Shown in pieces: positions 1 through 64,000 of a stretch of DNA of 64,000 bases. This stretch comes from Takakia lepidozioides (lineage: Eukaryota; Plantae; Bryophyta): NCBI GenBank assembly GCA_030704615.1, contig CM060732.1, forward strand, positions 24,304,001 to 24,368,000, read 5' to 3'. Positions within the stretch are counted from its first letter, which is position 1; each line of letters begins with the position of its first letter. Below the pieces are notes generated by a model that worked only from the letters and a program-made list of their open reading frames with translations, was not told the DNA's origin and ran no database searches. Both the position numbers and the translations under genes were made by a program.

Positions 1-102
1 GGGGATTTCCGACCTGTCACTGCTCAAGTGGGCTTCACACAAAGGATCGTGTTTACCGCTGCCATTGGGCTGATTTGCATCACTGAATACATCGCACCAG
101 CA

Positions 103-326
103 GAGAGCGGCAGTCGCGCGGCTCATCTTTCTCGAGTTGAGCCTACGCGACCGAGCTCCTGCATGTGTTTAGGTTTGAGTGTGCTTATGTAGGGGTACAG
201 GTTGTTGTGGGGTGGAGTCCCCATAGCTTGGGGTGCCCCTGGCTCGACTTCAGTTTCAATGAGTGATAGCGATGGATTTTATATTTCTTGTGTTGGGAGT
301 GTGTGTCCTTTCTAGCTTGTTTATCA
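103..326 (+). repeat. 5' copy of terminal-repeat segment Y
   Basis: GAGAGCGGCAGTCGCG...TTGTTTATCA is near-identical to 11505-11805; the 3' copy has an extra 77-bp tandem duplication (11641-11717 / 11718-11794). Confidence 0.9.
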
Positions 327-2434
327 CTCGAGAAAGATGAGGCTTGCATCTGTGAGTGCCAGAGGTGAGTTTAGTTTTAAGCACTTGTGGTTTTTTGTTT
401 TAGAAGTGAGAGAAGAAAATTATGGTAGATTATGTTTGTGACAAGGCTGGTGGAGCAGCAGGATGATGCGCAAATGTAAGGAAGACTATGTTTGTTGGTA
501 GCTGCTGACAACCGTAACTCTGTCCCTGGACTTCTTCTCCGGAGGTGGAAGACTGTATGCAGCATGCATGCAAGAGTGTGGTTGTGACAAGAGAACAAAC
601 GCTTGCGGTTGAATAGTTGTTACAAGTTGGGCACTCGGTGCGTCGCTATAACTGCAACTGTACAGGAGCACCGCGAGAGGCAGATTGCTCTACAACCTTT
701 GCTGTACTTGGTCAGTCCAATGGTGACAAATCCAGACCTTGTTAAAGCAACATAGACAGAGAAGCGATTTATAGAAAGAAGGTGAGGAGCAGTGAAGAGT
801 GTACGGGAAAGGGAGCCCTGGCAGCCATGGCATAGCATCGTGCTCCGCACCACGGGTTATCTCGAAAGAATCGATGAAGAGTAACGATGCGAAAAGCCCG
901 CTTACAGTGTTGAAAATATTCAACACAACCTGCGGATTATCTATCTGAGTGCTTCTGAAGCTGCATGGATTAAGCTTCTTCAACACAGCCAATGCAGTGT
1001 TCATTATATGACAGTCATGACCAAGGAAGTGAGGAAATGCCTCATCTGCTCAGCTCAAGCTTTCCCGCTCTACAAGCTCCACGCTCAAGCTCTCGCTCCA
1101 CGCTATAGCAGACACGGTGAAATGGAAGGGATGCACTCGGCTTTGTGGTAGCTGAAGCCAAGAGACAGGGAAAACGATTGATACTCACCTTCACCAATAA
1201 TTATTCTATCTTCGGTGGAAGACGCAATATGTGCAATGGCGAGCCAGTATGCTGGTATTCATCTGAATTCGGAGGATGGCGGCGTATGTGAAGAACTGGG
1301 ATTCTAACCATGTGTTGGAGCTGCAGGGAGGTAGCGTGGTGGCGTAGGGTCGCAAGCACGGGGTCGGGGACATTGGCTGGTAGGACAGCAACGGCAGTGG
1401 TAGCGCCGGCCGGGTAGAAGGCTGAACTGAAATGCTTGGTGTCAGTTGGAATGACCAGCAACCTTTCCCTCCAGCAAGTCCACCCAACATAGCTCAAAGA
1501 CAGAGGAGACCTGTGACCGAGATATGGAGTGAGTGGTTATCCAACCTTGAAGTTTGTGGCCAGTCTGAATGCTGTTGCTGCCCAACTTGGCCAGACACTC
1601 GGTACACGAGCTTGCAAAGCTGCAGGGAACATTGCAGACAAGTCCAACGGGGATGTTGCGGTGGATCAGTATACCGCTAGCGGGTATGCTTCTACATTGA
1701 ACATGATTGCTACTTGAATTGAGATAGTGCCTTGCCCTATCGGAGTATGCAGACCTATGCTCCAAGCTTCAACTAAATGACGAAGCTGATCTGGTTACTC
1801 TCTACTCTGTGGATAGTCCAACACAGTTGCCTTTGTCAATAAGCTCCTTCACCACTTCCACATTTGACACTAGGTCCGAAGATTGTCTGAAGAGAGAGCA
1901 AGTGCAGATGGCAGCTGCCCGCCAGGTTCTGACAGAGTATCATCAGGGCTTGTCCCTGCATTAGGGATGGCTCGAGTGCTTGCATCACGGGAAACAGATG
2001 CCTGACGCTGCACAGGCCATCGCCATCGCCACAACCATACACCCGAGCTTGAGAGTCGTCGCTGGAGCAAAGCAGCTCACTAAGAGAGCGAGCCTGTGGT
2101 GCACCCGTAACCACAAATGAAACCTGGGAACGGTTCTTAATGGCGGGAACGTTTTGGTGTTAAAAAAAAAAAAAAAAAAACTTTGATCTAATTTAAATGA
2201 TAAAGAGCCTGGTTGGTCATAACTTTGTCAGATGGACTCCGTTTGACTCAGTTTTTGGGAGGATAGCTGCAGAAAGGGGAAATCTACCTATCTAGAACTG
2301 GTTTCTGTTTTTGGGACTCTGCTAAAAATCTATGGAATTTTTAGAGTGTGAGTGTGCCATAAAAGATCCACAATCCTGTCTCTAGAACCTGTGCTGGTCT
2401 ATATGAGAGACAAATCTGTGGATGTACTCCTTGC

Positions 2435-3184
2435 ATGGCTGGGGGAAATGAGGACGTAATTGAAGGGCAGGTCTCTTCTCTTAGCCTGTGCACACAAGGG
2501 GACAGGATTTATGTTTCCCAAGGAACTCAGACTGATTTGAGTGGAGAACAGTTGGACGAGTTGATTGCATACTGGGAGTCAGGCATTAGCAGTAGACAAC
2601 AGACTGCTGTAGTTGGCATTGAGGGCCTCAATATCGCCTTGGACAGTCAGAACTCTGTTGGAGCCAGCAGTTCTGCAGCTGTAGGTGAAATACCAAAGTG
2701 GGTGAAAGCTAGGCTTGGAACACAGCCAAAGACAGCCCCGGGGACCAAGGTGTTCAGCCACAAGGCCGTGGTGTACTGGAGCAGAGGAGCAGGAGCTACA
2801 CAAGTTTGTGCAATCAGACATGGTTGCAGCCGGATACGCTCTGCACAGGGCAACCACGAGCGGGGGTTCATCAGCAATGACATGTTTGTTGTGCGTGAAG
2901 GAGATGCAGTCATTCGCAATGAGGACACCCGCAACCGTCTCAAAGCTTTCGAGTTGAGAGACTATCAGACCCTACCTTTGTTTTCTTTAGTGTTCAGTGA
3001 GCGGGAGATAGGGGAGTATTGCTTTGTCTCTACCTGGCAGAAAGAGGAGGAGGGTTGGTTAGAGCGAGCTACTGTAGCTTGGGACAAGGTTAGTGGCAGG
3101 TTTCTGGACATAGATATACCTCCTACACCTTACCATCATGCAGAGCGAGGCACTTTGAGAGAAGTCTGGCAGTTGATAGCATAG
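2435..3184 (+). CDS. Unknown 249-aa ORF upstream of gag (putative accessory ORF of the element)
   Basis: ATG-initiated, uninterrupted, protein-like composition, same strand as gag-pol and between the 5' repeat and gag; no recognised motif. Confidence 0.5.
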   Translation: MAGGNEDVIEGQVSSLSLCTQGDRIYVSQGTQTDLSGEQLDELIAYWESGISSRQQTAVVGIEGLNIALDSQNSVGASSSAAVGEIPKWVKARLGTQPKTAPGTKVFSHKAVVYWSRGAGATQVCAIRHGCSRIRSAQGNHERGFISNDMFVVREGDAVIRNEDTRNRLKAFELRDYQTLPLFSLVFSEREIGEYCFVSTWQKEEEGWLERATVAWDKVSGRFLDIDIPPTPYHHAERGTLREVWQLIA

Positions 3185-3703
3185 ATCAGGATTAGATCTT
3201 GCTTGGTCGGGCTTCTATTCTTCCCCTCCATCTCTGTACTATTTTCATTACCTTGTACTTGTAGTTGCCAAAGCCTCTCTTGGTGGAGGCCAGTCAGTCC
3301 GGGGTTTTGGGCTGGGATATTCTGCAGGATCAGCATTGCAGCTGGATTTTGGTGTGGGGGTGTTGATGTTTTGATTTCTTGTGTTTGGATCCCCCCCAAC
3401 ACCTGCATGCTTGACTGTGCGCCATGTTGGTTTTGTGTGGGCGCTTGCTTTCATAGGGATTAGGCCGGATTTGATCACCGGTCAATCCTAGAGTATGCTG
3501 TCGGTGGTGAGGCTGGAGTGATGACCAGCAAGACCACCAGTGTTTCTTCTATGGTGAGGCTGGGTTGATGACCAGCCAACCATAGGAGTTCTTGCGGTGG
3601 ATGCAGGTGCAGGTGCCCTGAGCCATTGGGATATGACCCTTAGACTGCAACAGGTGCCCACCCGTGTCACTATTAGATTAGTACTAGAGCCTTATAGTGT
3701 CAC

Positions 3704-6700
3704 GTGGAGGAGGTGCACATTGTGAGTGTCATTACGGAGTTACCCAAGGGTTTTGAGGGGAGTACGGCTACAGGCAGTAACAGTGAGAGTGGGTTCACAA
3801 GACGAGGTATTCGGTTCAGACCACCTTCACCGCCACCCTCAATTACTGTAGAGTCAGACACAGACTCGGAGGCTTCATCAACAGGTGTGCACTTTCATTC
3901 GCCATTGTTGTGGGACGACATGGAGGAGATGTATGGAGCTACCAAGGGGCCTCGTAGGTACTCTGGAGCTGTGGGCACAATCGAGTTGGATGACTTTATC
4001 CAGGAGTTCGACAGCTGGTGTGATTTGCAGCAGATGCGCAATCCACAGCTATTCACCCCATTCATGGCGTGGAAGGGACTGTTCCAGCATTTGGAAGGCC
4101 CGCCTATGGACGATTACCACGAGTTCAGGCGAGGACATGAAGCAGAGATTGAGGAGTGGAGGATGTATTGGTCACCTGACTACGTCTCCATTACTCGAGG
4201 CACGACGCGACCAGTAGCTGCATCAGTACCAATAGCTCCCACTGCCAGCACTAGTAGTGGAGCAAGTAGTGCTGGTACTTCTGTAGGTGGTACCAGTTCA
4301 AAAGGTGCTACTACTCCTCCTGCCACGACTACAACACATGTGCCTAGATTCAACCCGGTGGTGGAGTTCTTCCAGGAGTTGCGGAGGAACTACCAAGGTG
4401 TACGGACAGAGAAGCTGCGAAGTTTGCAAGACTTCCAGCGCAAACCCAGTGAGAGCCTGCGAGAGGCGTACACTCGTATGAGGCGCTTGATAAGTGTGAC
4501 CCAAGGGGTTACTGAAGCTCAGGCAATCCAGTTTTGGTATGGAATTCTGGACAAGGAGCTCAAGAGAAGGGTGCGAGATGCAACCCTGTTACAAGCAGCC
4601 CAACCCACATTAGCAGATGTGTTTCTGCTGGCTGAGCGGATTGAGCTCAACATGGTGGAGGAGCGAGTTGTTACAATTGGATTTGGCAAGGACATGCCTG
4701 CACGGGGCACAGCTGTCAGCCCACAGGCACAAGGGACTGCCCAACAGCGTGGTCAGGGGGGCAAGGTTGCCCAGCCCAAGTTCCATGGAGCTTACAGGGG
4801 ACCTCAGGTGCAGAGGCCCGTGGCATCTTTTGCAGGCCAACAGCAACCAGGGGTGATATGTTGGACATGTGGAGGACCCCATGTCAAAGAGATTGCCCAG
4901 AGATGGCAGAAGGCCGGCACAAGCACAGCCTGCACAGTTGCAGTGTGGGCATTGTGGCAAGTATGGGCATGGAGATGCCCAGTGTTATGACTTGCATCCT
5001 GAGTTGCGCCCAGGCCAGTTCCAAGGGAACAATGGTGGCCGGGGGCGAGGTGGACCAGCCCAAAGAGGACGAGGTGGTCGGGCACGAGGTGCAGGCCAAG
5101 GGCAAGCTCCACATGGCCAAGGACGCGGAGGTCAGGGTGTTGACCAAGGCATGGCCAATCGGCTTCAGCAGCTAGAGCAGAGGCTCGCTGCCATGGCTAT
5201 AGCTCAGGCGGTACCGGCTCCCAGGCGGGATGGTCCACCTCCTGCTCCTGAGGGAGGAGATATGGGAGGCATGGGATTCATGTGCGGAGCAGCACTACCA
5301 CTAGAGCAGGTGGAGTCTGCTGCAGCCGTGACTCGAGGAGCAGCACGAGTTCCTGAGCCACGAGGTGCAGAGGTGGAGTTGGATCCACAACGTGGGGAGG
5401 CAAGCCGTCAGGCGAGGCTGCCTCAGTCATTCACCTTGGCGGAGACAGTGTCAACGCCATCCATGGCACCTAGTTCTCGCCCGACTGTTACCGAGGCGGA
5501 GGTTACTATGCCATTGGGGAGAGCTACACGTGCAGCACTGACACCTGCTACCAAGGCTAGTGCAGCCGGTGTGTTATTGGGGGCAGCCACCTCTGTGTGT
5601 CAAGCCCCACTGTTCTCGGCAACCATGATTGCGACGCCGGGGGTGAGACCAGCTGCAGTGTTCAGACTAGCAGCAACACTCTGTGAGAGTGGGGAGGTCA
5701 CTTCATCTTCTGCGGAGTTAGTGGAAGGTGTAGTGGCAGAGGGATCCTCGGATTTGAGGGTCAAGACTGCCACGGCTGCGCCATGGCAAGCTGCAGCTGC
5801 CAGGTTGACGGAGCTGCCAGCTAGGCCAGCCATTGAGCGCGCCATGGTGACACCTGGAGTTGTCTTGTTAGACAACCAGGGAGGCATTTTCACTTTGAGT
5901 GGACCGGCAGGCAAGAAGTACCGGCCACTGCGGGTCTTGTTGGACTCAGGAGCTCAGCCACTGATGTTGGGCAGAGCTGCTATTGCAGGTTTGGGCCTCA
6001 TGGAGGCGGATATGGAGCCTTGTCCTTTCCAGATACAGACATCTCTGGGAGGATCAGAGCAGGCTCGCGGCATGACACGGCATCAGTTGGCTATTAGACT
6101 GCAGCCGGATCATCCTGTAGATGGCTCAGTGATGCGAGCCAAGGCCATTGTGACAGACGCGGTCTCTTACGATGTCCTCGTTGGTGGGGCAGTGTTATAC
6201 CCCATGGGCTTCACCCTGGATTTCTGGGAGGAGTCAGCATCCTACAGGCCTGGATGGCAGTCAGGGGATGGTCGCCGTGCACAGCTCCCTGTGACATTCA
6301 TTGGGGGTATTGCAGCTGCCCAGCGGGGCAAGATGCCAACACTAGCCGCCTTCACAGCTGCAGTTAGTTGGCCTGGAGAGTTGCTGGAAGGCAATGCCCA
6401 TGCAGAGGATGTGCCACCTCCAGCAGAGCAGGATGACATGCATGGTACGGCGGAGTTGCCTGCCATGGTTGCTCACACTCCGTTGTGGGGTACGAGCAAG
6501 GATTTGCAGCAAGCTGCTGATGGACGGGTGCAACAAGCTTGGGTAGAAGCTTTTGTACCGTCAGGAGAGGAGGAGAGTGCGGTGATTGCACCAGGGCCAC
6601 CTCAGTTGTCGCCATTGGACACCACACCTCTTGTGTGGCAGCGGCCGGATGAAGGCATTTGCCTTCTGGACTTGTTTGGCGGGATCAGCACCGGATTGGC

Positions 6701-9700
6701 TGCTGTGCTACAGGCAGGTGTGCGGGTAAGGCGTTACCTGTATGTGGAGAGGGATGAGACTGCACGACGCGTCTCACTGCGCCATGTTGGCTCAGTTGGT
6801 ACAGCAGTACCCTGACTTGTTGCCTGTGTCTGCAGTTCGTGGATACCAACAAGCCTTGCCAGCAGACATTTCCTTGGGGGGCGCAAGATTTGGAGCAGGT
6901 TGGCTCCATTGATCTGGTAGTGGCAGGTTGGCCCTGCCAAGGGCATTCATCAGCCGGGCATGGCAATGGATTGCGAGACTCGAGGACGGGTCTGTTTTGG
7001 GAGATGGTGCGGATTTTGCGCTGCTTGCAGCTTCATCAAGCTGTATCTCCAGCATACATCTTGGAGAATGTACCACTGATGGGTGATTCTGGGCCAGGGT
7101 GATGGCCAGTGTGCATCAAGTCCGGTCGTGGCTTGGGTCAGCAGTGTTGCTGGATGCAGCTGCAGTGGGTCACGGGCTCATCGTCCACGACTATGGTGGA
7201 CTAACTTGATGCCACCCGCACTGCTCAAGCGTGCATTTGATGGGGTGCAGCGGCCAGCACACCTCACCGTGGATGGCATTTTGGACACAGGAAGGCAGTC
7301 TCAACGTGTGAGACACGATGACCGTTCGCCTTTGGCAGTGGTCAACAGGGTGGGTCAACCACGAGCAGCATTACCTACACTGCTCAGCTTCCCAGGATCC
7401 CATGCTTTTCGGGATGGTGGACCTGGCCTCCTGTGGGATGCTCAGTTGCAGCAGTTAGTGGAGCCTAATGCCGACGAGCGAGAGCGGGCTATGGGGTTTT
7501 CCACTGGGACCACGGCGGTGCCTTCTCTTTCTGAGGCATCACGTCGTCAGGTGTTGGGGCAAGCAATGGATCTCAATTGCTTGACCTGGATTGTCAGCTT
7601 GGCTATGGCTGAGCAACGTAGAGTGCGGAGTGCACTTCCCTTGACGGTCTCTCTGCCTACCGAGACGGTACAGGCAGCGAGTGGGGGCGAGCCGGTGAGG
7701 ACCACGAGGTGTAGACATCCATGGCACACGTGGGAGGTGCTCGAGGTTCAGAGGGAGTTGGCAGCGAAGGCAGCTGTGATGGATGAGGTTGGGGATTCTT
7801 CTCGGGATGAGGAGGTTCTCAATGATGAGATGATGGGGCAGGATGAGGCCTTGTCATTGACTGAGCAGGAAGGGGTACTGCTCAAGAGGTTGCAGCATAG
7901 CAACCACGGGACGCGTCCTCTACCTCTAAGCCCACTGGACTTAAGGTTGCAGTTACGGAGGAGCCTGACATTGGACCCATTGTCACCGGAGGAGAGAGAC
8001 GACGTATACGGCGGTTCCTGAGGGCTTACAGGAATTGCTTTGCCTTCAGTTTGAAGGACTTGGGAGCACTGAAGGGTCAAGAGATCCGTATTGAGTTGGC
8101 CACTGACACGCCAATCTTTCGGAGACCCTATAGATACAGTGACATGGAGAGGTCTTTGATTCAGATGAGGACTCAAGATCTCTGGGAGGCAGGTTTGGTG
8201 GAGCTCTCTGGTGGAGAGTATGCTTCAGCCACAGTGATGCCAGCTAAGAAGGATGTCTATGGCAATTGGACGGAGAGACGTATGTGCGGTGATTACCGGC
8301 CTGTAAATCGTCAGACCAAGTCCGATAGGTATGCCATGCCAACACCAGAGGAGATCTTTGATGCCATTGGGCATTCCAAGGTCTTTAGCACGTTGGATTT
8401 ACGATCCGGATATCACCAGTTGCCGATCAAGGAGGCGGATAAGCAAAAGACGGCATTCTGGGGGATCAATGAGCACGGGAAGGATTGCCTATACCAGTGG
8501 CGGTTCTTACCATTTGGGCTTAAAAACGCTCCCGCTGAGTTTCAAAGAGTCATGGACAGGATTCTAGCAGGGGTGGAGTTTGCTCGGTGCTACATAGATG
8601 ACATCATCATCTTTAGTGCTACGGTGGAGGAGCATGAGAGACACCTTCAGGGGGTATTTGAGCGCTTGAGGACGCACGGATTGAAGTTACATCCGGGCAA
8701 GTGCAAGTTTTTCCACAACCAGATTGAGTATCTGGGTCACATGATATATCCTGGAGGATTGGGGGTACAGCAGACTAAGGTAGAGTCCATTGCACAGGTT
8801 CCACGCCCCACGGATGTGAGCCGAGTTCGAGCTTTCATGGGGTTAGCAAACTATTACAGACGGTTTGTTAAGGGATTTAGTGCCATTGCAAAGGCTCTAA
8901 CCAAGCTGACCAAGGTGGACCAGGAGTGGCAGTGGGAAGATGAGCAAGAACAAGCTTTTCAAGAGCTCAAGGCGAGGTTGACCTCGGCGCCCATCTTGAG
9001 ACGACCTATCAGGGGGCGTCCTTTTCAGCTGCATACAGATTGGAGCATGCTGGGGCTTGGAGCGGTGCTCACACAGGTGGATGATGAGGGAAGAGAGTTC
9101 GTAGTGGCTTATGCTAGCCGCTCGAACAATGCTGCAGAGTCTAAGTATAGCTCATATGAGGGAGAATGCTTAGCTGCAGTGTGGGCCGTGGCACACTTCA
9201 GGTGCTATCTATACGGCAATCTCTTCACCCTTGTCACGGATCACCAACCACTCAAGTGGTTGATGGAGTCAGACAAGCTTACGGGGAAGCTTGCACGGTG
9301 GGCACTCATCCTTCAAGAGTATGACTTTCAGGTGGTGCATCGACCGGGTTTGGTCAATCGCAATGCAGATGGGTTGAGTCGCAATCCATGCACGAGCCAG
9401 CAGGATGACACTGGAGCTCGGTGGCATGGTGAGACGGACGAGGAGATGGTGCCCGGATGGCATGCATCTGCATTTCTGTGTATCTTGGCAGCGGAAGGCC
9501 AGGTTGGACCTGCAACAGGGATGACTGTAGATCAAGTGTCTGAGGACCCTGAGGCCAGCAATGAGCAAGGTGGCGCCAAAGATATACATGAGGATTCAGT
9601 TGTGTTGGACTACCTCCGCACTGGAGACACTGCAGCCACTGTGACTGCCAAGGAGAGGGATCGGATCCTACAACGAGCCAAGAGGTTCAAGTGGGAGGGG

Positions 9701-11025
9701 ACACACCTGCTCCGAGTGTGGGAGGATGGTCGAGTGAGGATTGTGCCTCACCCAACACAGCGGGCACGGTTAGTGCGGCATGCCCATGAGGAGTTGGGGC
9801 ATTTTGGGGTGCGACGCACTCATAGTCTACTGCAGGGGCAGTATTGGTGGCGTGGTATGCACACAGAGGTGCAACAATTTGTGGCTAGGTGCATGGTGTG
9901 TGACAGGGTGCGTGCTTCATTCAACGCCCCTACTCCACAATTGCACCCTCTTCCGATCATGGGATTGGGCTACAGGTGGAGTCTTGACTTCGCAGGGCCG
10001 TTGCCACTGACCATGCGCCACAACAAGTACGTGTTGGTGATGGTGGAGCACTTCTCCAAGTGGATTGAATTGGTTCCATTGCCTGATAAGGCTAGTGAGG
10101 GAGCTGCGTATGCATTCCTGGATTGTGTGCTTAGCCGATTCGGTGCTCCAGCTGAGGTACTCACGGACCAAGGGAGAGAGTTCTTGGGGGAGTTTCAGGC
10201 TTTGTGTGACAAGGCCTTGATAGACCACCGCACCACTTCTCGGGATCATCCTGAGCCGATGGCTTGGCAGAGAGAGTTGTTCAGACAGTAAAGAGGGGTT
10301 TGCGCAAGTATGGCTTGCAGAAGGGACACCTAGGAGATTGGGACCTTCAGTTACCCTGGTTAGCCATGGGCTACAGGTTCAGCAAGCAAGCATCACTTGC
10401 CTCCTTCTCACCATACTTTCTTCTCTTTGGCCGAGAGCCGGATTTGCCTACATCCATTCGCAGAGAAGCTGCTACAGTTCTTAACCTTGACGATCCGGAC
10501 GTGTGGGCACGTGCATGTGAGCAGCGTGCAGAGTTGTTCAAGAGAGTCATGCCCATGGCTTTCGAGAACCTTGCCATTGCACAACACCGTGATACGTTGA
10601 GGTATGCTACCATACGTGGTGGGGGCTATCGTCCTGGGGTTCGGAGATTCAACCCTGGTGACTATGTCTATCTGCAGCAGACTGCTCCTACGACCCTGGA
10701 TGTGACTGCAGGACGTGTTATTTTGAGGGTTCGAGAGGTCTTGCCCTCAGGCGTCTTGGTCTTGGAGGGTCGGGATGGCATAACTTGGAAGGACCATGTG
10801 CGTAATTGTGCGCCATGTCACCTTCCGAATGTCGATGGCAGGATTGACCCAAACCTGGCAGTGGTATCTGCAGGTTTGAGGTGCATGTTGTGTGGGTCTG
10901 CTAAAGGGGCAGCCACCATGCTGGTGTGTGATCGATGCTCTAGAGGTTGGCATATGGGATGCTTGACTCCACCTCTTGAGATGGTTCCGGATGGGGATTG
11001 GTTATGTCCACATTGCATTGGATAG
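3704..11025 (+). CDS. Gag-Pol polyprotein split by several small frameshifts
   Basis: Consecutive ORFs 3704-4990, 4869-6815, 6839-7102, 7083-8021, 8051-10291 and 10264-11025 join into one colinear polyprotein; the breaks look like 1-2 bp indels. Confidence 0.9.
3920..4990 (+). CDS. gag: Gag domain with two CCHC-type zinc knuckles
   Basis: Retrotransposon gag motif LQDFQRKPSESLREAYTRMRRL; knuckles CWTCGGPHVK(R)DC (spans a frameshift) and CGHCGKYGHGDAQC. Confidence 0.85.
   Translation: MEEMYGATKGPRRYSGAVGTIELDDFIQEFDSWCDLQQMRNPQLFTPFMAWKGLFQHLEGPPMDDYHEFRRGHEAEIEEWRMYWSPDYVSITRGTTRPVAASVPIAPTASTSSGASSAGTSVGGTSSKGATTPPATTTTHVPRFNPVVEFFQELRRNYQGVRTEKLRSLQDFQRKPSESLREAYTRMRRLISVTQGVTEAQAIQFWYGILDKELKRRVRDATLLQAAQPTLADVFLLAERIELNMVEERVVTIGFGKDMPARGTAVSPQAQGTAQQRGQGGKVAQPKFHGAYRGPQVQRPVASFAGQQQPGVICWTCGGPHVKEIAQRWQKAGTSTACTVAVWALWQVWAWRCPVL
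5930..6240 (+). CDS. Retropepsin-type aspartic protease domain
   Basis: RVLLDSGA active-site motif and downstream YDVLVGGAVL motif. Confidence 0.85.
6655..7600 (+). CDS. DNA (cytosine-5)-methyltransferase domain, DNMT3-like, inside Pol
   Basis: Motif I LDLFGGI; II YLYVERD; IV IDLVVAGWPCQGHS (catalytic PC at 6932-6937); V GLFWEMVRIL; VI YILENV (7064-7072); VIII AHRPRLWWTNL; IX ERERAMGF; X RRQVLGQAMDL. Confidence 0.93.
8051..8760 (+). CDS. Reverse transcriptase domain (Ty3/Gypsy)
   Basis: RMCGDYRPVN, LDLRSGYHQ, LPFGLKNAPAEFQ, YIDD (8591-8602), YLGH. Confidence 0.97.
9020..9390 (+). CDS. RNase H domain
   Basis: LHTDWSMLGLGAVL, AYASRS, YSSYEGECLAAVWAV, LVTDHQPL, NADGLSR. Confidence 0.93.
9770..10830 (+). 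CDS. Integrase (HHCC zinc domain plus DDE core)
   Basis: HAHEELGH...CMVC; WSLDFAGP; LTDQGREF; (G)LAERVVQTVK; C-terminal FNPGDYVYL. Confidence 0.95.
10882..11016 (+). CDS. PHD finger at the integrase C-terminus
   Basis: CMLC-x11-CDRC-x4-HMGC-x14-CPHC, a C4-H-C3 pattern with the typical LTPPL..VPDGDWLCP tail. Confidence 0.93.
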
Positions 11026-11285
11026 TGGGAGTGGATACAACCATGGAAGGCTAACAAGAAACGCAAGGCCCAGCTACTAGGAGACCTTGAACACACGAGG
11101 TCCTGGCTCAAGTTCACAGATTGCAAGACGGCGACTAACGATGGGGCTACTCTTGTACCCGGCCTCTTGGTCTATAGAGTTTGAGTACAATAGGGACAGT
11201 GATAGAGGACTTAGTACGGCTGTGGCTATTACATCTTGTAGCTATCTGGAGGTAGAGGGACCTATCCACCAGCTAGGGGGGCGAT

Positions 11286-11891
11286 TGTGGCAGACTACTT
11301 TATTGTGCATATATGTGTGGTGTGGTTTGGACAGCGATGTAGTTGTGTAGCGATATGTATGCGCACGACAGCTGTCAAGTTAAATAAGCACAGTGTGAAA
11401 ACAGCTAGAATAAAACTAGTTATTTGTATTTAACACTTGGATTTAGGTCAAGTGTTAAATCAGGTGTCAAGTTTAGTTTGACACCTGGTCCGTCTTATCT
11501 TCACGAGAGCGGCAGTCGCGCGGCTCATCTCTCTCGAGTTGAGCCTGCGCGACCGAGCTCCTGCATGTGTTTAGGTTTGAGTGTGCTTATGTAGGGGTAC
11601 AGGTTGTTGTGGGGTGGAGTCCCCATAGCTTGGGGTGCCCCTGGCTCGACTTCAGTTTCAATGAGTGATAGCGATGGATTTTATATTTCTTGTGTTGGGA
11701 GTGTGTGTCATTTCTAGCTGGCTCGACTTCAGTTTCAATGAGTGATAGCGATGGATTTTATATTTCTTGTGTTGGGAGTGTGTGTCATTTCTAGCTTGTT
11801 TATCATTGTGGCAGACTACTTTATTGTGCATATATGTGTGGTGTGGTTTGGACAGCGATGTAGTTGTGTAGCGATATGTATGCGCACGACA
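11286..11891 (+). repeat. Composite 3' terminal repeat X(85 bp)-spacer-Y-X(85 bp)
   Basis: Identical 85-bp TG...CA direct repeats at 11286-11370 and 11807-11891, immediately after the purine tract. Confidence 0.92.
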
Positions 11892-12081
11892 AACGGCAAG
11901 GTCAAATAAAAAACTATTATTTTAATACTTGTTTAATCTGCCGCATTTCCAAATTTGGAGGAGTCCGCTCATGAAATCCGCGTATCTTAGACTTCGGCTC
12001 ACCGCTCATGCGGCTCATGCGGCTCATGGCTCATGGCTCATGGTTTCTGCTCATGAAATAGTAAACCTCATCTCAACGATT

Positions 12082-15000
12082 CCGGAGACAATGAATTTGA
12101 TGAGAATGCTCACCTGCACGTTGATCCCGAGTATGATAAACTCTTTCGACAATCGCAATGTCCATTTTTTGAAGGGTGCTCCATCAGCCGGTTGCAAGCA
12201 ACTTTGACGTTGCTGAACGCATGCACTACCCACAAGTGCACCAATGCATTTGTGGATGAGCTTCTGGGATTGTTGCGTAAGAGTTTTTTGCCTAAAGAGA
12301 ATTCATTGCCGAAAACTCACTTTGAAGCAAAAACCATGATTGCCAAGATGGGATTGCAGTACACGATGATTCATGCCTGTGAGCGTGGTTGTGTACTCTT
12401 CCGTGGGGAGTATGAGAATGTAGACATTTGCCCAGTGTGCCGCAGTTCCCGTTACATTCCAGGTCGTGGAAGTGTGCCCAAAAAAGTATTGCGACACTTC
12501 CCTGTCATTCCAAGGTTGAAACGTATGTACCGATGTAAATGATCGCTAACCTCATGACATGGCACGACAGACATAAGAGCCAGGATGGGTTGGTTCGACA
12601 TCCAGCTGATAGCAAAGCATGGAGACACATTGACACCACATTTGCGGATTTTGCTGTAGAGCCACGATCTCTGCGATTGGATTGGCCTAGACGGTGTAAA
12701 TCCCTACGGAGCTCAATCCCAAGTTGGAGCACATGGCCCGTTCTCTTGGTCAATTACAATCTGCCTCCGTGGTTAATGACCAAAAAGTTCTTTGTCATGT
12801 TAGCGCTACTGATTCCTGGTAAAGAGTCTGTTACCTCGGACAACGTAGATGTTTACCTGATGCCCCTAGTGGAAGAGCTACTGGAACTATGGAGAGGGAT
12901 TGCAGCTCATGATGTTTCCCGTCCTCGTGGTCAACGCGAATTCACACTGCGGGCAGTGTTAATGTGGTCCATCCATGACTACCCTGCATATGGCTTGCTC
13001 TCAGGTCAAGTGACGAAAAATTATGCTGGTTGTCCAGCTTGTGGACCCGGGGTGACTTCACAGCAGTTACACACATGTGGAAAAATTGTTTTCCTAGGCC
13101 ACCGAAGATTTTTGGCCCGCAATCATCCATATAGAAGGTCAAGAATGTTCAATGGCGCTACTGAGCATGGAACTCCTCCAAAAACACAGACTGGAACACA
13201 AATCAAGGACCTTGCAACAGCTCGCACTGCATGGGTGGAAAACGGAGGGACGCCAGATAGCAGGACAGACCCAGCAAAAACTCATGGAGTTAAGCGATTG
13301 TCAATTTTATATGTCTTACCTTATTGTGAGGTAATTCCTTCATGCCTTTAAATTGGCTGTGTACATTTTTGCGTTTTCTGTTTAAATTGTGATGAGTAAA
13401 TGCTCAATTGCTTATGTGTTCATTTTGTAGGGTCTCCTCATCCGCCACACGTTTGACGCAATGCATTGCGAAAAGAACTTGGCTGAAAATATTATTAAAA
13501 TTATCTTTGGTGAGAAAGACACATTGAAAGTTCGCCGTGATTTGGAGCTACTTGGGATGCGCCCGGAATTGTGGCTACAACGTGATCCTGACATAGCAGA
13601 TACGTTAATTATGCCTTCTGCCCCTTATGTCCTCACTGAGGCTGAGTTACAAGTCTTTCTGGAGATTGTGCCAGAACTTGAAAGTGCCAACAGGCTACGC
13701 ATCAGCTTTCAAAAAGCATGTGGTGAAGAAGAGTTGTCTGGCATGAAATCACATGACCATCATGTGCCCATGCAGCAAATTATACCGCTTGCTATCCGTG
13801 GGCTCATGCCAAGTGGTCCTCGAAGGGCCATTTTGCGAGTATGTCGTGTATTTAAGAAGTTGTGTGCAAAGTGGTGAATCCTGTAGAGTATGAGGAATTG
13901 AGAACTGAAGCAGTTCTCACTCTGTGTCTTATAGAGAAGGAGTTCCCACCATCATTTTTTGATGTGATGACACATCTGGTTGTTCACCTAGTGGATGAGT
14001 TGTACTTATGCGGGCCCGTAGCATCTCGTTGGATGAACCCCATGGAGCGGGCAATGAAAGATATGAAGGGCTACGTAAGAAACATGGCAAGGCCCGAGGG
14101 GAGCATGGCAGAAGGATACCAATTTGAAGAAGCATTGGGTTTTTGCACAGAGTATATGGCAGGATTTTATGGAAGGGTACGAAGGGTGTGGGATGCAGAT
14201 GAGGCAGAATCTGTGGAACGTGAAGTTGTGGAAGGAAGTTTTAAAGCCCGAAAATTGAATGACCTGTGTGATATTGTACATGAGTACATCATTCAGAACC
14301 ATCCTCGTCTATCAGTCATGTTGGGGTAAGAAATCTACTTCATTGACATTCAGATTTCCAAGTTTTAGTCATTTATCATTAGTTGGCATATGGCGTCTTT
14401 TCAAATCTCCCACGCCACCTCTGTCAATCTCCTGGCTGACCCTCGGATTGTGACAGGATATATGAAGCAGAGTCCACCGGATAGAAGCCAGACGACGCTT
14501 GTTTCGTGAGGAACAAGGGCTTGGAAGGCATGAGCAATCCCACGGCAATTCAGTACCCTCCTGATTTGCATCCTTGTCCTCCATTTGCTGTTTGGCTCCC
14601 TCAAGGTGTACGGGATCATCTCTCAATTCAATCAGATGGGCTTGATCCTACACACACGTGAGGAATTACTGGATCTTTCAGGCCTCCATCATTTACTGCC
14701 CTGTCATTCAAGAGTATGACAGCGTATGGTAACCATCACAGGGTTACATCCCCCGGCATGAACACAACAAGTATGGTGTCTTTTGATTGTGGAGTCTCAT
14801 CTGTTTTCCAGCACCAGCCCATTACCAGCAATTCAGGCAATGAATGGAGGAACCTACAAGATACGTGGGTCTTATAAGAGAAGATTTGCAAATTGACTAT
14901 GGCCAAACACAGCCTATAGTGTTTTTGTGTTCGTGGGTACGGGCGAGTCGCGTGGGTCGTCAACCTATGTCAATGAAGCAGGATGATGCTGGCTTCATAC

Positions 15001-15200
15001 TTGTCTATTTTGACCGTATGCTTCCACCTTCTGAGCAACCTTTTGTGTTTCCTGGCCAGGTTGATCAAGTGTTTTTTTCTGATTGTGTAAAGGAGCCGGG
15101 GTGGAAAGTCGTCCTGGAGAAGAGCCCCGAACACGTAGAGTGGTCTGCGACATATCAATTGATAATGATGATGTGGCGGAAGTGGAAGGATTGTTAGCCC
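12082..15200 (+). pseudogene. CACTA TnpD-type transposase (tnp2 family with DUF4218/DUF4216-like regions), frameshifted
   Basis: IHACERGC..CPVC, HPADSKAW, WSTWPV..YNLPP, WSIHDYPAYG..CPAC, DAMHCEKN, GMKSHDHH, FPPSFFDVMTHL, RWMNPMER, PEGSMAEGY, EQPFVFPGQVDQVFF; GT-AG intron 13331-13430. Confidence 0.92.
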
Positions 15201-15619
15201 CACAAAGACTAGAGGAGACTCTGGTTACTGATGGCCCAACATGCAGCCGAGCGTTACCGGTTACTCCAGAGGAGGTGGCCTCCTTTACTCCGAGCACCCC
15301 GTATACGTGGTGATGATGTTCAGCCAACCCTTGGACAAGATCAAGTCTGTGATGAAGACAGTGATACATGTAGTGACCCAGACATAGATGAGGATGATGA
15401 AGATTAGATATGCGCAATTTGTGCACTCCAGTTATAGACCATGCATGATAGTTTAAGGTGGTAACACTCCCTTCGCATTCCCATTAAAATATCATGCTTG
15501 GACACTGGATTTTATGATCAATTATGGAGTGCTTTCTTTTTAGCACCCTTTATTCATTTGTTGTTGCAATTGGCTTTGGACCAACCCGTGCTGGTACCAT
15601 TGCCATGGGTTCTGCCTGC

Positions 15620-16240
15620 AATGTTTTCTTGCCAATGGATTCGGCACACCACGAACAAGGCCATCCAGACCATCCTCTGGAAATGCTCCAATGTTGTTTC
15701 AAACATCTCCACATTGCAATGGATAACAACACTGACATTAGATGAGTGAAAGTGAGACTAGACCTCCAGCCAGCCGGCTTTCCCACATCAAATTGAAGGG
15801 GATCTGTAGATTATAGATAACGGCTGTTGCCTTCTCAATGTCTTTCCAATCACCTCTGCAATGAACTGGGGTATAAGATCCTTCAAATCACAAGTTTGAG
15901 CATCACGCACAAGCCACTTATGGGGATAGAGTTTCCAATGCGAACCATGGTCTTTTATTGATAGCATTGTTGTAAAATACATGGACCAAACATGGTCAAT
16001 TTCGGGAATGACATATAAGTATGCTTTCATTAACTATGTAAGCATGCCAACTATGTACCAGTGACGTGGCTTGTTCGCCACTCTGTTTGCCCATTCAGCC
16101 AGCTCCACATTGTCATGGATTTTGCATGCTGGATTGTGAGGCCATCCACACCGTCCTCTGGAAATGCTATCATGGGGTTTCAGCTATGTCCACATTTCCC
16201 TGGATTATGCCTGCACGAAGCAAGGCCAACTGCATTCAGC
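15620..16240 (-). pseudogene. Captured PPR E-domain-like fragments (two related copies)
   Basis: Minus-strand VWMALFVVCRIH (about 15630-15675) and ACKIHDNVELAEWAN (about 16085-16130) resemble the PPR E motif VWGALLGACRIHGNVELAE. Confidence 0.6.
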
Positions 16241-16620
16241 ACCCTCCACTTTATTATAGTATTGCAGCAACATTCAAAGCACTTCAATTTGTATCATCGA
16301 AACATCTAGGCTGGAAAAAGACATTGTTGCAGCAGAACTTAGGAAAGTACTTCTCCCCTTCCACTACACACGTGAATGAAAGAAGCCAACCAACAGCATA
16401 CGAGCCAAGAAAATATGAAACCAGCCAAGAAAAGAGCCAATATATGCAGTGAAGGTCGACACTAAATGAAACTTATCCAACACTTACATTAGAGTAGGGA
16501 AGCTAAGTCTTACCTCCATAAGCTTGCCCACATCAAATTTGGGAGCTTTCAGAATTTTTCCTTTCGGTTGAATGAACTTGGCTACAAGATCCTTCAAATC
16601 ACACAGTTTGAGCTTCACAC
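15790..16620 (-). pseudogene. RPS3A: Captured 40S ribosomal protein eS1/S3a fragments (two copies: about 15790-15915 and 16514-16620)
   Basis: CDLKDLIPQFIAEVIGK and CDLKDLVAKFI..KILKAPKFDVGKLME, the latter followed directly by a GTAAGA splice donor. Confidence 0.8.
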
Positions 16621-19500
16621 ACAATGAACTTGCAGGGATTGAGCTTCCAATGCGAACCAGGAGTCTTATATTGATAGCATTGTTGTAAACACATGGACCA
16701 ACAATGACAGTCTCTGGAATGACATATAGTACAGTAATGACATATAGTACAGCATGCCGCTTCCAGTTGACCATCTACCCATGTAGGTTTCTTGTACCTA
16801 TCCTTCCACAGGGTAATGTGGAGCTTGAAATCCAGCCCTCTTGGATGAATCTGGACCCACACTCTATCCCTGCTCCTTCAGCTATCCATGCCTCTGACAG
16901 CCTACAATTCTACCAGCAAAACACCCCAACCATACTGGTGTGGAGTTCTTCCCCAAAACACCCCAACCCTACTTATCACAATCTGAAAATGCATCTGCTT
17001 CTCTCTGTAGTCCAACAGGCATTCGCCTTTTTTGTCTCCATTGTCCCACCATTGGGGTCGGAAAGTGTTCACCCCAAAGCTTCTCCTCACCTCTTTATAT
17101 GTTTTTGGATACTTCCGTGCTGCCACACTGGCAGTAACTTGCCAAATTCACTGCAAACCACCACAGATCTACCCAACAACCTAACTTACAGAATTCAATA
17201 TGCATCTTGCGGCCGAGTCTGATGAGAGGGCAACACAGGCTGAAATAGGTTGAAGGAAAGGTGCCCTAACCACATTTTCCTTGACCTGTCCTGACCCATG
17301 GAGGATTTGACTGATGACCTCTTGTGTGGTGCTGCTTGTGTCTGTAGTCAGGTAAGTCGGATTGGTCTGTCAGATCGAACCACTACGGCGCAGATGAGTA
17401 GTCAGAGATTGAAACACGCTTGCTAAGACCAAGCTGACTCTCTCAAGAACGGCGAGCTCGCTTCTCCTCGTCTCGTCTCCTCCTCCTCTTCTCCTTCTGC
17501 ATCATTTGCTCAACGCCTCCATCCACGCCCCTGCATATCCTGCTATCATCGCGTTCCATCCCTCAACTATGTGGTGTGGCACAGGAGACAAAAAGACGCC
17601 AAGTCCCAGCCCTCCTTTCTGTTCACGATTACACTAATGGGCAACCTTATTAGCAATTTTTTTTTTAACTTTTCTAAACCTAATGGGCAACCTTATTTGC
17701 ATTATATGTGCCTTCAAAATGACACGTGTAGTGATGAGTCGTATCGTATAAATAGAGCTCTGAAACCATCTTCAGTCATGGACTCATAAGATTCCATGAA
17801 ACGTCGTCCACGTGTAGTCAAACATATCACACTAGTCATATAAACCATCCTTGTCATCATGGTCAACAATATTTGACCAATGCTCCCTAACTTTCCAGAG
17901 TCATGTAGTGATATCCATTACTACAAAGTCATAAAACTAAAACTGTAATGCATTTCAGCGCTCTGTAGTCATGTACCTAGTGCAGTTTTTATGACTCCGC
18001 CAAAGCCGTAGTCCTAAAAACGCTCATCTCTTGTAGTGCTTGCAAGAGTTCCAACGAAAGCCTACCGAGAGTTTAAGGGAGGCTGACACGCTCATGAGGC
18101 GATTGATAAATGTAACCCAAGGGGTTACGGAAGCTCAAGCAGTCCAATTCTGGTATGGGATATTGGACAAGGAGCTGAGAAGAAGGGTGCAGGATGCAAC
18201 TTTCCTACAAGTGGCCCAACCCACCTTAACAAATGTGTTTTTGCTGGTAGAGCGGGTAGAGCTCAATATGGTGGAGGAGCGAGTGGTCATGGTGGGGTTT
18301 GGTAAGGAAACACAACGAAGTGGGGCTCCTAGCTAATAACAACCACTACCCCAACGTGCTCAAGGCAACAAAGGGGCTCAGGCGAAGCCCAGGGAAGGGC
18401 AGAGAGGATCTCAATTGCAGAGGTCACTTCCTTCATTCTTAGGCCAACAACAGTCGGGAGTGTCATGTTGGGATTGTGGAGGCTTCATGTGTGGAGCCGC
18501 ATTTGCAGGACCATTGCATGTGGACTCTGCAACTGCTGTCACTCGAGCAGCAACGCGTGCTCCTGAGCCAAGAGAAGCGGATGTGGATTTTGATCCACAA
18601 AAAAGGGAAGCAAGTCGGCAGACAAGGCTTCCACAATCTTTCACATTGGCTGAGACAGTGCCAATTATGCCATCGATGGCACCCGCTCGCCCAAGTGTGT
18701 CCGAGGTAGAACCACGAGTGCCATTGGGAAAAGTTTGTATGGCTCGGGAAATGTCAGTGGGTGATACTGCAAAGCAAGGTGCAGCCAGTACATTGTTGGG
18801 GGCGGCTACGGCAATTTGCCAAGCTCCATTGTTTTCTGCCATGATAATTGCAATGCCGGGGATGCGGCCAGCAGTGTTTAGACTAGCAGCTGCACTATGT
18901 AAGAGTGGTGATGCATCGACACTATCTGCGGGGATAGCGGATAAGGTGCAGTGCATGGATGCCCTGGATTCAAGGGTGAAGACAGCCACAGCTGCGCCAT
19001 GGCAAGCGCAGCTGCAAGGTTGCAGGAGTTTTCAGCTATACCAGCCATTGAGCGTAGTATGGTGACTCCTGGGGTAGTCCTGGTGGACAATCACGATGGT
19101 GTATTTCAGTTGGGTGGCCCAGCCGGGAGGAGGTATAGGCCACTGCGGGTCTTGTTGGACTCGGGAGCACAATCATGATGTTGGGGAGAGCAGCAATTGC
19201 AGGCTTGGGCCTTACAGAGGCGGACTTGGAGCCTTGCCCTTTCCAAATTCAAACATCTTTAGGTGGTTCAGAGAAGGCGCGAGGGATTACACGCCATGAG
19301 CTCTTCATTCGATTGCAGCCGGATCATCCTACGGACGGCTCAGTCATGAGAGCTAAAGCCATTGTTACAGACGCGATGTCCTATGATGTGCTTGTTGGTG
19401 GGGCTGTGTTGTACCCCATGGGATTTACTCTGGACTTTCGGGAGGAAACAACATCCTACAGACCGGAGTGGCAGTCAGGAAATGGCTGACGTGCGCTGCT

Positions 19501-20351
19501 CACTACAACAGATCGCGATAATTATGACTGCCAAACTGTGGTAGTCATGGTTTTCTTGACTTTGACCATGACTGCACCATGTTTTTATATGAAATTGACC
19601 TCCCGCAGTCGTTCATACGACTGTAGTCCTACGAACGACTATCTAAGTAGTCGTCTGTATGACTACATGGCTCCAGAATGGGCGGAAGGCTGGTCAACGG
19701 CAATTGACCAGATTTAGCTCACCATTCATAGTCATTTCCATGACTACAGTGTACATAGATGAGGTTACATAGTCATGATGACTACTGGGGATTTTGTAAT
19801 TTGGTGTGTATAATACAATTAAAACACCAAATAATCACATGAATGACTAATGGATGTATTGGTTAGCAGGTAGTGAACTATAACTCTTATAGTAAAGAGG
19901 TTGTAGGTTCAAACTCCTCTAAGTATAATCAAATGGATAAGATGGCCCTAGGGTTAATAGGCGAGCTAGGGATAGCACGTGGTACCCTAGATGGGCTGTC
20001 ACGTGGTTTTTTCATTATTATAAAATGCATTATGCCACGTGGCACAATGCGGTGCGACGCGGCGTCTGACATATCTTTTTAATTTTTTAAGTTTTTTAAT
20101 TTAATTTAATTTATCTTAATCAATTGCGCCTCGCCATGTGGCGCGGCAGCGGTGACTGCAGTATGGTATATATATGACTGCAGTGAGAGATATCACTTGG
20201 TTCATCTGACTGTAGTCATCTGGACCGTACCATCCTGTACTCATTGTATTCACTTGGTTTGCACGACTTACAGTCACAGAAGTCATATGTACCGTTTATA
20301 ACTGTAGAATAGTCATATATACAGTCATAAATACCGCGATCTGTTGTAGTG
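19501..20351. mobile_element. Non-autonomous CACTA element (MITE-like, 851 bp)
   Basis: 30-bp TIRs CACTACAACAGATCGCG... with 2 mismatches; flanked by TGCT/TGCT; removing it restores the pol frame RALLQVRF. Confidence 0.92.
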
Positions 20352-20721
20352 TGCTCCAAGTGCGGTTTATTGGGAATGTAGTGGTGGATCATAGGAACAT
20401 GATGCCCACATTGGCTGCATTCTCAGGGGTAGTGGCTTGGGGTGGTGAGCTCTTGGAGGGCAATAGCCATGCAGATGATAGGCCTCCACCTGATGAGGAC
20501 AAACAATTGGCATACAAGGCTGAGTTGCTTCCTCATGTGCCTGTGAATAACTCACTGTGGGGTACAGTTGGGAATTTGCATCGAGTAGTAGGCGAGTGTG
20601 TGCACCAAGCATGACAGGAGGCATATCCACTGGTGAGTGAGGGGAGTTCAATGACATCACATGGACCTCCTCAGTTAGCTCATTTGGACACAGTGCCCAT
20701 TACCTGGCAACCACTTGATTC

Positions 20722-22550
20722 AGGGATTTGTTTGCTAGACCTGTTTGGAGGCATGAGCACTGGGCTTGCAGGCACTACTACGTTTAGGGGGGGGGGGGGG
20801 GTTAGCGATGTCAGGACCCCGGGCGCGCCGGACGCACCGACCCCCCTGCGACTGCAGCGTCGCACAAGAGCTCGTCTCGGAACTTACGACGTCGGGGCGT
20901 CGTAACGCCGACGCTCGGACGACGTTGTGGCATCTTGCGATGCCATGCCGTTGCCGGAAAGGGGCCTGATCCCATTCCCCCGCCAACGCACTGGGGGGGT
21001 TGCGACGCCCTGACGTCGCAACAATTTGCTGCGACGCCCCTGAGATGCTGCGACGCCGGGGAATCGCAACGAGACGTCGCAGCCCAGCAACGCTTTTGCG
21101 ACGGTCAGGCGCTCCTGCGATGGCGGGGAATCGCAAATGCGTTGCAACATTTTTTATTTTTTTTGCGATTCCCCGCCGTCGCAAATGCGTCGCAGGGGCT
21201 GCGGCGATGCGATTCCCCGGCGTCCTGGGGGCGTCGCAGAAAATTGATTCTGGGAGTAGATTGTAGAGCATAATGGACTTGGCATCCTCAGACTATAGCC
21301 ATTGTCCAGCAATAAGTTGCAATGCAGCTTTGCAAAACTTAGGCCATTGATAGATATTTGTTCTTGAACAACTCTAGGGACAAGTCTCGGTGCAAGTTCC
21401 AGCTGTGCGAGCTCCTGTAGAGTACGCATAATCTGCAACACAATGATAGGATTGAGATAGTCCCCGACGACGCTAATTAGCGACGTTCCGGGAGCGACGT
21501 CGCTGCGACGTCTGTGCGACTTCCCGACGTCGCAAAATGCCCCCGGCGCGCCCCGGGCCCCGTATATTATTTCCGTCGCTAATCGCGGTGGTTGGAGGTC
21601 ACTGGGGCATCGCTAAACCCCCCACCCCCCCCCCCCCCCCCCCCCCCCCCAAACGTAGTAGTGAGGAGTGTTGCAAGCAGGGATTAAAGTACGCAAGTAC
21701 TTGTATGTGGAGAAGGATGAGATAACTCGGCGTATTTCTATGCGCCACGTTGCCTTGCTCACACACCTGTACCCTGAGTTGTTGCCTCTCTTAGCAATTC
21801 AAGGGTACCAAAAGGCCTTGCCAGCAGACATTACCATGCTGGGGGCGGATGATTTGGGCCGGCATGGTGCCATTGACTTGGTGATAGCCGGATGGCCTTG
21901 CCAAGGACGCTCTCCCGCAGGTCATGGGAATGGCTTGCATGATGCAAGAACGCATTTGTTTTGGGAGATGTTACGAGTGTTGCGTGACTTGCAAACGAGG
22001 CAAGTGCAACCTCTAGCCTATATCTTGGAAAATGTTCATCTTATGGGGGACTCTTGGGCCAGGGTTATGGCCAGTGTGCATCAGGTGCGGTCTTGGATTG
22101 GATCGGCGGTGCTATTGGATGCAGTAGCGGTGGGATCACACGCGTATCGACCTCGATTGTGGTGGACCAATCTTGCACCACCAGAGCTGCTCAAGAGAGC
22201 ATACGATTCCATTCAACGGCCACCCAATCCATTTTGGATCAAGGGAGGCAACCACAGAGGGTGCGACATGATGACCGTCCACCTCTAGCAGTGGTCAATC
22301 TAGTGGGGCAGCCACGTGCGGCAGTGCCTACACTCGTGAGCTTTCCCTCGTCTCATGTTTTTCAAGACAATGGTCATGGGTTGATTTGGGACAGTGTGCT
22401 ACAGCAATTGGTAGAGCCCAATGCGGATGAGCGAGAGCGGACAATGGGGTTTGCCACGGGCACTACAACTGTGCTAATTTTGTCAGAGGCATCACGCCGA
22501 CAAGTGTTAGGTCAAGCAATGGATCTAAATTGCTTGACATGGATCATTGG
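20722..22550 (+). pseudogene. DNMT3-like methyltransferase domain of copy 2, interrupted by a CACTA MITE
   Basis: LDLFGGMSTGLA|GVLQAG, IDLVIAGWPCQGRS, YILENV, AYRPRLWWTNL, ERERTMGF, RRQVLGQAMDL. Confidence 0.9.
20773..21663. mobile_element. Non-autonomous CACTA element (891 bp, CpG-rich)
   Basis: TIRs CACTACTACGTTT / AAACGTAGTAGTG; 3-bp TSD AGG; many GCGACG/CGTCGC subterminal repeats; deletion derivative of 60180-61562. Confidence 0.93.
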
Positions 22551-23311
22551 CTTGTGCATGGCTGAGCAACGGAGGTTGCAGACAGTGGTGGCTACTTTTG
22601 CACTCCCATTTGGTATTGCATCCTCTTTGCCAACCGGGACAGTTGAGGCAGTGAGTGGGGGCGAGCATTGGATCATGGGGTGCAAACACCCATGACAGAT
22701 GTGGGATGAGATGCGGAAAGAGAGAGTCATTGGATCTCTCAAGCAGCAATATGAGGAGTGGGGAGAACCATACACTGAGGATCAGTTGGAGGCCAAGGTG
22801 GCCAATGTTTTTGAAGATGTTGAGAATGTTTCTTCCCAAGATGATGTTCTCAAGGTGGCTATGGCGGAGCAAGTGGAGGCTACGCCACAGTTAGGGTGGG
22901 CGGATAAGTCCCAAGAGGTTGCTATGTAGCAACCAAATGATGCGTCTCCTACCTCCAAGTGTACCCAAAATTGCAGTCACTGAGACAATTGGGAACCAGA
23001 TGTTGGACCTACAGTCACCGGAGGAGAGAGACGGAGGATCCAGCGATTTCTAAGGGCTTATAAAAATTGCTTTGTATTTGGTTTGAAGGATTTGGGGAGT
23101 TTGAAAAGCCAAGAGATTTATATTGATTTGACAAGTGACACGCCAATTTTTCGAAGGCCCTATAGGTATAGTGACATGGAGAGGTCTTTGATCCAGTCAC
23201 GGACTATGAAATTGTTCGAAGCTGGATTGATGGAGTTGTCAGGCGGGGAATATGCCTCAGGTGCCAGCTAAGAAAGATATCTATGGCAATTGGACAGAAA
23301 GAAGGATGTCT

Positions 23312-23686
23312 GGGGACTATGTGTATCTGCAGCAGACAGCACCAACGACCTTGGATGTCACAGCAGGACGTGTGATTCTAAGGGTACGGGAGGTGTTGCC
23401 TTCAAGAGTGTTGATTCTGGAGGGTCGAGATGGCATGATATGGAAGGAATATGTGCGCAATTGTGCGCCATGTCACCTTCCACATGTGGATGGGATGATA
23501 GATCCCAACTTTGCAGTGGTACCTGCAGGGTTGCGTTGCATGCTATGTGGGCATGCTGGTGGTGCCGCAACCATGTTGGTGTGTGACAAATGCTCAATGG
23601 GGTGGCACATGGGATGCTTGACACCGCCATTCGAGGAGGTTCCTAGTGGAGAATGGTTGTGTCCACGATGCCTTGGCCATAGGTAG
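23312..23686 (+). pseudogene. Integrase C-terminus plus PHD finger of copy 2
   Basis: GDYVYLQQTAP...CMLC..CDKC..HMGC..WLCPRC. Confidence 0.9.
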
Positions 23687-23944
23687 TGGGCATGACAATG
23701 GTGTAGTTGACAAGTGATCCAAGGTCTAGCTGGTGGGAGCTCAACGCCATGGATACTCAATTGAAGATCATGGATTGCAAGCAGGCGACTAACGATGGGG
23801 CTCTCGTTGCACCCGACCTCTTGATCCATATACTTTAGAAAATTGAGACATGTGCGATTGAAGACCAAGCGATGATCTTATTGAGATGGATATTTGTCAG
23901 CTATCCGGTGTTAGAGGGACCTAATCACCAGCTAGGGGGGCGCT

Positions 23945-24469
23945 TGTGGCATAGTTTTCTAGGATTGTGTGGTTAGAATGTATGGTAGACAACGATGTAT
24001 GTTGTGGCACGATGCTTAGGTGCACGACAGCTGTCATGGTTTTAGTCATGGTTAACTAGAATTACCTACTTCTAGTTAACTAGGACATTTTGGATATTTA
24101 TATTTGTATTTTGTGTGTTGGAACTTCATTTGGTCTCATATGCCAAGTGAGGTGTCAAACCTCACTTGGGACATGGGGATGGGTTTTCCCCTTGTGAGTG
24201 TTGAGGAGGGTTCATCTTCTTGTAGTCGAGCCCCCCGAGGCTTCTCTCGCCGCCATAGCTCTAGTACTTGAGATGGAGAGTGGGTGAGGTCTGTATGGTG
24301 GAGTCCTTTAGCAAAGGTGCCATTGGCTTGACTTATATAACGTGATAGAGTGGTTTCTCCTCTTTTCACCATTTCCGTATCCCTTGTGGCATAGTTTTCT
24401 AGGATTGTGTGCTTAGAATGTATGGTAGACAACGATGTATGTTGTGGCACGATGCTTAGGTGCAAAACA
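23945..24469 (+). repeat. Composite 3' terminal repeat of copy 2, X'(85)-spacer-X'(85)
   Basis: 85-bp TG...CA repeats at 23945-24029 and 24385-24469 (3 mismatches), after AGGGGGG. Confidence 0.9.
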
Positions 24470-25483
24470 CGCGCTTTTGTTGCGAGAGAGGGTGGCCTTG
24501 TCGGTGTGGAAGATCACGGTGGTTCCTCCAGGTTATATAGCAGCGCGCTGGAGGGATATGCTCCAGCAGATGTGTGCCCGCCCAGATGTGTTGACGGTCG
24601 GACCCGCTGAACACTGTTCCTGCCTGATCACGCGGAAACGCACAAAAACCACCGTACTGTGCAGGCCAGTGAGTAGACTTTGTAGCCCATGACTTGTAAA
24701 ACCAGATGTACAACATGTTTGCAATGTAAGTATGTGTGTACAATACCCAGACTTGATGTAAGTATGGATAGCCTACCGCACTTGTTGATGAGTGCGGTGG
24801 AGTTGGTGGTTGGATAGACTATCTTGCCACGTAATAAAGGAGGCCCGCTTTAGACTACTGTCCGAGACCAAGACCAACTCCAAATGCAACGATCTTATCG
24901 GTCGACCGCATTTTCTTGGTCATATTGCAGGCTTTAAACTACTGACCAAGGCCGAGAAAGAAAGTTAGGAATGACATGGCGTCCACGTGGCATTTCTCGA
25001 TTGATTGCACCCACCAGCCTTACTGTCAGAGTCCTCCAAACCAGTCATGCATCGAGTAAGAGTAGACTTAACAAGTGGGTGGGGATGGAAGCACTAAATG
25101 CTGGCTGACCATCCCCACCCTTTGCTCGGAAGGGTATCCCATTGGATACGGGACAACATATCAGTGTAGAATTAAGGATTCTCCACTGTCAAGAAAATTG
25201 AACAGTGCATAACTTACCCACTTTACTCAACTTGCCCTCTCTTCCCAACAAGACTGCCCATCACAAAATTCGCCCCTAGGCCGAAGCCCTTGGAACCCTC
25301 GTTTTTTGCGTCACACGACTTTGAAAATCTCTAAAATTGATTTTTTACATTTTTCAGTAACTCTCAATCCATCCCCAAAGAACAACAATGCCCATCATAT
25401 ATTGAGATTTTGCAGTAAACAAGTAAATGTAAAAGTATTTGTGAGGCAAAGGCAAGCTCAAAACTGCTTGGGCCTTTTAGGGG
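24470..25483 (-). mobile_element. End of a piggyBac-like (TTAA/CCC-terminated) element, copy A
   Basis: About 1 kb inverted match to 37176-38191; terminus ...GGCCTTTTAGGGG followed by TTAA (25484-25487); interrupted on the left by retro copy 2. Confidence 0.6.
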
Positions 25484-25487
25484 TTAA

Positions 25488-26312
25488 CCCTTAAGTTCCC
25501 AAGCCCTTTTTTGACTTTTTACCAATTTTGGGTACCCAGCTGCAGTAAATTGCCCCTAGAAACCTACCAAAAATCATCCAGAGATTCCAGCCTTATAGCA
25601 ATGGGCCCAGCTCATTTATGCATGACATACCAAAAAATGAGCCAAGTCCACCGTGGAAATTGTGAGATTATAGCGTTGGCCCGGACCTCAAATATCAGCT
25701 CCCAAAGAAAAGTGAGAAAGAAAATTGGTTTGACCAAATCAAAACCTAGCTTTATCCAATTTTGCTTGCCCCAAGACCCACCATTTCCAAATCAATAGTG
25801 GAGTGACTATGACCCCACTAAATTGCAGGTCCAACTGATTTTTTCACCTATGGTTGCTATGCATGCAATTACATGGGGGTTGAAATCTCAAAATTGACAA
25901 GAGAAAATGTGCCTCCAAATGAAGTTATTTTTTTTTCTACAAATTTTTTAAAAGCCAATGGTGGATGTGTGTATGTAATGCGCACAGACCAAAGGTGAAG
26001 TGATTTTTCCAAAATTGCTAATTTTATGCCAAAAATGGCCTTTGGAGTGCAATCTGTTTTGGGCTTGTTTACCTGCCACGTCAGTGGTCAACAAGCCCTT
26101 TTCAGGCCCCAAAACGTAAATGAGAGATCTAAGATATTTTTTGCAGGTAGAAGCTTTTGTTTTTTTTTTAATTTTATTTTTTGCATCATACTCGAGACAA
26201 ATCATTTGTCATTAAAGCTTCAGGAGTGGGCCCCATCAGATTAGATCTGCAAAAATTAGGTCGAACTGCAAATTCAAAGTGACCTGATTTAGGTCGCTTG
26301 GGAACTTAAGGG
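25488..26312. mobile_element. MITE-like element with 17-bp TIRs, piggyBac-like
   Basis: TTAA then CCCTTAAGTTCCCAAGC ... GCTTGGGAACTTAAGGG; the right end is followed by a 10-bp stutter (AACTTAAGGG AACTTAA) rather than a clean TTAA. Confidence 0.65.
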
Positions 26313-26330
26313 AACTTAAGGGAACTTAAA

Positions 26331-27680
26331 TTGTTGACAACTTGGAGAAACAAAGACAGTTGGTTAGGAAAAGACCCTGGTGTGTTGCCCGACAAGATTG
26401 ATGAGCACTTTGATGGGAGTAAATTTCGGGAACTTCAAGCATTTTGGGACCCTGAAACAGAGTGGGAGAGTCCTATTGTCTGCCCCAACACAAGATGTTC
26501 GCGGGCATTCAAAGCTTTCCCTACGAAGTGTCACGAACTGCTTCATTCCTGGGATAGCGAGACCCAACGTTATTCCTTTGCCTGTACCGAATGCTCCTCT
26601 CGAATTCATGCTTCCAGACATATGGAAAAAGTAAGCATCTCCTGGCCCATTTTTGGCTTACATACTGACATTTAGTTTTAGACCCCCACATCAGATGTAA
26701 AATTACTAATGTAATTTTAGTAAAATTAGATGTAATTTTTCCTGAAGAATGCAAGTTACTAGATGTACATTGACATTCTAAAGCATGTTCAAATTTCAAT
26801 ATATTAATAGACCTTCCTTCCTTCTGTGTTCAGGGTGATCCAAGAAATTTCGCTTTTATGTTACATTGGGACGGGTTCTCAACGGCTAAGACAAGCATTA
26901 AAGGTTGTTGGGCAGTGGATTTAGTTGTTTTGAATGCTGGAAAGTTAGACCCTGTCGGCCCGATTCCAGTGTTGTTTATTCCTACAAGCTCTAATAAATT
27001 GATAAAACAGGCAGATGGTAGCGTGTTGACTGCATTTTTGCAGCCACTTGTAACAGACCTGGAAGCCGTCTTCGTCAAAGGATTTTCAGTATCCTATGCA
27101 TATCATGCAGAGGCCATCAGTGACAAACTCCCTGTCATTGCCATCACTGAACTGATCACCTTACGTGCAATGTTGACAATTTGGACCGGAGATCACCCAG
27201 CACAGTGCAAGGTTGGAGGGTTAAAGGTGGGTGGGTATTCATGTTGTAGACGCCACATAGTTGCATCGAGATGGCGAGGCAACATCCCCAATAGCAACAG
27301 CGGTTTAGTGGAATTCCATGATAACAGGAAACAACATCGATACCCAGCTGCCACTCGAACTGTGGAAAGCACAACCGAGTTGTTGGCACAATGGCGTGAA
27401 TTGCCAAATGGGAAGGAGAAGGATGCAGTAGGCCGTGAAACAGGTATCTCGAGCTACTCCATTTTATGGAGATTACACAATCTTTATGGGTTTGACATTT
27501 TGAGGGACCTTGTTTATGATGTGATGCACATCCTACCATTATGCATATTCAAAAAATTTGTGCATATCCTAGTGCACTATGCTGAGAAAAATGGTTTGAG
27601 TAGGGACATCGACCAGACACTCGATGCGGTGAAGATGTTGCGACCCCTTGGACTTGGGGCAAGATGGCCCCGGAAGTTAG
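26331..27680 (+). pseudogene. Divergent EnSpm/CMC-type transposase fragment
   Basis: HFDGSKF..., intron 26631-26833, GDPRNFAFMLHWDGF, GDHPAQCKVGG..CCRRH, YDVMHIL; truncated at both ends. Confidence 0.75.
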
Positions 27681-28680
27681 AGAGGATTGAGAAGTGGGCA
27701 GAGCTTGTTCGGAAGAACAAGCAACTTTTTATCCCGCCACGAGATTTAGCCCTTCCCCTTATGTGGAGGGTGTAGCTGAGCGGCTTGCAATGCAGCCATC
27801 TCAAGAGTTGAATCCTAATCCCTCGTGGCCTGGCGAGGAGAGAGGGGTGGAATGGTTTAACCAGTATTAAATGCGGGGCTGCAGCTCTTAGCAGGCCAGT
27901 CCTGCTTGGCCAGCAATCGTCTGCGTTTGTTTAGTGGTTTTGTTTGTCCCCTTTCTGTGTTTTGTTCATGTTGCATTGCGAGTCATTGCTGTAGGTGTTA
28001 GTCCCCCAGCCAAGCGGGGGTGCAAACAAGGATGGGACATTCCCCTGTGGGTCAACGGATCCACTATCGAGATGAGCAACTGCACTACTTCATCTTTTCC
28101 TGTAGCCAAGTTGGGGAGATATCTACAGACTGAAGGGCAGCCCAACAGCCCCACACAAACCTGCCTACAGTCTTGTGTGAGAGGGATTTGAACCCAACAA
28201 ATCTGCCCCACTGGCAGCCCACACATACATACAAGGCTACTGGTGGCGGAGGGGCACCATCTACAACCCTACAGGTTGGTTTTGACTTTGTCTATCTCAT
28301 GTTATAACTTTTGTGTTCTCCTTGTGGTGAAAGGATGCATAATCACACTTATGGAACCAATTCTACACAGCTTCCAACCTTGGCGTGCCAAGCAAAGCCA
28401 CCTGGGATCCCTCGAGGCTGGGTTTTAATTGCGATATCTACTTTTCTGCTGAGGAGATTGGAAGCTCCTGGACAGCAGCTGTTACTGGTATAGACAATTT
28501 GCCTCTTGCTTTATATGGGAGTTTATGGAGGGAGGTCTACCATGTGCCTCTTGCTTCATACATATGGGTCATACTCACACCTTGAGCAAAATCTCTTCTC
28601 TCTCTGTTTAAGTCCACAAGCCAAACAACATATCAATATCTTTGATGAAGACCTGCGGGTATTTTGTTTTGTTTTGGCAG

Positions 28681-29315
28681 AGTCAGGTGGACTTGTATTC
28701 ATGGGGAGAGAACCAGACTTGCCGTGTAATGCGATCGCAGTGGCTGCTGGAGCAAATCATGGCCTATGCCTGGAGTCTAGTGAATCTTTCTTATCATGGA
28801 AAGCTCTGAAATTCTTTGTTTGATATTGTCTAGAGTTCTGTTCCCCATTTCGAGGTGGCAACGATCATGGCAATTTATTTTTCTCCTTTTGCTGCAAACA
28901 GGAATGTAGATCCGCAATGCAGGCCCTCTCTTGTGATTTAATTGCATGTGGTCTCCTCCAGCAATGTGCAGGTAGTTTGTTTTTTGGCAATTGGGTTTCT
29001 CTTTTTCTCTAGTACCTATTAAGATCTGGAAATAGGCACCCGTATTCACCGTGTTCAAACATGGTGGAAGGATCATGGAGTATTACCTGAAATCTTATGT
29101 TGCAAATTGAGACCATAGCCAACTTTATACATAATCGTCTATGAGTGTATTGCACACAGGCATAGGCATATGTAGTTCTTATAAGGTCAGAGTGGTTGTG
29201 TTCTCAATTTTGTGGTCTTCAATGTCTTCATGCTTGCAGGGGTTTTGGGGGTTTTGGGGCCCTTGAACATGGCTCAACCGAGAAAGAGCTGATGCCTAAG
29301 CTGGTGGATGGAAGC
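28681..29315 (+). pseudogene. RCC1-repeat (UVR8/RCC1-like) gene fragments
   Basis: LYSWGEN, AIAVAAGANHGLCL and GFGGFGALEHGSTEKELMPKLVDG segments after AG acceptor-like sites; frameshifted. Confidence 0.6.
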
Positions 29316-29989
29316 TATGTGGAATGAACGTTCATGTCGAACGAACGTTTCATATCGAAATGTTCATGGAAAAGTGGATAAAAAAGAAAAAGGGCAGTGA
29401 ACATATTTCGATGTTTTGAAAATATTTGGATTTCCTTCCCATAATTAAGTACTTCAGTAGTCCTTAATTCCGTGAAATTAATGCTAAGTGTGAATAAAAT
29501 TGATTTTCCCACAACTCAAAGTTTACCTCTTGAAGGCAGAGTAGGATATTGTGTAGTTTTCACAGTTGGGAATCACATGCTCCTTTGGAGATGTATGAAT
29601 ACCATTTGTTTTTCCACATACACCAAATTTTCCCATACAGGTATCTAAAGGGACAGGTTAAAATCTTTGATTTTACATTCTGGTCCATGAGGGAACATTT
29701 ACAGGGCCCCTTGTGTTAGTACCTTACAGTACGAAATAATGACTGATTAGGTGTGTAATCGAGCATGTATCATCATCGTAATCATATTCATAATCATTTC
29801 AAGCACCATCCGCAAGCAACCATGATGCTGCACAGTTGAAAATCAAGTACCTTGTTGGCTCCTCCTTAGCAGGAGACTAGACATCAGTGCCAGAACAAGT
29901 TTGATCCTGTTCTACCTTCCGGGCCAAGTAACCATTCAATTCAAAGAGCCATCTGTAAGGGAGGAATAATGTAGGTTCACTAAAACATA

Positions 29990-30500
29990 TGAGATTTGTA
30001 CGTTACATTTACTTTGATGCAAAATCACTGAGGCCTGCATTAGCTTCTCGAGCGGCCCGACTCTTCTGTTCCGGCCAAGTCCTGCACTCTGCATGCACGT
30101 GGTCTTGTGCACAGATCTAGACTCGGTCATGGCCTGTGCATCACACACTGTGTGACTAATCTTTTTGAGGAAGAAAATCCGCTCACCACAAGCACGCCAG
30201 ATTCCCAAAACATAAGCCCCTGATCACCTGGTCCTCGTAATTCTGCGGCGTCTACGATGTGGCAGCTAATGCCTTCGCAACTCCAGGAAACAACAGTTAA
30301 GAGCACTGAACGGGTACGATACGAAGATCAGGATTTCAGATACCACGCCGCTATGGACGTAGGATTACTTTACGTTTTTACCGAAAAGGGGGTTGTGCGC
30401 ACTCTTTGTTCTCTGAAGCGCCTTGAGAGATTGTCGGGAGGTGAATCTTCAAACTGCTGAGCTCGTCAATCTTCATGATCCCTGGAATCTGTGAGCTTTG
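29990..30500 (-). pseudogene. Possible LINE ORF2 C-terminal remnant
   Basis: GIWRACGERIF resembles the L1 C-terminal IW..RN.RIF motif; otherwise degenerate. Confidence 0.25.
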
Positions 30501-31587
30501 GGCAATAAATAAATGTCCCACAATTGCAACTTCTCTGGCTGCTGCTACTTGTCTGGGATTCCAAAGCATGAGAGACGACAGATGACACCACAAATATTGG
30601 TGACGGGTTCAGAAGCAGGTCAGAAGCTTTTACAAGGCGAATTCCGGAGGATCTAGGCCATTTTAAGGCAAAACTAGAGAGAGTGAAAAGAAACGCATGT
30701 CGAGACTCTGCATTGAGCTAGGGAAGGAACCTATCGCAGTAAGATTTCCTTTATGTGCAAATCATTCCACACATCATGGTGGAGCCTGGGGAAACTTTTG
30801 TTGGGGAGATGCATGATGTGGAGGCTTGAGAGACAGTCATGTATACGTGAACCCTACATGCAATAAAAATCTGTGGGTCCCATTGCAGCTGCAATGGAGC
30901 TGCATCTTGAAAATTGTCTTTTAATATGCCTCACCACAACGAACCAAAACAATACATGTGTATTGCAATCTTGACTGCATAAGAGAAAATCAAGTTCATT
31001 TGAAGGGGAGGGAGAAATGAAGACGAGAACTGTACTGAGCAACAGAACGCTGAACTCGTTCTTCTGATAGGCTTCTCTCCCAATCAGGTAGTCCAAGCAT
31101 GTTCCTGTCATGTCACCATTCACTGGCATTCAACAGGTCTGGCTCTACGCACAAAGGCCTGGCGGAAGTGAGAGCACTAAAGCTCGTTTTTGATAGATCT
31201 ATTCAAATAGATCAGAGTTCCTCCTCCATGGCGAAAAACCTTAGCTTGGGTTTTCGTCTTCCTTCCCGGGCAGCAGCCCGACAAATACTTGGAAATACGT
31301 TATGTACTTATTGATATACGGAACGTATATAAAAGCAGGGAGCCGGGGCCTAGGCTGTAGAATCAGTGTAGTGTAGTGTAGTAAGGCCCCCGTTGCACCG
31401 GGCTGCTAGCGTAAAACAGTTGCTAACGGGTTAGCAGGCCCGTTTTCCTAACAGCTGCTAACTAAAATTCTCTCTTCCGCACCGAAAAGTTACCGTAACA
31501 AAAGTTAGCGCGAAGTTTTAGTTTGAAAGCATCGTTCGCTGCCCGTGCCCGTTTACCCTCGCCACGTTTGCTGGCCGTTTCTCCTAT

Positions 31588-32197
31588 CAGCATGTTTTCA
31601 GTTGCGGTGCGCTATTGTTCACTGGCCTGACAAGTGAGTACCATTTCTTGCACACTGTGAATGAGTAAATCTGACGAAGAACTAATCCAACATTTGTGTT
31701 GCAGGAATATGGGAAAAATCCAGGATGCAGACTACAAAAACTTGGTGGAATTGGCCGCAAAACATCTGACTCTCGATGATTGTCCTTCGCAAGAAACAGT
31801 CCAGTTGCAGGTCGACCCTGATAGCCTTTGCTTGGGAACTTGAAATTTCTTCCCTTCTGCACATGAGTACCATACTCTCTTTGGCTAGTGGATGTGTTAG
31901 CAGCTTCTAAGTTTACACTATTTCTCATGTTTAAATGAGGACAAGAGATCCATATATCATACCAATCTGACCTGAGGTATATGTCTCATGTAAACAATCG
32001 CAATCTAAAGTGGCACATGCACCATGTGGGCTTCACAATAGCCATGTACTTGAAGATGCCTGGGCTTCACTTCTATCTTCTTGCTTGCAGGTTATTGCCA
32101 GGCTGCATTCCACTTTGCAATCAAAGAGATGGAAGATGATTCAGACAATAAGAGACAGACTTTGGATAAGCTCATGCAGATAATCATGGACACCAAG
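31588..32197 (+). pseudogene. Exon-like fragments resembling the N-terminus of flagellar protein CFAP206
   Basis: ACFQLRCAIV..., DYKNLVELAAKHLTLDDCPSQETVQLQV, next exon ...LDKLMQIIMDTK|GT; similarity recalled from memory only. Confidence 0.3.
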
Positions 32198-32419
32198 GTG
32201 TCTCCGACCACCTACTCACTTGCAATTGTCTCTCTTCCCCACCCGGTCCCCTCTCTCCCTTTTGCATTTAATCCTTCACATGTCCTGCTTCATCCAAAGT
32301 CCTCCCACCCTTTTCTCTGCTTTCAGCGGACGTTATGAAGCACCATTTCATTTCATTTCATTTCCTTTCATTTCTGTTCCTTTTCAGAGTCAGCTTTCGC
32401 CATCCTTCAACTTCTAGGA

Positions 32420-35400
32420 AGTGAGCAGCTGGACACAAGAAGGCCAGACCAGACTTGACCACTTTCTGGGTCAAGGCAGGGATGGTGATGTTGAGAGGTG
32501 CACGAATCAGAGTAGAGTTCTTTGGAATAGCTATGGGCACCCCTGTCCTATCTTTAGCACCAGGAACATGCCACTGATATAAAAGTGGAAGATCAGGTTG
32601 AAATCTGTAGAAATCATGCCAATTGAGGTTGGAGTGAGAGTTCTGTTGTACCTCTTTGACCAGGGCCTGGACTATGGATAAATTGGCTGTAGTAGACCCG
32701 GTCTTGATCTTCATGGCTTTCAAGGGAACCACTACTTCATGTCATTCTCCATTGTTAAAGCGAAGGGAGTAGTCAGCTAAGCTGATGGTGGCACCAGCTC
32801 CAGTCATCCAGTTCAGGCCTAAAAGGAATTGATCACCAATGGTGACTATGCAGGTCACCACAACCTACCTTTTATGAATCCTAACGGGAACAGTGACTAG
32901 TCCCAAGGGCTCATACCTGGATCCGTCTGCAATAAGCACCTCAATACCTGTGGCAGGGCATAGTTTAAGACCAAGAATTCTCACAACACTTAAAGGTATA
33001 GCAGATATAGTGCATCCGGTGTCAATCACACAGGGAAAGCTGAGCTCGTGGATATGGCATTGGGCCATGAGAGGACTGATCTGCTGTCCAGCAGTCTGTC
33101 TACTGAGAGGACAATGCAAAGCTTTAAAGTTAGTAGATAAAACAACTTGAATTGGAACAGAAGCAGTAGGGTTGGTAGATGATGGACCTCTTGCCCCCTT
33201 CCCAAGAGATCTTCCTAGTTTAAAGGAGGGGAAGAGCCACTAGCTGTTTTCTTGTTCTTGATCAGCTCTGGTAGCCCTCTCTGTCTGGACAGTGTCTCGT
33301 CCAGTGTTCAAATGACCCACAAATGTAACAGGCAGCACGATTACCCTCATAGGCTTGCCCAATCTGAGTTCGACCTCTATTGTTACCACCTGTTGGTCCT
33401 TGACCATGTCGAGGCTGCCACCTCTGTTGATGAGCCTGCATGGCAGCAAACTGAGTGGCAACAGACTCACTAAGACTTCCCACAGTATTAGCCAACCCCT
33501 GAAGAGTAAAATCATCAGCTTTGCATGTCATGACAGGAGGAACATATGGTGAAGATGTTGCAGGCATGCCAAGCTCTGAGCCCATTGGAGCTTGAAACTT
33601 GGCATGACGTTGCATTGATTTGCTGTCAGCCCATGTCTGCCATTTTAAGATTAATTTCTGCTAACATAGTCTTGTCATTGACAAAATGACGTCGTTGAGC
33701 CCAATTCTGAACAGTTGAAGGTAACCTAAGGAGAAAATACCTCTTAAGCATACGATCTCTCTCTGCAGGGTCTATGATATTTTCTACAGCAGCAAATTTA
33801 AGATCCATGTAGTACTTCCACAAGGATTCCCCAAGTTGGTAGGTCCTAGCAAAAAGCTTGGCAAAGCAATCCAGAGGCCTCTCAGGAGGTTTGAACAAGG
33901 TCTTTGCCCATTCCACCAGAGTTGCCCAGTTGAGGCTGGGATCATCCATGACAGCCGCATGTAGTAAGTCACGAGCTGGCTCCTTCATGCTCATTCTAAA
34001 AATTGCCATTTTGAAATTCTCAAGCACTCCATTGACACCTGCAATTACCTCAAACATCTGAAGATATCTATCAAAGTCTTCTCCCATGGTATATTTTGGG
34101 TAAGGTTGAGTAGTTAGCTGAGGGATCAGATGACAAGGCAGACTATGGTTAATGTGACCAGGGAGGACAGACCCATGAGCAGGGCAACAAGGAACCATAG
34201 CAGCAATATTACCATGCACATGTCCAATATTAGATGCGGAATTACAATTCATATTATTATTGCTGGCTGATCCTACAGCAGTAGAAGCTGACAGATGTGA
34301 TGCCACCGTGCCCATGGGGAGAGCAGGCATTGCCACATTTGGCTGAGTAGCAGGGTAGGTCGACTGCAAGTGGGTTTGTGGCATTCCACTCATGGGAAGA
34401 GTGGATGCCACTCCCACCGGTTGTGTTGACACTGACCTTAGACCACTAGGAGGGATACTACCAACGTACATACCCATGGACTGGCTAGAGACAAGGTGTG
34501 GTAACACCCTAGCCTGTGGAACAGAAAGGGTCCCCACCGATTGACCCGTGATGGCCGTAGTTGGAGCAGTAGACACACCAGAGGACCCTGGCATCATGAT
34601 ACCCCCACCTTGAACAACACCATGCACATTCAACACAAGAAAACTGCCCATATGCACGCCTGCACTTACAGGCAACAAATTCCTTCCCCCGAGAGTGGGA
34701 CTAGGGAAATCCACAACATGCAGCACACTAGAACGCACGTTATCACCCTGGGCCGGCATACTGCTCGTAATAGCCCTAGCATCCGAGGCCAACCCGATTC
34801 TACCTTGTTCATGATCAGACAGCACCACGGGCTTATTACCTTGAACTTCCATGGCCCCACCAATCTGAATAGGAAGAATCACACTTTTTGTCACCCCCGA
34901 TCCTATATATGAGCACAACAGTAGAGCCCTCCCTATCCATCCTCACGACACCATCACCATGCAACAGTTCTAAGCCTTCTTCAAAATTACCAGAGTCCAA
35001 GGAAACGTCATCAACCAAGGCATTACCTGCCTGAAGGTTGTCTGACTCCCCACTGATATCAGGCATGCCCCTTCCAGGCGGCCCGAGTGGCTCTCGCGAC
35101 CCAGACATGAATCTATGTCTACCAGATCGCAACCAAGAACTTGCAGATGTGTTTGGCATGCAAAAACAAGGACAATTGTGGAAAGGAAAGAACCTCTAGG
35201 CCGTCGGGATGAGCAGTTGCGGCCTTGGGCTTGGCACCCGTGAAGCTTCGGGAGTCCAAACAGAGCAAGAAAGAAGCTTGAGCAGGTCGTGAGAATCAGA
35301 GCTATACACTGCCAACGCCAGGCACTCCCACACCCTCTCGTCCTTAACCCATAAGCCCACCCGCGTTGTGCCGTTGTCCTCCCACGTCCGGGACAACACT

Positions 35401-37016
35401 GAGGAGTTGGGAAAACTATCTAGGTGATCTGCAACGCGAGGGCAAAGGACACGCTGGTCTCAAAATCACGATGTCGGAAGACTGGGCCTGCAAACTACCG
35501 CTCGCGAGACCGTCCACCAAGTCCACCGTCGTGGGCTTGTGACAACAGACCCGGACGTGAAATCGAAGAGCCCGCAGCAACAAGGCTCCAGAGCCTTCAA
35601 GCAGCAATGAGAGCCACGAGCCTACTATCCATTCGGTCGTTTGCCATAGGCCTGACTCTCGACGGACTGACAATGGTAAGTGGAGCCCGAACGCTTCCCA
35701 GGCCACCTGCCGATGATGAAGAAGACGAGCCTTGAACACCTCCGGTCTCAAGCACAGGGAGTTTCTGACAGCCACGACGGCTCGGGTCTGGCACAACGCA
35801 CTCTCTCTCCCAGAGCCAGAACTAGACCCAGGGCACACAAAAATCGCTTCATGATGACTGTTTAGACGTCGAGCGTCCTCGCGCACAGATGCTTCAAACA
35901 TTTCAAACCACTGCACATCCTCCGGAAGCAATTCCCCTAGAGACTCATCATACTCCTAAGAGCGTTCAATATCTCTCTCAAACTCTCTCTCTCGTTCTCT
36001 CGGACACTCGTAATCAGGACCTGGATCATAGAAATTGTCAAAATTATAGTACTCGGGATCGCAGCTATCTAAAGAGCTGGGTGACCTCGCATCTCTTGGT
36101 GATCAGATCTCATCCTCATTCACATCAACTTCACATCTAGGGTTATTTGAATTCAACTACACGACAATACCAGCATGACACTGGCGAGGCAACAATGCCA
36201 AGCAGCGCACGTCGAGAGGGGTTAGTGACAACAAGATTAGTTGTTAAAGCAGGGTCAGTCACAATTTCAAGAACCAAATCAACTTGCACCGACAAACTTT
36301 CTCCCTCTCTGCATGCTACACAGCTAGAACTACGCACCAAAGCCATCGTCCTACAGCACAGCACAACGAGCAGGGTGAGAAGGCAAATACGTAACAGCAG
36401 GAGAAAACATTGCAAGGTGGTTGGCCGCCATCAGACAAGACTGATTAGAGAGCAAAAGCAAAGATTAGCGCACAGATCCCTCAACAACCCAGCAAATGGT
36501 GTCAGGGCAGGCAGTGGATGCTAAAACACCTAAACGCTACCCGGCTTCTCTCCACCACAAAACGAGCCTGAAGCATATACTCCCTTCTTCTCAAGAAACG
36601 TGTTTGCACAACAAGGGGGACAAGCGAAAGAGCAGGCAATGCGCGAGAGGAGGATCAAGCGAGCGGATCTGACACACACAGGAGCTCTCATCCAAAGTTT
36701 GTACACCCAAATCACATATACACTAACACCTGAATCCGCCCTGACCTTGTGTCAGGGCGCCGTCTTTATACCAGAGCCCTAACCATAGTGGTCTGCCGCG
36801 TGGCAAGGCATCATAGGCCAAGGCCCACAGCGCCGCCTTTAAGCCCTAGATCTAATGAAGGGCCAGGATCAAGCCACCGGCCTAAACTAACCCTAACCTA
36901 GACATCATTGCAACGGATTAACGGCTTTATATGCCAAAAATTTATACTATGGATGTGTATCGCCGTTTTGGATGAAACGGGTTATTTCCAGGCGTAAGCA
37001 AGTATGGGGCTTTACA
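32420..37016 (-). mobile_element. Truncated LTR retrotransposon (Gag plus protease, no RT or integrase seen)
   Basis: Gag spread over 35159-33262 with knuckle CYICGSFEHWTRHC; protease VIDTGCT (33119-32865); putative LTR start TGTAAAGCCCC at 37016 and TATAAA at about 36765 on the minus strand. Confidence 0.75.
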
Positions 37017-37175
37017 ATACCAGTACCATACTGGTCTCAATAATTCAATTGTACCCCAATACATTTACCCTAGTGGGTATCAAAAAACCATGATACCAGT
37101 CCAACAGAGGTCTTGACCTAATCAGAGTTTATGTGCATATATAGTTGGAGGTAACTCTGGCGATGACCACCTTAA

Positions 37176-38191
37176 CCCCTAAAAGGCCCAAGCAGTTTTG
37201 AGCTTGCCTTTGCCTCACAAATACTTTTACATTTACTTGTTTACTGCAAAATCTCAATATATGATGGGCATGGTTTTTTTTTTTTTTTTTTTTTTCATTG
37301 TTTTTCTTTCAGGATGGATTGAGAGTTACTGAAAAATGGAAAAAATCAATTTTAGAGATTTTCAAAGTCGTGTGATGCAAAAAACGAGGGTTCCAAGGGC
37401 TACGGCCTGGGGGGTGAATTTTGTGATGGGCAGTCTTGTTGGGAAGAGAGGGCAAGTTGAGTAAAGTGGGTAAGCTTGACAGTGGAGAATCCTTAATTCT
37501 GATATGTTGTCCCGTATCCAATGGGCTACCCTTCTGAGCAAAGGGTGGGGATGGTAAGCCAGCATTTACTGCATCCACCCCCACCCACTTGTTGAGTCTA
37601 CTCTTACTTGATGCATGACTGGTCTGGAGGACTCTGACAGTAAGGCTGGTGGGTGCAATCAATCGAGAAATGCCACGTGGACGCCATGTCATTCCTAACT
37701 TTCTTTCTTGGCCTTGGTCAGTAGTTTAAAGCCTGCAATACGACCAAGAAAATGCGGTCGACCAATAAGATCGTTGCATTTGGAGTTGGTCTTGGTCTTG
37801 AACAGTAGTCTAAAGCGGGCCTCTATTATTACGTGGCAAGATAGTCTATCCAACCACCAACTCCACCGCACTCATCAACAACTGCGGTAGGCTATCCATA
37901 CTTACATCAAGTCTGGGTATTGTACACACATACTTACATTGCAAACATGTTGTACATCTGGTTTTACAAGTCATGGGCTACAAAGTCTACTCACTTGGCC
38001 TGAGTGCGGTGGTTTTTGTGCGTTTCCGCGTGATCAGGCAGGAACGGTCTTCAGCGGGTCCGACCGTCAACACATCTGGGCGGGCACGCATCTGCTGGAG
38101 CATATCCCTCCAGCGCGCTGCTATATAACCTGGAGGAACCACCGTGATCTTCCACACCGACAAGGCCACCCTCTCTCGCAACAAAAGCGCG
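37176..38191 (+). mobile_element. End of the same piggyBac-like element, copy B (probably continues past 38191)
   Basis: TTAA (37172-37175) then CCCCTAAAAGGCCCAAGC; about 1 kb match to 24470-25483 in opposite orientation. Confidence 0.6.
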
Positions 38192-40413
38192 CTTCCATCT
38201 AGAGGTCCTCCAACCGACGGTGAGCTGCCAACCGCCTTAATATGATATTACAGCTTCCAAATTGAAACCATGACTTTTAGTAGAGGATTCATCAACCTGA
38301 AAACATGTACAGATCAAACGTCAAGGATTCAAGCTTTGTTGTTGTTGTTGAGCTCATGACGTCTTGAGTTATCTGAAACGCCATTTCTTAGTCAACTGGC
38401 CGCTGAATGTAGCCTAGGACCCTTCAATCTATCTACCTCTGAGTTCTAACTTGCAATTGAAAAGTGTCACAACATGCACAGACAGGAATTGAAAGACCTT
38501 TGATGCCGACGCAAATGCGATTCTGAGTTTCTCTTTGATAGTGTATACTTCACTCGACGTTGCTCAATGTGGCCATGTGGCCAACTCCATCTCTGCTTTG
38601 TCTCTAATCTCTTGGTTTTTGACATGTATCCTTGACACAAAATCAAATGCGTTTTTACGCCAGACTAGTTATCAGCTAGACCTAAGCTGCCTGCATGCAG
38701 GGCTGACTATAAGGTAGATATGTTTATAGTTAGGATAGAAGGCATGGGCTGCACTAGCTAGCGTAAATAACTTGAGCCTGATGATGCAGGTCTCCTGTTG
38801 AGAACTTGAGACCTTTTGGGAGTTTCTAGACTTTCTATTTTATTGTCCTTCTGCAGTTTGAACTGAGAAGCTTCAAATATTATAAATTTGTTCATCAACT
38901 TCGTGTACATTTGTAACGTCATTTCTGTGTATCACGGGCATACTTGCAGTTTGTGGCCTTGTTTTTTCACCTTTGGGGGCAAACTAAACTGAGTAGGTCT
39001 TTCTAGTCTCCATACAAGAGAGAATAAAACCTTGGGCGAATCACGCCTGTAAGGTGATCTTGTCGATAAGGATCAGAGCTTAGCTGTTCACTTTCTGTAT
39101 GTTTCCTGGCATAATGATGACATCTCGCAGTCTCTGAGCTCTCTGCCGAGGTTCATGTAACATTATCCAGGGATGAATGCATATGGAACCATTCTAGTAA
39201 GAAACATGTCTAATCCTGGAGCGATCTGCTGTGTTTACAAGAAGAGCTAAAGTACTGGCCATCTTGCAAAACTTTTCGGCCTGGTTGCCGCAAACTGCAA
39301 ACTCCACAAAACCTGGGGAGGGTTAATTAGCTTCCATTCGCAGGGGGTCAAGCTTTATTGCCGTTTGAGATAAGTTGCGAACATCTGCATGAACATCATG
39401 TGTGCTTGCAATCTGCTTACCCATTATGGACTTGCTAAGGATGGCTGTTAGAAGAAAAAAAAATTCGGTGAAATTTTGGGGCAATCTCCCAGGGGATTTC
39501 TTCTTTTTGGGACGCATTTGATTTCAGGTTCTCAGCATTCAAATGATCCGCTGGGTTTCCTTTACCTTCTCAAACCCTCCTGGCACCTGCATTACGAGCT
39601 CCAGTCGACATAGATCATAATATGTTCCCCTTATGAAAATGATTCATACTCTCGGAATGAACTCAACATCTTTCCTTCCTGTGCTGAGATGGGAATGCGC
39701 GTTTGCTGTTCTTGGGTAGTGGCACCGGATTGACACAGCGTTGTTCCATCACCTCCTCTAGCTCAACCAACCACAACCACACGTGCAGTTGTCATACTTG
39801 TACAGTTTTCAGCGAGGGCAGTAGTTTTTCAGCACAACCAGAGAAGTCAGGATCCAGCCGACAATACTTCGCAGAGCACACGTTGTGAAAGAGCACATAC
39901 ATATCATCAACACTAGAGAGCTCACTGAATGCAGGCTCAATGGCACTAACTGACTGCCAATGCCGTCAAATGCAGGAAACAGATCCAACGTCGATACCAC
40001 AGTTTCCGGCAGGCTGTCTGACAGACAACTTCGGGTGCCAAATACATGTGGTTTTTGTATCCCCCGTCTTGATTCCCAAAGTCAGGAACCTGACTGCCTG
40101 GAAACAACCCACTGCAGCCTCATTACCACTACGCTTACTTTCACAGGCATCGAAAATCACTCCAAAGAGATTTTGTCCCTTAGATTTTGTCCCGCGGTTC
40201 GACCTTGCGACATCCAGTATTAACTTACCCCTCCTCTTGAACTCTATCCGACATAGTCTGTCAAGAGGAGTGCACTGCACATCCAGATTTGTCTATTTTA
40301 CATCCACATCAGTATATATCACATCGCATCCAAAAAGTATGTGGCGCTCTGTAATGGCATTTCGCCACGTCACCCAAGAGCTCTTCGGGACGAGTATGGC
40401 TATCTTTGAATCA

Positions 40414-41310
40414 TTTTTTTTATTTTTTTTTTAAAGAACAGGGGGTATCTCCCTGGAGATATATTAATAGGAAAAGGAGATACAAGAGGAAAAAATAACC
40501 TATGGGGCGTGAAGGCATGAGACAAGGGGAACATCCCGGAGACATATAGAGAGTTTGGAGGGAAAACGCTAAGACAGGCGACGCAGCGCCGAAGCTGAAG
40601 CAGGATAAGGGAATCAAACAGAGCCGAGATAGGGTACTGAGTGCCGGATAAGACCAAAAAGGGAACTGGCAGAATACGGGAGCTTGCACAGAGAGCCAAG
40701 CAACCTGCTAAAGCAACCAGCAAAAACTACCAATCCAGCCCAAGGATCTTCAAACACCACCAATCAAAGAACGACGACTGGTGAGACCACCACTGGAGTC
40801 CCAGAAATGAGGGCACCAAAGTAGAGGAGTTGTAAGAAACCTGAGATAAGGGGCCGGTCCCACTTGTAAACCCAAACACAAAATTATAGGCGCATTTCTG
40901 AGATCACTGGAACATCTGGCAAGGATGAGAGCTTTTAGCAGGCATCCGCAATGAAGTCCAAAGACGTCTTAGCTCTTGGAATCCTGAGCTTGCGGTGCCT
41001 CCAGTTGACTTCCGCATCTTCAGAGCCCAACGGGAATTTGCCATTGATCGGGGAGGACGTAGTGCCAGGTAATGGATGATTCTGAAACCTTGGTGCAGAG
41101 GATATGATCCTTCCCCCAGGAGAGATCAAAGGAAGCGAAGAGCTCTTGTTGCCTCGTCTCGCTGCATCTGTTACATGTTGCAAGCAAAGACCCCCACGCC
41201 TTGTATCCCTCAGTCATCATATCCGCAAATATCTTATGAAGCAACGATCTGATGCTGGGGTAGCGCCCCTCAAACAAAAAAGAGCATCTGGACTTCCATA
41301 GAGCCCACAA
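40414..41310 (-). mobile_element. 5'-truncated L1-like LINE 3' end with poly(A) tail
   Basis: LWALWKSRCSFLFEG (L1 ORF2 C-terminal motif), 3' UTR, and a T-run at 40414-40432 on the plus strand. Confidence 0.7.
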
Positions 41311-41830
41311 CGTATGAGCCCGTCGTCAACCCAGATCAATGAATGAAGATGATTGTGGCTTCACGTTGGTCAATTTCAATCAAATGCTACCACATTCTGA
41401 ACAGCCTTTTGTATTGCCAATACAGGTTGATCAAGTCTTTTTCTCTGAGTGTGTGAAGGAACGACAACGGAAAGTTGTATTGGAGAAGAGCCCCCGATCC
41501 CGGAGAGTGGTGTATGATATCTCAATTTCTATTGATGATCTGACAAGAGTTGAAGGCTTGTTAGCTCCACAACAACTACAAGAGACATTGACTACTGGCC
41601 GAACTCACAACCGAATTCAGACAGGGACACCAGAGCAGCTGGCCTCATTGTACCGACCCCCATACCGATGACGCGAGGTACAACCCCCAGTTGACCAGCA
41701 AGTCTATCACGAAGACACAGATACCTCCACCAACGTTGAGGCTATGGTCAGTGATAATGACACAGATACCTCCATATTCACAAACACGGATTCAGTCGAT
41801 GACAATTAGATATGCTACCCTTGTGCATGT
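41310..41830 (+). pseudogene. CACTA transposase C-terminal (DUF4216-like) remnant
   Basis: DDCGFTLVNFNQMLPHSEQPFVLPIQVDQVFF, homologous to 14970-15420. Confidence 0.85.
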
Positions 41831-44458
41831 ATTACCTGTCATTCCAAATAAATGTATTCTTCTGTCCCCATGTAGTCACATTTTTTTGGGTACCAATTGT
41901 CAATGAACATTGATATTCAAACATGCTCACAATTCCTCCATGCTATAAGCTGTTGTGATCAAGCACTAGTGGATTGGCCACTAGTAGGGCCATTTATTCA
42001 TATCCAGATTATAAAACATTGGCACCCAGAAGTTGGGAAGTGACCCAGTCTGGCACTTCACCATTCTACACTTCCAATATCTTCCAATGTGCAACTATTA
42101 GCACTGATTTCATCGTTGGCAACCTGCAGTAATATCCCTATATCAAAAAAATCCCATACCCACATCCTTGGGCCTTTGTCTAGCTTCAACTACAACAACA
42201 TATTGTCACATTTGGCATACATCTACGCCAGGGCAATATCTAGAATGATATTGGTACAATTCACGTTTTGATTCTGTCAATTCTTTGCCCCTTTGTAGAG
42301 TTGTAGACGGGGTGGCATGCATAGTGTCAACCATTAATGCACCCCATTAACAGTTGCAAACTTAATTTAGGGTTCGTGTTTAGACAGAGCTAGGTTAGGT
42401 CCCGAAGGCGCCGCCTAGCCCCAATGGTGCTGCTAATGTGGATTATAATTTCTCTATGTCATAAGTGTTTCGCGTTTGTAATCTGTAACCAACAGTTAGT
42501 ACTAACTCATTGACGTATTTACGAAAACAATAATCCAGGAATAAGCAATGCGAATGTATAACTACCCTTGGTATAATGGTTATGGTTATTTTAGAGGAGA
42601 GATATCTAGTGTAAATATTAGTTATTCAGTAAACAACAACAAATTAATTTCAATTAACCAACTTTAGTATTTCTTTTCTTTTTGAATAACTTTATGTATA
42701 TGTTCAAAAGAGAGATACTGATTTATTTAGTTCTTAATAGTGCTCATTAATCTAGGTGAGTCAAGAATAATTAATTAGATCATTTTGAGGGAAAGATCAG
42801 CCCAACAAACAATATTACTATAACCAAAATAAAAGAAGAGAGTCAAAACTAACTATAGGAAATAGTGTGGTGGCTATTGGGATTTTGAAGTTAGTAATTT
42901 AAGCAATAAGATTGGCTGTGTTGGGCCAACAAAGAAAACAACTAAATCACATCCTAGTATGATTTTCTAGTTGAAAATCGATAGGGCGGTATTCTGATGA
43001 TTAGCCGCCTTCAAGTTAAGTACCCCAGGATCGTTACATGGAAAAGATAGAAGAAAACAAAGCAGGGAAGAAAGAAGAAAAAAAAAACAACCAACCAAAA
43101 CGAGACAATTCTTTACAACGATTTGGCGGTAGCTTAGGAGTGCTAGATTTCCAAGGTCGTTTCCCCTAGCTCGGCGTAAATCTAGTATTGTCTAGGATAC
43201 CTGAAATTCAGACTCAAGTCTGTCTCTATAGAACTCCAAGTAGGTATAGAGGGTAATCTTATACAAAATAATCAACTACTCGAGGTAGATTTTCTTCACA
43301 CGGTGCTCACCCGAGCACTAGTCCCAAGTTGATGTCGCTGATGGTGCAAGTTTGATGAATTCTGCTCACGGACTGATATGAATTGTTATGGTACAAACGA
43401 TCTATCAGATTATAAGAGGGTATGTACACGAATACTCAAAGGAAATCTAGACAATAACAAGCTTCTCTACTTCAATCATGCAATTCTCGGCATACCACAC
43501 GACTCACATCCACTAACACGGCACCTTGATTCCAACGGCGTGCGGCTGTAATATTTAATCAAAAACCAGTTCACTATACACCGTTCCTCTTCACTACAAC
43601 ATCTAGCCTACACTAAAACGAAGAAAGAGAGCGAGAAGAAAGAGAGCGAGGAGAAAGAGAGCAAAGAGAAAGAGCGGGAGTGAGAGAAAATAAGAACTTG
43701 ATTGTCTGTTCTCTCTTTCGCCGGCTGATTTATATCAGTCCGTCGCCCTACATCCGTCACTTGTTTTGACCACTTTCATCCATCCATTTCTCCAAAAAAT
43801 ATTAAATTACTACTGGTGCATTTAAGCACCGACACCTAGTTAAAGTTTTTAATTAATTTTCCCTGGAGTGTTCATTAATATAAGATATAATCTTTTTTTT
43901 AAATCCTTCAGATCTGCGCCCTCCACCTGAACGGTCCAGATCGAACCATGTATTTTTTCCTCCATCCATTGTCATCCGTCCAGAGATCCAGCCTGTAATC
44001 CATCCATCCATGGTTCCATCCACTGATTTCATCCATTTTCATTCTTCCTCATAATTTTCATCTATCTGTAACTTTCATCCATCCAGGGACATGACCAATT
44101 TAAGACCAACTTAAATTGATACATGAACCGTTTTAAATCCTCATGAATGTTGCTCCTCATCCATGTCATTCATCCATTTGGGAAGTGGGGATCGCTACCC
44201 TTGATCAACCAATATCCAGCGGTTCACATTTATCCTTGTTTTCCCATTAGATCCATTTCCCGTACTATGTTGAGATCGGGGAGAGGTTCCTATGCTTGAA
44301 GTAGCATTGTTTTGAGAGTCGTCTGCTGGTGAGATCCTCCAGCAAGATAAGCATATTTTCCTGCATTTGCTAACTTACAAAGACATCGATCCTAAATCAT
44401 TCTTGGGCATTGAAGACTATTCGTTGAGACTAAATCATACCTCCATACCATGTAGCCT

Positions 44459-45005
44459 CTAAGGTACTGTCCGCAAACCAAATTGATCCCCAACAATTCT
44501 AACCCTCCGAATTGTACCATACCCTCCCTGTTCGGGCGCGTCAAGTTGTTGTACCTGTGCGTTTGTGGATATGTATCTCACGTTCAATGCCACATCCGCG
44601 GACGAGGACCCTGCCTTCCATGGCTGAGTTCCTGTAACTGTCAACTCCTTGTTGAAAACTTCCAAGGTATAATCCACAGGGCAATCTGGCAGCCATCGCC
44701 AACGCGTACTGACGGAATCAAACGCCCACCACCTCCATGCACTTATGAGAGGCTGTACAGTGTGTGCAGGCCCAGCCAACATGTAAACCCATTCCTCCTT
44801 GATCTCTACCCGTTTTGCGAATCTCAAAGACGTCGTTGCGGCCTTCGTCATTAACCACCGCTAGCACATTCTGCCATTTCTTACAACCATCTGTCAACGG
44901 TAAATAATAAGAGCGAGGCACCCGTGCAATGCATTCTAGTGTCACATGGTCTGTCAATCCCAGAATCAAGGAGTTGTCCTTTGACTGGTCCTCCGTCTCT
45001 GCCAT
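44459..45005 (-). pseudogene. F-box/kelch-repeat gene fragment fused to a kinase-like fragment
   Basis: LILGLTDHVTLECIARVP (F-box); EEWVYML...WWAFDSVSTRWRWLP (kelch entry); then EQGGYGTIRRV (kinase Gly-loop-like). Confidence 0.7.
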
Positions 45006-46418
45006 TGCTAGAATTCCATTTTATTTATGATTTCTTAATATGATTTCATACTAAACTTCATAAATATATACTAATATACATCAAATGTGCTATTCTAAAT
45101 TATGATCCGAAAAAAGTGATCAACACATAGCAATATCTTGCAAACCTGGCCCTGTGCATCTTCATCCCTTCTACCACTCTGAATCGCTCGCATCTGTTGT
45201 CGCCATTGAGTGGTCAGATTGTTGAGAAACCTATAAGACCATCCCAGTGGAACATCAGTTGGCTTGCTCCCCACCCCCTCTCTAGCTTGCAATTGAATCA
45301 TAATCTTATCTTGTTTTTTTCTCTCATCTCCAGGAAAATGACCCGCTATTACGTTGTTGTACTGCAATTCTGCCAAAATCTTACAATGTCAGGCTATGGC
45401 TGTCATCGCAGCCTCCACACCAATGTATGGATGTGTCATTCATGAGCAACACTACCCCAAGTCTGCCTTCACCCTGCCCTAACCACAAAATGAAATTAAG
45501 GAATTCCAGTCAACTGTGACCAACATGGGAGGTTTTTGGTGGTTCAAAGCTATTTCATGAGTAAAATACTTACACCACTTGGTTGTGGTGGAAGACCTAC
45601 AATTATACCACATCCTACACATCGCTTACTTGTGGTGGCAATCTTGCAATCCAATATCCACAAACAGGCAGATTTCGTCTTGACCAAGCTGTGATGGCAA
45701 GCCTATGGCATCTCAGGAAAAGCAAAGCATTAGAGATGTGAGTTCAAACAGTCGTGCAATCAGTTTTCAGCCCACTGAGCTAGTGAGGAAGTGCCCAGTA
45801 TACGACTTCTGTGTCACACATTAGTGAAAAAATAAACCAACACCAACTTTCACATCCCTCATCCCATTAGAGCTTGCCAACTTCACTGCCTCCCTGGAAT
45901 CCCCCCCCCCCCCCGTGAAAAAGCAAGTATAAAGCAAATTCCCAAAGACATGTTTACCAGTGATATATGTCTCGCTGGTAGTCGTTGAGAAACAAGGCTC
46001 TTAAGCTTTGCCCACAAACTCAACATCAAATACGAGTGTTGAATTGGGGGGTATGACACACAACCCTGCAATCCAACAACTTCTCACGGTTTAGAAAAGA
46101 TCTTTCAAAAATGAAGAGAATGAAGAGAATGAAAGGGAAGTATGTGGTTCAGGGCTGGATTAAATGGGACAGCTTGGCATCAGATGGGCCTTGGGTTGCT
46201 GCCTACAGTGAAACATAGAATATGGCATGCTACTGGAGGCATATCAATCGCTGAGGCTATGTGCTTCCCCAGCCACAGCTTAGCAGAAAAAAGAGGTTGC
46301 ATCAACAACGAGAGTGAATCTTGGAAGACAACATCATTCTCAACCCCTTTGTTCCGAGCAAAATTTACTCAAAATGTAGAGCAGACACTTCTGTGACCTG
46401 TTTGTAGGGTTCTAAGAT

Positions 46419-46510
46419 GACAGGCATTTGTACCTCATCGACAACCAGCTCCCCTTTCACCATAGCCAAGTTGTGGAGGGATTATCAATGTTCGCTTTCC
46501 ACCTGCATGC
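46419..46510 (-). pseudogene. FKBP-type PPIase fragment
   Basis: AGGKRTLIIPPQLGYGERGAGC, typical of plastid FKBPs. Confidence 0.75.
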
Positions 46511-47024
46511 CAAATCTCACATCCGTTTACAACTTACATCCTCCTGACCCAAAAAGCTGCAGCAAATACATGTTCCTGTAGCCCATTCATATCATTTAAT
46601 CAGATAGGTGTGTGGAACTGCTTCTGTAAAGTTGGGCTCAATTACATATCCTGCAGCCTTCGAGTCGCTTCAGCAGAAGTAGCATCATGCAGGTACAATG
46701 CCTTTAAGAGTGTCATGTCCAGCCAACTCCCATGAGAACTGGTCAATAGATGTTCATCTACAGCATCCCTCTTTCCCTCTGCATTTGTGCACATGCACAT
46801 TTAAACAACAACAGAAATGACATTAATTGCAAAAAGGGCTAGGTGAAGCCAAACGAACCTGCTAGCATTGGGGGTATGCCGTCAGCACACCACAATGCCG
46901 GATTTATTTGTCGGTATTTGAACCAGGTAGGAAGATTGCCAACCATGTCTCCAGTTTGTAATAATCAGCCTCCAGGTGGCAGGCGCTTGTCAAAGGCAAA
47001 ATTTTCCTTCAATGATATCTTTTG

Positions 47025-47270
47025 CTGCTCGTGTACAGTAGCAAAGCCTACCTTCTTATCCGAGTCCTTTGGCAGTCCCAATGCTTCATCTTCATCCTCA
47101 AAATTAGGCTTCTCTATGATATCCAAATTTTTGGGTCTTCATCAAGTTCGGCATCCTCTGACCCATAATAAATTGAGCACAAAAGATTTCTTCATTTTCT
47201 TGTCATACTCGTCAGGATCAAAAACTTCCTCCAAATCCTCCTTGTCCACAACTGACAGCCCTCTAGAGCT
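47025..47270 (-). pseudogene. KRI1-like (40S biogenesis) gene fragment
   Basis: EDLEEVFDPDEYDKKMKKSF ... IEKPNFEDEDEALGLPKD. Confidence 0.65.
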
Positions 47271-47524
47271 GGCACCAGCAACCATCCATATTTTCATCTA
47301 GGCCATCATCATTGCCAAAGTAAATTTGCCCCTACCTCTCTTGACATAAGATGCCTCTATTCTCACTGTGGAATTAGACCGGGAGAATCATGCACTGATA
47401 TGAGCAGACTCTTACATGGCAAAAACCCTCGACAAACGGGGAGAGAGGAGAAGAGAATGGAGGTACCGTCGCCCTCGGCAGTTGGTGGTTTTTTGGGGAA
47501 ATGACATAGTGAATGCCTATAATT

Positions 47525-47790
47525 ACTTGTAGGGCCTCCCTCCTATGACAACCATGCTGGGCATATCCTGCAATCATTGCGTTCCAAGACACCACATCTT
47601 GTTCGGCCATATCATCGAACACTCCCTTCTCATCCTTGATGATACCACATTCAAAATACATGTCCACCCAGGTAGAGTTTAGAACAAATACCTCTCGTAC
47701 TATTCCCATTTTGAGGATGTCCAATTTCAGGGCTAATAAGCTCGCACATTCATTGCAAACGCAACCAATTGTGACCTTGTCCGGCTTCAG
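47525..47790 (-). pseudogene. PLS-class PPR fragment
   Basis: KPDKVT..CASL..VFVLNSTWVDMYFECG..VFDDMAEQDVVSWNAMIAGYAQHG..EAL. Confidence 0.85.
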
Positions 47791-48099
47791 CATCACTAAA
47801 AGAACTCGTTGTATAGTCGAATACCAATGTCATGAAGGGGGGAATGTATCAAATTGTACACTTGAAGACTGCAAATAGGGACAACGATTACAAGTCAATT
47901 CGAAGTCTGCAAACTGCATGACTCAATGAAGTATGCTACTTACTACTTCGTGATATTTGCCCACGCCACTACATAGTGAAACTGCAAACTGCTTCGAGCT
48001 CCAGGTCCTTTTGCCAATATAAAATGGACACATGTTCACATATGACAAGTGCTTTGTTAAAGATAGATGGATGAGGTCATCCAATGGATGAACCCATTC

Positions 48100-48484
48100 A
48101 TGTATATGCCTTAAGATGCCACGTGTAGTGATGTAATCATAAAAACAGAGATGTGAAACCTCCAGTAGTCATGTAGTCATAAGCTTATATGGCATGTCAT
48201 CAATGTGTAGTAGTGGTGTAGTCATTTAGTCATAAGCTTATGTGGCACGTGTCTAACGTGTAGTATTGCGTATGACTACTAGTTATATAAACCAGGCCTA
48301 TGTTCTTGGTCAACAATGTTTGACCGCGGCTCCTAGTCATGTAGTAGAACGTATGACTACATTAGATTAAAATATATTAAAATTCACCCAACAATGGGTT
48401 TCATCACTTCGTAGTCACATATATAGTCATGATTACCAAGGTTTATATCACCCGTAGTCATAAAAACATTAATCTGTAGTAGTG
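48100..48484 (+). mobile_element. CACTA right end (subterminal repeats plus TIR)
   Basis: Repeated GTAGTCAT motifs and GGTCAACAATGTTTGACC, similar to 17720-18038; ends ...TCTGTAGTAGTG. Confidence 0.8.
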
Positions 48485-49250
48485 ATATCACTTTGTTCAG
48501 CTGGCCTTTTTTTGAAGCAGAACTGTTGCCCCCCAGAACTCCAAGACCTCCACGCTATGCATGCTAGGAATCTGGTCATGAAAGTATAGGAGAAGGGCCT
48601 AAGTGTAGGGCCTTCCGCCATCAGTTTGTTTCCTTGTTTCCACTGGCATAATGGTTTTGTGGGTTGCTTGTGGAGGGGGCTGTCTGGTTTATTTCCTTTC
48701 ACTTTTCCGCAGTCCCTTGTCATCCCATAAGCTCCATCATTACAGTTTTTGGCTGCTAAGGGTTGTTTTTGGGCTGCTTGTGGAGGGGGCCCAGCACCTC
48801 TGTTTACCAACTTCAAACCATGGGATTTTTCCTGCGATTGATCAATGCGCCATATGTTCTAAGCATCGTGTAGGGATTTAGAGAAATCTATAAGACGTTT
48901 TCAAATGAACAGTCAAGACGGTCCAAATCATCAGAAAGTCCTTATTGGGAGGTCATAGTAATTACAGGGGAAGAAGTCTGGATTATGTTTCCTTTTGTAT
49001 GAAGGCAGCCACTGAATATTGAATTTTGTAAGTTAACTCGTTGGGTGGATATTAGGCCTTGCAGACTTGTGGACTTAGATTCAGATCCTTGAAATCTCTT
49101 CTACCCTCTTCCTCCATGACTTAGTCTGTTTGACATGGCAGTCCTGCTTCCAAGATATAGAGTCGATTAACTTAGGATATCTGGTATTAGTCATACGTTG
49201 CAGCTGACCCCATGATCTGACCTCGACTTCATCGCGTCGGGAGCTTAAGG

Positions 49251-49252
<2 letters not shown>

Positions 49253-49287
<35 letters not shown>
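49253..49287. repeat. (GA)n microsatellite
   Basis: About 17 GA units. Confidence 0.95.
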
Positions 49288-49293
<6 letters not shown>

Positions 49294-49316
49294 CTCTCCT
49301 GATACCTTTTCGAAAA

Positions 49317-49720
49317 TGGCAAAGAAGTCCATGGTGACGTCATAAGAGCTGGAATTGTATCAGATGTCATTCTGATCCCTACCTTGGTGGACATGTAATT
49401 CAAAAACGGGTGCAGCAAGGTGGTTTAACTATATGTAGTGGCTGAACGAGATGTGGTGTTAAAGAACGTGATGAATGCAGGATATGCACAGGAGGGGTGC
49501 GGGATGAAGGCTTTGGCATAGAGACCTACGAGCAAATGATATGGGAAGGGTTGAAGTTGGACCAGATTATGTTCGTTTGTGTTTATAATGCATGAACAAC
49601 CATGCAAGCAGCCCTCGAAAAAGGCAAAGAGTTCCATGGTGATGTTGTCAAAGCTAGGGTCTTATCAGGTGTCATTTTGAACAGTACCCACAACATGTAT
49701 GTCAAATGTGGGAGCAACGA
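49317..49720 (+). pseudogene. Degenerate PLS-class PPR fragment
   Basis: GKEVHGDVIRAGIVSDVILIPTLVDM*, RDVV..NVMNAGYAQEG, ALEKGKEFHGDVVK..MYVKCGS. Confidence 0.8.
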
Positions 49721-50310
49721 GATCTGTTATTATTATTATTGTTTTTTTTCCTTTTGTTTGCCTATCTCTCCCCCTACTTAGGCCAAGGAAGACGGGGCAG
49801 GGAGAGAGGAGCAGCAACAGTAGTTGTTGCATACAAATCACCCCTATTTTTTTGATTGATTTCTTCTTGTTTTGGTTTAAGTGGCAACATCAGCGGCAAC
49901 AACACAATTGATATAACAAGGCATTGCTAATGAAGAATTCAGATGAAGAGGAAGGATCAATTTGATGAAGGTAAACTGAAAACTTTTAAGACGGGTGATT
50001 TGGTTCTGTGGTTGCAGAAGAAGGGAAAGATGAAAGCTTCTAAGCTTAAGTCACCATGGAAATGACCTTATGTCATACAGAAGATGTATGATAACAACAC
50101 AACCATGTTACAAACCATTAATAAAGAGATGCTGGGAAGAGTCAATGCCAATAAGTTGAAGGGATAAAGTGGTATCCATGACAAACCATAGCAGCATGAT
50201 TTGCATATTGAAACACAGAAACAGTCACGGGCTGCACCGGTGATACCAACGGAGCATGAAGCACTTGTCGTAAAGCCGAATGTGTATGGCCTGAGTGGAG
50301 AACACGGGTG

Positions 50311-50430
50311 ATCGCACAGCTATCACAACCCATCACAGTATCACACAGTCTATCACAGTCCATCACAACATCACACAGCCTATCACAGTTTACCACAGTT
50401 TTACACAGTTTATCACAGCCCAACACAGCC
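50311..50430 (+). repeat. Degenerate 10-bp tandem array (nnnCACAGyy)
   Basis: About 12 units such as TATCACAGTC; the same motif is arrayed at about 55221-55430. Confidence 0.85.
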
Positions 50431-50431
50431 T

Positions 50432-53400
50432 ATGCGAGTTGCACAGTCCATAGAGTCAGTGACAGGTGGACGCGGGTTAACGTCAGAAAAGTGGCCGACA
50501 AGTGAAAGGATAGCTTGGAAGTCAAACTCGGAGAATGTGCCACGCGGACAGGGGAAGACGGGGGCAATTTTAAAAGCGAACACGTGGCCACTAGGGCGAA
50601 GCACACCACGGTGCATATATTGTAAAAGTGGGTGTCATCATGCAAGAGGACAAACTGGGCCGTCAAAGTACCTACCCGGTACATCAACCAAAACTATTTG
50701 TGGGCCCATTAATGCATTCAGGGCAAAGGTAACGGAACCCTTTACATGTACAGAAAAGGGGGGCCTTTGCCACATGTGCTGTCCTAGTGGACATTTCAGG
50801 TGGGAATGTCCACTGAGGGGGGTAAAATTAAGAAGTTACCCAAGGAGGCAACAGCCAATCAGGAGTGAGAATTTCATGCAGGTGGTTCCCTCCAAGAAAC
50901 AAGAACAAGAAATTAGAAGAGTTATGAGCGGAAGAGTCGAGGTGGCTCTGAATAACCAGCGTCTCGACGGGAGGGGCAATCAAAGCTATAGCTTTGTAGC
51001 TATGGCGGATATTACGGACTATACATTAGCTTTACTTCTCACGCAATGGCGCAAGGACGGACGGGTTGAAAGGACATTCTCTCTCACCCACTATCTGCAA
51101 GCCCCACAGGCTTACACGTATTTACCCGTTCCTTTCTGTGCCAACCATACCTTTATGCTCTACGTCCTGCAAGCTTTCCTGCAACTGTTTCAAACAAGGC
51201 CTTTTTGTTTGTCTGGGATGAAGAGAGTTAGGGGAATGGAGGATGTCAGGGTGAAGAGCACCACGATTTTGCAGAAGCAAACAATTGCTACACCACAGGC
51301 AGTGCAGCTGCTAAAGGAGTTGCGATTGGAAGGGCTGCTATGCAAGGACTGGTCTTTGCATCATCGGAAGTATATGATTCAATTCATTCAGAACTTTGAG
51401 CCTAGGACAGGAGTTACACAGGTGAGGGGAGTAGATATAGAGATTTCTCCCCAGTACTTGCAGCAACTGTTTGAATTGCCATCTGGGCATGTGAATGTGG
51501 ATGAATACAGGGCAAGATTGCAAATGGTCAATTTGTTCCAAGAAACGAGTTTCTTTAAAACACAAGGATACACCTGCACCAAGGCTGAGTACCCAGGGCT
51601 AAGAGAAGTTGGCCAAATATTGAATGTTCTGTTTGCCATGAAACAGAACCAACAGTACTTGAGCAGATCATTCACGGAGGAGATATTGAAAGCCTTGAGG
51701 GGAGAGAATGTAGCTTGGGCGGAGTTGATGTACAATGGTCTGGTGGAAGAGATGAAGCGGTTACAGGGCACTGTAGCTAAGTCTCCAATCATAGTGTCTG
51801 GCCCAATAATTGCGCAAATTATCCTTGATTCTTTCATAGTTGATGCACGAGAACGTAAAGAGATGGGAGTGTTTGAGACAGCAACCACTGCAATTGAGGA
51901 ACAGGGCCCTTCACATGGTGAAGGTGGATTGGAGGGGCAGCACCAGTCCAAGAGGCAAAAGCAGGATACGACTGCGGCATATCCACTAGCTTCAAGGAAA
52001 CCACAAGATGATGTTTCCATAGTTCTTGTACAGGATGGGGAACAGCAGCACAGGGGGCTGTTGTTACTGGAAGCACGGCCTGTGGAGAGGGAGGAAGAAG
52101 TTACCTCAGTACCACAGTCACCACAGTCAGTTGACTCAATTGTTCCGGGGGTCACTCAGATAGTACATGTTGTTACACCAAAGCCTATTGCTTTGGAATG
52201 AGAAAGGCCGGACATTCCCACTACAGAGCAGGTAGTGGCAGAAATTGAGAAGGGGGACCTTCTCTATGAAAACTCTGGCTTGGTCAGGGAACCAGTGGTG
52301 CCAAAGATGCAGAGTTTGACCGAGGAAATCCCTGCTGTGCATGTGATGCCCGAACCTGTGGAGGAGGTTCCAGAGGTAGAAGGTAGGGGCACTGCAGCAC
52401 CTGTGGAGAATGAGGTCGTTCAGGATGAAGATCTTGTGGGAACATGGCCTGAATGGTTGGTGAAACATCACACTATGGAGAATCAGGGTGACCACCAACA
52501 GGGTTCCTATGAAGACCCACAGCAGGCCATGCTTATGAGTTCCATAAGCAAAACACTCAATTTGTTGGGCACAGATGTGAAGTCTCATGTTCATCTACAC
52601 AATTGGCAGCTTTGAGAGAGGAACTCAAGTAGGAGTTTGAGGCTAGCATTGCCACTGAGTGTGCAAACAAGGTGGATGTGGAGGCCAACCTCAAGTTGCA
52701 TAAAGAATTGGAGGACACCAAGGCTGCCCTGCAGCTATCAAAGGGGAATCTGGTTGAAGCGGGTCTGGAGCAGGGGAAGTTGCATGAAGCGCATGAGCAG
52801 CAGCTATACCAATTGCAGGTGAAGCATGAGGGAAAATTGCAGGAAGTGATGGTGCTTCATACAGAGTTGGAGACAGTTCATCAGAGAATGACCATACAAT
52901 GTGCCACACTAACAACTGCTCTGGAGCAAACTGCATTAGAAGTTAACAGACAAGCAGAGAGATGTATGATGGCAGAGGCTGAGACATTAGAGCAGGGGAA
53001 ACTTATTGCTGATCTGAAGGCTACTCTCCGTCGCAATGAGGATACTTTCCAATAGTACAGTCAGGTTGAGGCTGAGAAAGAAAGGTTCATCCTGCAGTTG
53101 CAGCAATCACTCACGGGCCACAAGAATGAACTCTCTGTGGCTAACAAGGCTTGGAAGGAAGCCAATAATCTGGCTGCTGCCTATGCGGGCCTGATTGAAC
53201 CTCATGCGAAGCGCATGAAGGCCTTACAGTAGCAGTTAGTTGTGTACAGACTTAATGAGGAGCAGGCTCTCCGGGGTGCTACACAGGACTTGGTGGATAA
53301 TCATCTTATGCAAGTATGGTTAACACAAGGGCTGGTGGAAGGGAAGGCACCACGAAAGCTCACTCAGGGGGAGATGAATGATCTCAGGTTGCAGGTGCAG

Positions 53401-54973
53401 AATATTGCCACAACTACTATAGACAATGTCTATAGTAGGATAACAGAGTTACAGGATGATGTGGAAGGGCTGCAGACTCAAGTAGATGACTTGAGTTCCA
53501 AGCCTCCGGGCGTCTGGCCTGTTGCACCGGGTTGCAGCCTCTCTCAGAATGAGGCGGATGCTCTATCTGCAGCATGATTTCGAATGGTGCAACGCACAGA
53601 CATCCCGGCCCACGCATTTCCGGTTCCTCAGACCCAGCCATTGCAGATTACTCGGTCCAGTAGAGACGGATTGGACAATTCTGCACATCCCACAATGCGA
53701 TTCGGAAGAGTGAAGAGACGACACCCTCCCAACAAGTTGAATGAGACTCAGATTGCCAATGCTCTTGGGCAAACGAGTCTTTGATCCTGAGGAGCAGCTG
53801 GTGGCTACTTATTTGCATGCCAGAACCCTGGTTTTTCAGTCTTCATCACAAGAGGTACAAGAAATGCCAGTAATAGGAGGGACAGTGGCGGCAATATCAC
53901 AGCCCCCACAGCCGGTGGCTGTGCAAGTGGCTGACACTGTTGATACCATGGCAATGCCACAGGCTGAGGTTTGGGGGGATACTACTTTTCACCCACCTAG
54001 GACTCATGCTGCACTGGAGTACAATCGGGCTATGATTATGCCCTTCAACCAAATTCCCATTTGTGATGGATTTGGCTTGGAAGGAATTCAGTCATCCACA
54101 GTCTTTGGCACATTATTACCAGATCATGCGCATTTGGTTGCCAGTGGCAACTAGGACTAAGGTTCTTCCGAACAATCGACCCATTGAGGATCATCATTTT
54201 GTATGGTACTGGTCAGAGGCAGGCACCATGCTGAGGGAATTGATTGCCTTTCAGGTTGTTCATGGGTATATCTACACCAAAACCAAGGAGGTATCTAGTA
54301 TTGTCATGGGTTGTGGAATGTACTATGCTGCTTGTTTCATTGCACGGTATCACATTGAGCAGCAGAAGATGCAGTCAAGATTTCTGAGTTATTCCAATGG
54401 AGATCATTGGTCTTACCTTCAGTTCCACCTCATATGTATCTATATGATGCGAAAATCATGATGCAGAAGGATTCCCAGCTTCTTTCATGGTTTAATTTGG
54501 CTTGGAACAGCTTGGCCAAAGAAAAATTGGGCCCTGATGATATTTTTTATAAGGGACATGAAGCCTGGAAATACTTACACTATTCCAAGGTCATTGGCAC
54601 ACCTCTCACCTATACGGCCAAAGAGTTCAAGGAATTCACTCATTTTGCTTGCAAGCGATTAAAGCAAGTAGTCCAATTCAAGCTTCCAGACATGGTGGGC
54701 CAACACTGCATGCCATGCAGGATTCCTGAGGAACCACTTAAGGTTCGGCCGCCGAAACACCTCAAGGGGGAAGATGATTCTGATACTACTAGTTCTATAG
54801 AAGAACCTTTTGACATGGCGGAGGACTACGCACTACAGATGGCAGAGAAAAAACGACGGGGATCTCCTATGCCTGAGAGGTTACCTCGTTATCAACCACA
54901 GGAGGGTCAGGCATTTTTGTTTGGTACTCGATCGTCTCCATCAACCAGTGACAGGGCTCGGGCTTGCACATAG
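50432..54973 (+). pseudogene. Long accessory (extra/env-position) ORF of an LTR retrotransposon, disrupted
   Basis: 589-aa ORF plus colinear downstream fragments separated by single stops or frameshifts; QVRGVDIEISPQYLQQLFELP resembles plant retrotransposon accessory proteins; coiled-coil region; directly upstream of a PPT and LTR. Confidence 0.6.
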
Positions 54974-55080
54974 AGCCCTCCAAAGGATTCTCACCGTTAG
55001 AAAGGTGCTCGCTCACAACGGTTTGCTGATCCTAAACAGTAAACCATGAGGACACGGTTTTTTGAGAGGGGGAGGGGTAA

Positions 55081-56064
55081 TGTTAGAGGGCTGTCTGGGA
55101 CTTAGATACTTTTATGGGCTCTGTGGGGTACCCTTAATTTTTGCGCAGACTTACAGATGGTAGACTTAGACCAACAGAGGCCTTAGGGGTGATAGTACAG
55201 GCTTTAGGGGTGGTAGACAGTCGTACACAGCCTATCATAGTCTATCACGGCCATACACAGCCCGACACAGCCTTACACAGTCTGTCACAGTCAATCACAG
55301 CCTATCACAGTTAGTCACAATCTATCACAGCTTGACTCAGCTTCGCACGACACAGCCCGACACAGCTTTACACAGCCAGTCACAACTTGGCACAGTCACA
55401 GCCCGACACAGTTTGGCACAGGCCGTCATAGCGTACATAGGGAATGGTTATCATTGGTAGGGAACGACTGTGTGGGAATGACATCTGCAGAGGGAACGTG
55501 TTACTTCTTGGGGGTGACGGTTAGTTAGTTAGGCGGTTAGAACAACTTGCATGTAGATGAGGCAGAGCAGCAACGGGGGGGGGATGGCTTGTTCATGAGT
55601 AGAGGAGATGAAGTGGAGAGCAGGAACGGAACCAAGGATGGAGAACACGGCGAAGATGGGAAGATGATTGGATCGATGTTTGATTCATGCAAGCTGTAGA
55701 GTCGTACTGTAGAACAGATTAGAGACACTAAGGCTACGGCCTGATATTGAATAGAGATTAATATGATACACATTCCTTACCCACACCGTGTAGAGAGAAC
55801 TGAGTGAAGCTGTGGAATGAATGGTTGAGCAATCGGAACCTCGTAGATTGCTGAAGTAAATTGTTTCTCAAATATAAACAGTAAGGTAATATGCTGATAT
55901 GAAGGCAAGAAGGAATACAAACAAGAAGCACTACCATGATACACCAGATGTAGGTCATGACTGATTGTTCTGAGCGGGCTGAGTGCTTAGAGATATCTAA
56001 CTCTTCTATTTTGGAGTTCTCTCCTCGTATAGCGAAGGGATGGGTGAGTAAAAGCCGCTCGACA
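55081..56064 (+). repeat. LTR (984 bp) preceded by a PPT
   Basis: GAGAGGGGGAGGGG PPT at 55064-55077; TGTTAGAGGGCT...AGCCGCTCGACA imperfect inverted ends; the right end abuts a CACTA transposase mid-ORF. Confidence 0.75.
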
Positions 56065-58443
56065 TGTGTATTCGCCATTGCATGGCTCCAGGCCCACGTG
56101 GGGTCATTATGTGTGTGAGTCGCATTTTCCGCCGGATTTGTGCCAAAGTATGGGACCCTAACGAAATAGATTCATTGCGTGAGGATGTTGCTATAACCTT
56201 GTGTCTGTTAGAGAAAGAGTTCCCCCCTTCTTTCTTTGATGTCATGACCCATTTGCTAGTTCATCTCGTAGATGAACTAGACACATGTGGTCTGGTGTCT
56301 TCACGGTGGATGTATCCCATGGAGCGTTACATGAAAGACCTCAAGGGATACGTTAGGAATTACGCGAAGCCAGAAGGGAGTATGGCTGCAGGGTATGTTC
56401 TTGATGTGGCCATGGGGTTCATGAGTGAGGATATGCAATCATTTGATGCAACTCAACGGCGGATTTGGGATGCAAATGCGGAGGAAGGGGTTGAGAACGA
56501 GGTCTTGGAAGGTGTCGGAAAAAAGTGGGACATGAGTGGAGCTGAGAGAGATGCAGCACATTTGTATGTGCTGAACAATACCAATGTGATGGTTCCTTGG
56601 GTGCAGTGAGTTCTTCTTTTCATTGCACCTTATTCATATCAAGTTCAAATGCAATTGTGACTGTCACCAGTGTAATAGAACCACCCACAAAGTCATAAAT
56701 GTCAGTGGTTCATCGTGATGATAACCACTTCTGTAGTAACTTAATGTCTAAGTGAGTGACTTTTTGGAAGAGCATATTCATTTACAGGTCATTCTGCTCA
56801 CTCATCCAGTGGTTTTCAAAGTATCATTCATGCTAGGTATTTTTTGCAAAGTAATGCAACACTTCATTGCTAACATGTGTCATTCTTGTTGCCATTTTGT
56901 GACCGAAAGTATGCAACAGAGAAGGCACAGTTCACTGCAGACAGAGACACATGTGCTCGTGAGTGGCGTGCCAATCGTCGACGTCACGGCCGCCTTCCGA
57001 TGCCATACCCTCCCCATTTGTTGGAGTTTCCACCCCTACCAGTATGGATACGCCGTGCAATCCAGGCCCATGTCTTTGAGCATGGTGTTGAGGATGCGGA
57101 TGTAATTCATTTGTCTACTCCCCCTTTCATGGCATGAAGGCGTATGGAAATCATTATTGAGTGGATGACACGGAGAGTCGTCTTCTTGTCTCTTTTGATT
57201 CCGGAGTTGCATCCGTCAACAGAGCAGAAATAGTGTGCGTGATAGAAATCCAGTCATGTCACCATTGAAGTACGTTGGGGTCATCAAAGAGATCTTCAAA
57301 TTGGATTATGGACGAGTACACCCCATTGTATTTCGTTGTGCTTGGGTGAGGGCCAACCTCGTTGGACAAAATGCTAGAATGAAGCGGGATTCGTATGGTT
57401 TTCTACTTGCAAATTTTGGGAGGATGTTGCCCGCCAATGATCAGCCGTTCATCTTTCCTCTCAAGTTGAACATGTGTTCTTTTCGGATGAGTCCCCAAGT
57501 TCGGAGTGGAAGGTAGTCCTTCGGAAGGATCCAAGAGCAAAAATGATTGTGGCGGACATAGATCAATGTGACATTGGAGAAAATGCAGATTTCGATGGTC
57601 TTCAGGCACCGTCCACCTTATCAGATCAGCCAATACCTAGGTCATTAGATGGTGCCACGGCTCTAAATAAAGAAGACCTGGCTATGTTGGCTACCATTCA
57701 AGCGGCGTTTGTGCAACCAACCGCTATTCCAGTTGAGCAAAGTGATTCAGAGGGTGACGAATATGTTTCAGATTCAGAATAAAGTTTATTGTTGGAACCA
57801 TTTGTTCAATAGCATCATGCCACAATGATCTGGCCATTTGTCTGTTTTTCAAAGTCTGTCACAGCTGCACAAACCACTTAAATTTTTTCATGTATCACCC
57901 AAAAAGTGGTACCAATCACTTGTCTGTAGGCAACCACTCATGAGCAACCACTAGAATAGTGGTTCCAATTACTGCAGTATCTTTCACCACCCACTCTCCA
58001 CCTCTGTCAAAGTGGTACAAATCAATGAGGTGTCTTTAACCACTCTGCACTGTCCCCGTCCACGTGGAATATTATATTTATGAATTAAATATATTTCCAA
58101 ATCATAAATCACAAATAAAAAATTATTATACGTGGAGTAGCAAGTGGTTTCAACCACTTTCCATCACTGAGGTGTCTATAACCACTCACAATGTACCACT
58201 GCACTCGTCCACGTGGAATATTATATTTATTAATTAAAATATATTACCAAATAAATAATAATAATAAAAATTATTACACGTGGACTACTGAGTGGTTGAA
58301 ACCACTTCCAACCACTGTCTATGATGCCACCGTGGCATTTCATTGGGATTAACCACTGGCAGATGGTTACTAGTGGTTTATAGAGTGGAAAAAGACAGTA
58401 GTGGTTAAAGAGCCAGTGGTTATTCCACGTTTTTCTTCTAGTG
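56065..58443 (+). mobile_element. CACTA element, 3' part (DUF4218/DUF4216-like remnants plus right TIR)
   Basis: EKEFPPSFFDVMTHL..SRWMYPMERY..KPEGSMAAGY; DQPFIFP; AACCACT subterminal repeats; end TTTTCTTCTAGTG. Confidence 0.88.
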
Positions 58444-59829
58444 CTAAGAAGCTTCCCTAATGGAGGTTTCTTGATGGAGAAGCTTCAAAGGTTAAACAAA
58501 GGTTTCTTGATTCCTGAGTAGTTTCCCAAGTTACTCTTGATAATTTGATAAACTCCAGGTAACTTGGTAACTAATGATAATTTAATATAAATCATGGTAG
58601 ATCATGGTAAATCACAGTAAATCATGATAACTTTGTAACTTTTTATATTTACTCATGGTAAGTTCTTCTGGGCTATGTCTGTGATAGCGTTGTGGATGTA
58701 GTTGTAGGAACAGTCGTACTTGTTAAACAAAACTGCGAAATCTTGATCTCATCCTATCAAATTTATCGAGCATGCTGATCTTTGGTTCTCTCGTAATCTG
58801 TTGAAGAGAAACCGTTGCAGTAAGAGCTGTTGCAGTAAAGACTTGTATGATTGAAGATCCATTGTTCGACTCCTTTAACTCTGAAATTTATTGTTGCAAA
58901 TTGTAGAGAGCGTTGCCAAGATCTTGAGACTGATCAGCTTGTAATTGGGCGGTAGAGGTACGAAGTTCTTGCTAAGCCCCGAGCTACACGTCAATAAGAC
59001 GTCACAACGATGATGTCAACCAAGTTAGTTTCAAGGTGAAGATCCATATTCAGTGTATCTAATACACGCTAAGGAGGGAGGAACACCATACATCAGTATA
59101 TATAGCTGCACTTCCAGCACTCTTGCATCTTGTATTGACAGCATGGAGTCACAGTAACCAGATACATTGGAGCTGTCGCTTACCCAACTACCAGATCAGC
59201 CGTTCCGACTCTCACGACCTTCAACATCACCCCGACGCTCTTGAGACGATGGGCCACCAATGTGACGCGTACTTCCTCGTCTGGACCCTGTACGATGACA
59301 AGTGGAGCCTACTCGAAGTCTGATAATCCTGTTGGAGGTAGAGACTTCGAACCCAGACGGCAACGAAATCATGTTTGAAGGCAGCTTCGAAAATCAGAAT
59401 GCTCAAATCACTGCGTGGTCCCAAGTTCAAGGTGTTGGATACTATCGATGGTTGCAGGGACCTATAAATCATTTGAGTCAAGAACGAAGAACCAAATACT
59501 TGGCAAGTATCATTCGCCGGATTTTGGATTTTCTCCAATTATAAGCAAGTCCAAGATTTTACCGCTCCTCGAAGAATTCGGAGTTAGAGGAGGGGGTGAT
59601 GTCATGGATATAGCCCAAAAAAACTTAACAGGAGTAAATACCAGAAGTTACCAATTTACCATGCTATAAAAAATTACCGTGATTTATCATGATCTACCAT
59701 GATTTACCATAAATTACCAAATTTTTGGGAGTTTACCAAATTACCGAGAGTAACTTGGGAAACTGCTCAGGAAGCTTCCTTTGGAGGGAACTTCTCCATC
59801 AAGAAACCTCCATTGGAAAAGCTTTTTAG
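58444..59829. repeat. About 190-bp imperfect inverted repeats flanking about 1 kb (unclassified foldback-like element)
   Basis: AATGGAGGTTTCTTGATGGAGAAG and TTCCTGAGTAGTTTCCCAAGTTACTC on the left are mirrored at about 59665-59829. Confidence 0.7.
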
Positions 59830-60179
59830 GGAACTTCCTAGTAGCCAGCATATATAGGAGACAAGACTGAACACTCTTCAGTCTCGCCAACACAAGTTCA
59901 GGCTACTCTTGTTTCCAGTTCCAGTACTCCAGTCCAGTTTCCAGTATCTGATACCCCAGTCCAGTTTCCAGCATTCCATCGAGTTGAGTTGCAGTATCTT
60001 GTACTCTTGTCCATTGTTATAAAGATCATCTTGATTCATGTTTATCTATCATGCATTCGGCCAAGCCGACCTTGACTTCTTGTCTAGTCTTGTACCTCTA
60101 GTCTGATATCTTGTTTGTGTCCAGTCATGTTCTCGTCCTTTGACAGCATGGAGGAATCAGACCGAATCTGCATACTGGA

Positions 60180-60540
60180 CACTACTACGTTTAGGGGAGG
60201 TTAGCGACGCTAGGACGCGCCGGACACGCCGACCCTCCTGCGACTGCAGCGTCGCACAAGCGCCCAGCTCGGGACTTGCGACGTCGGGGCGTCATAATGT
60301 CGGTGCTCGGACGATGTTGTGGCATCTTACGATGTCATGCTGTTGCCGGAAAGGAGCCTAACCTCATTCCCCCGCCAACGCACTGGGGGGGTGCGACACC
60401 TTGGCATCGCAACAATTTGTTGCGACGCCCCCGGGATGCTGCGACGCTGGGGAATTGGAACGAGACGTCGCAGCCCAGCGACGCTTTTGCGACGGCCGGG
60501 CGCTCATGCGGCGACAGGGAATCGCAATGCCCGGAGGAAC

Positions 60541-60581
<41 letters not shown>

Positions 60582-61562
60582 GTTATTATTATTATTATTA
60601 TTATTATAAATTCCCCGCCGTTGCTGCGGCTGCGACGCTACGATTCCCCGGCGTCCTGGGGGCGTCACGGAAAATTGATTCTGGGAGTAGATTGTAGAGC
60701 ATAATGAGCTTGACATCCTCAGACTATAGCCATTGTCCAACAATAAGTTGCAATGCAACTTTGCAAAACTTAAGCCATTGATACATATTTGTTCTTGAAG
60801 AACTCTGGGGACAAGTCTCGATGCAAGTTCCAGCTGTGCGAGCTCCTGTAGAGTACGCATAATCTGCAACACAATGATAGGATTAAGATAGTGGTAGTCA
60901 CTATGAGCTTGATATGTATATATATACTTGGACTGCTTTTGTGAAACATAGATGTATTGTAGATTTGTTGGTTAGTGTGCAGTGTTTAAGAAATGTTATA
61001 ATGTGGAGGTCCTAGGTTCAAATGTGCATTGCCTAATATATGTAGAACAATGCATGAACTGCCATTGGACAAAACCGGAGTCAATGGTCAACTACTTTTT
61101 GAAATTCAAAATTCAAATTTAAATTCAAATTCAAATTTTCTCACCTAAATTCAAATGTACCCTCCTACTGTGTGACGTCTGGGGGTCGCATTTACGACCC
61201 CCGGACGTCCCTAATGCGACGTCGCAGAAAAAACGTCACAGAAAAAAACGTTTTTTTTTAAAACAATAAAAATAAAATAAAATAAAATAATAAATATATA
61301 TTTATAAATTTATTTTAATGCCCGGACGTCGCAAGTCGCGCCGGCGCAGCGGCCGGGGCGTCCCGGGGGGTTTGCGATTCCCCGATGATGCTAATTAGCG
61401 ACGTTCCAGGAGCGACGTCTCTACGACTTCCCGACGTCGCAAAATGCCCCCGGCGCGCCTCGGGCCCCGTAGAGTATTTCCGTCGCTAATCGCGGCGGTT
61501 GGAGGTCGCTGGGGCATCGCTACCCCCTCCCCCCCCCCCCCCCCCCCAAAACCGTAGTAGTG
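60180..61562. mobile_element. Non-autonomous CACTA element (1383 bp), same family as 20773-21663
   Basis: CACTACTACG...CGTAGTAGTG; TSD GGA/GGA; GCGACG repeats; internal poly(A) and (TTA)n. Confidence 0.93.
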
Positions 61563-62351
61563 GGAGGAATGGATGCAGCGAAGAAGCGCCGCAGAGACAT
61601 CAAGCTGGTATATCAATAAAAAGAGCAAAACTATCAGGTAAAGTGGGACTTTTACTAATTATCAAGCACACCAATTTTTCACCCACACTAAATCAGGAAC
61701 CCAATGTACCAGCAGGTTAGATATTCGGATCCTGTACTAACTTGATACCCCGGTGAAATCAAATACCTGGGCGGATTTCAAAAAGCCACGGCTTCTCTGC
61801 CAAGCCTCCCCACCTGTGGGCCAAGTCTTGTTGCTTTTTTTTTTGCAGTACGGGCCAAGGCAGGGGATATGGGATGCATACTCAAAACCGTCACCGTATC
61901 CAATTTCCACATTGTCTATGTGTTTAGTACATCGATTACACCATATAGTGTGGACCACAAAATTACGAAGACCCATGATAATTTTGAATGTTCAAATATA
62001 ATGCGACCTCCGTCTACACTAATATTTTATGTTCAAATTTGTTATGGGTTAAATTGAGGGCCACATTAATTACAAACGTCTAAGATTGCTGTGAATTCAT
62101 TATGATGAACATGAATGTATAGAAATATAACACAAATTATCATAAAAATATATCTTCACATCAAATCTTGCAACCACACAATGTTCAAGCTTATGAATAT
62201 GGAAGGAACCAATTCTCCCATAGTATATACTAAAAGTCTAACATTATATTAGATTATAATTTAAATAAAATAAAATAAACCCATAATATTATATAAAATA
62301 TTATATCATTTTACATTATCATTGTAATATTACTATATTGCAATTGATGAC

Positions 62352-63760
62352 ATGTGGCAAAAACACCACCACCACAAGGATTTATTAGCCTTAGACAATA
62401 TTTTCTATCCAGTTGTAGTTGGATTTACTTGGCATTGTGTTTCATGTATGGAAACCCAGGGCAAGCAAAAACAGAAGCAGAAAAATGCCACAGGAGTCGA
62501 CCCTCAGTCCCCCAGGTTTTCCATACTCAGCCACCAGTACCAGGCTCTCAATATCGCTCCATGCCTAAGTACCCGGCTCCCAATCAGCATCCACCCACTG
62601 GCAATGTGGAGGGTCAGTACGCAACGGCCCCCCAACACAATTATGCAGCTGGCCATTATGGCCCTTATGCTCCTTCTCCATATCACCCACCTCCTCCTAC
62701 TGGCAGGCCACCTGAATATCCTCCGCCGTATGCACAGGTCCCATATGACCACTATGGATCCTCGAGTGGTTCCCAGCCACCATGGCCACTGATGGGTAGC
62801 TGGTCGAATCAACCCTTCAACGTTCCCGCACAGGTGCCAGCGGTTCAACCTGCAGGGGATGTGGTTCAATCAAAGGCTGACAGAACCAATGCCTTGAGAT
62901 GAGCAAATTATGTTGTGAAGGTCGCGGCATATAATGTGAAGGAAGAAAGAGAGGCAGAAGGTCTTCCTGCAACTGTAGTTGTTGTGAACAAGGCAGGAAA
63001 AGCAGTTGGTCAAACGAGGAATGTTTGGCATGCGGCCCTCAAAGGTCAAGTTCATCGTATCTGTGATCCTTCTATAGCCATCAACTATCAGCCTGATGAG
63101 ATCATTGAAGAGCTCAAAGAAATCCTGGCCAAGCTATTTGAATATGTCCCACGTGGCTTGGATGATACTGCGTTGCGAAACACAATAGGCACAATTATGA
63201 AGTCCCGACGGCATGACTTGCACAAGGAATGGCAGAAAAGTGGGGGGGAAACCCATGGACGTGTCTGATGAGCATTGGAAGAGCCTCACCTCCTACTGGA
63301 GTACAGAACAGTACTCCAAAGTGCAGACTCGCTTGAAGACAGCAAATGCCTGCATTCAAAATCACACCAAAACGGGCCGGGGAGGGAAGGACAGCATGGA
63401 GGCACGCTTAGTAAGAACCCTCATGAGCTTTCTCAATGTACTCCTCTCAATACATTCTATGAATGCCAGTCTTTAATGCTGGTTGGCTTATGGTTTAGTA
63501 CGTCAAGCAATTTTGGAGCTGAGCTTTAGTATAAAATTATTTCTGTGCTGACATGATTGTTCAATCCTGACGTTGCATTATCTTCAGTGGTTTTGTTATG
63601 GTTTTGTATGGGTGAGCCATTGAGTACAAATTGCACATTGGCTTCATATTGTTTGTTATGTTGGGTAAATATGTAGGAAAGAGAAACCGGGTGCCCCCCT
63701 ACGTTGGCTGATATACAAGAATACTCTGTCTCAAGGATGTCAGTTGGGAGCGATACGCGG
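62352..63760 (+). pseudogene. CACTA TnpA/Ptta-like (Transposase_24-type) ORF remnant with Pro-rich N-terminus
   Basis: TIMKSRRHDLHKEW..PMDVSDEHWKSLTSYWST..HTKTGRGG; intron 63411-63676; next exon ERETGCPPTLADI. Confidence 0.7.
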
Positions 63761-64000
63761 GTAAGTGAGACTCAAGGGGGGTGCTATTCTGTGAGCCCAG
63801 AGGCGTGAGCCTGTGAGCCCAGGAAACCGTGAGCCCAGCACAGGCTCACGCCATGTCAGCATGCATACAGGGCCTATTTTCGCGGGTGTCACTTATTACC
63901 GCGGGTTGATCAGCCATTTCCAGGGAATGCAGACTGGATGTGTTACATCCATTGTATCCATCCTTTCTATCCATTGCATCCATGTAGACGTTATCAACAT

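Follow-up and report, generated by a model that had tools for sequence, protein, structure and literature searches.

Cytosine methyltransferases carried by retrotransposons have earlier been reported from dinoflagellates and one alga. In Klebsormidium nitens, such a domain is found in KnitGypsy-Dnmt3 (de Mendoza et al., 2018; PMC5890265); it showed no activity in yeast, a result that the authors call inconclusive. For SymbioDIRS-Dnmt3 of Symbiodinium, de novo CG methylation was shown in yeast, and methylation of the cDNA was proposed for DIRS elements (PMC5890265). In its accessible parts, neither a readthrough signal nor a mode of priming or a model of integration is given, and the term PHD is absent from its main text. 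In our literature search, descriptions of such elements were limited to algae.

We analyzed a window of 64,000 nucleotides from the bryophyte Takakia lepidozioides (CM060732.1, positions 24,304,001 to 24,368,000), which carries two copies of an element (Table 1) that, judged from its sequence, is a new land-plant member of the KnitGypsy-Dnmt3 lineage of Ty3/Gypsy. Its Gag-protease frame ends in a DNMT3-like methyltransferase, and we consider it rather probable that this enzyme is packed at Gag-like amounts and methylates the element's own new DNA.

Table 1. Features of the two element copies in the window
Feature	Position	Strand	Remark
Repeat A1	103..326	+	5' part missing in copy 1, left element end not in place
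16-nt segment in A complementary to site just after A1	122..137	+	inferred self-primer
Putative primer-binding site	326..341	+	self-priming type
Low-copy insert in 5' untranslated region, then A-run	420..2160	.	depth and six-frame translation
Extra 273-codon ORF upstream of gag	2363..3184	+	high depth, part of high-copy element
Gag with zinc-knuckle-like region	3698..5010	+	frame break near 4900
Aspartic protease	5865..6302	+	LLDSG
DNMT3-like C5 cytosine methyltransferase, copy 1	6651..7620	+	motifs I-X ordered, four frame breaks
TAG CAA CCA, end of Gag-protease-methyltransferase frame, copy 1	7898..7906	+	readthrough-type context (CARYYA), same frame as RT
Reverse transcriptase and RNase H	7991..9400	+	Pfam RVT_1, RT_RNaseH
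Integrase (H2C2, core, C-terminal part)	9701..10880	+	frame break near 10255
PHD finger, end of Pol frame	10882..11025	+	Pfam PHD 5e-11
Polypurine tract directly before B1	11275..11284	+	
Repeat B1	11285..11370	+	ends GACA
Palindromic B/A joint GACA-GC-TGTC	11367..11376	.	both element ends meet head to tail; putative integrase site
Repeat A2	11373..11805	+	starts TGTC, 77-bp internal duplication
Repeat B2	11806..11891	+	right element end (...GACA)
Copy 2 gag fragment to protease	17995..19486	+	broken
Copy 2 methyltransferase	20720..22575	+	split after motif I by CACTA 20773-21663
TAG CAA CCA stop before RT, copy 2	22927..22935	+	same context as copy 1
Copy 2 RT start fused to integrase C-terminus and PHD	22975..23677	+	large deletion
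Copy 2 polypurine tract-B1-GC-A2-B2	23934..24469	+	B1 23944-24029, A2 24032-24383, B2 24384-24469

The methyltransferase domain and its place in the element

The order of protease, reverse transcriptase (RT), RNase H and integrase and the DDE type of the integrase place the element in Ty3/Gypsy. In both copies, the methyltransferase is located between protease and RT; the element further encodes RNase H, integrase and, at the end of Pol, a PHD finger. Gag of copy 1 is 62% identical to the N-terminus of Marchantia P0003, and its match to Pfam Retrotrans_gag was below the cut-off (E 9e-4). The 273-codon ORF had no Pfam match and atlas matches under 0.9 and is absent from loci L001-L080. The best PDB matches of the PHD finger were CHD4, PHF12, KDM5A/B and ATXR5. 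No Pfam chromodomain match was found in the element ORFs after the integrase; a Tcn1 chromovirus was rejected, as a PHD finger stands in this place.

In copy 1, motifs I (DLFGG, 6669), II (YVERD, 6741), IV (AGWPCQG, 6923), VI (LENV, 7061), VIII (HRPRLWW, 7179), IX (ERERAMG, 7476) and X (LGQAMD, 7554) follow each other in this order, and copy 2 has the same motifs at 20738, 21704, 21887, 22025, 22145, 22429 and 22507. The presence of FxG, PC, ENV, RxR and motif X with the catalytic residues identifies the domain by sequence as that of a C5-methyltransferase, which would methylate cytosine C5 in DNA. The sequence-only reading had claimed a complete enzyme with ordered motifs at the same site in a second copy. 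Order and site were borne out, both copies being unpermuted, but completeness was not: copy 1 as assembled has four frame breaks (near 6789, 6877, 7091 and 7165), and copy 2 is interrupted by a non-autonomous CACTA element (20773-21663, 3-bp duplication) and one frame break. No premature stop was found in the pieces of copy 1. The search against Pfam DNA_methylase (PF00145) that this reading had suggested gave matches above the cut-off for the in-frame middle pieces of both copies (E 2e-12 and 4.4e-12); the motif-I and C-terminal pieces alone gave none (0 of 4). With X at the frame breaks, the copy 1 domain matched a profile of 48 intact homolog domains with E 6e-164, and the two window domains share 75% amino-acid identity.

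Family profile scores were 2e-24 for DNMT3A, 1e-11 to 6e-8 for DRM-type entries, which align to the motif I-IV part only, and 5e-5 for DNMT2. The AlphaFold model of an intact Calypogeia homolog (pLDDT 92.6) had DNMT3A/B/C as best structural matches (Foldseek E 2e-20; Z 28.8, rmsd 2.4, 268 aligned), with CpG methylase 4dkj (Z 25.3), HhaI (23.9) and EhMeth (22.6) scoring lower. By motif order, sequence and modelled fold, the domain is of the DNMT3 type. From the "DNMT3/DRM-type signatures" proposed before, the DRM part had to be dropped, since DRM enzymes are circularly permuted with motifs VI-X before I-V, whereas the order here runs from I to X. The catalytic domain of mammalian DNMT3A/3B is the best match in sequence and structure and has the identical motif order, but the element domain is ~25% identical to it and lacks PWWP and ADD. 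The target-recognition loop did not align to DNMT3A/3B in the profile search, and therefore the sequence preference is not transferable from these enzymes. Because the methyltransferase tree comprises element and phage enzymes only and no host plant DNMT3, the support for an origin from a host DNMT3 comes from similarity to PDB entries and from de Mendoza et al.

The domain had been placed inside Pol, which is correct in that it lies between protease and RT, but it ends the Gag-protease frame ahead of a conserved stop. In both copies, an in-frame TAG followed by CAACCA was found at the equivalent place (7898 and 22927), with one further frame break in the linker upstream of it in copy 1. TAR-CAR in the RT frame, 84-108 nt upstream of RT, was present in both window copies and in 30 of 33 junction rows of near subfamilies. 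The conserved stop is followed by CAR-YY(A/C). In the majority of near-subfamily loci this is CAA-CCC, which differs by one base from CARYYA, the readthrough signal described for TMV (PMC2754532). Not all members have the stop: several relatives have a fused frame, and no conserved stop was found in the methyltransferase-RT linker of the distant subfamily L058-L079 (16 rows). The end of the Gag-protease frame before a readthrough-type stop suggests that the methyltransferase is probably made at Gag levels. Five gene models of Marchantia polymorpha (Mp4g09160, Mp5g06330, Mp5g06860, MpVg00370 and MpVg00540) contain an unbroken Gag-protease-methyltransferase with all motifs that ends at the matching place, and in K. 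nitens Gag-protease-methyltransferase and RT-RNase H-integrase are two adjacent gene models on a 7,497-bp contig.

The methyltransferase domain is under purifying selection, like RT. Between the window copies, whose dS is near saturation (pS 0.55-0.65), dN/dS was 0.12 for the methyltransferase (326 codons), 0.10 for RT, 0.11 for integrase-PHD and 0.08 for the protease, and neutral evolution, which would have spoken against the initial proposal, was not seen. Methyltransferase values were 0.08-0.15 between subfamilies and 0.31-0.57 within them, the latter equal to RT. Among 45 single-segment loci, the catalytic Cys and Glu were kept in 44 each and Asn in all; 38 loci have internal stops, and in 17, of the distant subfamily, Glu replaces the motif IV Pro. 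The element is abundant, with a very high copy number: in run X2 the summed depth was 390,000-1,340,000 on its body and about 1,000-2,400 on the low-copy insert, with methyltransferase bins hundreds-fold above the latter. Relative to RT bins, their depth was 0.87 (run X2) and 0.74 (run X5), which, with the domain position shared by both copies, upholds the view that the domain is a family trait. The CpG observed/expected ratio (element 0.50-0.54, rest of the window 0.52, CACTA 0.59) revealed no element-specific methylation scar.

Split repeats, priming and element ends

The repeats have the layout A-ORFs-B-A-B, and two full identical LTRs are absent. A1 is 98.6% identical to 11505-11719, and the first ~130 nt of A are present only in A2. 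No tRNA-type primer site (TGG start) was found after A1. The complement to the site following A1 comprises 16 nt in copy 1, with a control maximum of 8 nt, and the region 115-350 folds with z -6.2. At 14 left ends of the family, the complement was at least 10 nt long in 11 and at least 15 nt in 5 (control maxima 7-9). Three different primer-segment sequences occur, each pairing with its own site, and this covariation points to a self-priming-type pairing after repeat A.

Insertions are bounded by TG...CA, and exact 4-bp target duplications were found in three of five related loci with both ends, the exceptions being L017 with one mismatch and L064 with none. A DIRS/PAT tyrosine-recombinase element was rejected, since the element ORFs had no recombinase match and both integrase and duplications are present. 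The B/A joint GACA-NN-TGTC or a close variant occurs in 11 sequences, six of them with the spacer GC. A/B joints are variable: that of the insertion L034/L036 retains a primer-binding site copy, and purine-tract letters stand at the joint of one X2 contig. The precise palindromic B/A joint together with the sloppy A/B joint suggests integration from an end-joined circle, and cutting at the templated joint would permute the repeats on insertion. Five loci stop at B1, without A2-B2, which could equally be explained by recombination or by direct cutting of linear DNA. If true, the circle model explains how DIRS-like split repeats arise in the absence of a recombinase; the anatomy of the ends thus suggests a route, open to testing, by which an integrase element would form them. 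The proposed replication mechanism is likely unreported.

Predicted role of the methyltransferase

In the mechanism proposed here, most ribosomes would stop after the methyltransferase, as the conserved stop predicts this enzyme at capsid stoichiometry, and a minority would read through into RT, integrase and PHD, the protease releasing the domains inside the particle. The minus strand would be self-primed by the RNA, in which the A segment would pair with the site that follows A1. Plus-strand synthesis would begin at the purine tract before B1, yielding linear B-A-ORFs-B-A DNA. Joining of its ends into a circle would create the sloppy A/B joint, whereupon integrase would open the circle at the palindromic B/A joint and insert A-ORFs-B-A-B, with the PHD finger probably selecting chromatin. 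The abundant methyltransferase would mark the unchromatinised DNA before insertion, so that the new copy would arrive methylated and be either hidden from host surveillance or dampened.

The enzyme might instead act at the insertion site, joined to or travelling with integrase-PHD, and methylate target chromatin or the fresh copy. In the chlorophyte-containing clade, 25 proteins, which form one clade in RT and methyltransferase trees, have the order RT-RNase H-methyltransferase-integrase-PHD, and the PHD finger of the element resembles those of CHD4, KDM5 (PHD1), BHC80 and UHRF1. These fingers recognize unmethylated H3K4 or H3 tails, a property shared by the ADD of DNMT3A. In the lineage of the window, however, the stop separates most methyltransferase molecules from the integrase, with RT-RNase H in between, and we regard action at the insertion site as unlikely. 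Quite unlikely, too, is action in trans on the host genome upon derepression, by which Gag-level enzyme would add non-CG methylation to transposons generally, as self-restraint or interference with competitors. This would agree with the five unbroken Marchantia gene models and with Mpmet mutants, which show derepressed transposable elements, an enrichment of "methyltransferase activity" in the up-regulated genes and a gain of non-CG methylation with altered sequence preference, ascribed to unidentified pathways (10.1101/363937). The authors of the available account favour RdDM or CMT-like activity, however, and Gag assembly is cytoplasmic.

It appears decidedly improbable that the domain was retained for DNA binding or a local replication step, e.g., protecting or licensing the B/A joint, rather than for a mark on the whole cDNA. 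CAG/CTG occurs on either strand of the joint, whose spacer differs between sequences by transitions, one subfamily has another residue in place of the motif IV Pro, and the Klebsormidium domain was inactive in yeast, inconclusively according to the authors (PMC5890265); but the transitions are equally explained by host methylation, and the conservation of the catalytic Cys, Glu and Asn and of the SAM-binding motif across lineages argues for catalysis. Methylation of the element RNA is hardly credible: the enzyme would be packed with RNA and DNMT2-type enzymes have the same fold, but in sequence and structure the domain is nearer to DNMT3 (E 2e-24, Z 28.8) than to DNMT2 (E 5e-5, Z 22.6).

Beyond the methylation of own new DNA that we prefer, a bolder view, in its entirety unlikely, is that a green-lineage-wide Gypsy clade, ranging from chlorophytes to liverworts and peat mosses, captured a DNMT3-like enzyme once in ancient times and has retained it in active form, with capsid-level output through a leaky stop in bryophytes, an end-joined circle opened by a DDE integrase at an internal palindrome, and methylation of the host genome upon derepression that feeds the non-CG hypermethylation of Marchantia met mutants. 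With the five intact genes of Marchantia polymorpha, the question becomes testable in a land plant that is amenable to genetics and has published methylomes. Enzymes borne by such elements and annotated as hypothetical proteins may also belong in bryophyte inventories of DNA methyltransferases.

Lineage and comparison with known systems

The presence in land plants that the sequence-only reading had suggested was confirmed by named proteins from Marchantia, Calypogeia and Sphagnum, and further named lineage members come from Closterium and from chlorophytes, the latter with the methyltransferase after RNase H. By these sequences, the KnitGypsy-Dnmt3 lineage appears wider than reported, including bryophytes, Closterium and chlorophytes. 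A separate capture in land plants was rejected because the element is co-linear with that of K. nitens. Its protein KFL_013780020 aligns co-linearly to Marchantia P0003 across protease and methyltransferase (29% over 569 aa, E 1e-54) and shares 39% identity with the copy 1 methyltransferase domain. The adjacent KFL_013780010 has 46% identity to the window Pol over 91%. A quick RT-RNase H tree with only two long-branched outgroups grouped K. nitens, Closterium, chlorophyte and bryophyte sequences with 94% SH-aLRT.

Foamy virus integrase was described to cleave the palindromic head-to-tail junction of a circle (PMC1180852), as proposed here, but that junction is created by end joining, whereas the inferred site of the element is a separate templated joint within the repeat block. 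Tcn1 and Tf1/Sushi chromoviruses are moss and club-moss Gypsy elements likewise predicted to self-prime (Neumann et al., 2019; PMC6317226). Their LTRs are ordinary and they carry a chromodomain, in contrast to the window element with its split repeats, PHD finger and methyltransferase. SymbioDIRS-Dnmt3 shares a Dnmt3-type domain in a retroelement polyprotein and A-B-A-B repeats but uses a tyrosine recombinase (PMC5890265), in contrast to the DDE integrase, the TG...CA ends and, in relatives, the 4-bp duplications found here. KnitGypsy-Dnmt3 has in common the Gypsy Pol domains, the unpermuted Dnmt3-type domain, purifying selection and the DIRS-like A-coding-B-A-B arrangement. As far as described, it was acquired in the K. 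nitens lineage, has few copies and one ORF with RT (PMC5890265), whereas the element reported here has land-plant hosts, a very high copy number and a conserved stop after the methyltransferase, across which methyltransferase and RT share the same frame; the two are fused in the distant subfamily and form two gene models at one K. nitens locus.

The methyltransferase domain and its conservation

Six-frame translation resolved two damaged Gypsy elements (copies 1 and 2). In copy 1, gag, protease, C5-methyltransferase, RT, RNase H, integrase and a terminal PHD finger follow one another in this order; copy 2 has decayed further. As the sequence-only reading had proposed, both copies carry the methyltransferase between protease and RT with all C5-methyltransferase motifs in the correct order, and in-frame middle pieces of the domain from both copies matched Pfam DNA_methylase above the cut-off. 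The description of the enzyme as complete did not hold for the assembled sequence: four frame breaks lie within the domain of copy 1 (three more elsewhere in the element), and in copy 2 a CACTA element splits the domain and most of the RT-integrase region is gone. The methyltransferase pieces of copy 1 contain no premature stop. Further contigs from this organism depart from copy 1 in length at most of its frame-break sites, so the breaks are not shared by the whole family.

Among solved structures, DNMT3A was the top match in a single-sequence search (1.8e-7) and again with a family profile (2e-24), compared to 1e-11 to 6e-8 for DRM-type entries and 4e-8 for HaeIII. An intact homolog from Calypogeia shares 75% identity with copy 1, and structure comparison of its AlphaFold model (pLDDT 92.6) placed DNMT3A/B/C closest (Z 28.8, rmsd 2.4, 268 aligned). 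From the initial assignment as DNMT3/DRM-type, only the DNMT3 part can thus be kept. Capture of a DRM gene was rejected because the motif order is unpermuted and the profile lies far nearer DNMT3A. Bacterial contamination was likewise rejected. A search of IMG/VR for the methyltransferase returned phage-type methylases only (30 loci, best E 7e-14).

The view that the domain is a family trait was borne out by summed contig depth, a relative guide rather than a copy number, which over the methyltransferase reached 0.87 and 0.74 of that over RT in two DNA runs and was hundreds-fold higher than over a low-copy insert in the element 5' region. A one-off gene capture was rejected. Between copies 1 and 2, for which dS is close to saturation, dN/dS was 0.12 for the methyltransferase (326 codons), 0.10 for the start of RT, 0.11 for integrase-PHD and 0.08 for the protease. 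Among close copies in related metagenome loci, the methyltransferase gave the same values as RT (0.57 versus 0.54 and 0.31 versus 0.33; 10 loci each). The catalytic Cys was retained in 44 of 45 single-segment loci, 38 of which contain internal stops. Contigs of two further runs, whose RNA nature is a guess, cover the element in parts, leaving 6920-7326 without a contig.

Features of the window
Feature	Position	Strand	Remarks
Low-copy insert	420-2160		ahead of the A-run in the element 5' region; portions overlapped by diverged contigs of two presumed-RNA runs; possibly a captured host gene fragment
273-codon ORF	2363-3184		5' of gag; high-copy along with the element; no Pfam family or atlas match; absent from the related metagenome loci L001-L080
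Copy 1, gag to PHD finger	3698-11025		
Decayed CACTA transposase remnants (Transposase_21, DUF4218)	12057-14329, 26774-27775, 56052-56609		
Copy 2	about 18000-23700		
Non-autonomous CACTA element	20773-21663		inside copy 2 methyltransferase; CACTACTACG ends; 3-bp duplication
Sibling of this CACTA element	60180-61566		
Inverted repeat pair	24470-25487 / 37172-38191		about 1 kb, 92% identity, 11.7 kb enclosed; first arm begins directly after the right end of copy 2
Gag-zinc-knuckle-protease-like region	32361-34942	-	between the inverted repeat arms
PPR fragment	47377-47829	-	weak Pfam match; presumably PLS-type, from its appearance
10-bp-unit arrays (CACAG-type)	50313-50451 and 55195-55420		about 4.8 kb apart

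Predicted expression and putative role of the enzyme

In copies 1 and 2, TAG CAA CCA occurs in the RT frame at the matching position. Among 51 methyltransferase-RT junctions, 33 belong to near subfamilies, and 30 of these 33 contain TAR-CAR 84-108 nt upstream of RT; the other three show a deleted linker, a lost stop and TAG-TAG-CCA, respectively. The exact CARYYA is present in the window and in loci L006, L033 and L035, and most other near-subfamily junctions read CAA-CCC. No conserved stop was found between methyltransferase and RT in the 16 junctions of the distant subfamily (L058-L079). Glu replaces the Pro preceding the catalytic Cys in this subfamily. Five Marchantia gene models with Gag, protease and every methyltransferase motif terminate at the matching place, and on a 7,497-bp contig of Klebsormidium nitens KFL_013780020 (Gag-PR-MTase) adjoins the separate model KFL_013780010 (RT-RH-INT). 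Since a stop followed by CARYYA occurs eight times on the plus strand of the window, the motif alone is common and only its conserved in-frame position is informative. In TMV, CAR-YYA after UAG is the readthrough signal, with an efficiency of about 10% (PMC2754532; CARYYA is also treated in PMC3441728). We infer that the enzyme would be produced at the level of Gag, and Pol through stop-codon readthrough.

Its position, conserved catalysis and predicted abundance suggest that the enzyme most likely methylates new cDNA, inside or close to the particle. Methylation of cDNA was suggested by de Mendoza et al. for the DIRS elements of Symbiodinium, whose Dnmt3-type domains caused CG methylation in yeast; the Klebsormidium domain gave no methylation there, a result the authors regard as inconclusive (PMC5890265). 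The element showed no specific depletion of CpG or CHG compared with the remainder of the window. It appears unlikely that the enzyme acts at the target site together with integrase-PHD, and slightly less likely still that it targets the host genome in trans. In favor of the latter, Marchantia met mutants were reported to derepress TEs, to gain non-CG methylation with altered preference, and to show enrichment of "methyltransferase activity" among induced genes (10.1101/363937). A local or non-catalytic role is more doubtful still, and methylation of RNA is highly improbable.

Element ends and a possible replication cycle

The repeats of the element are arranged as A1-ORFs-B1-A2-B2 in the window and in loci L046, L059 and L064. 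Related insertions start with TGTC and end with GACA, and three of five related loci have exact 4-bp target duplications. The presence of these duplications and of an integrase led us to reject a DIRS element. A purine tract lies immediately on the 5' side of B1. The joint between B1 and A2 reads GACA-NN-TGTC or a near variant in 11 sequences, and in six, including copies 1 and 2, a GC spacer makes it a perfect palindrome. The joint between A2 and B2 is variable: in loci L034 and L036 it has kept a primer-binding-site copy, and in one contig of DNA run X2 it contains letters of the purine tract.

No tRNA-type primer site was found after A1. Instead, a segment inside A is complementary to the site after A1, over 16 nt in the window. 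Complementarity of at least 10 nt was found in 11 of 14 left ends, compared to control maxima of 7-9, and three distinct A-segment sequences are each complementary to their own partner site. ARAGORN detected no tRNA, and Rfam gave no match in 1-26000. Self-priming has been predicted for Tf1/Sushi and Tcn1 elements (PMC6317226), and in foamy virus cutting of a palindromic circle junction by integrase has been reported (PMC1180852). In the cycle we propose, B+A would serve as LTR, the ends of the linear DNA would be joined to a circle, and integrase would open this circle at the internal palindrome. The repeat, joint and priming features are consistent with such a cycle. Five loci (L012, L016, L037, L070 and L079) terminate at B1 without the A2-B2 block and the left end of the window element is missing, which counts against its generality.

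Range and relation to published elements

Homologs from named land plants were found in Marchantia polymorpha, Calypogeia fissa and four Sphagnum species, and those from named algae in Closterium, Klebsormidium nitens and Scenedesmus. At E ≤ 1e-10 there were 403 homolog clusters (50% identity), the best 150 of which were inspected. The matches listed show two architectures, with the enzyme either 5' of RT or between RNase H and integrase. In both quick-mode trees (RT and methyltransferase), proteins of the second type make up a single clade that includes Scenedesmus. This large, chlorophyte-containing clade comprises P0214, P0100, P0152 and other proteins, many of which escape Pfam. The window copies grouped with Calypogeia, Marchantia and Sphagnum proteins in the methyltransferase tree (support 100) and with Calypogeia and Marchantia in the RT-RH tree (support 99). 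Together with the PPR fragment, these groupings make a bryophyte the most probable host. Chlorophyte sequences fell inside those of streptophytes in the methyltransferase tree, but not in the RT tree. As the trees were rooted on distant outgroups, they indicate neither donor nor direction. In the subfamily of locus L001, the methyltransferase groups with Sphagnum proteins and RT-RH on short branches with Marchantia (P0010); for this subfamily the trees make horizontal transfer among bryophytes possible.

KnitGypsy-Dnmt3 of K. nitens was claimed to have been acquired in that lineage, and Marchantia goes unmentioned in the available text (PMC5890265); a follow-up of 2025 again gives "streptophytes and dinoflagellates" as the range (PMC12344493). 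In the literature covered, mostly without subscription papers, we found neither a land-plant element of this kind nor a description of integrase-based split repeats, which does not prove their absence; term look-up in the accessible parts of PMC9985172, PMC11982613, PMC12885004, PMC2864245 and PMC6453930 gave no mention. The window element shares composition and repeat plan with KnitGypsy-Dnmt3 (PMC5890265, in part), and the existence of a land-plant element with its own enzyme, of an already known kind, is well supported. To this kind our analysis adds a wider range, the placement of the enzyme in the Gag frame with a leaky-type stop, a putative self-priming signal and the anatomy of a presumed circle junction.
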